Assembly: GCA_038245785.1 (NCBI GenBank)
Contig: JBBRSB010000004.1
Span: forward strand, 64,001 to 128,000
DNA: 64,000 nt
Reading direction: 5' to 3'
Origin: Gloeobacterales cyanobacterium
GTDB taxonomy: Bacteria > Cyanobacteriota > Cyanobacteriia > Gloeobacterales > PMM-0068
This document shows positions 1 to 64,000 of this stretch, piece after piece; positions within the stretch are counted from its first letter, which is position 1; the number at the start of each line of letters is the position of its first letter. Position numbers and translations under genes: made by a program. The notes under the pieces are model-generated. The model saw only the letters and a list, made by a program, of their open reading frames with translations. It did not search any database and was not told where the DNA came from.

Positions 1-870
1 CATTAGGCTAGTTTGTGTGAAGATTACCTGGTCGCGTAAGCCACAGAGCGTAGCATTGGTGCGAGCTTGGTCAAGAACTTCTGCATCACTATCACTGCCT
101 AAGATTGGACTTCCGAACGTAGCACCTTCTCCCCGCGTAGCTTGCTCGGTTAGTTCTTGCCACAGGAGTTGGTCAAAATCAGGCCAGCCAAAAAAGCCAA
201 AATGCTCACGGAATGATCCAGGCGCGATGTTCAAAGCTTTTAATCCCGCTTCTAAAGGAAGGGTGCCTGAACCACAGAGTGGATCGAGAAAGGGAATTCC
301 TGGCTTCCATTCCGCTAAATCAAGTAGGGCCGCCGCCAGTGTTTCTTTGAGCGGAGCAGCTCCCATAGCAGGGCGATAGCCTCGGCGGTGAAGACTTTCT
401 CCAGAGCTATCCAGGCTCACAATACAACGGTCCCGATGGATATGGACATTCACCCGTACATCCGGCAAATGGGTATCGATGCTGGACCGCTCACCCTGAG
501 TATCTCGCTGCTGGTCTACAATCGCATTTTTAACCTGTAAAGCCGTGAAGTGGGTATGGTTTAACTGGCTGCTGCCGCTACCCGTACAATCCACAGCCAA
601 GGTATGAATAGGCGTTAGATATTCTTCCCAGTCGATTTTTTGGACTTCTCGGTAGAGCGTTTCTGGATCGGAGCAGGCAAATGCCCGAATAGGAACCAAA
701 ACCCGAAAGATCAACCTTGCCCAAAGATTCACCCGGTATAAGAGTGCTTTATCTCCTTTGAAATGTACGCCCGTGAAATCCTCCCGGATATCCTTAGCTC
801 CTAAAGTTTCTAATTCCTTTGCCGCAAGCGGTTCAAGGCCTCGGGCAACGGTGGCAAAGTAAGAATTCAT
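1..870 (-). CDS. THUMP-domain class I SAM-dependent rRNA methyltransferase (RlmL-like), runs off the window start
   Basis: Not in the ORF track; translated by hand from ATG at 870: MNSYFATVARGLEPLAAKEL...SLDSSGESLHRRGYR...APLKETLAAALL...FLDPLCGSGTL. Confidence 0.9.
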   Translation of the reverse strand, partial: MNSYFATVARGLEPLAAKELETLGAKDIREDFTGVHFKGDKALLYRVNLWARLIFRVLVPIRAFACSDPETLYREVQKIDWEEYLTPIHTLAVDCTGSGSSQLNHTHFTALQVKNAIVDQQRDTQGERSSIDTHLPDVRVNVHIHRDRCIVSLDSSGESLHRRGYRPAMGAAPLKETLAAALLDLAEWKPGIPFLDPLCGSGTLPLEAGLKALNIAPGSFREHFGFFGWPDFDQLLWQELTEQATRGEGATFGSPILGSDSDAEVLDQARTNATLCGLRDQVIFTQTSLM

Positions 871-959
871 GAAATCTATAAACCAGCAGCGTGATCTTGC
901 TCTCTCACCATAGGGCAAACCTGTTACGCTGGATCTACAACCCAATAACGGAGTAGGTC

Positions 960-1184
960 ATGGCACAAGAAGCTTCCTGGCGTGCCGGGGGAAGGTCCAA
1001 ACCAGGGAAAAATAAGTCCCACCACAATACGCCCCGTCGCCATCAGCAGCATATCCAAAAAATTAAGAATGCTGTGAAGCATTTCAAAGACCGCCCAGTT
1101 GAGGGCGGTTTTTTAATGGGTAACTTCCCAGAGTTTGTTGCTGGCCAAGAACGCCACCTGACTGCTATAGCAAGTAATATTTGA
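960..1184 (+). CDS. small basic protein with internal terminator; candidate alternative ribosome-rescue factor
   Basis: GGAG RBS upstream; K/R/H-rich first ~45 aa; hairpin plus U-tract at 1089-1114 within the ORF. Confidence 0.55.
   Translation: MAQEASWRAGGRSKPGKNKSHHNTPRRHQQHIQKIKNAVKHFKDRPVEGGFLMGNFPEFVAGQERHLTAIASNI
1089..1114 (+). terminator. intrinsic terminator inside ORF 960-1184
   Basis: GACCGCCC-AGTTGA-GGGCGGTT-TTTT: GC stem, 6-nt loop, 6 T. Confidence 0.75.
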
Positions 1185-1230
1185 AACTCCTATTTGATAA
1201 AATGTAAGATTATTCAGTCTGTTCTAACTT

Positions 1231-2120
1231 ATGCCAACGTATGACCTATACTCAAAGCGAAAAAAGCGAAACCGAGGTGATGTTCCAGAGGTCTTTCAAT
1301 ATGAAAACTTTCCTGATCCTTTTCGTCAGCAGGTAATGCATATATTAATGGATCTATTTCCAGTTCCGGAAAAAAAGAGAGAAGAATACTTCAAGAGGAT
1401 TCACGATATTTTATGCAGAGAGTATGGATTAAAAGAGCTTAACCAGGTAAAAGGCTATAAAGATAGAGTGCAATTTTTTTTATTAAGTTGTGAGGATATT
1501 GAGGTTCTTGACAAGTTCAGTGCTCATTTAAATACTATGAAGATATTAGACAAGATGAATTGTATGAACTGGTAGACAGCTTAAAAGGCAATGATAAACC
1601 TAAAGAAATGAAAGAAGAGCATAGAATAGGCTATCAGCTTGAGTCAGGAAAGATTATTCGTATTGACTCAAAATTTATGCATAGTGAGGTGGTTAAACCG
1701 GCTCTCACTGTCTTGGCTGATAATATGTATAAAGGTGCCAATGATGAATTTCTAAAAGCACATGAGCACTATCGGCATGGCAGGTACAAAGAATGTTTGA
1801 ATGAATGTCTTAAATCTTTTGAAAGCACTATGAAAGCTATCTATACAAAGCGTGGTTGGTCCTATAACGAAAAAGATACTGCACATAGGCTCATTGGTAT
1901 TTGCTTCCAGAACAAGCTGATACCTGATTATCTGCAATCGAAATTTAATTCACTTCAGTCAAGTCTTGAGTCTGGTATTCCAACGGTTAGAAATAGAACA
2001 TCTGCGCATGGTCAAGGCAGTGAAATATCTGAGGTCCCGAGTTATTTAGCTTCCTATTTGTTACATCTAACTGCGACAACCATTCTTCTTCTTGCAGATG
2101 CTGAGAAAGCTTTGCCTTGA
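1231..2120 (+). pseudogene. STM4504/CBY_0614-family (AbiJ-N / Abi C-terminal-like) protein, frameshifted near 1512
   Basis: N-part YSKRKKRNRGDVPEVFQY and C-part IGYQLESGKIIRIDS..HSEVVKPAL..ANDEFLKAHEHYR..RNRTSAHGQG are in different frames; a 1-nt shift joins EVLD to VQCSFKYYEDIRQDELYEL. Confidence 0.7.
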
Positions 2121-2126
2121 TTGATT

Positions 2127-2160
2127 GCCCCCCCGACCCCCCAATTTTGGGGGGAGAAAC
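2127..2160 (+). repeat. GC-rich hairpin repeat, left copy of inverted pair
   Basis: GCCCCCCCGACCCCCCAATTTTGGGGGGAGAAAC; 31/34 identical to the reverse complement of 2631-2664. Confidence 0.9.
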
Positions 2161-2199
2161 ATCCTTGATTCTCTTCAGATGACTGATTAGGTTTGGGCT

Positions 2200-2589
2200 T
2201 TACTTTAGGGCCAGAATTTCAGTCGCCACCTGTGAAATCTTTGCCAGCACTTTGGGGAGATTAGCGAATACCTCTTGATTGGTAAAACGCACTATCTGAT
2301 AGCCATAGGTTTCAAAGTGTTGGGTTCTAGCTGCGTCATATTCTGCTTGTTTATTATGCACTGGGCCATCGACCTCTACAACAAGCCGCACTTGAGCACA
2401 GTAGAAATCAGCGATAAAACGACCGAGGGGATGCTGAGACCGAAACCTCAAACTATTTAGTTGCCGATTTTTTAAAGCAGCCCAAAGTGTTCTCTCCGCC
2501 GCTGTCATATTTCTTCGGTGCCTCTGGGCTGCCGCTTCAATTTCAAGAGTTGTTCCCCGAATTCTGGCAGTTGTCTTAGTTCCATCCAC
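2200..2589 (-). CDS. DUF559 / Vsr-like endonuclease-domain protein
   Basis: MTAAERTLW..L..RFRSQHPLGRFIADFYC...LVVEVDGPVH..YDAART...G.QIVRFTN. Confidence 0.9.
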   Translation of the reverse strand: MDGTKTTARIRGTTLEIEAAAQRHRRNMTAAERTLWAALKNRQLNSLRFRSQHPLGRFIADFYCAQVRLVVEVDGPVHNKQAEYDAARTQHFETYGYQIVRFTNQEVFANLPKVLAKISQVATEILALK

Positions 2590-2630
2590 TAATACCTACC
2601 TCACAACACCTCAAAGTTATAACCCTGGTT

Positions 2631-2664
2631 GCTTCTCCCCCCAAAGTTGGGGGGCCGGGGGGGC
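2631..2664 (-). repeat. GC-rich hairpin repeat, right copy of inverted pair
   Basis: Reverse complement GCCCCCCCGGCCCCCCAACTTTGGGGGGAGAAGC; begins at the EVE gene stop codon. Confidence 0.9.
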
Positions 2665-3071
2665 TACTCACCTGCTAATTTCAAAATATGCTGCCAATGC
2701 TCTTCTGAGACAGGCACAACGGATAGACGAGAAATACGCAGCAAGTCAAATCCTTCAAAGGCACTATCTGCTTTAATCTGCTGTAAAGTGACAGGCTGGG
2801 GCAAAGGCCGCGCTGCTCTTACATCCACAACCGCTCTCTTTTCTTCATTCAAACTAGGGTCTGGATAAGGCTCACTGATGACTTCGGCAATGCCCATGGC
2901 TCTTCGTTCATCGCCTGTATGGTAAATGAAGGCAAGATCACCGGGTTTCATTGTACGGATATGTTTGAGGGCTAGATTGTTGTTTACACCATCCCAAATC
3001 GTCTTTTGGTCTTGCTCTAGATCGGCATAGGAATAGACGTGAGGTTCACTTTTTAGAAGCCAGTAGGCCAT
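2664..3071 (-). CDS. EVE domain-containing protein
   Basis: YWLLKSEP...WDGVNN..A...MKPGDLAFIYHTG..RLSVVPV. Confidence 0.9.
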   Translation of the reverse strand: MAYWLLKSEPHVYSYADLEQDQKTIWDGVNNNLALKHIRTMKPGDLAFIYHTGDERRAMGIAEVISEPYPDPSLNEEKRAVVDVRAARPLPQPVTLQQIKADSAFEGFDLLRISRLSVVPVSEEHWQHILKLAGE

Positions 3072-3100
3072 ACACTACCTTCCAGGTCAAACGCTCCCCA

Positions 3101-4669
3101 TTATCGCTTTTTATGGTTTCCCAAGTCGCTGCCGGAGCCATATTCCCAACTATCAATCCAACGATGAGCGAGGTAACGCTGGGCAGGAGGCAGCATAGCG
3201 GTCCATGATTCCAGCGATTTACCCAGGGGATAAAGGGCACTATAGGCTCCCAAGTTTAAGTAATGACCAAGCCAGCCTATTAATGTAGGAAGCCCCACAT
3301 GTTCTACGATGCGGACAATCAAGAGCGGGTCAGCTAAACCTGTCCGAATCATCGTTTGAGAAAGACCAGAGAATTGGACTACATCCTGAAGGAAAGGTTT
3401 TAGAACGCCTTCGCCCAGATATTCCATTTCTCGGAAAACGGTGATCAATAGTTTATTAATCTGGCCTGGGTCCATTTTCTGATGAGTGCCAATGCTCATG
3501 GCCCTTTGGAAGAGCCACGTTACGGCCAGATTTGGTTGGTAGGGCTGTAGCCAGTTCAGAGCATCCCGATTCAGCGCATCACTGTGTAGCGCTTCATCAA
3601 GGCCATTGTTCAAACGTTTGAGATGACGGACCATGGCTCCAAAGCCACCGAAACTAAGCGGAGATTGGTTGCCGCTACTATCTCCAACCGCGAGCACTCG
3701 GTTCCATACACTCCCCAAAGGTCCTGATTTATAGGAGGGGAAAAATCCAAATAGAGCCCGTTGGAACTGTAATTTTTCTACTTCTATATTTTGATAGCGG
3801 GGTAAAAGATTGAGATATTCTTCGAATAAATCTTCCAAACGAGGACGGCTGGGAGCAGCATCGACATAGGTGAATAGATAGGTAGTCCGACCATCTCTCG
3901 CCGGAAAAGCTTCCCAAAAATATTGACACTGTTGTTGGCTGGGAGTAATGGAGACCATTAAGTCTGCCTGTTCATTTTTGGGAAATCCTTGAGCACAACT
4001 TCCTACCACCAGACAGACCCCATCCGGTTTTTGACCTTTGCGGGCCTGATGAACAATCGGAGATAGATGGCCCATAGCATCCAGCAAGAGTCGGGCTTTA
4101 TAGGGTTCACTATTGGCATAGACGGTGACGCCATTGGGATGCACCACAGCTTTCTCAAAAGCGGCGTTTTCCAAAAGTTTCCCGCCGCAAGCTAAGAATC
4201 GAGATTTGAGCAAACTTAGGAGCAGCACTGGGTCCACGCCTACATTCAATACATCTCGCACCCAAACTTCAGGCCCACGGTCAAATTGAATCCGCACCGG
4301 ATTACATTCGGTGACAATCACCTGATCCAATTCTTCCAAAGAGAGTACGTCCAACTCCAAGAACGTATTCATCTCCGCGCGGGAGATATTCCATTCTTGC
4401 TCTCGACCTCGGAGCAGACCGCGTTCCATGAGTGCGACCTTCCAACCCTGATGAGCGAGCGTTGCCGCTATAAATATGCCTAAGGTTCCGCCTGCAACGA
4501 GGACATCCCAATCTGTTGCATCTATAGGCTCTGAGCTTTCGGAGATGACCGGAGAGACGACGGAAGAATCAGAAGCACTGCGCAGGTCTTGCCATAGTTC
4601 ATCAACACGCCGTAGGTTGCCCAACGCATTCCCAGGAAGATTGGAGAGCACTAACTCAGTCTTAGACAT
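3101..4669 (-). CDS. cruP: FAD-dependent oxidoreductase, CruA/CruP lycopene cyclase family (CruP-like)
   Basis: DVLVAGGTLG..GREQEWNISR, YFWEAFP, GDSSGNQSPLSFGGFG; 522 aa. Confidence 0.7.
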   Translation of the reverse strand: MSKTELVLSNLPGNALGNLRRVDELWQDLRSASDSSVVSPVISESSEPIDATDWDVLVAGGTLGIFIAATLAHQGWKVALMERGLLRGREQEWNISRAEMNTFLELDVLSLEELDQVIVTECNPVRIQFDRGPEVWVRDVLNVGVDPVLLLSLLKSRFLACGGKLLENAAFEKAVVHPNGVTVYANSEPYKARLLLDAMGHLSPIVHQARKGQKPDGVCLVVGSCAQGFPKNEQADLMVSITPSQQQCQYFWEAFPARDGRTTYLFTYVDAAPSRPRLEDLFEEYLNLLPRYQNIEVEKLQFQRALFGFFPSYKSGPLGSVWNRVLAVGDSSGNQSPLSFGGFGAMVRHLKRLNNGLDEALHSDALNRDALNWLQPYQPNLAVTWLFQRAMSIGTHQKMDPGQINKLLITVFREMEYLGEGVLKPFLQDVVQFSGLSQTMIRTGLADPLLIVRIVEHVGLPTLIGWLGHYLNLGAYSALYPLGKSLESWTAMLPPAQRYLAHRWIDSWEYGSGSDLGNHKKR

Positions 4670-4838
4670 GAAGTAAACATAGAGGACCTGATTCCATTAA
4701 ACATACGTAAGTGAACATAGGCACGATCCCGTAATTTCACTGAAGTTATGGTAATGTTTGTTCAGAAAAGTTGGCGTTTTCTTCAATTTCGGATAAGTCC
4801 CGTGAGATGAGCTTAATTTGGCTGGAGAATAGGCAGCT

Positions 4839-5458
4839 ATGATGTCCGCTCATGAAATTGAGCCAACAGTTTTTCAGAAGTATAGACTTAGACGTTCCAA
4901 TCGAGGGATTGCACTTGCAATAGTGCTGCTTATCTCGGTAGTGGTCTTAGGTGCAGTTGCCGCTACAGCGAGTCTTCTAATAGTGGGGACCGGACGCAAC
5001 CTTATCCAGGATAAAGATACGCTGCAAGCACTGACCTTGGCGGATAGTGGGATTAGTACTTTGCCTGCGCTCACAGAGAACAATCGAGGACTAAATACTC
5101 CCCAGAAATTAACTGATTTTATTAATGGTGGTTCTGATGGAAAATCAGAAACCCTAGAGGATAATCCCTATCCTGTTATAGTGGCAGAGGAGGAGTAGAA
5201 GACCGGGGAAAAGATAATGGCCTGACGAAGGAAGCTTCTATTATTGGTATTCCAGCATCAGTATCCAATCCAACAGCAGAGCCAGGTTTGCCTTCTATGG
5301 TGAGTGGTTCAAGAGTCAAAGTAAAGTTCAAACTCCGTACGGGCGTCAAATCCTCTGAAATTATCAAGGGAACGATTCAAGAGGGAAAAAATCAGAAGAA
5401 AGCGGGTAAACCTACAAAACCAGATGGTTTAAGGCGTGGCACTTCCGACATTCAATGA
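4839..5458 (+). pseudogene. PilX-like minor pilin N-terminal protein, apparently frameshifted near 5172
   Basis: RGIALAIVLL...QALTLADSG PilX-type N-terminus; stop at 5198, but another frame is open from ~5174 to TGA 5456-5458. Confidence 0.5.
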
Positions 5459-6168
5459 ACAGCGCCATTAATCAAAATGAAACGGATCCACGCTCTCTAT
5501 TCAATCAATATCTTGATATAACTAAGGCCGAATTTGAAAGTGGATTTCAAGAGGAAAAGCTAGACAAAAAAGATATCACGCTCACTAATTTGATCGGTAA
5601 ACACTATTACAGAGGGCTACCTAAGACCTTAAATCTTTGTAGTGCCCGCGATGATTCAGGTAATCTTATCCCTTCCTTAGTCGTGATTGATGCTAGTACG
5701 GCTGATAAGAATGGCAAGGTAAAGCGTAAGCCCATTAAATTTGATGGCAAGAAAAAGCAGGTACCTGTAATAACTGAGGTCGCAGCTACAGGAAGCAATG
5801 ATGATGCCAAGAAAGTAAAGAAAATCGAGAATGATTCAGCAAGCTGCGCTTTTAGAGGCGTGCTCTACGTTATGGGGGACGCTTCCTTTACCAATGATGT
5901 CACCTTTTTTGGAGCCGTTATTGTTGAAGGGGCACCTAAGAAAAAGGATAGATATAGAAAGACGAAAATACAGGGGAAATTTACAGAGCAAATTGACAAA
6001 AATACAGGTGAAGTCCAAAAGACGATGGACCGTCTCCCTATCCTTGCCTATGATCCCGAGGCCGTGGGTTCCGTGCTCGGCGGTGGTAATACGAGTACAA
6101 ACACTTTTAGCAGTGCCACGGTGGGCTCAATATGGCATCCAGTTGTCGGGACATGGAGGCAAAAATGA
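5455..6168 (+). CDS. hypothetical protein, probable C-terminal part of a PilX-like pilin/adhesin
   Basis: FRGVLYVMGD..FFGAVIVEG..LAYDP..GTWRQK pattern typical of PilX-like C-termini; ATGA overlap with the upstream frame. Confidence 0.5.
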   Translation: MNSAINQNETDPRSLFNQYLDITKAEFESGFQEEKLDKKDITLTNLIGKHYYRGLPKTLNLCSARDDSGNLIPSLVVIDASTADKNGKVKRKPIKFDGKKKQVPVITEVAATGSNDDAKKVKKIENDSASCAFRGVLYVMGDASFTNDVTFFGAVIVEGAPKKKDRYRKTKIQGKFTEQIDKNTGEVQKTMDRLPILAYDPEAVGSVLGGGNTSTNTFSSATVGSIWHPVVGTWRQK

Positions 6169-6977
6169 GCTTTATCTGTCTCCAGAGGCCCCAGAGCTTT
6201 GAAAAGAATAGCCATAGCAAAATAAACACCAGAGACAGTGAGGGATTGACCCTCATTGAAGTGTTGGTCAGTATCACCATGATTGGAATCATAGCGTCCG
6301 TACTAGCTGTGATGTTACCTAGGTTTTTGCAGATGAATAGACAGTCCTCTAGAGAAGAAACTGCTGTGGCAGCTATGCAAGAGATCTCTGAAGACATCAA
6401 GGCTCAGTGGAAAGACTCTGATAGGTATGACGAGAACTCCTATATGGCTGAAAGACCATTGGATCCCAGTAAACCTATTACGCCCATTACCGTTGAAGGA
6501 TTTGAGCCTTTCGATACTTTTGCCCCAAGTACCAAGCGAAAAGAATGTGCGAGTAAGACTACAAAATGTTCCAGCCTTGAGTGGGGAGAACTGGAAGACG
6601 GAGCGGATCCCGACCTTAAAGAGGAGCCTGTGGTTTATCGTCCCCTAACTGATATAGCGCTGGAGAATCCTCCAGAAGAGGTAGCCGATGATCCAGACCC
6701 TGCGGATCCTGATGCCAACAAAAATGCTAATCCCGTGATCACCGCGATAGATGATGGTGAGCCTGATGTTAGAGAACCTGCCGATGAAAAAGAAAAAGAC
6801 CCCAAAGAAGATGAAGACGGGGATGGGTACGAGGACAATGATTCATCTAATGCGACCGTAGCTATACCGAACCGAAAACGAATAAAAATCACGCTAGTGC
6901 CCACAGCAGGATGTACGACTACCCGTGAATGTGCCCCAAAAATCCTGGTTTTTGATATAGGAAGACCCGCGTCCTAG
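6165..6977 (+). CDS. prepilin-type N-terminal cleavage/methylation domain protein (type IV pilin-like)
   Basis: EG|LTLIEVLVSITMIGII class III signal; GGAGG RBS and ATGA overlap at 6165. Confidence 0.85.
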   Translation: MSFICLQRPQSFEKNSHSKINTRDSEGLTLIEVLVSITMIGIIASVLAVMLPRFLQMNRQSSREETAVAAMQEISEDIKAQWKDSDRYDENSYMAERPLDPSKPITPITVEGFEPFDTFAPSTKRKECASKTTKCSSLEWGELEDGADPDLKEEPVVYRPLTDIALENPPEEVADDPDPADPDANKNANPVITAIDDGEPDVREPADEKEKDPKEDEDGDGYEDNDSSNATVAIPNRKRIKITLVPTAGCTTTRECAPKILVFDIGRPAS

Positions 6978-7027
6978 GTGGGTATAGTAATGACAGCTAC
7001 GATGACCTGCTGGGTAGCTTAGAGCCA

Positions 7028-7501
7028 ATGAACTTTTTTAAGAAGAGCCAATTCAGAATAGTGATTCCTCTGGTAGCCATGGCCAGTGTGCTCTTGGGTA
7101 TAGGCATATATTTTTATCAGCAGCGAGAGGTTTTCTCAGAAATTTCCAGCTTCACGGCACCGTCCACAGCACAACCGACACAACCCGAAGCAAAATTGAC
7201 GGCTTCCCAACCTCTACCTCAACGCCCTCAAACCTCTGAACCACGGCGAGAAGAGCCTTCTTCAGCAAAGACTCCTCTGACCACTCCTCCCACCTATGAG
7301 GAGCCCAAACCAGAAGAACTCCGTAAACTGTTGCCTGAAGAAATACGGGGTGCCATTGTCAAAGAAGGGGGTTATGTTTTGACTACCTCTTTCGGGGCTA
7401 AATGGTACGTGACCGAGGCTCAGGTCGAACAGATGCCTTATGAGCAGCAGATTCTCATTGACTACGGCAGGTACAAGCGCGAAGACCTTGAAAAGCCATA
7501 A
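7028..7501 (+). CDS. hypothetical membrane-anchored protein
   Basis: N-terminal TM helix, P/T/Q-rich linker, small C-terminal domain. Confidence 0.7.
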   Translation: MNFFKKSQFRIVIPLVAMASVLLGIGIYFYQQREVFSEISSFTAPSTAQPTQPEAKLTASQPLPQRPQTSEPRREEPSSAKTPLTTPPTYEEPKPEELRKLLPEEIRGAIVKEGGYVLTTSFGAKWYVTEAQVEQMPYEQQILIDYGRYKREDLEKP

Positions 7502-7569
7502 GTCAAAAACAGTAAGAGCAGTCACCATAAAATAAGTGCTATGTCTTTTCCTCCTTTCTTCATACCTTC

Positions 7570-8082
7570 ATGACCCTAAATATCTGCCTTCAGAGTGTGC
7601 TGCCCATCCCTATTCCTGAGGAACAATTGCAGGCATGGTTCAGTCTTTGGTGGCAGCAACTGGGAGAGGGAGACTTTATCCTAATTTCAAAGCCTGAAGA
7701 AGCAGAACTGACCGTCCGTTTTACCGATGATGCTGAGATACAACAGCTAAACCGGACATACCGGAATAAGGATGAACCAACAGACGTCTTGTCCTTCGCC
7801 GTCCTTGAAGATGAATTGTTTCCAAGCGATATGTATTCTTTATCACAAGAACCCCAGTATTTGGGCGATATTGTAATATCAGTTCCATACGCTAGCAGAC
7901 AATCTCAAAGCAAGGGGCATTCTTTACAAGAGGAGTTGATATGGTTAAGTATCCATGGGCTATTACACCTACTGGGGTGGGACCACCAAGAGGATGAATC
8001 CTTTACGGTCATGATCTATCGTCAACATCAACTGCTAAAAGCTACAGCCCTCAGTTACCCCCATTCCCATGCCCCCAACTAA
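7570..8082 (+). CDS. ybeY: rRNA maturation RNase YbeY
   Basis: LNRTYRNKDEPTDVLSF, LGDIVIS, HGLLHLLGWDH. Confidence 0.95.
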   Translation: MTLNICLQSVLPIPIPEEQLQAWFSLWWQQLGEGDFILISKPEEAELTVRFTDDAEIQQLNRTYRNKDEPTDVLSFAVLEDELFPSDMYSLSQEPQYLGDIVISVPYASRQSQSKGHSLQEELIWLSIHGLLHLLGWDHQEDESFTVMIYRQHQLLKATALSYPHSHAPN

Positions 8083-8491
8083 GACCTCTACTAAAATCCC
8101 TGCACGCCGCTCGTGGCAGGTAGCCCACACTCTACAAATTAGCTTTCAATATGCCTGGGCAGGTGTCCTCTACGCCACCGCCACCCAGCGCAACTTTCGT
8201 GTACATCTTGGAGTAGGCGCCCTTGCCGTAGCTCTAGGAATTATCTTGAGGATTACTCCTCTAGAGTTCGCTGTGGTTGGGATCATGATTGCCTTCGTCC
8301 TGACCATGGAATTGCTGAATACAGCCGTTGAAGCCATGGTAGACCTTGCCATTGGGGAGCAGTATCATGAACTCGCGAAAATTGCGAAGGATTGTGCGGC
8401 TGGAGCTGTACTGATTTCTTCCATTGGAGCCATGTTCGTCGCTGGCTGGATCCTGCTGCCACCGCTCGTGCATTACATTGCGCATCCTTAG
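8069..8491 (+). CDS. dgkA: diacylglycerol/undecaprenol kinase
   Basis: QRNFRVH, ELLNTAVEAMVD, AKIAKDCAAGAVL; follows ybeY. Confidence 0.92.
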   Translation: MPPTKTSTKIPARRSWQVAHTLQISFQYAWAGVLYATATQRNFRVHLGVGALAVALGIILRITPLEFAVVGIMIAFVLTMELLNTAVEAMVDLAIGEQYHELAKIAKDCAAGAVLISSIGAMFVAGWILLPPLVHYIAHP

Positions 8492-8544
8492 TGCTGCCAG
8501 TTATCTCAGAATCGGCTATGCTGGGATCACTAAATTATTAAGTT

Positions 8545-9423
8545 TTGCAAATGGATTGTGCCATCAATCGTCGGGCGAAGTTTAGCGCCTCCCATCGCTA
8601 CTGGTTGCCCACCCTGACCGAAGCTGAAAATCAAGCGCGATTTGGGCTGCACTGTCGGCCCCACGGTCATGGCCACAACTATGTCCTATTCGTCACGATG
8701 CCTGGTGTGGTGGACGAAGCAGGCATGGTTCTGAACCTCTCTGAGGTGAAGCATGTGATTCGCGAATATGTTACGGACCCTCTGAATCTGTCTTTTCTCA
8801 ACGAAGCTTGGCCTGAATTCGGCCAGACGCTGCCAACTACAGAATTTATTGCCTATACGATCTGGCAAAAACTTGCCCCCCATCTGCCTTTACAATCTAT
8901 CGTCCTCCATGAAGACGAAGAACTCTGGGCTGAATACCGAGGAGAATCTATGCACGCATATCTAACCGTAGGTAGCCACTTTGCAGCGGCCCACCGCCTT
9001 GCCCGTGAAGACTGGAGCTATGAGCATAACTGCGAAATCTATGGTCTATGTGCTCGTCCCAATGGTCACGGCCACAACTATGGCGTGGAAGTGACAGTTC
9101 GAGGAGAAATAGACTCCGAAACAGGCATGATTGTGGACTTGGTCAAACTTCAGCAAGTCATTGATCAGCAGGTTCTCAAACCTTTTGACCATACATTTCT
9201 GAACAAAGATGTAGCCTATTTTGCCAGGACAGTCCCCACTGCAGAAAACATCGCGCTGCATATTGCTGAACTTTTGCAGGCTCCTGTAGCAGCCTTGGGA
9301 TGCCAACTCTATCGCATCAAACTGACAGAAAGCCCCAACAATTCCTGTGAAGTAGTGCTACCGATCGAGGCCCCGCAGGAGAGCCCGGCACGGAGCAAAA
9401 CTGAGGCGGTGTTGGTCGGTTAG
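8545..9423 (+). CDS. 6-pyruvoyl/6-carboxy-tetrahydropterin synthase, tandem double domain
   Basis: Two PTPS repeats: C..PHGHGHNY...PTTE and CARPNGHGHNY...PTAEN. Confidence 0.9.
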   Translation: MQMDCAINRRAKFSASHRYWLPTLTEAENQARFGLHCRPHGHGHNYVLFVTMPGVVDEAGMVLNLSEVKHVIREYVTDPLNLSFLNEAWPEFGQTLPTTEFIAYTIWQKLAPHLPLQSIVLHEDEELWAEYRGESMHAYLTVGSHFAAAHRLAREDWSYEHNCEIYGLCARPNGHGHNYGVEVTVRGEIDSETGMIVDLVKLQQVIDQQVLKPFDHTFLNKDVAYFARTVPTAENIALHIAELLQAPVAALGCQLYRIKLTESPNNSCEVVLPIEAPQESPARSKTEAVLVG

Positions 9424-9943
9424 ACCAAGGCGTTCCATCGCTTCCAGGTGGCTTTTCGTGCCATAGCCTTTGTGAGAAGCCAAATTATAGCCTGGATAAC
9501 GAACCTCCCATTCCGTCATCATCTGATCTCGGTGAACTTTAGCAAGCACGCTGGCAGCGGCAATCAAGGGCTCTTTCAAGTCACCTTGAATAATCATTCT
9601 TTGAGGAAGGGAAAAGTTTGGAATTGGACGATTTCCATCTATGAGTGCTCGTTGGGGAACGGGCCCAAGCTTTTGCACAGCTCGTATCATGGCCAGAAAA
9701 GTGGCCTGTAGAATATTAACGGTATCAATTTCCTGAACGCTGGCTTCTCCAACAGCCCAGACTATAGCCATGGCTTGGATTTGGGCTGCTAAAACCTGTC
9801 GTGTGGATGCAGAAAGACGTTTAGAATCTGTTAGCCCTTGGGCGACAAGATAGCGTAGCGACTCGGTTGGAATAACCACAGCCGCTGCTACCACGGGTCC
9901 AAAGAGACAGCCTCTTCCTACTTCATCTATTCCGCAGGGGATT
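9358..9943 (-). CDS. rnhB: ribonuclease HII (start codon unresolved; overlaps the 3' end of rne)
   Basis: DSKRLS, IDGN, IAAASVLAKV.RD, HKGYGT; in-frame upstream extension IPCGIDEVGRGCLFGP carries the catalytic motif. Confidence 0.9.
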
Positions 9944-12233
9944 GCTCCGGGGGGGAGTCTTGTCCACTCGGCTCTTGATTCTGTAGGTCCAAGGTGAGTT
10001 CCTTGATCGCTTCAGCGCCCTCATCGGCAGATTCAGATTTACGCCGCTTGCGGGGAGGGGCTGGTATCCGTTTCTTTCGGGCAGGGGCTGATTTTGCTTT
10101 GGGTGTTTCTTGCTCCAGCATGCCCTCTAGAGGCAGTACTTCAGAGGAGGCGGAATCCAAATCCATAGGAAGTTCTTCCGATACTTCCTTTTTCTCCTTC
10201 CTTTCTCTTAGCTTGGGCATGACCTCACTCGCACCTGTAGAACGACGACGACGGCGGGCACGATCATCTACAGTAACTTCTGCATCAGGTTCCTGTGTGA
10301 ACACTTCCTGTACTGCTGTTACTTCAGGGACAGTTGCTTCGGCAACCGCCTCCACCTCTATAGAAGGCGCAGAGGCAACGGCCACAGACACAGGAGCACT
10401 CTTGGTCTCTTCAAACCTCTGCCCAGCGCGACGACGACGACGACGACGTTCCTGTTCAATCTCTTCTTCTGGCTCTGGAACGCGCACAGAGAGAATAGAG
10501 CTCTTGCTCAATCGGTCTTCCAAGCCCACATCCGGTATGGACTTTACCTCCAAGCCGCCATTTTCCTGAGGTATGGAAGACACGGCAGTGGCTACATTTT
10601 CCAATCCATCCGGAGTAGCAAACTCTTCTCCCTGCATGGACAAAGTACTAGGAACAGCGTTTTCCTGCCGAAAAGCCTTGGTCGTGCGGGAGATTCGCCC
10701 TTCCTCCACCTCAGGTCCTCGTTCAGCCCCTCGCTGAGCGCGGGTAGAGATACCACCTGTACGAGGTTCGGGCCGACTACCACGGCGACGGTCATTCCAG
10801 CTAGGACGGTCTCCTGCAGCAGGAGTATTTCCCCGACGGCGGTCCTGACGAAACGTAGGATGCTCTGAAAGCTCCACATCTGCGGTGCTCGTAGCTTCTA
10901 CAAAGTCCGAATCCCCGGTTGCCATCGGGAATTCTTGATAAGCAAAGGCTGCGGTCTCTTCTTCTTGCGGTGTTTCTGTCGTTCCAGCCCGACCGGCACT
11001 AGCGGGCAAGGCAGGAATGATACCCTGCGCATCACAGACAGTACAGTTTTTGCCAAATACTTCATAGATGCTCTGCCCTTGACGTTTACGGGTCAGCTCC
11101 ACCAATCCTAATTCTGAAAGCTGAGCAATCTGTGGGCGGGACTTATCAGACTTAAGGGCTTTGGAAAAATGCTCCAGGACCTGCATTTTGTCCCGCATCG
11201 AATCCATGTCGATGAAATCCACCACAATCACGCCGGCAATATTACGTAACCTAAGCTGGCGAGCAATTTCAGTGGCGGCCTCGCAGTTGGTCCAGAGCAC
11301 TGTTTCACGGGAGGTGGCAGAGCGGGTAAAGCTACCAGAGTTGACATCAATTACAGTAAGCGCTTCGGTGGGCTCGATCACTACATAGCCACCAGAGGGC
11401 AGGTCTACTCTTGGTTTCAAGGCTTCTCGAATAGCGGCGGTGACCCGGTAGAAGTCCAACATGGAGGAGGCTTCTTTGTGGTGCTCGACATAGACGCCAT
11501 TAGGCATTCTGCCGGCATTCCATTGGAGCAAAGCCTGTTTCACTCGCTTTTGGCCAAAGGAACTATCGGTCACAATCCGATTGACTTCAGCCGTGTAGGT
11601 ATCGCGCAGGACCCTCTGAATAAAATCTTCATCCCGGTTCATCAAAGCCGGAGGGCGAGTAGATTGGGTTTTCTGTTGAATCTTTTCCCACTGCTTTTTA
11701 AGATATTCTAAATCCCGGATGATCGCCTGTTCATCCATGCCTTCGGCTTCGGTTCTGACCAGAAGCCCCATTCCTTCAGGCTTTACTAAGACCGCTAAAG
11801 CGCGGAGACGATGGCGTTCATCTTCATCTCGAATTCGCCTAGATAGATTTACACCCCGACCACTGGGCATCAAAACCAGAAATCGCCCTGGCAAGGTGAT
11901 ATTCCCGGTTAATCTAGGTCCCTTGTTGCCAGTAGGTTCCTTCATAACCTGGACCAGCACTTTTTGCTGGGGAGTTACCAACTCAGTAATTGGTGCGATG
12001 CTCCGTTTGAGTCGAATCGGTCCTAAATCAGAAACATGAATAAAGCCATTGCGTTCTGGATTGCCTATATTCACAAAAGCAGCATCGATCGAAGGAAGAA
12101 CGTTTTCCACGACTCCCAGATAAATATCTCCTACCTGATGGGAGCCCTGGGCAACGACCAGCTCTTGAATTTGGTCTTCAGAGAAGACCGCCGCAAGACG
12201 GTGCTGCTCGGCAATGATAATTTGCTTCGGCAT
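9927..12233 (-). CDS. rne: ribonuclease E/G
   Basis: S1 domain, IDVNSG, RQLRLRNIAGVIVVDFIDM; disordered C-tail with poly-Arg motifs. Confidence 0.97.
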   Translation of the reverse strand: MPKQIIIAEQHRLAAVFSEDQIQELVVAQGSHQVGDIYLGVVENVLPSIDAAFVNIGNPERNGFIHVSDLGPIRLKRSIAPITELVTPQQKVLVQVMKEPTGNKGPRLTGNITLPGRFLVLMPSGRGVNLSRRIRDEDERHRLRALAVLVKPEGMGLLVRTEAEGMDEQAIIRDLEYLKKQWEKIQQKTQSTRPPALMNRDEDFIQRVLRDTYTAEVNRIVTDSSFGQKRVKQALLQWNAGRMPNGVYVEHHKEASSMLDFYRVTAAIREALKPRVDLPSGGYVVIEPTEALTVIDVNSGSFTRSATSRETVLWTNCEAATEIARQLRLRNIAGVIVVDFIDMDSMRDKMQVLEHFSKALKSDKSRPQIAQLSELGLVELTRKRQGQSIYEVFGKNCTVCDAQGIIPALPASAGRAGTTETPQEEETAAFAYQEFPMATGDSDFVEATSTADVELSEHPTFRQDRRRGNTPAAGDRPSWNDRRRGSRPEPRTGGISTRAQRGAERGPEVEEGRISRTTKAFRQENAVPSTLSMQGEEFATPDGLENVATAVSSIPQENGGLEVKSIPDVGLEDRLSKSSILSVRVPEPEEEIEQERRRRRRRAGQRFEETKSAPVSVAVASAPSIEVEAVAEATVPEVTAVQEVFTQEPDAEVTVDDRARRRRRSTGASEVMPKLRERKEKKEVSEELPMDLDSASSEVLPLEGMLEQETPKAKSAPARKKRIPAPPRKRRKSESADEGAEAIKELTLDLQNQEPSGQDSPPEQSPAE

Positions 12234-13092
12234 GAAGCCTCCTGTTAAAAAGCCGCCATTCTTAGGGCGGGTTTACTAATACTGGTACTGGAGAGTGTCC
12301 TGCATTCTGTTTGTCAGGATGCACTCGACAAGAAAGTTCTCAGAGCAAGCTCAGCTACAAAAAAGACGATCATGACTATGAGGTGAGCCCTTCTCTTCCG
12401 TATCCTTACGCATCCAAACATGCAGCAAGCGCACGCATCAATGCTTCGCATTCAGAGGAACGACCCTACGCCTTTTAAGAGGCCTTACTCTGGCAGTTGA
12501 CATTCCGTTAGGTCTAAGGCCACAGAATGGCGGCACTTATAACCGCTGGATTCTTGGGCTATCCACTGCTTACCAACACAAACCTTGATAAAGCTGAAGT
12601 GAACATGTCTAGGCTATGCTACCTACTCCTCAAGCATGCCCCAGTTTTTTATATTAATTAAAACCGGAGTTTCCCCGGTGCCTACCAGGTACTCGCCCCA
12701 AGTATATCATTAGATCTACGGAATCTACGCTCCCCTTGATTCCCACCGCCATTCGGGAACACTAGCACCTTAGAACCTTAAGAAAATGGATGGTTTGCTC
12801 TACTTTTCTAAGGCATCCGAAATACTAAAGGCATAGACCTCAACTGCTCTTAAAGCCTATGTTTAACGCTGTTTTAGTGATCCTTACGCTCCTTTTCATC
12901 CCTACCCTACTTTTCTTTTGTACAAAAGGTGGATTTTACGATACTGAGCACTACACAGGCAATGGTTCAGCCCATGGCAAAGAGTCAGAAGACTAGAGGG
13001 TCGGGACCGGAAGTAAGTAGATATTTATCAAAAGAAGTTCAGAGTATTCTGAATGCTCTCGTATCATTAGATAGACTCCCTTTATAGCCAAA

Positions 13093-14376
13093 ATGGCCCT
13101 AGACTCGTCCCCTCTTACTCCAGCAAAACCGCCTCGCCTTACATGGCTGGCTCCGACCCTCGCCTTGGCAGGTATAGCAGTCTTAGCCTCCGGAGCTTTT
13201 TGGATAAACCACGTCCGGGAGCAAGCCGTTTTGGTAGAAAGTGCTTACCAAGCAGCCCACCATAAGACTTCAGAGTATTTTAGTCTGGTGGAGTCAAGAG
13301 AGCAGGCCATTCAGCAAGCCAACCCTGATCGGGTAGAACACCTAGACAAAGTGTTGGCGAAGGAGCGTCAAGAGCTTATTCAGAGTCTTGAAAGCTACAT
13401 TGCCGCTATTTCCCATCTGCCGCAGAAGGAACTGACGCAGCATCTCAATGATTTAGAAGCAGGCAAGATCGAGGCTTCAGTCCGCTCCTTTGAGGGCGTA
13501 GGCCGTTTGGTCGAGCTACAGGTTTCTGAAACAGAAGACCAATCCCGTGAGCCCGAGCTAAACCAACGTCGTGTCAGTTTTTGGCTTTCGGGAGGAGACC
13601 GGACCCGTGTGGCCAGCTTGAACGACTTTTCTGAGGACCCAGATGCTCAGGTAGAGCAGTTGGGCCTAATCCAACCAGCACCCAATAGTGTGAGCCCGTT
13701 CCCAGTGCTCGTGGTTACAGGAAAACGCAAAGCCTTAGACTGGTCTACCCCCTGGATAGAAATTTTTCAGGTGCAGCCAGACCATATTGAAAAAGTGACG
13801 GCGAAAGTCTTTCCCGTGACCCTCTTAGAGTCTTCTCTGGGGGAAAGTCCGACCCTCAAACCGGATAACAGTTTTGTCATAGAACGCCATTTGCTCGACC
13901 CAGAGCGGGTCATGGCTCCCTGCGATAGCTGCGGACTCCTGGGCTATCACAGCCAATTCCAGTGGGAAAACGGGCATTATCAAATGACCGAAAATACGCT
14001 TTTGAATACGCCAGACAATGTGGCCTACGCTGGTTTGGTTTATCTCAAAAAACGGAACCAATCACCTGCCTGGACTAAACCCTTTTTGTCCAATAGTTTC
14101 CGTCAGCAAGCAGACCGCTTCGCCCCCTTCAATCCTAATGACTACGAGGTCTGGGAGCAGGGCTTTGTCGTAAGTGACCAGGTGCAAAGCAAAAATTCTG
14201 TAATTTTTTCTCTAGACGGTGTAGCTACGGGTAAGCTCACAGTCGTCCACACGCCTCAAGGTCCATGGAAAGCGCAATCGGTCCAGGGAAGTTTTTGGAC
14301 TCCTGCGCAACCTAGACAATTAAACTCTGAATCAGAGCAAAATGGGACAGATTCTGCCTTGCCAGAAGCCGCTTAA
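13093..14376 (+). CDS. hypothetical exported/membrane-anchored protein
   Basis: 427-aa ORF with N-terminal TM and a CDSC motif; no family recognised. Confidence 0.7.
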   Translation: MALDSSPLTPAKPPRLTWLAPTLALAGIAVLASGAFWINHVREQAVLVESAYQAAHHKTSEYFSLVESREQAIQQANPDRVEHLDKVLAKERQELIQSLESYIAAISHLPQKELTQHLNDLEAGKIEASVRSFEGVGRLVELQVSETEDQSREPELNQRRVSFWLSGGDRTRVASLNDFSEDPDAQVEQLGLIQPAPNSVSPFPVLVVTGKRKALDWSTPWIEIFQVQPDHIEKVTAKVFPVTLLESSLGESPTLKPDNSFVIERHLLDPERVMAPCDSCGLLGYHSQFQWENGHYQMTENTLLNTPDNVAYAGLVYLKKRNQSPAWTKPFLSNSFRQQADRFAPFNPNDYEVWEQGFVVSDQVQSKNSVIFSLDGVATGKLTVVHTPQGPWKAQSVQGSFWTPAQPRQLNSESEQNGTDSALPEAA

Positions 14377-15071
14377 ATGCCAATTCCGGAAAATTGAATC
14401 CCGGTACGCCCTTCTCTCCGGTAAGAATAAAAGAGCTGTTCCTCTTGATAGGTACAGTAGGGTGCTAGCGCAATGTGTATTTCTAGAACACCGACAGCAA
14501 GGGCTTGTTGACGATTTACTTCTCGCACATCTAGCCTCACTTTGCCTTCTTCAGCGTCTGGCATAAACGCTTTGGCTGGATAGGCAATAGTCTTGATTAC
14601 TTCGTCCGCTACGGCTTGATGAACAGGATAATAATCTCCTGAAATAGCAGGTCCCAAAGCAACGCGGATTCGCTCCGGTTTTGCTCCCCGCAAAATCATG
14701 TGCTGAATGGCGCGCGGGAGTATCTTAGCAGCAGTTCCTCGCCAGCCAGCATGAACAGCGGCAACCATAGAATGCTCAGGGTCTAGCAAGAGTGCTGGCA
14801 CACAGTCTGCGCTTTTGGCCCAAGTCGTAACGCCGGGCGTACTGCTGACTAAACCATCTCCTTCTAAGTCTGCCGTTGCTTTCTCTGCATCAAATATCAG
14901 GGCGCTATGGATCTGTTTGAGATGATAAGCCTGCTCTGGAGGATGACCTAGCGCAGAAGCCAAGGGACCAGGAGCACGGTGAGGATTGCGGGTAAAAAAT
15001 CCGTGGGGGAAGGGCTGTAGGAGTTCACATTCAAGCCAACTGACTACGCCAGAAGTTTTCAACTGCCACAT
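14373..15071 (-). CDS. pgeF: PgeF/YfiH laccase-like purine nucleoside phosphorylase
   Basis: HGFFTR, KQIHS, ADCVP, AVHAGWRG, FYSYRR. Confidence 0.92.
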   Translation of the reverse strand: MWQLKTSGVVSWLECELLQPFPHGFFTRNPHRAPGPLASALGHPPEQAYHLKQIHSALIFDAEKATADLEGDGLVSSTPGVTTWAKSADCVPALLLDPEHSMVAAVHAGWRGTAAKILPRAIQHMILRGAKPERIRVALGPAISGDYYPVHQAVADEVIKTIAYPAKAFMPDAEEGKVRLDVREVNRQQALAVGVLEIHIALAPYCTYQEEQLFYSYRREGRTGIQFSGIGI

Positions 15072-16231
15072 AAACCACCTCCCAAGCGCAAAAGACGACC
15101 CGTTTGTTCCGCACTCCACTCTAGATGACGTGTAGCTCGGCTCAAAATCTCTGTGGCATCGAATAGGCAGGGCACACTATCGACTACGGCCATTGCCCCT
15201 TTCTGGGATAAATCAGAGGATAGCAAATCTGTAGCCGCTTCTAGATCTACGGCACCGCCTAGGAGAATGACAGGCGTTTGGACTTTTTGACAGCACTCCA
15301 ATACACCCATAATCGTCTTGCCATAGAGGGTTTGCCTGTCTATCATGCCCTCTCCTGTAATCACTAAATCCGCACGGGCCGCTTGTTGTTGAAAGTCTAA
15401 AATCTCCAGAACTACCTCTATGCCTGGGCGAAAAGAGGCCCCTAGGGCATAAAGGGCAAACCCTAAGCCTCCAGCTGCTCCTGCTCCCGGAAGGTCATGA
15501 TAAATCTCTCCCACGGAACATTCTAAGATTGCGGCATAATCTGTCATCCGCTGCTCCAACGTTTCTACCATTTCTGGAGAAGCTCCTTTTTGTGGACCGT
15601 AAACGCGAGCAGCTCCCTCAGGACCCAGTAGTGGATTGCGAACATCACAGGCAACCGTAATCTCCAGATGCTTTAAACGCGCTCGAAGGGCAGGCAGGGC
15701 GGCAATCAGATCTACTTGAGCCAGCCCTGGGCCTCCCCAGGCAACGGGGTCACCCTGTGGATCTAAAATCTTTACCCCCAAAGCCTGCAAGAGGCCAATA
15801 CCTCCATCCACAGTCGCAGAACCGCCCAACCCAATCAGTAGCCGTTGGACGGTCGGCTCTTGCAAAGCAGCCATCAACAGTTGCCCACTCCCAAAACTGG
15901 TGGTATTCCAAGGATTTCGCTCCGTCTGGGAGAGATGCTGAAGCCCTGAAGCTTCGGCTATATCCATCACTACCGTAGAACCGACCACGCCATAGCGCCC
16001 CTCAAAGCGTCGCCCTAAAGGATCCAACACCGTCACTGTCCGCCAGGTACCGTTTAGGGCGTTGACTAAAACTTCTGCGGTGCCCTCCCCTCCATCGGCC
16101 ACTGGCAAAGCGGTTATTTCCAGTTCAGGCCATCCTCTATGCAGTCCTCTGGTTATAGCTTCTACTGCAGCATGGGCACTGAGGCTACCTTTAAAAGAAT
16201 CTGGCGCAACAAGGACTTTTAGGGTTTTCAT
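15059..16231 (-). CDS. glycerate kinase (GlxK family)
   Basis: APDSFKGSL, PVADGGEGT, GLGGSATVDGG, GAGAAGGLG, ITGEG. Confidence 0.93.
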   Translation of the reverse strand: MKTLKVLVAPDSFKGSLSAHAAVEAITRGLHRGWPELEITALPVADGGEGTAEVLVNALNGTWRTVTVLDPLGRRFEGRYGVVGSTVVMDIAEASGLQHLSQTERNPWNTTSFGSGQLLMAALQEPTVQRLLIGLGGSATVDGGIGLLQALGVKILDPQGDPVAWGGPGLAQVDLIAALPALRARLKHLEITVACDVRNPLLGPEGAARVYGPQKGASPEMVETLEQRMTDYAAILECSVGEIYHDLPGAGAAGGLGFALYALGASFRPGIEVVLEILDFQQQAARADLVITGEGMIDRQTLYGKTIMGVLECCQKVQTPVILLGGAVDLEAATDLLSSDLSQKGAMAVVDSVPCLFDATEILSRATRHLEWSAEQTGRLLRLGGGLCGS

Positions 16232-16238
16232 GATTTCA

Positions 16239-17030
16239 CTACTTCATCGCAAACCGAATTACCAAAATCATAATTCCCAGACTTAGAGCCAATCCACCCC
16301 ACAGGTTGGGTAGGAGAAAGGTGGCAGTGATGCGATTTTTCTGTCCAAGAATGACATCCCATACTAAAACCCCATTTTCATTACGAGTAGCGTTAGACTG
16401 CCAGGGAGAGAATGGTAAACTAAGCGCAAATTCTAAGTTCACGAGTTGTGCCGGATTAATCATTAGTAAGTTACCCGAAGGCAAAGGAAGACTGGTTTGA
16501 GTTAGGTCAACGTCATAGGTCAAGGTGTAAGCATCCACCAGGAGCCAGGTTTGGGTTTGGACCTCAAATTTAGCGGTGGGCGCAGGCAAAGTATTCTGAA
16601 CGGGAAGGTATTGGATAGGTTGATAGGACTGGTTGGACTGATTAGATCGAAAAGCCAGGACTAAAGGTTCATTAAAAAAGCGATTGAACTTAGTTTCTAA
16701 CTCTTTGGGGTCCTTAAATGGGATCTGGAGCGCTAATTTCCCTTCTTGTATAGTGTCTACCTTCCCCCCCAAACCTTCTGTTCGTTTCTTTATAGAACGA
16801 ATAAATTGCTCATAGGGAAATCCAGACAAACGAACTAAGGCTGGTTCGATATCCAAATTCTGCGTAATCATGCCGCTTGCGTTCCAATTGAATTGCAGAC
16901 CCAATCGGTACTGGACGCAACCGCTCAAGGTAAGCAGCAAGATAAGCGGAACACAAAAGCGCACTAGGCGCTGTATCACATGGGAGGCGGGAGGCAGTAA
17001 ATTGGCCAAAGAGTTTTTCACAAACGGCAA
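16239..17030 (-). CDS. DUF3153-like lipoprotein/membrane protein
   Basis: Lipobox LSGC, C-terminal TM, LPF...SNA..LVW motif. Confidence 0.65.
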   Translation of the reverse strand: MPFVKNSLANLLPPASHVIQRLVRFCVPLILLLTLSGCVQYRLGLQFNWNASGMITQNLDIEPALVRLSGFPYEQFIRSIKKRTEGLGGKVDTIQEGKLALQIPFKDPKELETKFNRFFNEPLVLAFRSNQSNQSYQPIQYLPVQNTLPAPTAKFEVQTQTWLLVDAYTLTYDVDLTQTSLPLPSGNLLMINPAQLVNLEFALSLPFSPWQSNATRNENGVLVWDVILGQKNRITATFLLPNLWGGLALSLGIMILVIRFAMK

Positions 17031-17272
17031 TGGACTCCATCAGAGTTCACAACATCTTAGTCATCTAGCAGGGCTGCAACCATGACGTCTAATAGAACCT
17101 TTTAGCTCCCCTCGTCCTACTCTTCAGTTTATTAATATCAAAAGCTGTATGTGACTCTACTTCAATCTACGCTACCCATCAGGTAATCGTATGCTACGAG
17201 CGAGCTTTATAGAACCATGCTGCTATCGTTAGCCGTCTGTACCTGACAGCTGATGGAGGAGGGTTTAAAATC

Positions 17273-17349
17273 TGGTCGGGACGGCGGGATTTGAACCCAC
17301 GACCCCCACTACCCCAAAGTGGTGCGCTACCAAGCTGCGCTACGTCCCG
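17273..17349 (-). tRNA. trnP: tRNA-Pro(GGG)
   Basis: CGGGACGTAGCGCAGCTTGGTAGCGCACCACTTTGGGGTAGTGGGGGTCGTGGGTTCAAATCCCGCCGTCCCGACCA; cloverleaf, encoded CCA. Confidence 0.97.
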
Positions 17350-17523
17350 TGATCAATATATGCTTCCTAATCTAGCAAGCAGAGCTTAGAGATAGTACCA
17401 TAGCACGACCTCCTCCGTCCCAGGTCTGGTTTATTTTTTTGCATCTCTGCTTTCCTCTATAATTGTTCAGTGGAAAGCGCACAGGTGTACGCGCCTATCA
17501 AACAAGATTTAAAAGGAGTTGAG

Positions 17524-18570
17524 TTGGAAAGGGCTTATCGCATCGCGATTTTAGGTGCTACTGGAGTAGTAGGCACGGAACTCATCCAAATTCTGGAAGA
17601 GCGCAATTTTCCCGTGGATTCTCTTGTCCTTCTGGCTTCTGCCCGTTCTGCTGGGAAACAACTGCCCTACAAAGACACTTTCTTGCCTGTTCAAACTTTG
17701 AGCGAAAAATCTTTCGAAGGGATTGATTTGGTATTTGCTTCAGCGGGAGGCAGCCTATCCAAACAGTGGGCACCCGAGATTGTTCAGGCTAGAGCTACCC
17801 TGATTGACAATTCCTCCGCTTTTCGGATGACTCCTGGTGTGCCTTTGGTCGTGCCAGAGGTGAATCCAGAAGATTTAAGGCAGCATAAAGGCATTATTGC
17901 GAACCCTAACTGCTCCACGATTCTAATGGCCCTAGCTCTTTGGCCCCTCCATCAGGTAAAGCCGATTAAACGGGTGATCTGTAGTACCTATCAGGCGGCC
18001 AGTGGTGCTGGAGCTGCTGCCATGGAAGAGCTCAGTAATCAGACCAGGGATGTCCTCGCAGGAAAAGAGCCCAATCCTCAGGTCTTTCCACATCCGATTG
18101 CCTTCAATTTATTTCCGCACAATTCTCCAATGACCCAGAACCGCTACTGTGAGGAGGAGTTGAAGATGATTTATGAAACCCAAAAGATCTTCCACGAACC
18201 TAGCCTCCGAGTAAGCGCCACCTGTGTACGGGTCCCTGTACTACGAGCCCATGCTGAGTCGATCAATGTTGAATTTTATGAGCCCTTTGGCGTAGAAGAA
18301 GCCTCTGAACTCCTTAAACAAGCTCCAGGAGTGACTTTCACGGAAAACTGGCAGAGCAATACTTTTGCCATGCCTTTAGATGCCAGTGGAAAAGATCCTG
18401 TAATGGTAGGAAGGGTCCGCCAAGACCTCTCCTGCCCAGAAGCGCTGGAATTATGGCTCTGTGGAGACCAAATTCGCAAAGGTGCCGCCCTCAATGCGGT
18501 GCAAATTGGAGAGTGGCTCGTTCAACATGATTGCGTACGCCATAAATCAGATTTGGTTTTCCGTGCCTAA
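17524..18570 (+). CDS. asd: aspartate-semialdehyde dehydrogenase
   Basis: AILGATGVVG, DNSSAFRM, ANPNCST, SATCVRVPV, RKGAALNAVQI; TTG start after AAGGAG. Confidence 0.96.
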   Translation: MERAYRIAILGATGVVGTELIQILEERNFPVDSLVLLASARSAGKQLPYKDTFLPVQTLSEKSFEGIDLVFASAGGSLSKQWAPEIVQARATLIDNSSAFRMTPGVPLVVPEVNPEDLRQHKGIIANPNCSTILMALALWPLHQVKPIKRVICSTYQAASGAGAAAMEELSNQTRDVLAGKEPNPQVFPHPIAFNLFPHNSPMTQNRYCEEELKMIYETQKIFHEPSLRVSATCVRVPVLRAHAESINVEFYEPFGVEEASELLKQAPGVTFTENWQSNTFAMPLDASGKDPVMVGRVRQDLSCPEALELWLCGDQIRKGAALNAVQIGEWLVQHDCVRHKSDLVFRA

Positions 18571-18690
18571 AAATCCTGCTGCACGTCTTATTTATTCAAC
18601 CAATCTCATACCCTACAGAGAACCAATGCCTATAGAACACAAAGGGCCTGAAAAAACTGCAATCCATCGACCTTATCAGAGGAGCTTTGT

Positions 18691-19575
18691 ATGAAGCCAG
18701 CTTTTGGCAGGCTGCTCACAGCCATGGTGACCCCCTTTACCGCGGAAGGACAGGTTGATTATGAAATGGCTGCTCGCTTAGCCAATCACCTGGTAGAGCA
18801 AGGGAGTGAGGGTTTGGTTGTCTGTGGCACTACCGGCGAATCTCCTACGCTGACCTGGGATGAGGAATACCAGCTTTTTCAGGTGGTGCTTGAAAGTGTT
18901 GGGAGCCGAGCTGCCGTGCTTGCGGGGACAGGTTCCAACAGTACGCGCGAAGCAATAGTCGCCACTGCTAAAGCGGCTAAGCTAGGTTTACATGGTTCTT
19001 TGCAGGTCTGCCCCTACTACAACAAACCTCCGCAAGAGGGACTATATCAACACTTCAAAGCGATTGCCCAAAATGTAGACCTCCCCTTGCTTCTCTACAA
19101 CATTCCTGGGCGCACAGGGGTAAACCTCTTACCGGAGACGGTCGCTCGACTGTCAGAGATACCGAGTATCATAGGAGTAAAGGAAGCAGCTGGGTCCATA
19201 GAGCAGGTTTGTGCCATCCGAGAGCTCACCGGTTCTGATTTTCTAATCTACTCTGGAGACGATGCCTTAACCCTACCGTTCCTTTCCGTAGGAGCTCATG
19301 GCGTAATATCAGTTGCCGCTCATCTGGTTGGTCCTCAGATGCATCAGATGATAAAAGCCTTCACAACAGGTGACATCCACCAAGCACAAGCCTTCCATCA
19401 GAAGCTTTTGCCCTTGTTTAGAGCCTTGTTCCTCACCACCAATCCCATTCCTGTGAAGTGTGCTTTGGAATTGATGGGATGGCCCGTCGGACAACCGCGC
19501 TTACCTTTGGTCCAGGCCCCTGATAGCGTACGTGAACAGCTCAACAACGTTTTGAAAACCCTTTCTTTGAATTAA
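18691..19575 (+). CDS. dapA: 4-hydroxy-tetrahydrodipicolinate synthase
   Basis: [33 protein letters not shown]. Confidence 0.97.
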
Positions 19576-19594
19576 CAACACAACGAGGTAAACG

Positions 19595-21502
19595 ATGGTC
19601 GTAAATACGACGAATGAACACCCTTTAAAAATTATGCCCTTGGGTGGCGTAGGTGAAATTGGCAAGAACACCTGGGCTTTTGAATATGAGGATGAAATTC
19701 TGCTGTTAGATGGCGGGCTTTCCTTTCCTACAGAAGATATGCATGGGGTAAACATTGTTTTGCCCGACATGACCTGGGTTCGAGAACATCAAGAACGCAT
19801 TGTCGGGATGGTAGTCACCCATGGACACGAAGACCACATTGGCGGCATCCCCTATCATCTACAGCGGATCAATATCCCTCGGATTATTATTCCTCGCTTG
19901 GCCAGAGCGCTTTTAGAAGGCAAGCTGCAAGAGACGGGGCTATTGGGTAGGACGGAGCTGGTTACCGCCCATCCCCGCGATGTCTTCCGGATAGGCAAAC
20001 ACTTTGAAGTCGAATATATCCAGAACACGCACTCCATAGCCGATAGCTATACCTTGGCCCTTCGTACCCCTGTCGGTGTACTGATCCACTCAGGCGATTT
20101 CAAATTTGACCATACGCCTGTCGATGGCCGTAAATTTGACTATCATCGCCTAGCTGAGTATGGAGAAGAGGGCGTACTCTGTCTGATTTCAGATTCCACT
20201 AATGCTGAACTGCCAGGGTTTACACCTTCAGAAATGTCCGTATTCCCAAATTTAGACAGGGAAGTAGCCAAGGCTAAAGGCCGAGTGATTATCACGACCT
20301 TTGCCTCTTCTGTCCATCGGGTCAACATGATCCTCCAGATTGCTCAGAAGCAGGGCCGTTTGGTAACCGCTTTGGGCCGTTCGATGCTAAATGTCTTGGC
20401 TCATGCCAAAAAACTGGGATTTATTGATTATCCAGAGAATCTCCTCGTTCCCATGAACGCGATCCGACAGTTGCCTGACGAAAAAGTTCTAATCCTGACC
20501 ACGGGATCTCAAGGAGAGCCTTTGGCGGCTCTGTCTCGAATAGCCCGCAACGAGCATCAACAGCTGCGCATTCGAGAAGGCGATACCGTTATCTTCTCCG
20601 CCAATCCGATTCCTGGAAATACCATCTCTGTAGTGCGCACCATCGACAGCCTGATCAAACTGGGCGCTAACGTAATTTATGGCAAAGACAAAGGCATCCA
20701 TGTGTCTGGTCACGGTGCAACCGAAGACCACAAGCTGATGATCGCTCTGACCAAACCCAAGTTCTTCTTCCCGGCCCATGGAGAACATCGGATGCTGCTA
20801 CGCCATGCCGATACGGCTGTCGCCATGGGCGTGCCTCGCGAGAATATGGTGATCACGGACAATGGAGACGTCGTAGAACTGACTCCAGACTCCATCCGCC
20901 TCCACGGTAAGATACCCAGTGGTATCGAACTTCTAGACAATTCCCGCAGTGGAATGGTATCTGACCATACGCTCAAAGAGCGCCAACGCATCGCCACCGA
21001 AGGAGTGATTTCTGTCGCCATAGCCTTGGATAGCCGGGGAGAAATCCTAGCTCGTCCAGAAATCGTGATCAAGGCTATGGCCCAAACCCAAGGAGATACG
21101 GCTACGTTGGAAGAACAAATCCGGGCAAAGGTGGTCAAAGTGATCAAAGAGCACTGGAATGAGTTCGTTTATACCGATGCTGCTATGAATACAGTCATCA
21201 GTCGCTCCAGTGGGGAAGATCGAGAAGACCAATATGTAGATTGGGATGGGATAAAAGCTCGCCTAGAAAAAGTGGTCCTCCAAGCCATCCGCGACCGAGT
21301 TTCCGGACGCCCCATGGTGTTGGTTCTGCTCCAGGTTTGCGAACCAACCTCACTCCCAGAAAAAGCTAAGCAGACTAATCCATCCATGTTTCTGCCTGTA
21401 GAAGCGGTTGAAGCTGCGAACGTTGAGATAGAATCTGGACGTCGTCGTAAACGTTCATCGACCACGGCGACAGCAGTACTGATGAAGGACTCTGTTTCAT
21501 AA
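19595..21502 (+). CDS. rnj: ribonuclease J
   Basis: PLGGVGEIGKN, THGHEDHIG, TGSQGEP, HVSGH. Confidence 0.96.
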   Translation: MVVNTTNEHPLKIMPLGGVGEIGKNTWAFEYEDEILLLDGGLSFPTEDMHGVNIVLPDMTWVREHQERIVGMVVTHGHEDHIGGIPYHLQRINIPRIIIPRLARALLEGKLQETGLLGRTELVTAHPRDVFRIGKHFEVEYIQNTHSIADSYTLALRTPVGVLIHSGDFKFDHTPVDGRKFDYHRLAEYGEEGVLCLISDSTNAELPGFTPSEMSVFPNLDREVAKAKGRVIITTFASSVHRVNMILQIAQKQGRLVTALGRSMLNVLAHAKKLGFIDYPENLLVPMNAIRQLPDEKVLILTTGSQGEPLAALSRIARNEHQQLRIREGDTVIFSANPIPGNTISVVRTIDSLIKLGANVIYGKDKGIHVSGHGATEDHKLMIALTKPKFFFPAHGEHRMLLRHADTAVAMGVPRENMVITDNGDVVELTPDSIRLHGKIPSGIELLDNSRSGMVSDHTLKERQRIATEGVISVAIALDSRGEILARPEIVIKAMAQTQGDTATLEEQIRAKVVKVIKEHWNEFVYTDAAMNTVISRSSGEDREDQYVDWDGIKARLEKVVLQAIRDRVSGRPMVLVLLQVCEPTSLPEKAKQTNPSMFLPVEAVEAANVEIESGRRRKRSSTTATAVLMKDSVS

Positions 21503-21535
21503 TCTTAGGCCTGACTTAGATACTTTACGGCCATA

Positions 21536-21571
21536 AAAACTCCTCTGAGTTCTGAAACTTGGAGGAGTTTT
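21536..21571. terminator. probable bidirectional terminator after rnj
   Basis: AAAACTCCTCTGAGTT...AACTTGGAGGAGTTTT inverted repeat. Confidence 0.7.
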
Positions 21572-21728
21572 TAGATCTATCGAGACTAAACCACTTTTCA
21601 TCATCTATCCCAGAAGAAAGTTCGAGGAAGGAAATGGTTAGTGGTTAGTTTCCCTCGCACATGCCCCTTTAGCGAGAAAGTTGATACAATTTCGGAGAAC
21701 TAACCCGAACGTTCTGGGAGAGTTGCTT

Positions 21729-22361
21729 ATGCCTATGCCTGCCGAAAACCAGACCACAAATGAGCCTCAAGAAAATATGACAGAATCTTCTCAAACCCCC
21801 CAATTAAATAGTGGAGACCTCGCGGGTGGAGGTAACATCGACAAAATCAGAGAGATTCTCTTTGGTTCTCAGATGCGCGATTATGAAAAAAGGTTCTCTC
21901 GACTAGAAGACCGTTTGCTCAAAGAATGTGCAAACCTGAAGGATGAAACTCGAAAGCGACTCGATACGCTGGAACATTTCATGCAACAGGAAGTAGAATC
22001 TCTAACCGAGCGGATGCGCGTAGGACAAGAAGCAGGTATTGAAGCAGCGAGGGAGATAACCAGAGAGGCTAATCAAGAGCTCGCCCAAGAATTAAGAAAT
22101 ACGGTGAAATCTCTAGACCGACGAGTTAGTCATCTTGATGACCAAAGCACCAAGAACCAACGAGAAATCCGTCAGCAATTGTTAGAACAATCCAAAAATC
22201 TCGGTGATGATATTCAACAGAAATATTTAGAGATTTTATCTATGCTTGAGCAAGAGGCCCTGGAGTTGCGTACTGATAAAACAGACCGTGCGACGCTGGC
22301 TGCGCTTTTTACAGAGATGGCCATGCGGCTTAATCACGAATTCACTTTGCCTAGTGAATAG
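21729..22361 (+). CDS. coiled-coil protein, first gene of the GTPase operon
   Basis: IDKIREILFGSQMRDYEKRF...KTDRATLAALFTEMAMRL; heptad-rich. Confidence 0.8.
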   Translation: MPMPAENQTTNEPQENMTESSQTPQLNSGDLAGGGNIDKIREILFGSQMRDYEKRFSRLEDRLLKECANLKDETRKRLDTLEHFMQQEVESLTERMRVGQEAGIEAAREITREANQELAQELRNTVKSLDRRVSHLDDQSTKNQREIRQQLLEQSKNLGDDIQQKYLEILSMLEQEALELRTDKTDRATLAALFTEMAMRLNHEFTLPSE

Positions 22362-22390
22362 AGAAAATAGGGAAATAGCGAGGGATAGTA

Positions 22391-23764
22391 ATGGCTGATT
22401 TCACCCGTGAAGTCCCCGAGAATAACCTCAATCACAATGCAGACAGTGATGAACTATCAGCACTGCGTGACTTGCTTTTCTCCCCTGAGCAAAACCAATT
22501 GGGTGAACTCCGGCAGCGTCTTGATGACCCTAAACGTTATGCGGAGGATGTCAGTCGAGTCCTACCGGAATCCATTCTCTTGAGAGCAAGTCAGGATAAG
22601 CAGCTAACCAATGCTTTGATGCCTACAGTTGAAGAAGCGCTCCAGATTTCTGTTCAAAGAAACCCTAGAATTTTAACGGATGCCATTTTTCCGATCATTG
22701 GTCCGGCTATTCGCAGGGCAATTACCAGTGCAATTCAGAATTTGATCCAGTCTTTGAACGAAACCCTGGATTCCAGCTTCTCGCCCAGGGGCCTGCAATG
22801 GCGGTTGGAAGCGCTACGAACAGGCAAGTCTTTTGCAGAAATTGTTCTTCTCAGGACCCTGCGCTACCGAGTTGAGCAGGTTTTTCTCATTCATCGGAAA
22901 ACGGGTTTGCTCCTCCAAACTGTAGTAGCAGAAGCCATTACCAGCCAAGATGCCGATATGGTCTCAAGTATGCTCACCGCCATCCAGGATTTTGTCAGAG
23001 ATTCTTTTGGCATCCAGCAAGACGATACACTGGGGACCATGCAGGTTGGCGAACTTACGGTATGGATTGAGCAAGGTCCTGAAGCTTTAATGGCCGGTGT
23101 CATTCGCGGAACTGCACCAGAAGAACTAAGACTCGTTTTTCAAGAGGCCCTAGAAACTATTCACGTTGAAAGGAAAGAAGATTTAGCTTCATTCCAAGGG
23201 GATAGTGCTCCCTTTGATGCCTGCAGACCGATTCTGGAAATATGCCTTCAGCAAGTGCAGCAGCGAACGGAAGTGAAAAAGTCATCTCCGGCCCTATGGA
23301 TTCTGGCTAGTGTGCTAGTGGTTGGAGCGAGCATTTTGTTCTTTTTTGTCTTTCAGAAAAACCAAGAAAACCAAAAATGGGTGAGCTACCTTGAAAAACT
23401 AAGAATGCAACCAGGTTTGGTAGTGCTCGCTACCACTGAATATCATGGAAAATATAACCTTATCGGATTACGGGATCCTCTTGCTATCGATCCTGCAAGC
23501 CTTTTGCAAGATAGCGCCCTAAACCCAGCCTCTGTGTATAGCCGCTGGGAGCTCTATCAATCCTCAGAGCCAGCCTTTGTTCTCACGAGGGCAAAGGAAC
23601 TGCTGCAACCCCCGCCCACGGTCAGCCTGAGCCTTAAAGATGGTACCCTCTATGCCAAGGGCTCTGCCCCCCAGTCATGGGTCAAAGATGCGCGCAAACT
23701 GGTAAGACTCCTACCAGGAGTCGTGCACTTTCAGGAAGACTTAAAGGGTGCACCACCCACATAG
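22391..23764 (+). CDS. single-pass membrane protein with cytoplasmic longin/roadblock-like segment and BON-like extracytoplasmic end
   Basis: VEQVFLIHRKTGLLL...DMVSSMLTAIQDFVRDSF...LTVWIEQG; TM ALWILASVLVVGASILFFFVF; PPPTVSLSLKDGTLYAKGSAP. Confidence 0.7.
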   Translation: MADFTREVPENNLNHNADSDELSALRDLLFSPEQNQLGELRQRLDDPKRYAEDVSRVLPESILLRASQDKQLTNALMPTVEEALQISVQRNPRILTDAIFPIIGPAIRRAITSAIQNLIQSLNETLDSSFSPRGLQWRLEALRTGKSFAEIVLLRTLRYRVEQVFLIHRKTGLLLQTVVAEAITSQDADMVSSMLTAIQDFVRDSFGIQQDDTLGTMQVGELTVWIEQGPEALMAGVIRGTAPEELRLVFQEALETIHVERKEDLASFQGDSAPFDACRPILEICLQQVQQRTEVKKSSPALWILASVLVVGASILFFFVFQKNQENQKWVSYLEKLRMQPGLVVLATTEYHGKYNLIGLRDPLAIDPASLLQDSALNPASVYSRWELYQSSEPAFVLTRAKELLQPPPTVSLSLKDGTLYAKGSAPQSWVKDARKLVRLLPGVVHFQEDLKGAPPT

Positions 23765-23839
23765 GGTTTGTCTAAGGGAACAGTATAATCATTTAACCGT
23801 ATCTACCTATATAGTCTTACACGCTGGATGCCCTAGCTC

Positions 23840-24331
23840 ATGATTCAGAAAAAAATATGTATGGTAGGAGCTTCCGCCGTCGGAAAAACCAGTTTAGTAA
23901 GCCGTTTTGTTAAAAGCATCTATTCGGATATTTACCATGCCTCCATAGGCGTCAAGATTGATAAAAAAACGTTAACGGTGGGGGAGCAGGAGCTTAGTCT
24001 AATGCTCTGGGATATCGCTGGAGAAGACGAATTTCAGAAGATTACAATCTCCTATCTGAAAGGATCTTCAGGATATATCCTTGTGGTCGATGGGACGCGT
24101 AAGGAAACTCTCTATCGGGCCATAGATCTGCAAGCAAGAGTAGAGGAGGCTATAGGTCCGTCTCCCTTCGTTGTATTGATCAACAAGTCTGACCTGGAAA
24201 AGCAGTGGCAAGTTACGCCCGAGATGATCAAGCAACTCGCTGAAAAGGGCTGGACCGTCTTGCTGGGGAGCGCAAAAACTGGACTGGGCGTTGAAGATGC
24301 CTTTCTCACCCTTGGTAAGGCGATGCTTTGA
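23840..24331 (+). CDS. Rab/Ras-like small GTPase
   Basis: G1 GASAVGKTS, G3 WDIAG, G4 NKSD, G5 SAK; 163 aa stand-alone. Confidence 0.93.
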   Translation: MIQKKICMVGASAVGKTSLVSRFVKSIYSDIYHASIGVKIDKKTLTVGEQELSLMLWDIAGEDEFQKITISYLKGSSGYILVVDGTRKETLYRAIDLQARVEEAIGPSPFVVLINKSDLEKQWQVTPEMIKQLAEKGWTVLLGSAKTGLGVEDAFLTLGKAML

Positions 24332-24345
24332 GAGCCCATCGCAAA

Positions 24346-25023
24346 TCACAGCCTACGACAAGCCCGTACGACTCTACCCAGAATGACGGACTTCTCAGCC
24401 AACTCAGACACACTCATCGTCCAAGGCTCATAGGAAGCGTTATCACTACTCACCCTAATCGTATCGGCTGCAATACGCTGTAGACGTTTGATCAACAATA
24501 CGTTCTCGATTTGCAAAACATAGATCCCGTCATGCACGGCCGTAGCGTGGAGATTAGCTAAAACAATATCTCCTGGGTAGAGAGTCGGCTTCATGCTTTC
24601 TCCCTCCACGTAGAACAGTTTTAGATCTTGAGGCTTAGCATGCAGCTGAGAGAGCCAACTCTTTTTGATCGCTAGAGGCTCCTCAACCGCAGTTTCCTTA
24701 TCATCAGGAGCCAGGTAAAGAGAAATGAGCGCATAATCATCTAGACTAGCCAGGTACTCCGTGGCATTAGGAGTAGACCGCTCCTCTGGAGTACCCATGA
24801 GAAGCCAGGCCGGATTGACCCCGTAGCGTTCACAAATGCGCATCAGCAGAGCAGAATCAGGCAATCGCTCTTCTTTCTCATACCTGATTAACGTGTTTTT
24901 GTGTACTCCCAGCGATTGGGCGAACTCAGCCTGGGTAAAGCGGCCTCGGACCTGTGCAATACGAAAACCAATCCCACGAGGCTTGGACGGATTGGAAGAA
25001 TTAGAGGAAGAAAGGCTGGTCAT
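24346..25023 (-). CDS. phage CI-like repressor (XRE HTH + S24 peptidase)
   Basis: TQAEFAQSLGVHKNTLIRYE HTH; VEGESMKPTL and IKRL S24 Ser/Lys motifs. Confidence 0.92.
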   Translation of the reverse strand: MTSLSSSNSSNPSKPRGIGFRIAQVRGRFTQAEFAQSLGVHKNTLIRYEKEERLPDSALLMRICERYGVNPAWLLMGTPEERSTPNATEYLASLDDYALISLYLAPDDKETAVEEPLAIKKSWLSQLHAKPQDLKLFYVEGESMKPTLYPGDIVLANLHATAVHDGIYVLQIENVLLIKRLQRIAADTIRVSSDNASYEPWTMSVSELAEKSVILGRVVRACRRL

Positions 25024-25137
25024 GATGTTACAAAGTTTTCTGCTGAGGTTTCTACGGAAGAATAAGAATCCAATCGAGTATTAAATAGACCCCAAATGGA
25101 GGTAACATGGCATCTGCAAGGATTATAGAATCTATCC

Positions 25138-25440
25138 ATGACGAATAAAGAAAATAATAAAGAAGAAGCTTGTGAAGATTGGCACCCTGCTGACGTAAAA
25201 GCTGCCCTAGAGAAACGGGGATGGTCTCTCTCCAAGCTATCCAAGGCACACGGTTATAAACGGGGCAGTGCCGCAAAAGCTCTGTACCACCCCTGGCCGA
25301 GAATGGAGCGCATCATCGCCAAAGTCTTAGATTTAGAACCATGGCAGGTTTGGCCATCACGCTATAACGAATCTGGCTCTTCCAATCGTGGTCCTGGGGG
25401 ACGTCCTCCGTATATTCATTCTGCCACGATTGATGGTTGA
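25138..25440 (+). CDS. Ner/Nlp (SfsB)-family DNA-binding protein
   Basis: DWHPADVKAALEKRGWSLSKLS...PWPRMERIIA..L..EP..VWPSRY. Confidence 0.92.
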   Translation: MTNKENNKEEACEDWHPADVKAALEKRGWSLSKLSKAHGYKRGSAAKALYHPWPRMERIIAKVLDLEPWQVWPSRYNESGSSNRGPGGRPPYIHSATIDG

Positions 25441-25675
25441 AAAGGCTGACCGTTACAATAAAAAACGCGCTTCTGAAGCTGTAGTGTTGATAAACATCAA
25501 TTTTAGGTAATTTAGCTATTAGAAGCTACATGCGATACACTCGTCTTAGAATTTATATGTTTATAAAATTTTGACAGCTCTCGTTCAGATAAGCATATGG
25601 GGCCATACTTAGGATCATTACGACTTGACGGTGCTGGGTAAGAAGGCTAGAACGCTTTATATAGAGATAAGATGA

Positions 25676-28600
25676 ATGCCTATCACGCCCCTCCCAAAGA
25701 ATGAGCAGGAACGGCTAGCAGCACTCCATCGCTACAATATCCTGGACACAGCGCCAGAAGAAGCTTTTGATCGCATTACAGCGCTTGCCGCTCGCTTATT
25801 TTCCGTCTCTATCGTGGCGGTCAGCTTGTCGGATCGTGAACGCCAATGGTTTAAGTCTTGTCAGGGTCTTGAGGTCGATCAAATAGACCGTCCCATAGCT
25901 TTCTGTTCATACGCTCTCTTATCTCCCAAGACTCTGATTGTTCCTGATGCCCATCTTGACTGTCGCTTTGCAGACAATCCCTTAGTGATAGGAGGACCAA
26001 AAGTACGGTTCTATGCCGGAGCAACCCTACGCACTAAAGATGGATATCAGCTTGGGACTTTCTGTATTGCTGATCAAAAACCACGCAGCCTATCATCACA
26101 GGAACAAGCGAACCTAGAAGACCTTGCAGCTATTGTAATGAATCAGATAGAGCAAAGATTATTCATTGAGAAAGTAGCCCAGACAGAACGAGCATTAAAG
26201 CGATCTGATACCAATTTAAAGGCTATCTTTGATAACAGTTCACAATCATTTGTATTGATTGATAGAGAACATAAGATTCAAGCATTTAATAAAATAGCTA
26301 ATAAAAGAGCAAAACTTATTTTCAATAGGAGACTCAGGGAAGGAGATTCTATCTACAACTTTGTGATTGACTCTGATCTAGATGATTTCAATAGAGACTT
26401 TAATAGTGCTCTGTGTGGGAACCCAGTAAAAATTGAACGAGAAATCCCTTCTAGTACGGGAGAAGGCCACTGGTTTGAGTTTGACTATAGCCCTGTTTTC
26501 GAAGAAGGAAAAGCGATCGGAGTTTGCTTGAGCGTCCTCAGTATCAATGAAAGGAAAAAAGCGATTTGGGCACTTGCTGAGAGCGAAGAACGATTCCGTT
26601 CTCTAGTCCAGAACTCCTCAGACATCATCACGATTCTCAAAGAAGATGGAACCATAAATTATGGCAGTCCGTCTATTCAAAGAATTTTGGGGTACCAGCC
26701 GGAAGACTTGGTAGGAAAGAATCTATTTTCCTATGTACATCCAGAAGATGCTCCAGCCGTACAATCTATCTTTTCCACGGCGAGTCAACAAATGGGTATC
26801 CCGATAACAATGGAATTTCGGTTTATTCGCATTGATGGATCTTGGCGATATTTAGAAGCGATTGCAAATAGCTACATTGCAGACTCCTCCTTCCAAGGAG
26901 TGATTGTCAACTACCGAGATGTAACGGAGCGCAAAAAAGTAGAAGAAGCACTCCTCGAAAGTGAAGAGCGCTATCGTTTCTTAGCAGAGAACGTGACCGA
27001 TATTATTTGGACACGAGACATGGAGCTGAAGTATACGTACATCAGTTCTTCTGTTCAGCGGGCCCGTGGCTATACTGTCGTAGAAAGTATGTCTCAAGGG
27101 ATTACAGAGATACTAACGCCTTCTTCTCGCGAGTTAGCTATCAAAAGCTTACAGGAAGAACTGGAACTGGAAAGAATGGGAGCTCCACTTTGGAGATCGC
27201 GAACCCTAGATCTGGAATATATCTGTAAAGATGGCTCAAAGATCTGGGGTGAGACTTCCATGGTTTTCCTGCGTGATGATAAGGGGGAAACAATCGGAAT
27301 TTTAGGTGTGGTTCGTGACATTACTGAGCGTAGAAGAGCTGAAGAAGCTTTGCGGAAAATTGAAGCTAGAGATAGAGCATTTTTGAATGCCATTCCAGAT
27401 TTAATGTTAGGCATTAGTAAAGAGGGGAAGTACATAGATTTTTTGGGTTCAAATACAAAGGGAGGCCAAGAAAGTTCTTACGCTCGTATATTTCTTGGAG
27501 AGAGTGTCTATGAAGCTTTGCCTTCAGAAGTTGCGCAGCGCATGATGAATGCGGTGGACCAAGCCTTAAACTCTGGGGAAACCCAAATCTTTGAATATCG
27601 GCTTTCTGCGGAAAGTGAGATACATGATTATGAAGCCCGTATCGTGGTTAGTGGAGAAAATGAAGTCCTCTCGATTATCCGAGATATTACAGAACGAAAA
27701 CAACTGGAGCGAGAACTCATTGCCGCAAGAGAAGAAGCCCTAGAGGGAGCACGAATTAAAGCGCAATTTCTTGCCAATATGAGTCATGAAATTCGCACTC
27801 CAATGAATGCCGTTATTGGCATGTCAAGCTTATTGTTAGATACTGAACTAAGCGCAGAGCAACGAGACTATGCTGAAACAGTGCGCTATTCCGGTGAGGC
27901 TTTGCTCACCGTAATTAATGATATTCTCGATTTTTCCAAGATAGAAGCTGGCAAGCTTGAAATCGAAGTCATTGATTTTGATCTTAGTCGAGCCGTTGAA
28001 GATATAACAGCATTACTGGCAGAACAAGCTAGTCGTAAAGGATTAGAACTAGGTTGTTTAGTCTATGGCAATGTGCCTAAAATGCTTAGGGGAGATCCTG
28101 GTAGGCTCTGCCAAATTCTTATTAATATCCTCAACAATGCGATCAAGTTCACGAAACAGGGAAACGTTACGCTTTCCGTTAAACTAATCGAAGAAACAGA
28201 GCATCAGGTACTCTTACGCTTTGAGGTTAAAGATACAGGGATTGGAATTAGCCCTAAAGAGCAGAGTCGCTTGTTTAAACCATTTTCTCAGGCAGACAGT
28301 TCAACCACGCGCAGGTATGGTGGGACAGGGCTGGGGCTGGCTATTTCTAAACAACTTGTGGACCTCATGGAAGGAGAAATTGGGGTTGAAAGTGCTCTTG
28401 CTCAAGGAACTACCTTTTGGTTTGCATTACCTTTAGAAAAACAACCTGAAACGCCCCAATCAGTCATTCCTTCTCCTGATATAGTCCTTAAGGGATTGCG
28501 CGTACTTATTGTTGATGACAACGCAACGAACCGTAAAGTTTTGGCTCATCAGCTGACTTATTGGGAGGTGCTTTATGACGAAGTAGAAGGCGGTCTCCAG

Positions 28601-29329
28601 GCTTTAGAACGGCTTCGAACCTCTGGCCTCACCTACGACTTAGTCATTTTGGATTTGATGATGCCCGACATGGATGGTATCCAATTGACGCACCTGATCA
28701 AAGCAGACTTAGCGCTGTCTGATATTCCCCTGATCTTGCTCGCCTCTTTCCGAGAACGGGGAGACGTAGAAACTGTCAAGCAAGCCGGGATCGCTACTTA
28801 TCTGACCAAACCTGTGCGTCAATCCCAATTATTTAGTGCAATAGTGCAAGCACTGGGGCACACTAGCCCGCTCATATCCTATATGCCCGCGCCCATATCT
28901 CCTCCTCTTGTGGAAGGGGTTAAAAAAGCTAACAAAGCCATATCCCAGAGCCTGATCTTGGTGGCTGAAGACAACGTTATCAACCAACGAGTAGCGGTAC
29001 GCCAGTTAGACCGATTAGGATATCGGGCTGATGTAGTGGCCAATGGGCTGGAAGTCCTAGAAGCTCTAGCCCACACACCCTATGCTCTAGTGCTAATGGA
29101 TTGCCACATGCCAGAGATGGACGGGTTTGAGGCAACCGCAGCTATTCGTGAAAAAGAAGGTGCTCACCACACTATCATTGTGGCCATGACAGCCAGTGCC
29201 ATGCGGGGAGAGCGAGAAAACTGCCTGCAAGCAGGAATGGATGACTATATTGCCAAGCCTGTAAAGTTAGAAGAGCTTATCTCTGTGCTTGAACGCTGGA
29301 TCCCGCCAGGCCTCCCTGAGATGTTGTGA
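25676..29329 (+). CDS. hybrid sensor histidine kinase (GAF, multiple PAS, HisKA-HATPase, two receivers)
   Basis: [21 protein letters not shown] repeats; [21 protein letters not shown]; two REC domains. Confidence 0.95.
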
Positions 29330-29390
29330 AGTTATATTAAAATCCCTAAAGACTTGTGGCATGATCTAAGGTAGTGTTCCTAAAAATGTC

Positions 29391-29726
29391 ATGCCTACTA
29401 TCCGTATTTTTGGTAGAGAAGTTTACTGTGACCGGGGAGACAACCTCCGTATGGTCTTACTCAATAACAAAGTTGACCTCTATAATGGAGCCGCCAAAAC
29501 TATCAACTGCCAAGGTTTAGGGACGTGTGGCACCTGCGCTGTAGAGATTACGGGAACAGTAAGTGAGCCGTCTGCCATGGAACAGCTGCGTGCCCCCTTG
29601 CTCAAAAATCGTCGTTTGGCTTGTCAGACATCGGTCTTAGGCGATATTGATATCAAGAAATATCAAGGTTTTTGGGGCCTAGGAAAGGAAGAGAAGCAGA
29701 AAGAGAAGCCAGCAGTAAGTAGATAA
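29391..29726 (+). CDS. 2Fe-2S ferredoxin-type protein
   Basis: NCQGLGTCGTC...RLACQ. Confidence 0.9.
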   Translation: MPTIRIFGREVYCDRGDNLRMVLLNNKVDLYNGAAKTINCQGLGTCGTCAVEITGTVSEPSAMEQLRAPLLKNRRLACQTSVLGDIDIKKYQGFWGLGKEEKQKEKPAVSR

Positions 29727-29841
29727 AGCCTGAGTTCTAGGTACGGGGATCAGTACAGAATCTTTAACTGAGGAAAATACGGGGTCCCCGATGTACCTCT
29801 CTTTCGTTAATATGTTTACAATAAGCCGTAGGGAAGACTCA

Positions 29842-30054
29842 ATGTTCGTATTCCTGTATTTGGTGGCCTTTGTTGGCCTAGGCGTAGCAGCTTTTTTTCT
29901 GATGGGAAAAGGTTTTTCAGCTGCTCGTCCTCAACAAAAAAATCAAGCGAAGCCTCAATTTACACCCCATCCTGAGATGGAAGGCGAAACTACGGCTTAC
30001 TACATCAAGTTCACTTCTCGCGAGGAACAGTCTCGAGACTTACGAGACCTATAG
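29842..30054 (+). CDS. small membrane protein (DUF2973-like)
   Basis: N-terminal TM (FLYLVAFVGLGVAAF) and PHPEM motif. Confidence 0.6.
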   Translation: MFVFLYLVAFVGLGVAAFFLMGKGFSAARPQQKNQAKPQFTPHPEMEGETTAYYIKFTSREEQSRDLRDL

Positions 30055-30134
30055 GCAGGCGCTTATACTAGAGGAAGTGCTGGAGAATAACCGTAGACCC
30101 TGAAGTTTCTATTGCAACTAGAGTTCATCAGCAG

Positions 30135-31562
30135 TTGCGGGGTTTATTGAGGCATCAGCCAGACCAAAATCCTTGGCCTCACCAGCTAACGATGGCTCGC
30201 TTGGTTGCCCGAGCTTTAGCAACTGGACGCAGTGCTCTCATCCAAGTGAGTGGGGTGCGCGTTAAAGGCGCCTATCGCTTGAGTTATCTATTTCCTGCCC
30301 TGAGTTGGCCTCAGCCCGTTATCTTGTGTGCGCCCCAACTAGTTCAGCAACAGTTGCTGAGCATAGATTTACCCCGCTTGCAGGAGCTGGAGATATTCAG
30401 CAAACCTATTCTCCAAGGCAAGGCCTGGCCCAGTCATAGCTGGAACGGAGTCCTCTTGGCGGACCCCCTAGTCTTTCTGCAAGATTGCTTAAAGAATGGC
30501 TCTGAGCACTTTCCCTGTCATATTCCTGTAGTTTTTGATCAAGCCCATAACCTAGAGGCTTGGAGTCGTAAAGCTCTAGAGTTCAGGATTGAGCCCGGAG
30601 AATGGCAACAGCTGCGAGAGCAGGGCGAACCTCTGGCTGCGAAGGTTTTCGAATTTACCGTTGCGGCCACTCGCTATCTATTCGTGGGCAAAAGCCCAGA
30701 GCAGCGTTTAGACTTTACGCTAGAATCTCAGCTCAAGCAATTACTAGCATCGTTAGAGTATCCTCCCTGGGATGACTTTAGAAGATGCTTGGAAGACCCC
30801 AACTACTTACTATCGGCAGTAATCCATCGTCAGCACGGACAATTCACCCTGGTAGCAGCGCCAATAGATGTTCGTCCCTATCTACAAAAGCTATGGGATG
30901 AACGCCCCGTAGTGATCATTGGCGAAGCTCTAGATCCCCAAAAATCAGCACCGACCTATCGCCATCGATTAGGTCTGGGAGAACTCACCTGTCTGCAATT
31001 TCCATCGGACTGCCAGGATGAGCTTCAAGTGTGGATTCCACCCCGCAACACAGAACTCCCTTTCTATGAGTGGGGCACCCAGTTGATAGAATTACTCGCA
31101 CTGCAGGCTAGAGGCCCCCTCGTTGTGCTTCTACAGGACTACAGCTTACGCAAGCGTATAGGCTCAGCCCTGGCTGCCCAGTTTGGTTCCCGCGTCAGTT
31201 TAGACAAAGTCCAAGAGACTCAGCGCTCCATTACCCTTTGTGATTGGTCTTTTTGGGAACAGGGCTTAGCTCCTTCTTTCGCCCCTGAGATGCTAGTGAT
31301 GCTCAGTCTTCCCTTTCCAGATCTGCAGGTCCCCTTAGTAGCGACAAAAGTAGAGCTGATGAAAAAAGAGCGACAGGATTGGTTCCGCAGCTATCTACTG
31401 CCAGAGGCTCAAGGCCGCCTTCAGCGAGGTATCGGCAGAATTAGGGAACACAAAGGTCTAGTGGCGGTCTTAGACCCACGGATTCACAATTCCAACTACG
31501 GATACACGCTCCTAGAAAGTTTTGCTCCCTACCGCAAGCTAACCCGTTCACCAAAATCGTGA
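30135..31562 (+). CDS. DinG/YoaA-like helicase C-terminal domain protein (cyanobacterial type)
   Basis: PWPHQLTMARLVARAL, DWFRSYLLP, VAVLDPR..YG; true start may lie slightly upstream. Confidence 0.8.
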   Translation: MRGLLRHQPDQNPWPHQLTMARLVARALATGRSALIQVSGVRVKGAYRLSYLFPALSWPQPVILCAPQLVQQQLLSIDLPRLQELEIFSKPILQGKAWPSHSWNGVLLADPLVFLQDCLKNGSEHFPCHIPVVFDQAHNLEAWSRKALEFRIEPGEWQQLREQGEPLAAKVFEFTVAATRYLFVGKSPEQRLDFTLESQLKQLLASLEYPPWDDFRRCLEDPNYLLSAVIHRQHGQFTLVAAPIDVRPYLQKLWDERPVVIIGEALDPQKSAPTYRHRLGLGELTCLQFPSDCQDELQVWIPPRNTELPFYEWGTQLIELLALQARGPLVVLLQDYSLRKRIGSALAAQFGSRVSLDKVQETQRSITLCDWSFWEQGLAPSFAPEMLVMLSLPFPDLQVPLVATKVELMKKERQDWFRSYLLPEAQGRLQRGIGRIREHKGLVAVLDPRIHNSNYGYTLLESFAPYRKLTRSPKS

Positions 31563-31573
31563 GCATCTAAGTG

Positions 31574-32473
31574 TTATTTTTTTGGAGCTTCAGGAGCAGC
31601 AGGTGGAGCCGCAGCAGGTTGAGGAGGTGCGGCCTTCGGAGCTTCCGGTTTAGCAGGCTCTGTTTTAGGAGCTTCTCCCGCTTTTGGAGCCTGTTTCCCT
31701 GGCTCTGGATAAGGCTTATAGATGTTTTGGCTCACCACTTTCAAGGAATCGGCAGAAGGAACCAGCTGAATAGACTGTGAAAGCGAGTCATCATTTTTTT
31801 CTAGAATGCCCACTAATTGGCCTAGCGTAGTCATTTCTACGTACGCATCCTTGATTTCAGGGCTTTTCTTCTTTGCATCTTCTAATTGCTGGGAAACTAG
31901 CTCATAGGAAAGATACATCGGAGTAACATTCTGGCTGGCACCTTTTTCCCCAGGAACTTGTAGAGAGAGAGGATCGATACTGCCTTTTTTCCCTTTCTGT
32001 GCGGGGAAAAATAAAGGAATGCCTGCAAATTTACTGGGGTCCTGCTTACTTCTCTTAAGAATTTCACCAGCCTGTTTCAAGGAGTTTGTATCAGGCAGAA
32101 CGGTGATTTCGACTTTTTTGTCCTTTTGTTGTTCCTGAAAAGCAGCATAAGCTAATGCGAGAGAGCTGACTCTAACTTCGGATTTAGCCGCGACATCTTT
32201 ATTGTCAGTTTGCAGCTTTTCCATAAATTTTTTCGCTTCTTCTGGATTTAAGAAGAAATTGATAATATTCGCAGATTTTTGCGTGCTTTTATCAGTAGCT
32301 GTGACCACTAAAGGCTGTTGTGTATCCTTACTGACAATCGAGAAAACAGGTACGGAGCTGAGCTTTTGCAGTACTTGCTGTTTGGTCATAGCCATTGCCA
32401 TTGGATGGGGGGCTATCACTAAAGCTCCAAAAATAGTGAGGGCAAAAAGTCGCAGAGAGTGAGTGTATTTCAT
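31574..32473 (-). CDS. Tic22-family periplasmic protein
   Basis: Signal peptide then QQVLQKLSSVPVF, GIPLF, IQLVPS. Confidence 0.85.
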   Translation of the reverse strand: MKYTHSLRLFALTIFGALVIAPHPMAMAMTKQQVLQKLSSVPVFSIVSKDTQQPLVVTATDKSTQKSANIINFFLNPEEAKKFMEKLQTDNKDVAAKSEVRVSSLALAYAAFQEQQKDKKVEITVLPDTNSLKQAGEILKRSKQDPSKFAGIPLFFPAQKGKKGSIDPLSLQVPGEKGASQNVTPMYLSYELVSQQLEDAKKKSPEIKDAYVEMTTLGQLVGILEKNDDSLSQSIQLVPSADSLKVVSQNIYKPYPEPGKQAPKAGEAPKTEPAKPEAPKAAPPQPAAAPPAAPEAPKK

Positions 32474-32524
32474 GGCAAAAAGAGAGGTAACTCGAGTAGT
32501 ATAACTGAATTGATTGTTCAAAAT

Positions 32525-33613
32525 CTATTTGAGCTTATCTGAGCGGTCATTGGAACGAAAAGCATTAGCCTCCTGTCTACCAGGTAAATCAAGAACAAGA
32601 TTGGCAAATTCAATATCATCATAATCTAAAGAGCCTGTTCCTCCCTGACTGATGGTGAAAATTCCGCCAATACTAAATACAGACTGTCCACCTCCTCCAT
32701 AGGCTTGAGCGGTGATCAGCTCAATCGTATTGGTTCCTGGCTGCAGCATCCATCGCGGAAGAGGGACTTCTAAACCATCACCGTTCAAAAGCACCCGTTG
32801 CGCTAAGTTTCCATTGAGGTAAACCCTAAAAGCAGCTTCTGGGCTACCTTGGAATGTTGCCTGCAGGGGGAGGTGAGATTGTCCTGCCCTGGCTGATTCC
32901 GGTGTATCCACCCCAATCAAGGAGCCAATACGCAAAATCGGGTCTCGGTCAGGAATACTCTGCAAGTCGAAGGTCTTCTTAAAGGATGAACCCTGCGCCG
33001 GAATCCGAAACTGGGTCGCATTAGCGGAATAATCCTTGCTGAATCGGTCGTCTCCCAAGTGATGGACCTGGTCTGTCAAAACGATCAGGCGTTCAGAGAG
33101 CTGATTGAGGCGCACATCAAATTTCTGTTCCTGTTTAGAAACCGTGACGGAGAAGGGTGCATAGTTCTGAGCACGGGCCGTGAGAATGCGCTGGGAGCCC
33201 ACCGATTTGGGTAGTGAAAATCGGCCAAAATCATCTGTTTTCACTTTGATGCCATCTTCAGGGACTTCTATCTCCACATTAGGAATCGGTTCACCTGTTT
33301 TTTGGTCAAGCACTTGCCCCGCATAGGCAGAATCTAAGCGAACTTGACTTCCTGGCTGGTTTTTTACACCACCAAGGCTGGCTCTGAGGACTTGCAAATC
33401 ACGGTCATTAATTTTCTTGTCACCGTTCACATCGGCGGCGTAGATTTGCTCGTCGGTAAGAATTTTAGTTCCCTTGAAGTAGGCTTCCAGTAGCAATACG
33501 TCATCCTGCGTCAGTTTTCCATCTTGGTTTACATCTCCTGAGACAGCCCAGGCCGTTGTGGGATAGACCAGAACAGCCAGAGAAAAAACTAAAAGCCAGC
33601 GCAGAGGAGTCAT
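32525..33613 (-). CDS. secreted protein with dockerin-like repeats and carboxypeptidase-regulatory-like domain
   Basis: Signal peptide; GDVNQDGKL..DD and ADVNGDKKIN.RD; GQVLD.KTGEPIPNV..KTDDFGRF. Confidence 0.8.
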   Translation of the reverse strand: MTPLRWLLVFSLAVLVYPTTAWAVSGDVNQDGKLTQDDVLLLEAYFKGTKILTDEQIYAADVNGDKKINDRDLQVLRASLGGVKNQPGSQVRLDSAYAGQVLDQKTGEPIPNVEIEVPEDGIKVKTDDFGRFSLPKSVGSQRILTARAQNYAPFSVTVSKQEQKFDVRLNQLSERLIVLTDQVHHLGDDRFSKDYSANATQFRIPAQGSSFKKTFDLQSIPDRDPILRIGSLIGVDTPESARAGQSHLPLQATFQGSPEAAFRVYLNGNLAQRVLLNGDGLEVPLPRWMLQPGTNTIELITAQAYGGGGQSVFSIGGIFTISQGGTGSLDYDDIEFANLVLDLPGRQEANAFRSNDRSDKLK

Positions 33614-33692
33614 AAACCTAGTGTATCTAGTCGCTTAAGCAATATGCGGAGTTCCCCAAGAATTGCGAAGTACTCTCACACTGAACTTAGCC

Positions 33693-34166
33693 TTAGTCTT
33701 TTGGCTTTGAGGTCCAGGCCAAAAGCTGAGACTTAACGACAAAACCCAATTTCTCATAGAGCTTTAGAGCCGATTGATTATCGGGATAGACCTGGAGAAC
33801 AAGTTCGGACAATCCCCATTGCTGCGTCTGTTCTTGGGCCTTAGACAGAAGATAGGTGCCTATTCCTTGTCTCTGATGTTCAGGATCTACGGCGACGAGA
33901 AAAATGTAGGCTTGGGCTGTTCCGCTTCTCTGGTCTGTAGCTCGTCCCATCCATAGACAGCCTACGGGTTGGTCTTGATCGGTTACAAAAAACAGAGGAG
34001 TCCGGTGGGCATCAAAAAAATTCTCTACCATATCCGCTAGATGCTTAGGTGGGGGAGATGTCTGCTCAAAACCGTAAGCTAAGGCAAGGGAGCGCTCCAG
34101 CTGGACACGGTCTTGCTTTGCGCCAGTTCCCTGCTTTAGCGCATATCTGGGAGGCAATGGGCTCAT
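33693..34166 (-). CDS. GNAT family N-acetyltransferase
   Basis: VAVDPEHQRQGIG, N.SALKLYEKLGF. Confidence 0.92.
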   Translation of the reverse strand: MSPLPPRYALKQGTGAKQDRVQLERSLALAYGFEQTSPPPKHLADMVENFFDAHRTPLFFVTDQDQPVGCLWMGRATDQRSGTAQAYIFLVAVDPEHQRQGIGTYLLSKAQEQTQQWGLSELVLQVYPDNQSALKLYEKLGFVVKSQLLAWTSKPKD

Positions 34167-34176
34167 GGACCTCAGT

Positions 34177-34317
34177 TTACTTAGCAGGCTGTTTTTCAGT
34201 ATCAGTAATAGGAGCTGGAGCCTTCATATCATCGGGTAAAAAAGCCCGTGAACTAACCACTACCAACGCAAAAAGGAAGGCGATGATGATCGTCACGAAA
34301 ATAATGTTGCCTTTCAT
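34177..34317 (-). CDS. 46-aa single-TM microprotein coupled to ftrV
   Basis: MKGNIIFVTIIIAFLFALVVVSSRAFLPDDMKAPAPITDTEKQPAK; ATGA overlap with the ftrV stop; fills the ftrV-GNAT gap. Confidence 0.6.
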   Translation of the reverse strand: MKGNIIFVTIIIAFLFALVVVSSRAFLPDDMKAPAPITDTEKQPAK

Positions 34318-34580
34318 TTTTCTACAGCTGCTTCTGCTACAGGAGCTTCGATCAATTCAAGCTCTTCCTCTCCAAGATGAGCTTTGAAGCGTGGCAAGAA
34401 CTTAACCCGGTAGGGATAGTTGGCACTTATCGGGCGCCCCTGCATTTCGAAGAATACAGCTTCCACCACGCCCTCTAGCCCCTGGATGTCAAAGGGCTTG
34501 CTTCTGTGTTCAGGGTGGGTGTAGACAATTACAGGTTTTTTGACCCGTACATGGGAGCCAATTCCAATATTCATGCTCAT
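34314..34580 (-). CDS. ftrV: ferredoxin-thioredoxin reductase variable chain
   Basis: G..VRVK.PVIVY.HP.HR..FDI.G.EG...GRPISANYP..V.F...FKAHL.E.ELE. Confidence 0.9.
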   Translation of the reverse strand: MSMNIGIGSHVRVKKPVIVYTHPEHRSKPFDIQGLEGVVEAVFFEMQGRPISANYPYRVKFLPRFKAHLGEEELELIEAPVAEAAVEK

Positions 34581-34846
34581 TCCTGTACAACTGAAAGCCT
34601 TGCGGCTCTCAGAAAAATTTACGGTTCCTCAGTGTAATTCTGTTTTGGCTGTCAGAGGTGCAGGCCATAAGAATAGGAGGGACCGCTTGTTCTCTAACGG
34701 ATACGGTCGATCCGAGCTACTAGCGTGAGGGCAGCAGCACCGGCAGCGACCAATGTACCGCCCCAGAAGATACTCCACAAAAAATTGCTTAAAGTCGGGG
34801 TCATCGTACAACTCCATCTGCGTCTAATTCGTTACTTTAATATGCC

Positions 34847-36019
34847 TCATCTTGGTTCCAGCGAAAAGACCTGGAGCAGATAGGCTACAAAGTTTTCCAA
34901 GGCTGCCTGAGGATGGTTGCTCATGAGCGAAACCCTTAAACGACTGGTAGGCACGGTTGGGGGACGAATAGCAGGGACCCAAAATCCTTGCTCCCAGAGC
35001 TTTTTACTTAAATCGAGCGTCTGCGCAATAGTGCCCGTCTTCAGACAAAGAATGCAGGAATCACTGGGGAAAAATTCCAAAAGAGCTAGTTCTTTTTTGA
35101 CTTGGTGAACCCTCTGCCAAAGCTTTTCTCTAAGAGCTGGCTCGGTTTGTACGATATGGAGCGCAGCCAAGGCCGCAGCCGCATCACCAGGGGCCAGGGC
35201 CGTGGTGTAAATCCAGGTAGGGGCACGATTACGTAAAAAATCAACCAGGGCCTTAGAACCGCAGACATAGCCGCCCTGACTGGCTAAGGCTTTGCTCAAA
35301 GTTCCCATTTGAATGCAGGGATACTGCTGTAACTTCAGGGCTTCCATGGCCCCAGCACCATGGGCACCCAGCACGCCCGTAGCATGGGCTTCATCCACTA
35401 GGACCATCGATTCATATCGTTTAGCTAAATCCAGAATTGCCGCCAGGGGCGCCACATCCCCATCCATGCTGAACACTGAATCAGTACAGATTAAGCAGCG
35501 TCTAGCTTGGGCTCGATATTGGTTTAAGAGCGCTTCTAACTCTTTGGCAGAGCCGTGAGCGTATTCGTAATACTGGGCGCCACTGAGTTTAGCTCCACTC
35601 TTCAGACTGGAATGGTTATAGACATCGCCCAAAAGCAAATCACGGGACCCCACCAGCGCACTAATCGTCCCGAGGTTCGCCATATAGCCAGAGGGAAATA
35701 TCAACGCCTCTTCAGTCCCTTTGAATTGAGCCAGGGCCTGTTCTAGTTCTTGATGAATCTCCAGATGACCACTGAGCAAACGGGACCCTGTGGCGCCCGT
35801 TCCATAGCGTTGGACAGCTCGGATAGCCGCCTCCTTCACTCGCGCATCGCCCGCCAAGCCCAGGTAGTTGTTGCTCCCTAGATTTAATTTTCTAGGAGCA
35901 TCAGGGGATTCCAACCAGGGGCCTGCTTGGGCATGGGAAGTGCACACAGTCCGGTACCAACCGGCTCGATGCAAAGTGTGCAGGTCTTGTTCAATCCATG
36001 CGTAGGGGTCATCGGGCAT
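34847..36019 (-). CDS. bioF: 8-amino-7-oxononanoate synthase
   Basis: SNNYLGL, GSRLLSG, DSVFSMDGD, DEAHATG, GTLSKAL, AIRPPTVP. Confidence 0.95.
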   Translation of the reverse strand: MPDDPYAWIEQDLHTLHRAGWYRTVCTSHAQAGPWLESPDAPRKLNLGSNNYLGLAGDARVKEAAIRAVQRYGTGATGSRLLSGHLEIHQELEQALAQFKGTEEALIFPSGYMANLGTISALVGSRDLLLGDVYNHSSLKSGAKLSGAQYYEYAHGSAKELEALLNQYRAQARRCLICTDSVFSMDGDVAPLAAILDLAKRYESMVLVDEAHATGVLGAHGAGAMEALKLQQYPCIQMGTLSKALASQGGYVCGSKALVDFLRNRAPTWIYTTALAPGDAAAALAALHIVQTEPALREKLWQRVHQVKKELALLEFFPSDSCILCLKTGTIAQTLDLSKKLWEQGFWVPAIRPPTVPTSRLRVSLMSNHPQAALENFVAYLLQVFSLEPR

Positions 36020-38315
36020 GGGCCATCTTATCCAAGAGACTGCTTCCGCTGTACCAGTCCGCCAATTCTTCCTGGGCATGACCTAAGTCTTGTGGAAGAG
36101 GACCTTCCAGGGAAGCGCCAAGCGTGACTAAGGTTTTCACCACTATTCGGGGAGAGGTCCAGTGCTGTTGGGCTAGGGCCAAAAGATTCAAAGGCTCGGA
36201 CTGATGAATGACAGAGCGCAGCTTGATCTGGAGTTCTTCAGAACTAGACATGGAGACAGGACGAGCAAAAATATGCACTTCACGGGGACGGACTAAGTGT
36301 AATAGCCAAGCCAAATGCAGAAGCGAAGGAGGTAAGGTCCACAGCAAGAGCCCATGATAGGCACATCCTTTTTGAGGACGGTCATAATCCAAAGCCATCT
36401 CTGGGCCAAACTCGGGCCTTTGATAGCCATAGAGCAGGCAACGAGCTTCGCTATCGGCAGTGGCTAATAAGGATTTGAGGACCGCTTTAGAACTAGAAGA
36501 GGAACCACGTTGGTCAATCCACTGCACCCGTCCTTGCTCAGATTGATCATCTACGCGTGGTGCCTTACATTCAACGCGGCAAATAGGACCTGTTGGGGGA
36601 ACCGTAGCCTCCCGAATACCACTCAGTTCTAGTTGGATAGAGCGCACATCCCGAAAGGTATTTTCTCGAACCTTAAAGGCTAAATCGATATTCTTAGGGA
36701 CAGGATAGAGATGGCCCATCCGCCAAGCTACGACTTGTCGTTCTACTTTCCCATCGTCCACAACCAGACGCACATGGGCATCTTCTTTACCCATCGTTCG
36801 TTGCTGAACGACTAAAAGGTTGGCACACCAAAAAGTGGGGTCTGGGTTGCCAATCCCGCAAGGATGCATCTTATTTACTTGTTCAAAAAGCGCTTCGTTT
36901 ACCTCTTCTAAAGCAACATAGCTATCAATCTTTACAAGCGGGCGAATAAGCTCAGGCTGTAAACAGGAGCGGGCAAACTCAGCCATCTTTTTAGTAAACG
37001 CTTCTAGATATTCCAAGGGCATGGAGAACCCTCCAGCCATCGGATGTCCGCCAAAGCTGGTGAAGAATTCTTTGCAATGTTCCAAGCCTTCAAAGATATT
37101 AAATTCGGGGATGCCTCGGGCGGACCCTCGCACCTTATTTGCCTCTATAGAACCAATAAATACGGGAGCCCCATATCGTTCCACTAAGCGAGATGCAACA
37201 ATCCCAATTACCCCGTGATGCCACTCCGGTTGCACAATAACCAGCACTCGTTCTTCCCGGAGGTCTAAGGTCGGATGATTTTCTACCCAGCTAATCGCTT
37301 CTTTTTCAATGCGATTGCATAATTCTTTCCGTTCTTGGTTATAGGCTTCACACTGATTGGCTCGCTCTAGGGCAATCGCTGGATCATCCGTAGTTAAGAG
37401 TTCAATCACCACTTGTGGATCGCCAATTCTACCCACGGCATTGATCCGAGGACCTAACCCGAACCCAATCACTTCTGGCTTAATCTGTGTATGGTCGGAA
37501 TACCCGGCTACGGCCATCAGCGCTTGAATGCCAGGATTGGTAGAGAAGGGCAAAATCACCAATCCTCTCTGGACCCATTGACGGTTTACGCCCGTTAGCA
37601 AAGCAAGGTCAGCAATCGTCCCTAAGGTGAATAGTTCCAGCAAAGGGTCTTGCAGTTCTACCAATTTGTCGAAGCGTCGAGCTACTTCTAAGGCCAGGAT
37701 ATAGGCTACTCCAACCCCAGCGACGGAGAGATAGGGGGAATCTGGCAAAGAAATTAACTTCGGATTGAGGATGCCAGCGGCAGGAGGCAAAACCTCCGGC
37801 AGTTCATGGTGGTCTGTGATGATAACTGATAGTCCCAGCGCTTCTGCCCGCTGTAAGGGAGCCAGGGCAGAAATTCCGTTATCTACGGTGATTACAAGAT
37901 CCACCCCTTCTTGATGAAACTCTTCCACGATCCGCACATTGATGCCATAGCCTTCCTGCATTCGGCTCGGAATAGCGTAATCTACAACCCCGCCCAGATA
38001 ACGAATGGCTCGAATCAGGAGTGCCGTACTGGTCATCCCGTCGCAGTCATAGTCTCCACAAATCGCAATTTTCTCCCGCTGCTCAATCGCTCTAACCAAA
38101 CGGTCTGTCACCTGAGCCAAATCGGGAAAATGGTCTTTGGGGTCTGGCGGAGCACCACAGCTAGGATCAAAAAAAATCTTTGCTTCTTCCTGGCTCGTGA
38201 TGCCACGATTGAGCAGAATCTGACCAATGACAGGAGATAAGCCTAAACTTTTAGCTAGTTCTCGCGCCTGTTCAGGATGAGATTCAGCAATAGACCAACG
38301 TTGGAGTGGCAGCAT
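36009..38315 (-). CDS. recJ: single-stranded-DNA exonuclease RecJ
   Basis: GDYDCDG, ITVDNG, TDHH, GPRINAVGR, GGHPMAGG. Confidence 0.96.
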   Translation of the reverse strand: MLPLQRWSIAESHPEQARELAKSLGLSPVIGQILLNRGITSQEEAKIFFDPSCGAPPDPKDHFPDLAQVTDRLVRAIEQREKIAICGDYDCDGMTSTALLIRAIRYLGGVVDYAIPSRMQEGYGINVRIVEEFHQEGVDLVITVDNGISALAPLQRAEALGLSVIITDHHELPEVLPPAAGILNPKLISLPDSPYLSVAGVGVAYILALEVARRFDKLVELQDPLLELFTLGTIADLALLTGVNRQWVQRGLVILPFSTNPGIQALMAVAGYSDHTQIKPEVIGFGLGPRINAVGRIGDPQVVIELLTTDDPAIALERANQCEAYNQERKELCNRIEKEAISWVENHPTLDLREERVLVIVQPEWHHGVIGIVASRLVERYGAPVFIGSIEANKVRGSARGIPEFNIFEGLEHCKEFFTSFGGHPMAGGFSMPLEYLEAFTKKMAEFARSCLQPELIRPLVKIDSYVALEEVNEALFEQVNKMHPCGIGNPDPTFWCANLLVVQQRTMGKEDAHVRLVVDDGKVERQVVAWRMGHLYPVPKNIDLAFKVRENTFRDVRSIQLELSGIREATVPPTGPICRVECKAPRVDDQSEQGRVQWIDQRGSSSSSKAVLKSLLATADSEARCLLYGYQRPEFGPEMALDYDRPQKGCAYHGLLLWTLPPSLLHLAWLLHLVRPREVHIFARPVSMSSSEELQIKLRSVIHQSEPLNLLALAQQHWTSPRIVVKTLVTLGASLEGPLPQDLGHAQEELADWYSGSSLLDKMAHAR

Positions 38316-38528
38316 ATTTTCGCAGGAAGTTCAGCAGACTCAGTAATTGTAGGCCCAACTCACCGGGCGCAGATAAACTTTGCATCCTAACGGTAAGGTA
38401 GATTCGTTCCTGTGTAGCGGACTTGTTGGGATGCAGTTGACGTACGAAGATAAACGACGTAAAACTATAGGAGCCTATAGGAATCCATAGAATTTTATAG
38501 CTTTTGATCAGCCCCTGTAAGAGGATCT

Positions 38529-38807
38529 ATGTCTAAAACCTTCTTCCCTGAATTGTATGAATTGATTCCCGCAAGCGAACCATATTCACCTGGCACAGAG
38601 TATAAGGTTTCAGTAGGGCTTGAAAAGTGGGATGACAAATATGTACCTGTGACTAAAGTGCAAATGGTGTTTGATGGAACCATTTCTGGTGCTAAAAGCC
38701 CTTCCTATCCATTAGGTACGGAGGATCATCTGAAAGTAGCTCGTGCCGTAGATAGGCTTGTTGCGAAGAAAATGGGCGTTTTTAGTGAAGGAAACCAGGA
38801 ATCATGA
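38529..38807 (+). CDS. hypothetical protein coupled to the methyltransferase
   Basis: 92-aa ORF, GAGGA RBS, ATGA overlap with the next gene. Confidence 0.7.
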   Translation: MSKTFFPELYELIPASEPYSPGTEYKVSVGLEKWDDKYVPVTKVQMVFDGTISGAKSPSYPLGTEDHLKVARAVDRLVAKKMGVFSEGNQES

Positions 38808-39712
38808 AATTTATATCTCAAGCACAGGAGATTTCTTATGCCGCAACAATTCCTCTAACTGAAGATTGCACTATCATTCATGGTGATTCCCGCGTTGAGC
38901 TGGCCAAAATGCCGGAGAAAGTTTTTCAATGCTGTGTCACAAGCCCTCCCTATTGGGGATTACGAGATTACGACACTGATAATCAGATCGGTGCAGAAAA
39001 ATGCTTGGAAGAATATATCAATGATCTTGTATTGGTTTTTCGCGAGGTTCGACGAACTCTGGCTGATGATGGAACGCTCTGGCTGAATATTGGCGACTCG
39101 TACACTAGTGGAAACAGAACTTGGCGAGATACTGACAAGAAGAACCCAGCCCGTGGAATGGACTATAGACCACCTACACCTAATGGTCTCAAGCCTAAAG
39201 ATTTAATTGGTGTGCCTTGGCGGATCGCGTTTGCTTTGCAAGCTGATGGTTGGTATCTTCGCTCAGATATTGTTTGGCATAAACCAAATTGTCAGCCTGA
39301 ATCAGTGAAGGATAGACCAACTCGCTCACATGAATATATGTTTCTTCTCTCGAAATCAGAACGTTACTATTACGATGCCGAGGCTATAAAGGAACCTACT
39401 TACACAAATGGTCAGACAAAGAATAAACGAACTGTTTGGTTTATGAATGCTCTAGAAACAGTTTGGAATGTTAATACAGAACCATTTAAGGGTGCTCATT
39501 TTGCTGTGTTTCCACGTTCCCTAATTAGACCTTGTATTTTGGCCGGCAGTAGAGAAGGTTCTCTCGTTCTTGATCCTTTTTTCGGTTCGGGGACAACTGG
39601 TGAAGTTTGCCTAGAACTTGGAAGAAAATGTGTAGGTATTGAGCTGAAATCTGAATATATAGATATTGCAAACAATCGCCTTAAAAATTCTCAGCTACAG
39701 TTGAGCGTATAA
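38804..39712 (+). CDS. type II DNA methyltransferase, N4-cytosine beta class (M.SmaI/M.Cfr9I-like)
   Basis: TSPPY catalytic motif precedes DPFFGSGTT SAM motif; PESVKDRPT. Confidence 0.9.
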   Translation: MKFISQAQEISYAATIPLTEDCTIIHGDSRVELAKMPEKVFQCCVTSPPYWGLRDYDTDNQIGAEKCLEEYINDLVLVFREVRRTLADDGTLWLNIGDSYTSGNRTWRDTDKKNPARGMDYRPPTPNGLKPKDLIGVPWRIAFALQADGWYLRSDIVWHKPNCQPESVKDRPTRSHEYMFLLSKSERYYYDAEAIKEPTYTNGQTKNKRTVWFMNALETVWNVNTEPFKGAHFAVFPRSLIRPCILAGSREGSLVLDPFFGSGTTGEVCLELGRKCVGIELKSEYIDIANNRLKNSQLQLSV

Positions 39713-40477
39713 ATCAATTGGAGGAAATTGCCATCTTGCATGAACACAGCAATATCTCTTGAGTAGACGCTTTACCTGCAATTTGCGTTCACTCCCTCCA
39801 TCAAAATAAAGCTGAAATTTTTCTTTGTCAAGCTCATCTCGAATATAGCAATAGCCAGGTTTTGGAGACTGCTTACTGTTAGTCATCATCCTTAATTCTC
39901 CGCTTCTCGCTTCCAACAATAAAGCTTTTGGAATTTCAACAAGTTCATAGATCCAATTATTAGGAGATTTAGACAGAGTACGCAGCGACAAAATTCGTTC
40001 ATAAGAGTTCATATGGCGAAAAAACTGCTCTCTTAGTCTCATTAAATCTTCAGGATCATCACCCCATTGTCCTTGTCCTAGTTCCATGAACTTAGAGATA
40101 TGGATTTCATTCTCCTTAATATTCCTATCTGCCTGTGTTTTCAAAGAAAACCTTTCTCTATTGATAGTGATGTCATGACCTGGATTTCCTCGGCTGGCTA
40201 TCTGAGCGTCATTTCCACAAAAGGTTGCAACTCTTTCTAGTACGTATTCAAACTTATCTTTTGAAAATGATTCTTTGGACATGCAACGGTGAATTAAAAG
40301 TGCATCACCAAAGCTATCCAACATACAGGCATCGAATAGGTTTGAGTCAATAATCTCGTAGTTGTGCGCAACAGTAAATTGACTAACAATTTCTTCAACC
40401 CAGTTAATCTGAGAATCAGTCAATCTATACAATTTTTCAAGGAGAAGCTGAATTTGTCTTGCTCTGTCATTGCTCAT
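39695..40477 (-). CDS. type II restriction endonuclease, SmaI-like (predicted site CCCGGG)
   Basis: NPGHDITI, SKFMELG.G.W, ELVEIPK.LLLEA, SKQSPKPGY, LYFDGG.ERKLQ match my recollection of R.SmaI; convergent with the MTase. Confidence 0.8.
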   Translation of the reverse strand: MSNDRARQIQLLLEKLYRLTDSQINWVEEIVSQFTVAHNYEIIDSNLFDACMLDSFGDALLIHRCMSKESFSKDKFEYVLERVATFCGNDAQIASRGNPGHDITINRERFSLKTQADRNIKENEIHISKFMELGQGQWGDDPEDLMRLREQFFRHMNSYERILSLRTLSKSPNNWIYELVEIPKALLLEARSGELRMMTNSKQSPKPGYCYIRDELDKEKFQLYFDGGSERKLQVKRLLKRYCCVHARWQFPPIDLYAQL

Positions 40478-40641
40478 ACTCGGTCATAACGCAAGAAACT
40501 GATGCATTATAACCTGCTTACAAATCTGACAACTCAACTCTGAGTACACAGATAGCTTGGGCAAGACTGCCACCACCGACAACTGAAAGCAGCCCAACAA
40601 GAGATTCGACTGCTTTGTGTATCATAAACGCTCTTGAGAAC

Positions 40642-41559
40642 CTAGACTGTAGCCCAATCGTGAGGCTTTAGATAAACTTCATAGAGTTCTGCTTCCGCAG
40701 TCCCTGGTTCAGGAGTCCAGTCATATTCCCAGCGCACCACAGGCGGCAAACTCATCAGGATAGATTCTGTCCGGCCATTGGTTTGCAGACCGAAAATAGT
40801 GCCTTGGTCATAGACAAGATTGAATTCCACATAGCGACCCCGACGGTAGAGCTGGAAATTCCGCTCTCGTTCGCCGTAGGGAGTATCTTTCCGCCGTTCG
40901 ACAATCGGCAGATAGGCATCTAGAAAAGCTCTGCCACAGGACTGAACAAAGCTGAAGGTATCTTCCCATTCGCCTTTAGTATCATCCCGGTCATCAAAGA
41001 AAATCCCGCCAATCCCTCTCGGTTCGTTACGGTGCTTCAGATAGAAATAACGGTCGCACCATGCTTTAAATTCAGGATAAAAGGCTGGGTTATGCAGGTC
41101 ACAGGCTGCTTTTAAGGTGCGGTGAAAATGCACTACATCTTCTTTCTGCGGATAGTACGGAGTCAGGTCTGCTCCACCGCCAAACCACCAGAGCGAACCA
41201 CTCTCGAAATAGCGGTAGTTCATATGAACGGTGGGAATGTAGGGATTGCGAGGATGGAAAACCAGACTTACCCCCGTGGCATAGAAAGGCTGGTCTGTAA
41301 TTTCTGGACGACGTTTAAGAATCGAAGGCGGTAGGCTCGGTCCATGCACTTCTGAAAAATTGACGCCTGCCCGCTCAAAAATGGCACCTTCGCTCAATAT
41401 ACGGGAGCAACCTCCGCCTCCTTCTTCACGGAGCCAGGAGTCTTCTCGAAACTTGCCTGTCCCATCTACAGCTTCAATCGCGCTGCTAATGGTGTCCTGG
41501 AGAGAGCGGTAGAAATTACTGACACGCTGACGGTGAGATAGTTCAGTGGCGATGGACAT
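40642..41559 (-). CDS. hemF: oxygen-dependent coproporphyrinogen III oxidase
   Basis: [41 protein letters not shown]. Confidence 0.97.
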
Positions 41560-41650
41560 AGGAAATCATGACAGAGTTACAGCTATCCATCGTCTCACAG
41601 AGCATGAATTTAGCTCAACGTACGCAGATCTAGTGGGCTCACGACCACCC

Positions 41651-42898
41651 CTAAAGGCTACAGCCCGCTTGTCCGGAAGCCGGGACGAACAGAGCCTCCT
41701 GCGCCAGCTCATTCAAAGAGGGGACCGCCAATTCATGAAATTCTTCCGTGCAGCGGACAAAGATTTCCACGCCCAACGCTAAGGCCATTTCATCGAAGTC
41801 AAAGCATGGATGATGGTGAGGTTTATCTAAGCCTTTATCTGGGTTGGCAGAACCGAGGAAGAAATAGCAACCAGGAGCTTCCTTGAGGAAATAGGCCATA
41901 TCTTCACCGCCCATCGTCCTCTCTGGCACTACCTGCGAAACATTGCCCAGCACACCAGCCGCCACCCCTTGGATCCATTGGGTAATCACTGGATGGTTAA
42001 TTACCGCAGGGTAATGACGAATATATTCGAACTCATAGGCCGCTCCAAAAGCCTTACAGACATTGGCCGCTACTGCTTCAATTCTCTGAGGTAGGAGGTC
42101 TGCTAGTTCAGGAGAAAATGACCGCACCGTACCCTCTAAACTTGCCTCTTGGGCAATGATGTTGAACGCTGACCCCGCAGTCAGTTTGCCCACAGTGACG
42201 ACTGCACTCTCAAAGGGATTCACATTGCGCGAAACAATCGTCTGTAGCGCCGTGACGACATGGGATGCAACCACCACGGCATCTACGGTTTGATGAGGCA
42301 TAGCGCCATGACCACCCCGTCCTTGAATCTTGAGTATAAATTGGTCAGCATTCGCCATAATCGGGCCGGACTGTATACCTGCCGTTCCGAGCGGGAGATT
42401 ATTCCAAAGATGAAGGCCAATCACAGCATCCACTTCAGGATTTTTCAAAGCGCCTTCTTGAATCATAGGCAGAGCCCCACCAGGGCTTTCTTCTGCGGGC
42501 TGAAATATTAGCTTAACGGTGCCCTTGAGGTCTTCTTGATGTTCAGCCAAGTACTTCGCTACGCCCAGCGCAATAGCTGTATGACCATCGTGACCACAGG
42601 CATGCATCACGCCAGGACGCGTAGAGGCATAGCTGATTTTGTTCAATTCCTGAATCGGCAGGGCATCCATGTCTGCTCGAATCCCCAGAACTTTGCCCGG
42701 TTGTCCGCCTTCCAGCACAGCCACTACACCCGTCTTGGCAACTCCTGTTCTCACCTGCCAACCTAGCGATTGCAGTTGCTGAATCACAAAAGCGCTGGTG
42801 CGCTCTTCCAAAAATCCCAGCTCAGGATACTGATGAAATTGACGCCGCCAGGAAATCAGATCCGGTAAGAGGGCTTCTATTTGAGGGCGTAGATCCAT
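41651..42898 (-). CDS. M20D-family amidohydrolase
   Basis: RADMDALP, MHACGHDGH, FQPAEE, GGHGA.PH, EDM, HHP.FD.DE. Confidence 0.93.
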   Translation of the reverse strand: MDLRPQIEALLPDLISWRRQFHQYPELGFLEERTSAFVIQQLQSLGWQVRTGVAKTGVVAVLEGGQPGKVLGIRADMDALPIQELNKISYASTRPGVMHACGHDGHTAIALGVAKYLAEHQEDLKGTVKLIFQPAEESPGGALPMIQEGALKNPEVDAVIGLHLWNNLPLGTAGIQSGPIMANADQFILKIQGRGGHGAMPHQTVDAVVVASHVVTALQTIVSRNVNPFESAVVTVGKLTAGSAFNIIAQEASLEGTVRSFSPELADLLPQRIEAVAANVCKAFGAAYEFEYIRHYPAVINHPVITQWIQGVAAGVLGNVSQVVPERTMGGEDMAYFLKEAPGCYFFLGSANPDKGLDKPHHHPCFDFDEMALALGVEIFVRCTEEFHELAVPSLNELAQEALFVPASGQAGCSL

Positions 42899-43416
42899 GA
42901 TTGCCTACCGAGCATAACGTGCTTACTACTCTAACAAAATGCCACAGCTTATCCTGGACGGAAGGCTAGCAATCATACAAAATCGAGTATTGGACCATCG
43001 GCCTTTAGGTGCGGCTCTTCTGCTTACTGTGCTGAGTTTTACGTGGACAAACAGTGACGATTATGGCTAACCTTGGTTTTTAAGTATGAAGCTTTTGGAC
43101 TCTTCGCTATGATCTTTTGACTTTAATTATCGTGATTCATCTCACAACAAGACACAGCTTCAAACCACAAATAGATCTTTACCAACTGGCGAATCTATGT
43201 CAATCTAAATGACAGAAAGTCAATGTATGAGTTTCCCATCAAGGCAATTTAGAATTCTTATGAAGACTGAATGTAGATATGCTAAATAATTAGGTAGTCT
43301 ACTCTTGCAAAGAGTATACCTACCTGGCTTGTAGCGCCCTCTGTAAATATACTGACGAGTTTTTGCTGATGCAGATCAGCAAAAAATTGGGCACTTTGTT
43401 AGATAGAGGGATTGAT

Positions 43417-43851
43417 ATGGAAGTTACCTTGAATAGAGATCAACCAAGCGCAGAAAATCAACAAGGTTCCGAAAGACAAATTAGGATCCTGGTAGCTGAA
43501 GACAATCCAGTTAACCAAAAAGTAGTATTAAAGCAGCTACAAAGTTTGGGCTATCAAGCAGAAGTTGTCAACAATGGCCAAGAAGCTTTAGATCGACTCA
43601 CAGAACGCGAGTATGACATAGTACTTATGGATTGTCAGATGCCTGTCATGGATGGGTACCGAGCGACTCAGGAAATCCGCCTCCGTGAAGGCGACCAAAA
43701 GCACACCACGATTATTGCAATTACAGCCAATGCCATGCCCGAAGACCGGGACCGTTGCCTTAATTCCGGCATGGATGATTACATGAGCAAGCCAGCCAGC
43801 CGAGAAGATTTGAGAAAGAAAGTAGAACTTTGGACACGGGGTGCCAGCTAG
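43417..43851 (+). CDS. stand-alone response regulator receiver
   Basis: ILVAEDNPVNQ, LMDCQMPVMDG, TANA, GMDDYMSKP. Confidence 0.9.
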   Translation: MEVTLNRDQPSAENQQGSERQIRILVAEDNPVNQKVVLKQLQSLGYQAEVVNNGQEALDRLTEREYDIVLMDCQMPVMDGYRATQEIRLREGDQKHTTIIAITANAMPEDRDRCLNSGMDDYMSKPASREDLRKKVELWTRGAS

Positions 43852-43995
43852 CGAGAGAATACAGGCAACCACGTATCCCGATAAACTAGCGAATCAAAAA
43901 ACATAAAAGCTATCGTAGAGGCCATGCTCTGCACTATCATCTGGAACGGTGTATGTAAATGCCGGACAGAACGTGCAGTAAATTAGGTATCTCCT

Positions 43996-45027
43996 GTGGT
44001 AAACGACCTTATCCTTCGTGCCGCTCGTGGCGAAGCTCTCAACCGTCCTCCTGTGTGGATGATGCGCCAGGCGGGGCGCTACATGGCCGTCTATCGGGAG
44101 CTTCGGGAGAAGTATTCTTTCAAAGAACGCTGCGAAATTCCAGAACTAGCCACCGAAATTTCGCTACAACCCTTTCGGGCCTTTAAACCTGATGGGGTGA
44201 TCATGTTTTCTGACATTTTGACCCCTTTGGATGGTATGGGCATTCCCTTCGACATCATCGAATCGCGCGGACCGATCATTGAATCCCCCATCCGGACCCA
44301 AGCCCAGGTAGACAAGGTTTACCCCCTAGATCCAGAAAAATCGCTGCCTTTTATCAAGACGATTTTGAATACGCTCCGCCAAGAAGTCGCAGGGGGCGCC
44401 ACTGTTTTAGGCTTTGTTGGTGCTCCTTGGACACTAGCTGCTTATGTCGTCGAGGGAAAAAGCTCTAAAGAGTATGCCTTGATCAAAGGGATGGCCTTCA
44501 AAGAACCAGAACTGCTTCACCAACTGCTGGGCAAGTTCGCCGAATCCATTGCCCGCTATATGATTTACCAAATTGACTGTGGGGCGCAAGCAGTTCAGAT
44601 GTTTGATAGCTGGGCCGGTCATCTCAATCCGATGGATTACGAAGCCTTTGCTCTGCCCTACGAACAGCAAATTTTCAAAACTGTAAAGGAAGCTCGTCCT
44701 GAAGTGCCCTTGATCCTGTACATCAACGCTTCGGGGGGGCTTCTAGAGCGCATGGCCCAGTCAGGGGCCGATGTGGTGAGTGTGGATTGGACTGTGGATA
44801 TAGCGGAAGCCCGTAAGCGGCTCGGACCGAATATTGCTGTGCAAGGCAACCTGGACCCTTGTGTCCTGTTTGCGCCTCAAGATGTAATTCGGACACGCAT
44901 TCTTGATGTTATTGAAAAAGCAGGACCCACAGGACACATCATGAACCTGGGCCATGGCATCCTCCAAAGCACTCCTGAAGAAAATGCACGATTCTTCTTT
45001 GATACGGTGAAGTCTTTCAGCCGTTAG
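43996..45027 (+). CDS. hemE: uroporphyrinogen decarboxylase
   Basis: [33 protein letters not shown]. Confidence 0.97.
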
Positions 45028-45159
45028 CGGTCAGGGTCAAGGGTCGGTTGTAAACACAGACTTTCCGCAGTACAGCGGATCGCTTATGATGGAGAGTCCG
45101 TCTCCGCACAATGCTTTTACAAAAATTGCTCGACTGTGCCCGTTCTAAAGAGGTAGTCC

Positions 45160-48100
45160 ATGAGTAGTAAAGACACTGCACTAGCCCCCGTGTTTATGTT
45201 GCCTGATTTGATCGAGATTCAGCGGGAGAGCTTTAGGTGGTTCTTAGAAGAAGGATTCATTGAAGAATTAGAAAGTTTTTCTCCCATTGAAGACTACACC
45301 GGGAAATTAGAACTTCACTTTTTGCCCAGGGACTACAGAGTCGTAGAGCCCAAGTACGACATGGAAGAATCCAAGCGTCGGGATACAACCTACGCTGTAC
45401 AGTTGCGCCTGCCTGCTCGTCTGATCAATAAAGAAACTGGCGAAATCAAAGAGCAAGAAGTCTTTTTGGGTGAAATTCCCTTGATGACAGACCGAGGCAC
45501 GTTCATCATTAACGGGGCTGAACGGGTCATCGTTAACCAGATTGTTCGTTCCCCCGGCGTCTACTTCAAAAAAGAAATCGATACCAACGGACGTAGCGCG
45601 TTCAACGCTTCTTTGATTCCTAACCGGGGCGCTTGGCTGAAGTTTGAAACTGATGCCAATGACCTGGTATGGGTCCGTATCGACAAGACCCGTAAGCTTT
45701 CCGCTTTGGTTCTGCTCAAGGCCCTCGGGCTCTCTGATGGAGAAATCCTCGATTCTCTTCGCCACCCAGAGTATTTGCAGAAGACCATTGATAAAGAAGG
45801 ACAGTTTACAGAAGATGAGGCCTTAATGGAGCTTTATCGTAAGCTTCGTCCGGGTGAGCCTCCTACGGTAGCGGGTGGCCAGCAACTTTTAGAATCTCGC
45901 TTCTTTGACCCTAAGCGCTATGACTTGGGTAAAGTAGGCCGCTACAAGATCAACAAGAAGCTGCGTCTTAATATTCCTGATACCACCAGAGTCCTGACTC
46001 CTCAAGACATTCTCGGTTGTATTGATTACTTAATTAACCTGGAATTCGACACCGGAACGATCGATGATATCGACCACCTCGGGAACCGTCGGATTCGCTC
46101 GGTCGGAGAACTCCTCCAGAACCAGGTCAGAGTCGGTTTAAACCGTTTAGAGCGGATTATCCGCGAACGGATGACTGTCAGCGATGCGGACCAACTAACG
46201 CCCGCGTCCCTGGTAAACCCCAAACCCCTGGTAGCTGCGATTAAAGAGTTTTTTGGTTCTTCCCAGCTTTCCCAGTTCATGGACCAGACCAATCCTCTGG
46301 CTGAATTGACGCACAAGCGTCGCTTGAGTGCCCTAGGTCCTGGCGGTTTGACCCGTGAACGAGCAGGCTTCGCAGTGCGGGATATCCACCCTTCTCACCA
46401 CGGAAGAATTTGCCCGATCGAAACGCCTGAAGGTCCTAACGCTGGCTTGATCGGTTCCCTAGCGACCCACGCTCGTGTGAACCAGTATGGATTTATCGAG
46501 TCACCCTATCGCAAGGTGGTAGATGGACGCGTTACCAGCGATGTGGTCTATCTAACAGCTGATGAAGAAGATGAGTTCCGGGTTGCCCCTGGGGACGTTC
46601 CTCTACACGAAGATGGAACCTTTGCCGTTACCCAGATTCCTTCTCGTTACCGTCAAGACTTTCAAGTACTTCCGCCAGAAGAAGTAGATTATGTTGCCGT
46701 TTCTCCGATTCAGATCGTTTCAGTAGCTACCTCCTTGATTCCGTTCTTGGAACATGATGACGCTAACCGAGCCCTGATGGGAGCGAACATGCAGCGTCAG
46801 GCAGTACCGCTCCTTTCTCCTGAACGGCCTTTGGTTGGCACGGGTTTGGAAGCGCAAGCGGCTCGTGACTCGGGCATGGTGATCATTTCTGATGTGACAG
46901 GCGAAATTTCCTACGTCAGTGCTACGGAGATTCGGGTCCGGGAAGATGGTACCGGCGATGAGCGCAGCTACCCGCTACAGAAATATCAGCGCTCTAACCA
47001 AGACACTTGTTTGAACCAAAAGCCGATCTCCTATGAAGGTGATCATGTGGTCAAAGGTCAGGTCATTGCCGATGGTTCTGCCACCGAGGGCGGAGAGCTG
47101 GCTTTGGGCCAAAACGTCCTGGTAGCCTACATGCCCTGGGAAGGCTACAACTATGAGGACGCGATTCTCATCTCTGAGCGTTTGATCAACGAGGACGTTT
47201 ACACCTCAATCCACATTGAGAAATTTGAGATTGAGGCTCGTCAAACCAAGCTTGGTCCTGAAGAAATCACCCGAGAGATTCCGAACGTCGGCGAAGATTC
47301 TCTGCGGAACCTGGATGAGCGTGGAATTATCCGCGTCGGAGCCTGGTGCGAATCGGGAGACATTCTCGTGGGTAAGGTCACACCAAAAGGTGAATCTGAC
47401 CAGCCGCCTGAAGAAAAATTACTGCGGGCTATCTTTGGCGAAAAAGCCCGAGACGTGCGTGACAACTCTCTGCGTGTGCCAAACGGTGAGAAAGGCCGAG
47501 TCGTGGATGTCCGTGTATTTACCCGTGAGCAAGGGGACGAATTGCCCCCTGGCGCCAACATGGTGGTCCGGGTTTATATCGCCCAGAAACGTAAGATCCA
47601 AGTCGGGGATAAGATGGCTGGTCGCCACGGGAATAAGGGAATTATTTCCCGGATTCTTCCTAAGGAAGACATGCCCTACATGCCCGATGGCACCCCCGTT
47701 GACATTGTGCTCAACCCTCTAGGCGTACCTTCGCGGATGAACGTTGGTCAGGTCTTTGAAACACTCTTAGGCTGGGCTGGTGATATCCTGGGTTCCCGCT
47801 TTAAGCTGACGCCTTTCGACGAAATGTTTGGGGAAGAAGCTTCTCGGAACTTGGTGCATGACCGTTTGATGCAGGCTCGTGAAAAGTCTGGCAAGCCTTG
47901 GGTTTACTGCTCTGATGCTTCGGTCAAGATCAGTAACGATGTGCGTTTGCAGTACGTCAAACCAGCGGTGGGTAAGATTACCCTCTTCGATGGCCGAACA
48001 GGAGAACCGTTTGACAGTCCAATCACGGTCGGTCGCTCGTACATGTTGAAACTGGTCCACTTGGTAGACGACAAGATTCACGCTCGTTCTACTGGACCTT

Positions 48101-48507
48101 ACTCCCTGGTCACGCAACAGCCTCTGGGAGGAAAAGCCCAGCAAGGGGGTCAGCGTTTCGGAGAGATGGAAGTGTGGGCTTTGGAAGCGTTTGGAGCTGC
48201 CTATATTCTCCAAGAGCTACTCACTGTCAAGTCGGATGACATGATTGGTCGTAATGATGCCCTCAACGCCATCGTCAAGGGTAAGGCGATTCCTCGTCCA
48301 GGTATTCCTGAGTCCTTCAAGGTCCTAGTGCGTGAGCTTCAATCCCTCGGTCTGGATGTGTCCGTGCACAAACTAGAAACTAAGAGTGATGGTTCTTCCA
48401 AGGATGTGGAGGTAGACCTGATGGCTGATGTCCTCAACCGTCGTGCTCCTTCTCGTCCTACCTACGAGAATGTCACCGTTACGCGGGAAGACTTCACGGA
48501 CGAATAG
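45160..48507 (+). CDS. rpoB: RNA polymerase beta subunit
   Basis: [40 protein letters not shown]. Confidence 0.99.
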
Positions 48508-48529
48508 ACTTCTTCTTTGAAGATTTTGA

Positions 48530-48561
48530 AGGCCATCTGCGCAATGCAGGTGGCCTTTTTT
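48530..48561 (+). terminator. intrinsic terminator after rpoB
   Basis: AGGCCATCTGC-GCAAT-GCAGGTGGCCT-TTTTT. Confidence 0.85.
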
Positions 48562-48671
48562 GTAAAGTCCAACTTCCTGGACATCAGACTTCACCCAGGA
48601 GTTAACGTGAAATCATTAAACAAAAAAGCTAAACTCGAAAGAACAAGGCGGCTGAAGTTGAGAATGCAAAG

Positions 48672-49289
48672 ATGATTCAAGCCATTCCTAGACAAATTAC
48701 TTTTGATGAGTTCATCGCTTGGTATCCAGAGAACTCAGAGCATCGCTATGAATTGCACGATGGGGAAATCATTGAAATGCCAAAGCCCATTGGTAAGCAT
48801 TCAGAGGTTGGAGGCTACCTTGCGCTCAGGTTGGGTATCGAGATCGAGCGGCTACAACTTCCTTACTTTGTCCCTAGAGAGTGCGTGGTCAAGGTTAGAG
48901 AATCTGTATATTTACCAGATGTTATTGTACTGAATCAACAGACTCTTGATGATGACCCGCGATGGGAAAAGGAATCCACTATCACGCACGGCAAATCTGC
49001 AAAGCTTGTGATTGAGGTAACCAGCACTAACTGGAGCGATGACTATGCGCTTAAACTGGAAGACTACGAAGCGCTTGGAATTGAAGAGTACTGGATTTGC
49101 GATTATCTAGGATTGGGCGGAAAGCGCTATATTGGGTCACCAAAGCAACCTACTTTTTCGGTCTATCACCTGAACGAAGCTAGTGAATATCAGGTCGGAC
49201 AGTTCCAAGGGGAGCAAGAAATCCAGTCGAAAGTCTTTCCTGAATTGCAGATAAGTATGAATCAAATCTTAATCAGAGTGAACCCATAA
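48672..49289 (+). CDS. Uma2 family endonuclease-like protein
   Basis: RYELHDGEIIEM, PDVIVL, LVIEVTSTNW, KLEDYEALGIEEYWI. Confidence 0.92.
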   Translation: MIQAIPRQITFDEFIAWYPENSEHRYELHDGEIIEMPKPIGKHSEVGGYLALRLGIEIERLQLPYFVPRECVVKVRESVYLPDVIVLNQQTLDDDPRWEKESTITHGKSAKLVIEVTSTNWSDDYALKLEDYEALGIEEYWICDYLGLGGKRYIGSPKQPTFSVYHLNEASEYQVGQFQGEQEIQSKVFPELQISMNQILIRVNP

Positions 49290-49465
49290 ATCCTACAAAC
49301 GCAGCACATCATCCCCGCCTCCGGGTTGGGCTGACGTCGATTATAATCTCTCGGTCATTCCGATTTGCTTGCGGTTAGAGGATTAAGACTAACGATTCCA
49401 ACTATTACACCATTTAGATCGCGGACATATGATACGACTCGTCCCCAGGGCGGTGTGGGAATCGG

Positions 49466-50164
49466 CTATTTCTGGATGCTAGGGAGATCGGCGACTTTCC
49501 ACAACGTAATTTCAAAGGGCTCATGTGGGTAGTGGTCTTTCCGAGCTTCCAATGGAGACGGGAAATGGAAAGGCGCTTGCTGCAGATTGAGGTGACGCCA
49601 GCTCAGGCCTGTGAACTGATTGTAGTTACTCGTGACCTGCGGGCTGTTGGATACCAGCAGCCATGTGGCGCCGCTGCGGCGGATGTTCTCCAAGACTGCG
49701 GCGATATCTTGGAAAGACAGATGGATCCAGCAATCACGGCACATGACGAGGTCAGCACGCAGCAGATCGTCCTTAGTGAGATCAGCAACCACGAAACGCA
49801 CGCCGGGACGCAAGAATTTCGCCTGATTGTTCTCAATCGCGCTAGGTACGATATCAGCCCCGACATAGTCCACCTTTGTCAAATCGACAAGGCGCATCCA
49901 ATTCCAGTCGCCGCACGGAGCATCTAGGAAAGTTTTGATACTCAGCCTCTGGAAAAGCTCTGGCAAATAGACCCGCAAAGACTCGGTCGCCCCTAGCTCA
50001 GACCCTTCGCCCGAGAGGCTTTCTGTGCTGCCCCATAGCGTTTCTTCATAAGCCTTCGCAAAGATCTGTCCACGCGGTTTCAGCTCTATCACCGTGTCAT
50101 GCAAAACGGGAATGTTTCCTAGAAAACTCTTGATTTTGCGTCGCAACTGTAGCCCTAGTCCCAT
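49466..50164 (-). CDS. class I SAM-dependent methyltransferase
   Basis: ESLSGEGS, LDAPCGDWNW, YVGADIV, RDC.IHL, NL..APF.FP; higher GC than the flanks. Confidence 0.85.
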   Translation of the reverse strand: MGLGLQLRRKIKSFLGNIPVLHDTVIELKPRGQIFAKAYEETLWGSTESLSGEGSELGATESLRVYLPELFQRLSIKTFLDAPCGDWNWMRLVDLTKVDYVGADIVPSAIENNQAKFLRPGVRFVVADLTKDDLLRADLVMCRDCWIHLSFQDIAAVLENIRRSGATWLLVSNSPQVTSNYNQFTGLSWRHLNLQQAPFHFPSPLEARKDHYPHEPFEITLWKVADLPSIQK

Positions 50165-50346
50165 GGAGTTCCCCCACATTTCGACGAGACGATTATAGCT
50201 ACAAGTCAAAATTTCTATCAGATCCAGCAGATGCTATGCCCAGTGATGTGCGCACTACAATGGCTGCTCGGTGAGCGTAAGTTGTACAACTAATTTAGTG
50301 GAGAAGAGATAAGTGAAGACATTCGCAATAATGCCAAAATATAAGT

Positions 50347-52182
50347 ATGCTAACTTTGCTGCTTCAAGACGCTGAACGCCTTATTCTAAGAATGTCTGAA
50401 CTCCCCACAGGCCCTGGGGTGTATTTGATGAAAGACCTTGACGGGAAGGTGATCTATATTGGCAAGGCCAAAAATCTGCGCAATAGAGTGCGGACCTATT
50501 TTCAGGCAGGCACGGATCACTCACCGAAAACCCAGATTATGGTCCAGCAGGTAGCGGATGTTGAACTGATTCTTACCGACACTGAAGCTGAAGCCCTGAC
50601 CCTGGAAGAGAACCTGGTTAAAGACCGTCAGCCTCGATACAACATTCTGCTCAAAGACGACAAGCAGTATCCATTTCTCTGCATCACCTGGTCAGAAGAA
50701 TATCCTCGAATTCTCGTGTGTCGGCCCAGAGGCTACCGTAATCCCAAAGATAAATATTTTGGCCCCTATGTCGACGCTGGGGCTCTCCACGAAACCGTTA
50801 GATTCCTTAAACGGGCCTTTCCCCTGCGACAGCGCCCAAACCCTGTTTTCAAAGACCGCCCCTGCATCAATTACGACATGGGCCGTTGTCCAGGTATCTG
50901 TCAACAGCTGATTAGCCCGGAAGATTATCGAAAAACGATAGAGGAGGCACAACAGGTGATTCAGGGCAAAACCGATGAATTGGTGCAAGCCCTTGAAGTC
51001 CGTATGGCCGATGCTGCCGAAGAACTCCATTTTGAAGCCGCCGCCAGATTCAGAGACCAAATTCAAAACTTAGAAATGCTCTCAGAACGGCAAAAAATGT
51101 CGATTCCTGACCCTGGAATTTCACGCGATGCTGTGGCTCTGGCTGCCGATAGCTATCGGGTCGTCGTCCAGATCTTTCAGGTGCGCAAAGGTAAGCTGAT
51201 TGGCCGCTTGGGATTCTGTTTCCAGGCTACCCAGGAAGAACCCGGTCCTCTCTTGCAAACAGTTTTAGAACAGCATTACCGTAGCCTAGACCCAGAGGAT
51301 TTACCCTTAGAGATTCTCACACAATATGAATTACCCACACCCGAACTTTTAGAAGCCTGGCTGAGTGAGAGCAGAGGCCGTAAGGTCACGATTAAAGCGC
51401 CGCAACGCCAGATGAAAGCAGAACTGATTGATCTGGTTGTTCGCAATGCAGAACTAGAATTGCAGCGGCTGGCTCGTAGTTCTGATATCCCGCAACAGGC
51501 CCTTGTCCGTTTGATGGAAGCGCTGGAGCTGCCCAGTCCTCCCCAACGCTTGGAGTGCTATGACATTTCTCATATCCAGGGTACCGATACGGTCGCTTCT
51601 AGAGTGGTATTCGTGAATGGCAAACCGAGCAAAGCCCACTATCGTCGCTATAAGATCCGAGACCCTAAAATTCAAGCAGGTCAGCCCGATGATTTTGCTT
51701 CGATGGCGGAAGTGATTGGCCGGAGATTCAAACCCAATCAAGCGGAGGAACTGCCTGATTTAGTTGTGATTGATGGTGGCAAAGGACAGCTATCAGCGGC
51801 CCGTGCGGTGATGGAAGAACTCGGCGTAGACCACGTACCGACCATTGGCTTAGCAAAACGGATTGAAGAAATTTTCAAGCCTCAGCAATTAAAGCCGATT
51901 CTCCTCGACCACCGAGATGTGGGCTTACAGCTACTCCAGCAAATCCGGGATGAAGCCCACCGCTTTGCGATTACCTATCATCGCAACCTCAGAGGCAAAC
52001 GAATGACGACCTCTGCCCTGGATGAAATTCCTGGGTTAGGTCCTAGCCGCAAAGATAGCTTACTCAAACAATTTTCTTCTGTTCCTAAACTGCGCAAAGC
52101 CAGCGTAGAAGAGATTGCAGAAGTACCTGGAATTCATCAAAAGTTAGCACAGGTTATTTATAGTCACCTGCATTTGAGCTAA
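50347..52182 (+). CDS. uvrC: excinuclease ABC subunit C
   Basis: GIY-YIG PGVYLM..YIGKAKNLR, ECYDISH, DGGKGQL, RDEAHRFA, HhH. Confidence 0.97.
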   Translation: MLTLLLQDAERLILRMSELPTGPGVYLMKDLDGKVIYIGKAKNLRNRVRTYFQAGTDHSPKTQIMVQQVADVELILTDTEAEALTLEENLVKDRQPRYNILLKDDKQYPFLCITWSEEYPRILVCRPRGYRNPKDKYFGPYVDAGALHETVRFLKRAFPLRQRPNPVFKDRPCINYDMGRCPGICQQLISPEDYRKTIEEAQQVIQGKTDELVQALEVRMADAAEELHFEAAARFRDQIQNLEMLSERQKMSIPDPGISRDAVALAADSYRVVVQIFQVRKGKLIGRLGFCFQATQEEPGPLLQTVLEQHYRSLDPEDLPLEILTQYELPTPELLEAWLSESRGRKVTIKAPQRQMKAELIDLVVRNAELELQRLARSSDIPQQALVRLMEALELPSPPQRLECYDISHIQGTDTVASRVVFVNGKPSKAHYRRYKIRDPKIQAGQPDDFASMAEVIGRRFKPNQAEELPDLVVIDGGKGQLSAARAVMEELGVDHVPTIGLAKRIEEIFKPQQLKPILLDHRDVGLQLLQQIRDEAHRFAITYHRNLRGKRMTTSALDEIPGLGPSRKDSLLKQFSSVPKLRKASVEEIAEVPGIHQKLAQVIYSHLHLS

Positions 52183-52316
52183 AACCTCCAACTTTAGCTA
52201 CATATCCGACTACCTATTTCAGATTTTGGATAAAGACTCAGGGGAAAGGACTTCTTTGATCTAAAAACGACTGGCGCATATCTAGCAGCTTGGTGTGATT
52301 AGGTTGTTGATTAGCT

Positions 52317-52658
52317 CTAAAAATTCGGTTTTTTGATACGAATAAGTTGATCTTCAAAAGATGGAGTTATGCGGAGGACTTCATGGAGCTGAGCAGCGTA
52401 GTTTTCAAAATCTCTATCTGCAGTGCAGACAATGATCCCCTTGTGAGGGCTCCCTTGCTAATGCAGCTTGATAAAATCTTTCCGGTTTTCGGTAATCACT
52501 AATCTATCTTGCTCAAAAGCAAACAGAAGAACTTGATCATCAGGGAGCTGTTGATTGGCTTGTTCAGCTTCATAAGAGGTCAAAATATCGTAGCCCAGTT
52601 TTCGAAGTATTAAAACGACAGGTTTGGGGAAATTCTCATTGGCATACAGCTTCATCAT
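52317..52658 (-). pseudogene. DUF5615 PIN-like toxin with in-frame TAG at 52458-52460
   Basis: MKLYANENFP...DDQVL.FA...ITENRKDF.KLH*QGSPHKGIIVCT continues in frame to TAG at 52317. Confidence 0.8.
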
Positions 52659-52900
52659 GCTGCTTCATTATCAGCAATATCTTGGTCAATCTCATCCCGA
52701 TGTTTTTCATAGTAATGCCACGCACCGTCTAAATCGACCTGGTTAAGCGTGGGATAGCTATCTAACAGTTCTTGATCAGAAGATCCTAGATTGTGATAGG
52801 CAACCAACGTCCAGACTGGAATGCGGGTGTTGCGGACTCTGGCCCGACCCCCACAAACTCCTTCGGCATGTTCGATCCAGGTTTTAACTTGGCTAACCAT
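52655..52900 (-). CDS. DUF433 antitoxin-like protein
   Basis: GVCGGRARVRNTRIPVW, ELLDSYPTL. Confidence 0.9.
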   Translation of the reverse strand: MVSQVKTWIEHAEGVCGGRARVRNTRIPVWTLVAYHNLGSSDQELLDSYPTLNQVDLDGAWHYYEKHRDEIDQDIADNEAA

Positions 52901-53045
52901 TGATGCTCTAATCCTAGTCTCAGCATTCCACAAATTCAACTTTTCCCTACTGCTGTTGTACTTTCTGACTACGCAAATCCCTATACGTTGTTTTGTGCAC
53001 TCTTTTGGCTTGATTAATAGGTGTAAATGGGTGTATTAATGGCGA

Positions 53046-54095
53046 ATGATTGTTACGTCGTCACTTCAGATCACCCCTGAGCTGCTCGCACTCGTTGCCG
53101 AGGTTGATGAATTTAAGGGGGCGTGGCGAGCTTTGGGGACGCTTGCGCCCGAACGACTGTCCGCTCTGCGTCGTGTTGCAACCATTGAGAGCATCGGATC
53201 ATCCACCCGAATTGAGGGCAGTCGCCTTTCAGATCGTGAGGTAGAGCGCCTTCTAGGAAACCTGGAGATCAAGACTTTTGCTTCGCGGGACGAACAGGAA
53301 GTCGCTGGTTACGCTGAGGTGATGGAAACCATTTTTTCTGCCTGGGTCGCAATACCGATTACAGAGAGTCACATCCTGCAGCTTCATCGAGATCTTCTCA
53401 AGTACAGCAATAAAGATGAATGGCATCGGGATAAATACAAGACTTCTTCCAACAGCGTTGCTGCGTTCGATGAGGTTGGTCAGCAGGTTGGTATAGTCTT
53501 TGAAACGGCAACACCGTTTGAAACGCCAAGACTGATGGAAGAGTTGGTTATTTGGTTTAATGAAACGATTCAGCAGCGATCGCTACATCCGCTGATCGCG
53601 ATAGGGGTTTTCGTCGTTGTATTCTTGGAGATTCACCCCTTTCAAGATGGAAACGGTCGCCTGAGCCGCGTTCTGACGATGCTACTTCTGCTTCAGGCAG
53701 GTTACGCCTACGTACCGTACAGTTCCCTCGAAAGCGTCATCGAACAGAGTAAGGAGAGCTACTACCTTGCTTTACGTCGCACTCAAGGCACCATCCGTAG
53801 CGATGCGCCCAACTGGCTTCCCTGGTTGCTCTTTTTTTTGAAGGCGCTGTACCGTCAGATGCAAATTCTTCGAACTAAGGTCGAACGGGAAAAGATGCTC
53901 CTGACGAATCTGTCTGATCTATCGATTCAGATTCTGGACGCTCTCAAAGATCGCGGGCGCATCACTATTGGCGAGGCGGTCATAATTACGGGTGCCAATC
54001 GCAACACGCTAAAGCCGCATTTCAAGAATCTGCTCGAAAAGGGCTTTATCGAACTCCACGGAAGATGGCGAGGTGCTGGGTATCGCCTCCTATAA
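53046..54095 (+). CDS. Fic family protein
   Basis: HPFQDGNGRLSR; SSTRIEG inhibitory-type motif; C-terminal HTH. Confidence 0.93.
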   Translation: MIVTSSLQITPELLALVAEVDEFKGAWRALGTLAPERLSALRRVATIESIGSSTRIEGSRLSDREVERLLGNLEIKTFASRDEQEVAGYAEVMETIFSAWVAIPITESHILQLHRDLLKYSNKDEWHRDKYKTSSNSVAAFDEVGQQVGIVFETATPFETPRLMEELVIWFNETIQQRSLHPLIAIGVFVVVFLEIHPFQDGNGRLSRVLTMLLLLQAGYAYVPYSSLESVIEQSKESYYLALRRTQGTIRSDAPNWLPWLLFFLKALYRQMQILRTKVEREKMLLTNLSDLSIQILDALKDRGRITIGEAVIITGANRNTLKPHFKNLLEKGFIELHGRWRGAGYRLL

Positions 54096-54144
54096 GTTTT
54101 AACGGCATATTTTGTTATTCTTTCTGGCCTTTAAGAGACTTCTT

Positions 54145-54162
54145 GCCCCCCTGCCCCCCAAC
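54145..54162 (+). repeat. truncated copy of the GC hairpin repeat, abutting the IS3 end
   Basis: GCCCCCCTGCCCCCCAAC directly followed by the IS terminal TGACC. Confidence 0.75.
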
Positions 54163-54193
54163 TGACCTTACCCGAAAAAAGTGGACAGGTAAG

Positions 54194-55020
54194 TTAAGCT
54201 GCCACCTGATGCTCTAGGGTGAGCCAGTATTCCTCCTCAAACTGAACAGGGGAACGGTATCCAATCGTCGAGTGTAGGCGCTGTCGATTGTAGAATACCT
54301 CAATCCATTCCGCGATGGTCGTTCTGGCGATGGCTCTTGAGGAGAAAATTCTGGGATGAATCAACTCAGTTTTGAGAGTGCCAAAAAAGCTTTCAGCTAC
54401 GGAATTATCCCAGCAATTGGCTCGACGGCTCATACTACAGGTTATCCCAGCCTTTTGGAGAGCGGCTTGATAGTCGCCACTGCCCGGTCAGAATGAAAGA
54501 TTAACCCGGCTGGTGAGGGTATGCGCTGCCCCAAGGCTGAATCTAAAGCTGTCAAGACCAATTCTGTACGCATATGCTCAGCCATGGACCAACCTACCAC
54601 CCGTCGGGAGAACAGGTCGATAATGACGGCCAAGTAAAGCCATCCTTCAGCCGTCCAAATATAGGTTATGTCTGCCACCCAGACCCGGTCGGGCTCAGTC
54701 GTTGTAAAGTCCCTATCCAAAACATTCTCAGCAATGGGTAAGTCGTGCCCAGAATCGGTCGTGACCTTGAATCTGCGCTTGGGACGAGCGCAAATACCGA
54801 GTTGTGCCATTAACCGAACGACCCGTTGGCGACCAAGCTGAAATCCGGTAGCGACTAAAGCCGCGTGAATTCTGGGAGAGCCATAGGTTTGACGACTCGC
54901 TTGGTGAATCTGTTTAATCTGTTGAGACAAGATTTCATTCTCCTGAGTTTTGGGGGATGCTTTGCACTTGAACCAGGCGTAATAGCCACTCCTGGCCAGA
55001 TTAAGCACCTTACACATCAA
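54194..55020 (-). pseudogene. IS3 OrfB DDE transposase, frameshifted after HSDR
   Basis: [21 protein letters not shown] then shift; downstream frame [31 protein letters not shown]. Confidence 0.85.
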
Positions 55021-55083
55021 GGCAATGGGAAAGTTAACCTTCTCTGCATGGATTAGCTCATAGGGTCTGAGTTTTCCTTGGCA

Positions 55084-55383
55084 CTAGAGCGAAGCTCGTG
55101 CGCAGCAGAAGGTCGCGGCCTTTTTTAGAAAGTCACGCTCCATTTGAACCCGCTTCAGGTCGCGGCGTAAGGCTATCAGTTCTTTACGTTCAGCAGAAGT
55201 CAGTTGCTCTTGCGGGTTTAATTGATGGTCCACCTGGGCTCGTTTGACCCATTGTCGGAGGGCGCTTTCGGTCAGACCCATTTCTTTGGCAACTTGGCTG
55301 ACGGGTTTGCCAGATTGAGTGACGATGCGAACTGCCTCAGCTTTCTGTTCGTCTGTAAATATCCTGCGCGGTTTTTTACTCAT
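55084..55383 (-). CDS. IS3 OrfA
   Basis: FTDEQKAEAV..VSQVAKEMG..LRQWV...ERDFLKKAATF. Confidence 0.9.
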   Translation of the reverse strand: MSKKPRRIFTDEQKAEAVRIVTQSGKPVSQVAKEMGLTESALRQWVKRAQVDHQLNPQEQLTSAERKELIALRRDLKRVQMERDFLKKAATFCCARASL

Positions 55384-55443
55384 GTGAACATTCTCCTAAG
55401 TTATCGACTCTTCGGGAATGTCTACTAAATCGGGGGAAGGTCA

Positions 55444-55643
55444 ACGGGGTCGCAAGAGCTACTTGGCAACAATTTAGCCAGGTTCGCTGTGCTGTCATCC
55501 GCCCCCTCTGCGACTATGCTGATGCCAGCAAAAACGATCAATGGCATCCCTACGCTGCTGCTGTCGCGGCAGGATTTACCAAAGCCTTCCTGCTCGACGA
55601 ACCTCTTAAGCCGAGAAACCGACCCGGAGACTACCAAGTCTGA
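55444..55643 (+). pseudogene. 3' fragment of a nucleoside phosphorylase (PNP/MTAN-like) domain gene
   Basis: Hand translation GVARATWQQFSQVRCAVIRPLCDYADASKNDQWHPYAAAVAAGFTKAFL; 5' part lost at the IS end. Confidence 0.7.
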
Positions 55644-55675
55644 AGATAAATCTCCCCACACTCAAACGCTCAGAA

Positions 55676-55702
55676 CCCCCCAGAATTGGGGGGCAGGGGG
55701 GC
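55676..55702 (-). repeat. GC hairpin repeat, inverted relative to the 54145 copy
   Basis: Reverse complement GCCCCCCTGCCCCCCAATTCTGGGGGG; 2 nt after the stop of 55705-56823. Confidence 0.85.
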
Positions 55703-55704
55703 GA

Positions 55705-56823
55705 TTACACCCGTAGAAAGATTTGTCGTTCATAGAGATAGCGTAAAACCAACCATTTTAAAAAGAGAATTCCAGCAGCCAGAATAACGGCTTCAGCGGG
55801 AAAGGCCAGTCTTGCTAAACCACCGAAGAAGAACTTGCTAGTGAAGGCAAAATCAATAAATTCCTGTACGACGTAGATAGTAATAGAGTTCATACCAATT
55901 ACAATAAAGAAGAAAGCCCAACTTCGCCAGCCACGAACATCGATCAGATAATAGAACACAGCTAAAAGGGCTAAACTCCATCCGCCCGCGACGAGAACAT
56001 AGGAACTGGTCCAGAGATTTTTGATGATTGGAAAAAATAGTCCCCATAGATAACCAATGACAAGACAAACAATAGCCCCAGCTCTTAGTCCACGCATTTT
56101 GGCCTGAGGAGAACGCTTTGAGCGCAACCATTGTCCCGTTAATACGCCCAGGAACGTGGTGCTGACGGCCGGGATCGTTGAAAGAAGCCCTTCGTTATCT
56201 CCGTAATAGTTGGAATAAGGATGGCAACAAAACTGCCCTGGAATCAAGAGACGGTCAATGTAGCCAGCCAAATTTCCCTGCATAGAAAAATCTCCAGCCC
56301 GATAACCAGGGGCCGGAATCCAAGCGAGTAATGCCCAATATCCCAGCAGCAAACTCACCATCACAATCGCTTGCCCTCGGACTTTCAAATTCAGGACTAC
56401 AAGCGCTGTTACAAAATAGCAAATACCAATCCGCTGGAGGACTCCAGGCCAGCGGAACTCTTGGAAATCAAACTGGAGAATACCGCCAACGATCCAGCCC
56501 AATCCGATAAGCGCCAAGGCGCGAATAGCGATTCGACGATAGGCTGGAGCACGGTCCACTTCGGCCGTAGCGTATTGAGCTAGGGAAAAGGGCAACACTA
56601 CGCCAACAATGAATAGAAACAGGGGAAAAATCAGGTCATAGGAATGGAACCCTTCCCATTCAACATGTTTCATTTGCTCTGTCAGCAGCGGCCACTGTAA
56701 CCACCCGGCTAATGCTTTGAAAAGCACATCTCCGCCGATGATCCAGAACATATCAAAACCACGGAGCGCATCAATGGACCGAACACGGGCAGTACGAAAT
56801 TTAGGGACTTCCAATTCTTGCAT
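55705..56823 (-). CDS. heparan-alpha-glucosaminide N-acetyltransferase-like membrane protein (NagX/DUF5009)
   Basis: SIDALRGFDM, DLIFPLFLFIVG, GVLQRIG, EGLLSTIPA, PIIKNLWTSSY, GMNSI. Confidence 0.88.
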   Translation of the reverse strand: MQELEVPKFRTARVRSIDALRGFDMFWIIGGDVLFKALAGWLQWPLLTEQMKHVEWEGFHSYDLIFPLFLFIVGVVLPFSLAQYATAEVDRAPAYRRIAIRALALIGLGWIVGGILQFDFQEFRWPGVLQRIGICYFVTALVVLNLKVRGQAIVMVSLLLGYWALLAWIPAPGYRAGDFSMQGNLAGYIDRLLIPGQFCCHPYSNYYGDNEGLLSTIPAVSTTFLGVLTGQWLRSKRSPQAKMRGLRAGAIVCLVIGYLWGLFFPIIKNLWTSSYVLVAGGWSLALLAVFYYLIDVRGWRSWAFFFIVIGMNSITIYVVQEFIDFAFTSKFFFGGLARLAFPAEAVILAAGILFLKWLVLRYLYERQIFLRV

Positions 56824-56983
56824 GGTGATCTACCACAAAGGATGAACACTCAGTTTCGTAGTGAGCGATGCCAGAGAATCTATGAATGCCATAGGCCACC
56901 TAGATGGAGGCAGCGTAACACAACAATCGGTTACACGCTAAAGATTAAGGAGGTGAAGGCAGAAACAAAACATATAGATCTAT

Positions 56984-57397
56984 TCAGTCTCGCAGAAGGG
57001 AACAGTACCCCATCTGCTGGAAGACTTGATTTGTGGTCAAAACATCTTTAAGACCGTACTCTTTCATCACCACGAAGGAAATGCAATCGGTCATGTCCCA
57101 CTGTTTATCTTTATGGTCGCAAAACAGCTTGTATGCAGCATGGTAAATGGATTCCGATAGAGGAATCGTAGCTATATTGGGGTCAGCATCGATGGCCTCT
57201 AATAGGCTAACAGCCTCTGTGTGGTACTGCTGTCTAGAGAGCGCATTGCTTATTCTTACTATTACCAATTGAGTTGTGACTATAAAGATCCCAGCAGCCT
57301 CAATCTGCGCCGCTAGCTGAATCGCTTTTTTATGAAACAGGTCAGATCGATTCACCAAGGCAATAGCAAACGTGGTGTCTAGAAACACCTCAATCAT
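56984..57397 (-). CDS. VapC-like PIN domain protein
   Basis: VFLDT..IAL, D..H..A, TDCISFVVM...G...LT. Confidence 0.88.
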   Translation of the reverse strand: MIEVFLDTTFAIALVNRSDLFHKKAIQLAAQIEAAGIFIVTTQLVIVRISNALSRQQYHTEAVSLLEAIDADPNIATIPLSESIYHAAYKLFCDHKDKQWDMTDCISFVVMKEYGLKDVLTTNQVFQQMGYCSLLRD

Positions 57398-57629
57398 GAG
57401 ACTTTACTCCCTCACCATATAAGTAATGCTGGATATTGGTTGACCAGTCTGTTGGCCCTTGTAACTGAAGAGCTTGAGCCGTCTGCAGGAATGAACGAAG
57501 TTTAGCTGGCTCAGTAGACTCGATAGCTTCAATGGTAATGCGCACTCTGGTTCCTTTCTTAAGTTCCAGAGGTTCTTTAAGGTGCAGCACCGTTCCATCG
57601 AACACTGCTTCTACTATTTTGCCAACCAT
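57390..57629 (-). CDS. antitoxin (AF2212/DUF104-like)
   Basis: VEAVFDGTVL...EPLEL..GTRVRI, GPTDWS.N..HYLYG; overlaps the PIN gene. Confidence 0.85.
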   Translation of the reverse strand: MVGKIVEAVFDGTVLHLKEPLELKKGTRVRITIEAIESTEPAKLRSFLQTAQALQLQGPTDWSTNIQHYLYGEGVKSHD

Positions 57630-57749
57630 TCTTTAATCGTCCGCCTTTGTCCTAAGTATAAGCTTGCCCTATCTTCCACGACTAACAACATCGACTCAAC
57701 CGCTCCCATCGCCTGTTAGAACAACCATGATTTGCCTTGAGACACCCTA

Positions 57750-58049
57750 TTATGCTGTTTTTGGTAGGACTTCTACCTTCACTTGCATTCCTGCTCGCAC
57801 CAGCATATTTATCAACTTATCAACACTAAAACGGCTAATTTCACCATTCATTAAGTTGCTGATTCTTGGTTGTGTCTCTTCAAAAAATTCCGCTGCCTGC
57901 TCCTGAGTCCAACCATTTTCTTGAATAAATTGCCTTATGTCCAGCATCAAATCTGCTCGAATCTTTAGGTTTGCTGCTTCCTCAACATTGAATCCTAAAT
58001 CCTCAAATACATTTTCGCTGCCTTGGGTAATTCTATATTTAGTCATCAC
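57750..58049 (-). CDS. XRE-family HTH protein (HigA-like)
   Basis: NVFEDLGF, TQEQAA....TQPRISNL, FSVDKL. Confidence 0.88.
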   Translation of the reverse strand: MMTKYRITQGSENVFEDLGFNVEEAANLKIRADLMLDIRQFIQENGWTQEQAAEFFEETQPRISNLMNGEISRFSVDKLINMLVRAGMQVKVEVLPKTA

Positions 58050-58052
58050 TTG

Positions 58053-59033
58053 TTATTTCAACCAACCCACAGCATCTTTTGCATGGTAGGTAATCAAAAT
58101 ATCCGCTCCTGCACGTTTCATCGAAAGTAGGGTTTCCAAAACGACTGCTTTTTCGTCAATCCAGCCTAATTGAGCAGCAGCTTTGACCATTGAGTATTCA
58201 CCGGAGACGTTATAGGCTGCAACTGGCAATTGGGTGACTTCTTTGATGCGCCAAATGATGTCGAGATAAGCGAGGGCTGGCTTAACCATCAACATATCAG
58301 CCCCCTCCATTACGTCTAGCTCTACTTCTTTTAGGGCTTCTCGGCTATTGGCAGGGTCCATTTGATAGGTGCGGCGGTCTCCAAACTGAGGAGTAGATTC
58401 GGCAGCTTCGCGAAATGGACCATAGTAGGCAGAAGAGTATTTAGCGGCATAGGAAAGAATAGGCGTATCTGTAAAACCAGCTTCATCCAGTCCACTGCGA
58501 ATAGCCTGAATCATGCCATCCATCATGCCTGAGGGGGCAATCACATCTGCTCCTGCCTCCGCCTGTGAGGCTGCAGTTTTTTTCAACAGTTCTAAGGTCG
58601 GGTCATTCAGCACTTTGCCCTGCTTGTCATCCTCTTTGAGGACGCCACAGTGACCATGAGAGGTATATTCACAAAGGCAGGTATCAGCGATCACGATTAA
58701 GTCAGGGACCGCCGCTTTAATCGCACGGGTGGCATCTTGGACAATGCCATGGTCATGCCAAGCTCCGGTGGCAGCCAAGTCTTTATCTTCGGGAATACCA
58801 AACAGAATCACAGCAGGAATGCCTAAGTCATAGACCTGTTTAGCCTCTTCCACCGCCTTATCAATTGATAGTTGGTAGACCCCAGGCATGGAAGAAACTT
58901 CTTTGGCGAAGCCTTCTCCCGGCACGATAAAGAGCGGATAGACAAAATCACTAGCAGTCAGGCTTGTTTCCCGAACCAAGCGGCGGAGGTTGGGATGCTG
59001 ACGAAGACGGCGGGGACGACTGATGGGAAACAT
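58053..59033 (-). CDS. hemB: porphobilinogen synthase
   Basis: [40 protein letters not shown]. Confidence 0.98.
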
Positions 59034-59113
59034 GGCGTTAATCTTGAGGAGCGCTCGTGTATTATACAGTTCCGCAAATCGTCAAACTTCATAGACTTGA
59101 TGCTATGCAGAAA

Positions 59114-59503
59114 CTACCGCAGGATACGGGCTTCAATGGCCGCAGAGCCTCTCATCCCAATCGCTCTAGCAGCAGCGGGTGATAAATCCAAAAAATAGCG
59201 GGGCGTGTAAGGTCCCCGATCGTTTACACGGACTACGATACTTCTGCCGTTCCTTGGGTTTGTGACTTTAATCATCGTGCCAAAAGGTAGCGTACGGCTA
59301 GCACAGGTAAGTTTATCCACTTGGAAGCTCTCGCCTGAGGCAGTTGGTCTGCCATCGAACTTGTTGGCATAGTAGCTTGCGTGTCCACGCATTACGCTAC
59401 CTGTCTCTTCCAAATTTTCTTTTGCCTGGAGCGGGGAGCTGTACGCATGCGTAAGCATGGCAACGCCCAAGATTGCTGCAGCAAAGCCGCGTAATCTGAC
59501 CAT
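59114..59503 (-). CDS. rlpA: RlpA-family lytic transglycosylase (DPBB)
   Basis: ASYY..GRPTASGE, RTLPFGT, VRVNDRGP, LDLS. Confidence 0.92.
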   Translation of the reverse strand: MVRLRGFAAAILGVAMLTHAYSSPLQAKENLEETGSVMRGHASYYANKFDGRPTASGESFQVDKLTCASRTLPFGTMIKVTNPRNGRSIVVRVNDRGPYTPRYFLDLSPAAARAIGMRGSAAIEARILR

Positions 59504-59764
59504 AATTTATCCTCTGTCTTAGTTTTTGAGTAAACCCAAAATTTGCGTCAGATTACCACGAAAAAATAGTCAGTTCAGGACAATTTTGATACAAAACAAG
59601 AAGCTACTGGGTCATACAAGACCAAAAAACATGGCGCTGACCTTGTTTCCCCATATCTCGCTTATTTATTCAAGGGCGCGCATGTTTATAAAAAAATCAT
59701 GAGAGGGGTAATTTGCCAGAGTGATAGATTAAGCCAAACGTCCTTACTTGAACGAGAGGTCACT

Positions 59765-60682
59765 ATGCTCGCTTCTACCCAAGAACTCCTGGAAACGGCA
59801 CGACGGAACGTATATGCGATCGGGGCATTTAATGTCTACAACCTAGAGGGGATGAAAGCAGTGCTCAATGCAGCAGAAGCCACGCGCAGTCCTGCTATGC
59901 TGCAGCTTCATCCCAGTGCCCTGAAGTTTGGTCAATCGGCCTTAGTAGCCATGTGTCTGGAAGCTGCAAGAGCTGCGATTGTGCCTATCTCCGTTCATCT
60001 CGACCACAGTACGGCGATCAAGGACATTCACCAATCTCTAGAAGCGGGGATGACTTCGATTATGGCGGATGGCTCCCACTTGCCCTATGACCAGAACTTA
60101 GCCTTCACACGGGAAATGACACAGCTTGCCCATAAATACAATGCCGTTGTAGAAGCTGAAATTGGCAGAATCAGCGGTACGGAAGATGGCTTAACAATCG
60201 CAGAGAAAGAAGCCAAGATGACGGACCCCGATCAAGCCGTTGAATTTGTCCAGGCAACCCAGGTAGATGCCCTTGCTGTAACGATCGGCAACGTCCATGG
60301 TGAGTACAAAAGTCCACCCCGTCTGGATTTTGACCGCCTTAATCGCATTCGCAACCTGATCGATATTCCTCTGGTTCTGCATGGAGCCTCTGGGTTGCCG
60401 GGCTGGATGATTGACCAGTCGATCCAGTCAGGCGTTTGTAAGTTTAATGTCAATACCGAAGTACGGCAAGCTTATATGCAGTCGTTGAAGGATGAAATCT
60501 GTGGATCGAATCCGAAGGATTTGCTGGATGTTGCCAACAAAGCAGTTGCAGCAATGCAATCAGTGATCACGGAAAAGCTCACCCTCTTTGGTTCTGTTGG
60601 CAAAGCCCATCTGCACGAAACGCCCTACGCCGAAGTCCTGGCGGGGTTAGGACGATATGGACGGACCCCGCTAACGCCTTAA
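59765..60682 (+). CDS. class II ketose-bisphosphate aldolase
   Basis: GAFNV, VHLDH, SIMADGS, VEAEIG, GNVHG, LVLHGASG, KFNVNT. Confidence 0.92.
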   Translation: MLASTQELLETARRNVYAIGAFNVYNLEGMKAVLNAAEATRSPAMLQLHPSALKFGQSALVAMCLEAARAAIVPISVHLDHSTAIKDIHQSLEAGMTSIMADGSHLPYDQNLAFTREMTQLAHKYNAVVEAEIGRISGTEDGLTIAEKEAKMTDPDQAVEFVQATQVDALAVTIGNVHGEYKSPPRLDFDRLNRIRNLIDIPLVLHGASGLPGWMIDQSIQSGVCKFNVNTEVRQAYMQSLKDEICGSNPKDLLDVANKAVAAMQSVITEKLTLFGSVGKAHLHETPYAEVLAGLGRYGRTPLTP

Positions 60683-61336
60683 TTTTCCCTTCCGCTGTTT
60701 ACTATTTTCCTCAGCCTTAATCACTCTTGACTCCAAAGTGAATTCGGGAATATCCCACAGTTGGTGAGCCTCCAGGTTGTATTGCTCACAGACGAGACTT
60801 AGACGGAAGCCAGAACTCTTAACCGGGTTGACAGAATGGGTCAAGTCTCCTTGGAAGAAGAGCAGAGTATTCGTCTGGGGAGTAATTTTTCCGACCTGGC
60901 GTTTGTTGGATTGTAAAACCAGTTCCCCTCCTTCCAAATCGATGGGCACTTCGATATAAAGGACGCTGACTAAAGCGGGAGGTTCAATGGTTTTGCAGTA
61001 GGAACGGAGGGAGCGGTCAATGTGAGGGTCCACCCGAGAGCCTGTTTTGAGTAGGAGGGGATTGAGATAAAACGCATTGCATTCTGGCTGCAAGGCCCGG
61101 TCTAGATAGGGTTTAAAGTGTGGGAAATTTTGTTCGACCGTGCTCAGGTGTGACCGCTGGAAAACTACAGAAAACCCCTTGGTCCTAACAAAATCACGAT
61201 TGAGATTATTCACTGCAAAATAAGGAGATGCCAAAATCTGTCCTTGCAGCACACTCAGATAATTTGGATCAAAAGCCTGGGGATACTGGTGATGGTACAT
61301 GGACTGCAAGCTCAAGAGAGTTTTTGACGCTACCAA
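60671..61336 (-). CDS. 2OG-Fe(II) oxygenase
   Basis: PHIDRS, GGELVL, H.V.PV....RLSLV. Confidence 0.88.
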   Translation of the reverse strand: MVASKTLLSLQSMYHHQYPQAFDPNYLSVLQGQILASPYFAVNNLNRDFVRTKGFSVVFQRSHLSTVEQNFPHFKPYLDRALQPECNAFYLNPLLLKTGSRVDPHIDRSLRSYCKTIEPPALVSVLYIEVPIDLEGGELVLQSNKRQVGKITPQTNTLLFFQGDLTHSVNPVKSSGFRLSLVCEQYNLEAHQLWDIPEFTLESRVIKAEENSKQRKGKLRR

Positions 61337-61395
61337 TATCCTGTCATGATTGGTGCGTACTATTTATTTGATAACGAGACAGGGAGCATAAAGCT

Positions 61396-61632
61396 ATGCG
61401 GTGTAAAGTTACCAGCCGTGCAGGTCAAGTTTTAGCCAATGGCCGCCTGATCATCCACAAAGAAGACGATGGAACCTTGCGCTTGGATATGGAAACTGAT
61501 AGGGGGCGACTACTCCAGGGAGGAACCATTGGACCAGATGGCGATATGGCAGCGGCTAGCCAGGCGCTATTCCGTCAGTTTTTTGAAGTTTGGGGCCTGA
61601 GCGACTTGACCCTAAACATCTCCATCCGCTGA
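61396..61632 (+). CDS. small hypothetical protein
   Basis: GGAG RBS, 78-aa ORF divergent from the oxygenase. Confidence 0.65.
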   Translation: MRCKVTSRAGQVLANGRLIIHKEDDGTLRLDMETDRGRLLQGGTIGPDGDMAAASQALFRQFFEVWGLSDLTLNISIR

Positions 61633-61860
61633 GAAATTTTTCTCTCTGCACAAGCCATCGCTTACCTTTTTTCGCACTCTTCAGATTCACGCCACCTATT
61701 CATAAGAGAAAACAGTTTAGGGACCTGGTTTGAATGGGTACCTTAAATGATGATAGGCGTGGGCAAATGACTGAGTGGGGGACCCCTAAGCAGAAGAGCT
61801 AGCTTCAGCGATATCAGAGCTGATGCTCGATAGAGAAATGTTTGAACGAGATTTAAATGC

Positions 61861-63960
61861 ATGTCCAAGTTTCTCCTCAAGTCTCTCATTTCTCACATCA
61901 TGGGCAAAGTTTCCTTACGCACGGTCTTGGTTGTTCCTTTTGTTCTTCAAACACTTTTCGCTGTGGGTTTAGTAGGCTATCTTTCCTTCAAGAATGGTCA
62001 GCAGGCTATAAATGACCTAGCCACTCGCTTGGAAGAGGAAACCAGCAATAGAATCCAACAAAAACTTGACAGCTACTTGGCAATTCCTCAACAGATAAAC
62101 CAGATTAATTCCAAGGCAATTGAATTAGGTATTCTAAACTTGAATGACCTTGAAAAGATGGGTAAATTTTTCCATAGTCAGATAAGGACTTTCAACGTTG
62201 GCTATATTAATTATGGGAACGAAACAGAAGAATTTATTGGAATTGAGCGTCTAGATAACAATAAAATACTAATCAATGAGACTAAGCGAAATTCCACTAA
62301 AATCATGTCTATCTACAATACAGATAACAGGGGGAATCGAACAGGCTTAAAGGAGGTTACGCCGAACACCTCTATTAGAACAGAGGGTTGGTATGCAGAC
62401 GCTGTCAAGGCAGGACATCCTGTCTGGAGCAAAATTTATACATGGAGTGATAAGCCAGACGTTCTATCTATTTCTTCCAGCTACCCACTTTATGACCACA
62501 ACCACAAAATTTTTGGAGTGATCGGGGTAGACTTAATCCTTTCTCAAATCGATAATTTTCTAGAAAGCTTGGTTTTCTCTCCTGCCAGTCGAATTCTTAT
62601 TCTAGAGCGAGATGGTTCCTTGGTAGCATATTCAGGCAGAAAAGATCCTTTCACGATAACAAATAAAAAAGCTTCTAGAATTCATATTAACAAGATTAAT
62701 GACCCACAAATTCAGTATGTGTCTAACTATTTGGACAAGAATTTTGGCAGTCTTAAAGCAATAAGGACAAGTCAAAATATTACGGTTGACACCTTGGGAG
62801 AACGTCAATTTGTTCATGTAACTCCATGGCGAGATGCCTTTGGTTTGGATTGGTTGGTTGTAGTGATAGTTCCTGAAGCTGATTTCATGGAGCAAATCAA
62901 CTCTAGAACAGGCATTACCTTCCTATTTTGTTTAGGAACATTGATTGTATGTACCGTCTTAGGAATCTTGGCAGCTCGGTTGATCACAGAGCCTCTTTTG
63001 AATATGACCCAGGCGGCACAAGAAATTGCAGACGGTAAGTTTGAGCAACAGATTGTTACTAAAGAAATCATCGAACTAGATACCTTAGCTCAATCTTTTA
63101 ATCGGATGAGTGAACAACTAAAAGGCTCTTTTGAAGAATTAGAACTGAGAGTTGAACAGAGAACAGCTGCCCTGATGGAGGCGAAAGAGGGTGCTGAAGC
63201 TGCTAATAAAGCTAAAAGTGAATTTCTAGCTACCATCAGTCATGAGATTCGGACTCCCATGAATGGAGTGATGGGCATAGCAGAATTACTCATGGAAACT
63301 AACCTAGATGATGAACAAAGGGAATATGTCAAAATTATCAATAGCAGTAGTGAAATTCTATTGACCCTTATCAATGACATTCTCAATTTTTCGAAAATAG
63401 AATCTGGTCAGTTGAAATTGGAAGAACGTTCTTTCAGCTTACATGAATGCATCTTAGGAACGGTGAATTTATTTATTCTCCAAGCTAAAGAGAAAAATTT
63501 AAAGTTACAGTGTGAGATTGACCCAGAAGTTCCTAAAAGAATTCTTGGAGATATTGCCCGGCTACGACAAGTTTTGATCAATCTACTTGGCAATGCCCTA
63601 AAGTTCACCTCTGATGGTGAAATTTTATTGAAGGTTACCTTTGATCAGGCTCAGCAACTGATTCAATTTGCACTTCGAGATACAGGCATTGGTATTCCAG
63701 TAGAGGGGATGGAATACCTCTTTAAGTCGTTCAGTCAGCTAGACGCTTCTACCACGCGCAAGTATGGCGGTACTGGTCTGGGCTTGGTCATCTGTCAGCG
63801 TCTATGTACGCTGATGGGAGGAACGATTTGGGTCGAGAGTGAGCCGAATAAAGGCTCAACCTTCTTTTTCACGATCAAGGCAAAGGTAATTCGGAGGATC
63901 ACTATAGGTCGCCCGTACGAACAAGCAATTCGGGATGAGACGGTAGAGCAAAAGGTTTGA
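61861..63960 (+). CDS. membrane sensor histidine kinase (Cache-HAMP-HisKA-HATPase, no receiver)
   Basis: Two TMs flanking a Cache domain (R.EGWY, GVIGVD), [21 protein letters not shown]. Confidence 0.93.
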
Positions 63961-64000
63961 GCAATAGTTATCTGTAGTTCATAACTAAAAGCTCATTCAG

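What the first reader, a model, noticed from the sequence alone, without database searches (positions are those of the whole stretch)
21729..24331. Coiled-coil + membrane-anchored longin-like protein + Rab-like GTPase operon
Seen: three co-oriented genes after the rnj terminator. The third is a stand-alone 163-aa GTPase with G1/G3/G4/G5 motifs, Ser at the usual G2 Thr position (ASIGV), Glu after DIAG and no C-terminal prenylation motif. The second has a cytoplasmic segment (VFLIH..GLLL...D.DMVSSMLTAIQDFV.DSF....L..MQVG.L.VWIE.G) with the beta-beta-alpha-beta-beta pattern of longin/roadblock folds, then one TM and a BON-like outer domain. Established: longin and roadblock domains act as GEF/GAP modules for Rab, Rag and MglA GTPases. 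Inference: a bacterial trans-envelope small-GTPase signalling module (scaffold, membrane regulator, switch), possibly feeding the hybrid kinase at 25676. Its function is unknown to me.
Basis: partly seen in the sequence, partly recalled or inferred. Interest (0 to 1): 0.78.

Follow-up and report, generated by a model that had tools for sequence, protein, structure and literature searches.

The report
Stripped-down bacterial Rab-like GTPase switch
These three genes are a real, conserved bacterial signalling cassette around a Rab-like GTPase, catalogued from genomes in 2014 but never tested; its membrane protein is predicted to carry the longin fold that activates Rab GTPases in eukaryotes, and this early-branching cyanobacterial copy has lost its cell-wall anchor and, apparently, its usual output gene.

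Summary
The genes are the Group 1 Rup cassette (DUFY > DUFX > Rup) described computationally by Wuichet & Søgaard-Andersen (PMC4316618), so the function is unknown but the system is not. Among the 80 closest GTDB loci, DUFY lies upstream in 74 of 75 scorable loci and Rup downstream in 71 of 73.

Residues 157-290 model confidently as a longin (β-β-α-β-β-β-α-α; Z about 13 to VAMP7, Sec22b and Fuzzy) rather than a roadblock, and helix α1, the GTPase platform in Mon1-Ccz1 and TRAPP, is the conserved helix. I found no paper stating this. The scan itself reported the system, including the fold, on other DNA (8 findings listed).

What is particular here is reduction. The OmpA tail (76 of 77 loci) is absent. 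The PAS-plus-invariant-Gln output domain (68 of 69 loci) was not found in this genome. A -10-like box precedes rup in all three genomes of the genus, and one of them keeps rup without DUFX/DUFY. The kinase at 25676 lacks the canonical domain; a link to it rests only on synteny within the genus. Binding and GEF activity are untested.

The parts
21534..21573 (+). 18-bp terminator-like hairpin closing the asd-dapA-rnj block
   Evidence: -23 kcal/mol, z -5.14; not listed by the consensus scan
21729..22361 (+). DUFY: cytoplasmic all-helical protein (210 aa) with 11/3-type amphipathic periodicity; likely scaffold
   Evidence: only weak apolipoprotein/phasin-like hits; 74 of 75 loci; dN/dS 0.09-0.11
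22391..23764 (+). DUFX (457 aa): helical stalk, longin domain, TM, two BON-like lobes; no OmpA tail
22445..22858 (+). N-terminal helical stalk of DUFX (residues 19-156), with a conserved WR..A..TG..F.E hairpin
22859..23260 (+). Predicted longin domain (residues 157-290, β-β-α-β-β-β-α-α)
   Evidence: pLDDT about 90-98; VAMP7 Z 13.4, rmsd 2.4, 117 aligned; Sec22b Z 13.2, rmsd 2.6, 121; Trs23 Z 12.7, rmsd 2.7, 125
22952..23008 (+). Longin helix α1 (residues 188-206, DMVSSMLTAIQDFVRDSF), inferred dimer/GTPase platform
   Evidence: 10 of 19 columns at least 90% conserved, versus 0 of 17 in α2 and 2 of 12 in α3
23294..23350 (+). Single transmembrane helix (residues 302-320)
   Evidence: hydropathy
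23366..23749 (+). Outer region, two BON-like lobes (residues 326-453); the protein stops where relatives begin OmpA
   Evidence: BonA E 2.4e-6, DolP 7e-6, OsmY 2e-4; high rmsd, ranges not printed; no Pfam hit
23779..23789 (+). AACAGTATAAT, a -10-like box upstream of rup, conserved in G000, G001 and G002; possible internal promoter
23840..24331 (+). Rup small GTPase (163 aa), Rab-like, G3 DIAGE without Gln, private Ser35
   Evidence: dN/dS 0.10-0.14
24346..25023 (-). cI-like repressor (HTH + S24) lying where the output gene normally sits; truncated in G002, deleted in G001
25138..25440 (+). Ner-like HTH_35 regulator, divergent from cI, 86-92% identical across the genus
25676..29329 (+). GAF-PAS4-HisKA-HATPase-REC-REC hybrid kinase; candidate replacement output, not a canonical Rup output

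Best explanation
This is a reduced Group 1 Rup cassette in which an inner-membrane protein likely presents a predicted longin domain to the Rab-like Rup GTPase and probably activates it by promoting GDP/GTP exchange, with the helical DUFY protein as a likely scaffold. Step by step: (1) Shown: gene order, conservation, purifying selection, one TM, loss of OmpA. (2) Predicted by folding: residues 157-290 form a longin. (3) Inferred from Mon1-Ccz1, TRAPP and MglB: two DUFX molecules pair through β3/α1 and the paired α1 helices bind Rup. GEF is favoured over GAP because longin dimers mostly act as GEFs, and because in full systems the missing G3 Gln is proposed to come from the output protein. (4) Inferred: the outer BON-like lobes couple envelope state to the stalk; without OmpA this is probably by lipid contact or oligomerisation rather than a peptidoglycan tether. 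(5) Shown as far as searches reach: the canonical PAS-Gln output was not found in this genome, so Rup-GTP must act on a different partner here. The neighbouring hybrid kinase is the best candidate, at about 1 in 4.
For: The published description matches gene for gene. Synteny: DUFY 74 of 75, Rup 71 of 73 scorable loci among 80. The AF2 model has mean pLDDT 88.7 from 128 sequences. The top structural matches are longins covering 157/160-289, while roadblocks align only about 158-267 and start after their own first helix. α1 is the conserved helix, and 4 of 6 invariant columns in an 83-row alignment that includes distant cyanobacterial paralogs lie in it (M194, A197, I198, F201). α1 is the dimer and GTPase surface in known longin GEFs (PMC3747258; PMC5216073). 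All three genes are under purifying selection against G002, the longin part most (dN/dS 0.06-0.09). The genome has one Rup, one DUFX and one DUFY, so the pairing is unambiguous.
Against: No binding or activity data. Longins also serve without GTPases (SNAREs), and the best Z scores include SNARE longins. No sequence-level similarity to solved longins was found. β1 is as conserved as α1 (7 of 12 columns), and α1 conservation could reflect dimerisation or stalk packing alone. G001 keeps an intact, selected rup (dN/dS 0.10-0.14) with DUFX and DUFY not found (94% complete, 350 contigs), so Rup may work without the longin in this genus. pTM is only 0.54, so the arrangement of domains is unreliable.
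Confidence: 0.55

Rival explanations
1. The longin is an MglB-like GAP or a passive docking platform: it binds Rup-GTP and localises or switches it off rather than loading it.
For: MglB is among the top structural hits (Foldseek E 1.4e-4; Z 10.9, rmsd 2.5, 107 aligned). Rup lacks the G3 Gln and this genome lacks the proposed Gln donor, so another GAP would be needed. Longin/roadblock domains are platforms and not catalysts, and SRα's longin is neither GEF nor GAP.
Against: The topology is longin, not roadblock. No invariant Gln lies in α1. PMC10933270 describes these platforms as mainly GEFs.
Confidence: 0.22
2. In this genus the cassette is coming apart: Rup now has its own promoter and works with ner and the hybrid kinase, while DUFY-DUFX persist in a separate envelope role or are being lost.
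For: A -10-like box is conserved upstream of rup in 3 of 3 genus genomes. G001 retains rup-ner-kinase with DUFX/DUFY not found, beside an inversion breakpoint. OmpA and the output domain are absent. Ser replaces the G2 Thr in this copy.
Against: DUFY and DUFX remain adjacent to rup and under purifying selection in G000 and G002. Eleven OmpA-less orthologs are intact and share the same end point. The G001 assembly is fragmented. Unrelated genes (ferredoxin, DinG-like) are equally syntenic, so the rup-kinase linkage may be inertia.
Confidence: 0.15
3. The longin has nothing to do with the GTPase: it is a membrane-protein interaction domain like those of SNAREs or adaptor subunits, and the genes are only co-regulated.
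For: The highest Z scores include VAMP7, Sec22b, Ykt6 and AP subunits.
Against: Adjacency to rup holds in 71 of 73 loci across several phyla, and GTPase-binding longins score equally (Fuzzy 13.2, Trs23 12.7).
Confidence: 0.08

Closest known systems
Group 1 Rup system (DUFY > DUFX(:OmpA) > Rup > output), Wuichet & Søgaard-Andersen, Genome Biol Evol 7:57, PMC4316618 (seen: abstract, outline, section 18 in full, passages of sections 13-19, and Table S2 rows returned by one search of supplementary file 3; figures not seen)
   Same: Stand-alone Rab-like GTPase lacking the G3 Gln; coiled-coil gene and DUF-TM gene in the same order; present in cyanobacteria; untested experimentally according to that paper. 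OmpA-less DUFX is already listed there for Bacteroidetes.
   Different: No OmpA tail. The fourth gene, with its N-terminal invariant-Gln domain, was not found in the genome; a cI/ner pair sits in its place. [quoted passage not shown]
Longin-dimer Rab GEFs Mon1-Ccz1, Fuzzy-Inturned and TRAPP Bet5-Trs23 (PMC5216073 and PMC3747258; passages seen)
   Same: Same predicted fold (Z 11-13), a conserved α1 with small residues at i/i+4, and a Rab-like partner.
   Different: One gene, so a homodimer would be required; fused to a helical stalk, a TM and BON-like lobes; the GTPase has no prenyl tail; no detectable sequence similarity; activity untested.
MglA/MglB and the actinobacterial conservon
   Same: Bacterial small GTPase encoded beside a roadblock/longin-superfamily protein, often linked to a kinase.
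   Different: The GTPase is of the Rup/Rab type (DxxG), not MglA. The partner has longin order and is membrane-anchored, whereas MglB is a soluble roadblock.

Membership tests
Group 1 Rup system | Single-domain Ras-superfamily GTPase with eukaryote-like G1-G5 and no G3 Gln | tested here: met
   (DIAGE; Glu in 59 of 83 relatives, Gln in 5)
Group 1 Rup system | Gene order DUFY (coiled coil) > DUFX > rup | tested here: met
Group 1 Rup system | DUFX followed by an inner-membrane helix | tested here: met
Group 1 Rup system | C-terminal OmpA domain on DUFX ('often' in the paper, so optional) | tested here: not met
   absent here, present in 76 of 77 scorable loci; one unlinked OmpA-like protein lies on contig C1
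Group 1 Rup system | Fourth gene: signalling output with an N-terminal invariant-Gln domain | tested here: not met
   Profiles of three subclasses found nothing in G000 (best E 1.9, 2.7, 0.067) and neither did A3. The genome is 98% complete, in 255 contigs, with 5888 bases withheld. Filed therefore as a reduced variant, not a complete system. That my invariant Gln is the paper's is inferred; its logo figure was not visible.
Group 1 Rup system | Falls in the paper's Group 1 clade | not tested
   The paper's listed sequences were not fetched. My tree places the copy beside Nostoc/Anabaena-type cassettes (SH-aLRT 89, unstarred), which is indirect.
Longin domain | β-β-α-β-β-β-α-α order with the third helix C-terminal | tested here: met
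   Predicted model; longin hits span 157/160-289; definition from PMC3747258
Longin domain GEFs | Dimer through β3/α1 that binds the GTPase on the α1 face | not tested
Longin domain GEFs | Stimulates nucleotide exchange | not testable with these tools
   Needs biochemistry
Roadblock/MglB | α-β-β-α-β-β-β-α order with an N-terminal helix filling the slot | tested here: not met
   Roadblock hits start at chain residues 16-28, after their first helix, and end at model residues 255-267. Judged from aligned ranges on a predicted model.
Eukaryotic Rab | C-terminal hypervariable tail with prenylated Cys | tested here: not met
   The sequence ends ...LGKAML at residue 163
Eukaryotic Rab | RabF1-5 motifs | not tested
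   No formal scoring; partial matches are visible in the Rab14 alignment
BON domain | BON fold in the outer region | tested here: inconclusive
   Foldseek BonA/DolP/OsmY E 2e-6 to 2e-4 but rmsd 12-15 A and ranges not printed; no Pfam BON hit; the region was not folded alone

The most novel reading that the evidence does not exclude
Bacteria run a true longin-dimer GEF on their closest relatives of Rab GTPases, encoded together in one operon. That would make it a one-gene ancestor-like counterpart of Mon1-Ccz1/TRAPP, against the printed view that prokaryotes (later: bacteria) lack longins. In this Gloeobacterales genus the switch has shed both its wall anchor and its canonical Gln-donating output and been rewired, through its own promoter, to a GAF-PAS hybrid kinase.
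Probability: 0.2. Interest if true: 0.72.

Novelty: new variant of a known kind. Interest (0 to 1): 0.4.

Why it matters
Group 1 Rup proteins are the bacterial GTPases closest to Rab/Ras/Rho/Ran (PMC4316618), and I found no experimental work on them. A longin next door gives the untested system a concrete first experiment: exchange assays with two small soluble proteins. It also bears on where the longin-Rab partnership arose. PMC3747258 (2013) states there are no longin domains in prokaryotes, and PMC10933270 notes that Asgard GTPases and longins are generally not in operons, which makes pairing hard there; here the pairing is one-to-one. This copy is a natural deletion series (no OmpA, no output; a sister genome apparently without DUFX/DUFY) showing which parts are dispensable. 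The general point is not special to this window, and the scan has made it before.

Tried and rejected
Complex prediction (two longins plus Rup) was not available, so there is no verdict on binding.

No RNA run was listed for the locus; this is no evidence on expression.

Scans that found nothing or missed the clade: the P0002 scan of genome contigs and the A4 scan of metagenome contigs found no relatives. A clade-directed DNA pattern gave 10 loci, none from the OmpA-less clade. What follows rup in the other nine OmpA-less orthologs (P0004-P0013 apart from G002's) is therefore unseen. Two of them share a longest-contig length with kinase orthologs (P0012/P0273 53777; P0011/P0274 61072), which hints at the same layout.

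Kinase as the original fourth gene with a swapped N-terminus: its core is 62% identical to a Rup-linked Blastocatellia kinase, but unrelated hybrid kinases reach 57-60%, so this is not diagnostic. Gln 13 residues after the PAS-closing Asp is also weak on its own: 7 of 38 such motifs in the genome have it.

DUFY as a paralog of DUFX's N-terminus: the DUFY profile hit 2 of 128 DUFX proteins against 1 reversed control; not supported.

OmpA loss as an assembly error: rejected, since 11 proteins from several sources end at the same point.

Recent acquisition: GC and GC3 are like the genome's and the tree is compatible with vertical descent; test_one_clade was not run.

The ESM Atlas gave only unnamed clusters. 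The A5 profile against PDB sequences gave one hit at E 0.054, taken as chance. PHROGs had nothing for DUFY or Rup.

Literature searches finding no statement of a bacterial longin or Rup follow-up. They cover the open-access library only; subscription papers and bioRxiv supplements could hold it.

Full report
Observation. The three ORFs, their motifs and the upstream hairpin are as described. The flanking genes (asd, dapA, rnj) and the closest titled locus (L014, a Gloeobacterales cyanobacterium, 75% identical in the membrane protein) place the window in that early-branching cyanobacterial order. L014 gives the same gene coordinates as G002's contig (L008) and is counted once.

Identity. PMC4316618 (section 18 read in full; passages; Table S2 rows from one supplement search) describes Group 1 Rup GTPases. 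They lack the G3 glutamine and are encoded with a coiled-coil protein (DUFY), a DUF 'often followed by' a TM and OmpA (DUFX), and a fourth gene, a cyclase/phosphodiesterase or kinase whose N-terminal region has an invariant Gln proposed to act in trans. This matches the window gene for gene up to rup. The family is large: 5788 hits among 7998 scored candidates and 4721 cluster representatives. It is patchy: a Rup match at E 1e-25 or better in 15 of 201 phylum genomes; DUFX in 3 of 14 and Rup in 4 of 14 genomes of the order.

Synteny. Loci too close to a contig end were dropped per test. DUFY was upstream in 74 of 75, rup downstream in 71 of 73, an OmpA tail on DUFX in 76 of 77, and an output domain within 700 bp after rup in 65 of 69 and somewhere in the locus in 68 of 69. 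The single miss for both OmpA and output is L014, the window's own genus. The output profiles were seeded from 56 of these loci, so that tally is partly circular; the genome searches below are not.

Fold of DUFX. AlphaFold2 with 128 sequences gave mean pLDDT 88.7 and pTM 0.54: helices 19-156, β-β-α-β-β-β-α-α at 157-290, a TM helix, and two small α/β lobes. Foldseek returned BonA, DolP, MglB, TRAPP, Mon1-Ccz1, AP sigma and Ragulator. VIA-align over 48,161 representatives ranked Fuzzy (Z 13.2, rmsd 2.8, 125 aligned), VAMP7 (13.0, 2.3, 118), Sec22 (12.4, 2.9, 122), a Lokiarchaeal longin (11.5, 3.1, 131) and Mon1-Ccz1 (11.2, 3.3, 131) at or above MglB (10.9, 2.5, 107) (one search agrees). Longins align through residue 289. 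Roadblocks stop near 267 and begin after their own first helix. By the definition in PMC3747258 (passages) this is longin order. There is no sequence-level match to solved longins. Helix α1 is conserved (10 of 19 columns at 90% or more, against 0 of 17 and 2 of 12 for α2 and α3; β1 has 7 of 12). In Mon1-Ccz1 and TRAPP the paired α1 helices bind the Rab, and bulky α1 mutations abolish exchange (PMC5216073, passages). The small residues at i/i+4 in DUFX α1 resemble that pattern, but I did not test the register. The BON assignment is weaker (high rmsd, no Pfam hit).

The canonical output and its absence. The domain after rup in relatives has an invariant Gln and folds as a PAS domain plus helix (pLDDT 92; PAS hits). 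It is fused to cyclase or kinase modules. A distant cyanobacterial subclass matches it weakly (E 9e-4). Profiles of all three subclasses found nothing credible in six frames of G000 (best E 1.9, 2.7 and 0.067), and A3 found nothing in G000, G002 or G005. In that call G017, which carries the distant subclass, was also missed and G039 matched only at E 0.02, so a still more divergent version could escape. The kinase at 25676 begins with a standard GAF; its four PAS linkers have Glu, Glu, Lys and Ala at the Gln position; A3 against it gives E 0.17. The space after rup is taken by a convergent cI-like gene 14 bp away and a divergent ner-like gene.

The genus. Eleven DUFX proteins at 73-100% identity end at the same point without OmpA, so the loss is real and lineage-wide. 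Against G002, dN/dS is 0.09-0.11 for DUFY, 0.10-0.17 for DUFX (0.06-0.09 for the longin) and 0.12-0.13 for Rup; dS is near saturation, so these values are rough. G002 has the same order with cI cut to 98 aa. G001 has rup-ner-kinase intact with cI deleted, the block inverted against rnj, and DUFX/DUFY not found (94% complete). AACAGTATAAT lies about 50-70 bp before rup in all three, suggesting an internal promoter; this is unproven. G005, from another family of the order, also has an OmpA-less DUFX (422 aa) followed by rup, a PAS ORF and a GAF-kinase ORF without the canonical domain, on a long separate branch. The window's copy is sister to the other cyanobacterial cassettes in a quick tree (SH-aLRT 89, unstarred, with one Bacillota-labelled bin in the same fork), compatible with vertical descent.

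Mechanism. Most likely a membrane-anchored longin dimer loads or positions Rup, DUFY scaffolds the stalk, and Rup-GTP signals to a partner. In full systems that partner is the PAS-Gln protein. Here it is unidentified, with the hybrid kinase the best but weak candidate. Gene content, selection and losses are shown; the fold is predicted; binding, GEF direction and output are inferred.

Novelty. The system is in print since 2014. I found no paper assigning a longin fold to DUFX or following up Rup experimentally (open-access library only; other papers in those calls seen as listings only; PMC10933270, PMC4917890 and PMC4915359 seen as passages). PMC4917890's table lists 'Longin/Roadblock' jointly as present in bacteria. 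The scan's earlier notes report the same system and fold on other genomes; I had identified the family before reading them. What this window adds is a doubly reduced variant in an early-branching cyanobacterial genus. Verdict: new variant of a known kind, interest 0.40.

Noticed in passing
window 24346-25440: Divergent cI-like/ner-like pair reminiscent of a Mu-type phage switch (the Mu resemblance is recalled), with no other phage genes noticed among the ORFs listed for 15000-42000. ner stays 86-92% identical across the genus (dN/dS 0.04-0.14) while cI is truncated in G002 and deleted in G001: possibly a domesticated regulator of the kinase.
   Followed up: partly
L115 (G001:C76) 5156-13728: The rup-to-dockerin block is inverted relative to rnj and now abuts purL; rup is intact while DUFX and DUFY were not found in this assembly: a possible stand-alone Rup.
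   Followed up: partly
window 23942-23944 (Rup residue 35): Thr-to-Ser at G2, seen in only 4 of 83 aligned relatives and not in G001 or G002; the same change in Ras is recalled as an effector-selective variant.
   Followed up: partly
L009 (G005) 7185-10857: DUFX ends early at a TAG (422 aa), and a PAS ORF overlaps a GAF-kinase ORF after rup; may be one frameshifted kinase or a decaying cassette.
   Followed up: partly
L010-L013: A distant cyanobacterial subclass with 740-930 aa DUFX (long N-terminal extension, about 25% identity) and its own version of the PAS-Gln output domain.
   Followed up: partly
L116 (G127:C13) 9579-18555: Two Rup cassettes in tandem: one with an OmpA-less 465-aa DUFX and a class A output, the other complete with a class B kinase.
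   Followed up: no
L095 and L099: Cassettes in which rup and its output are transcribed divergently from DUFY-DUFX.
   Followed up: no
P0125, P0127, P0129, P0177: DUFX relatives of 1200-1500 aa with 5-8 matched stretches, possibly many repeated outer lobes.
   Followed up: no
window 38804-40477: A DNA methyltransferase-like ORF convergent with an unknown ORF, perhaps a restriction-modification pair (judged from the N-terminal sequence only).
   Followed up: no
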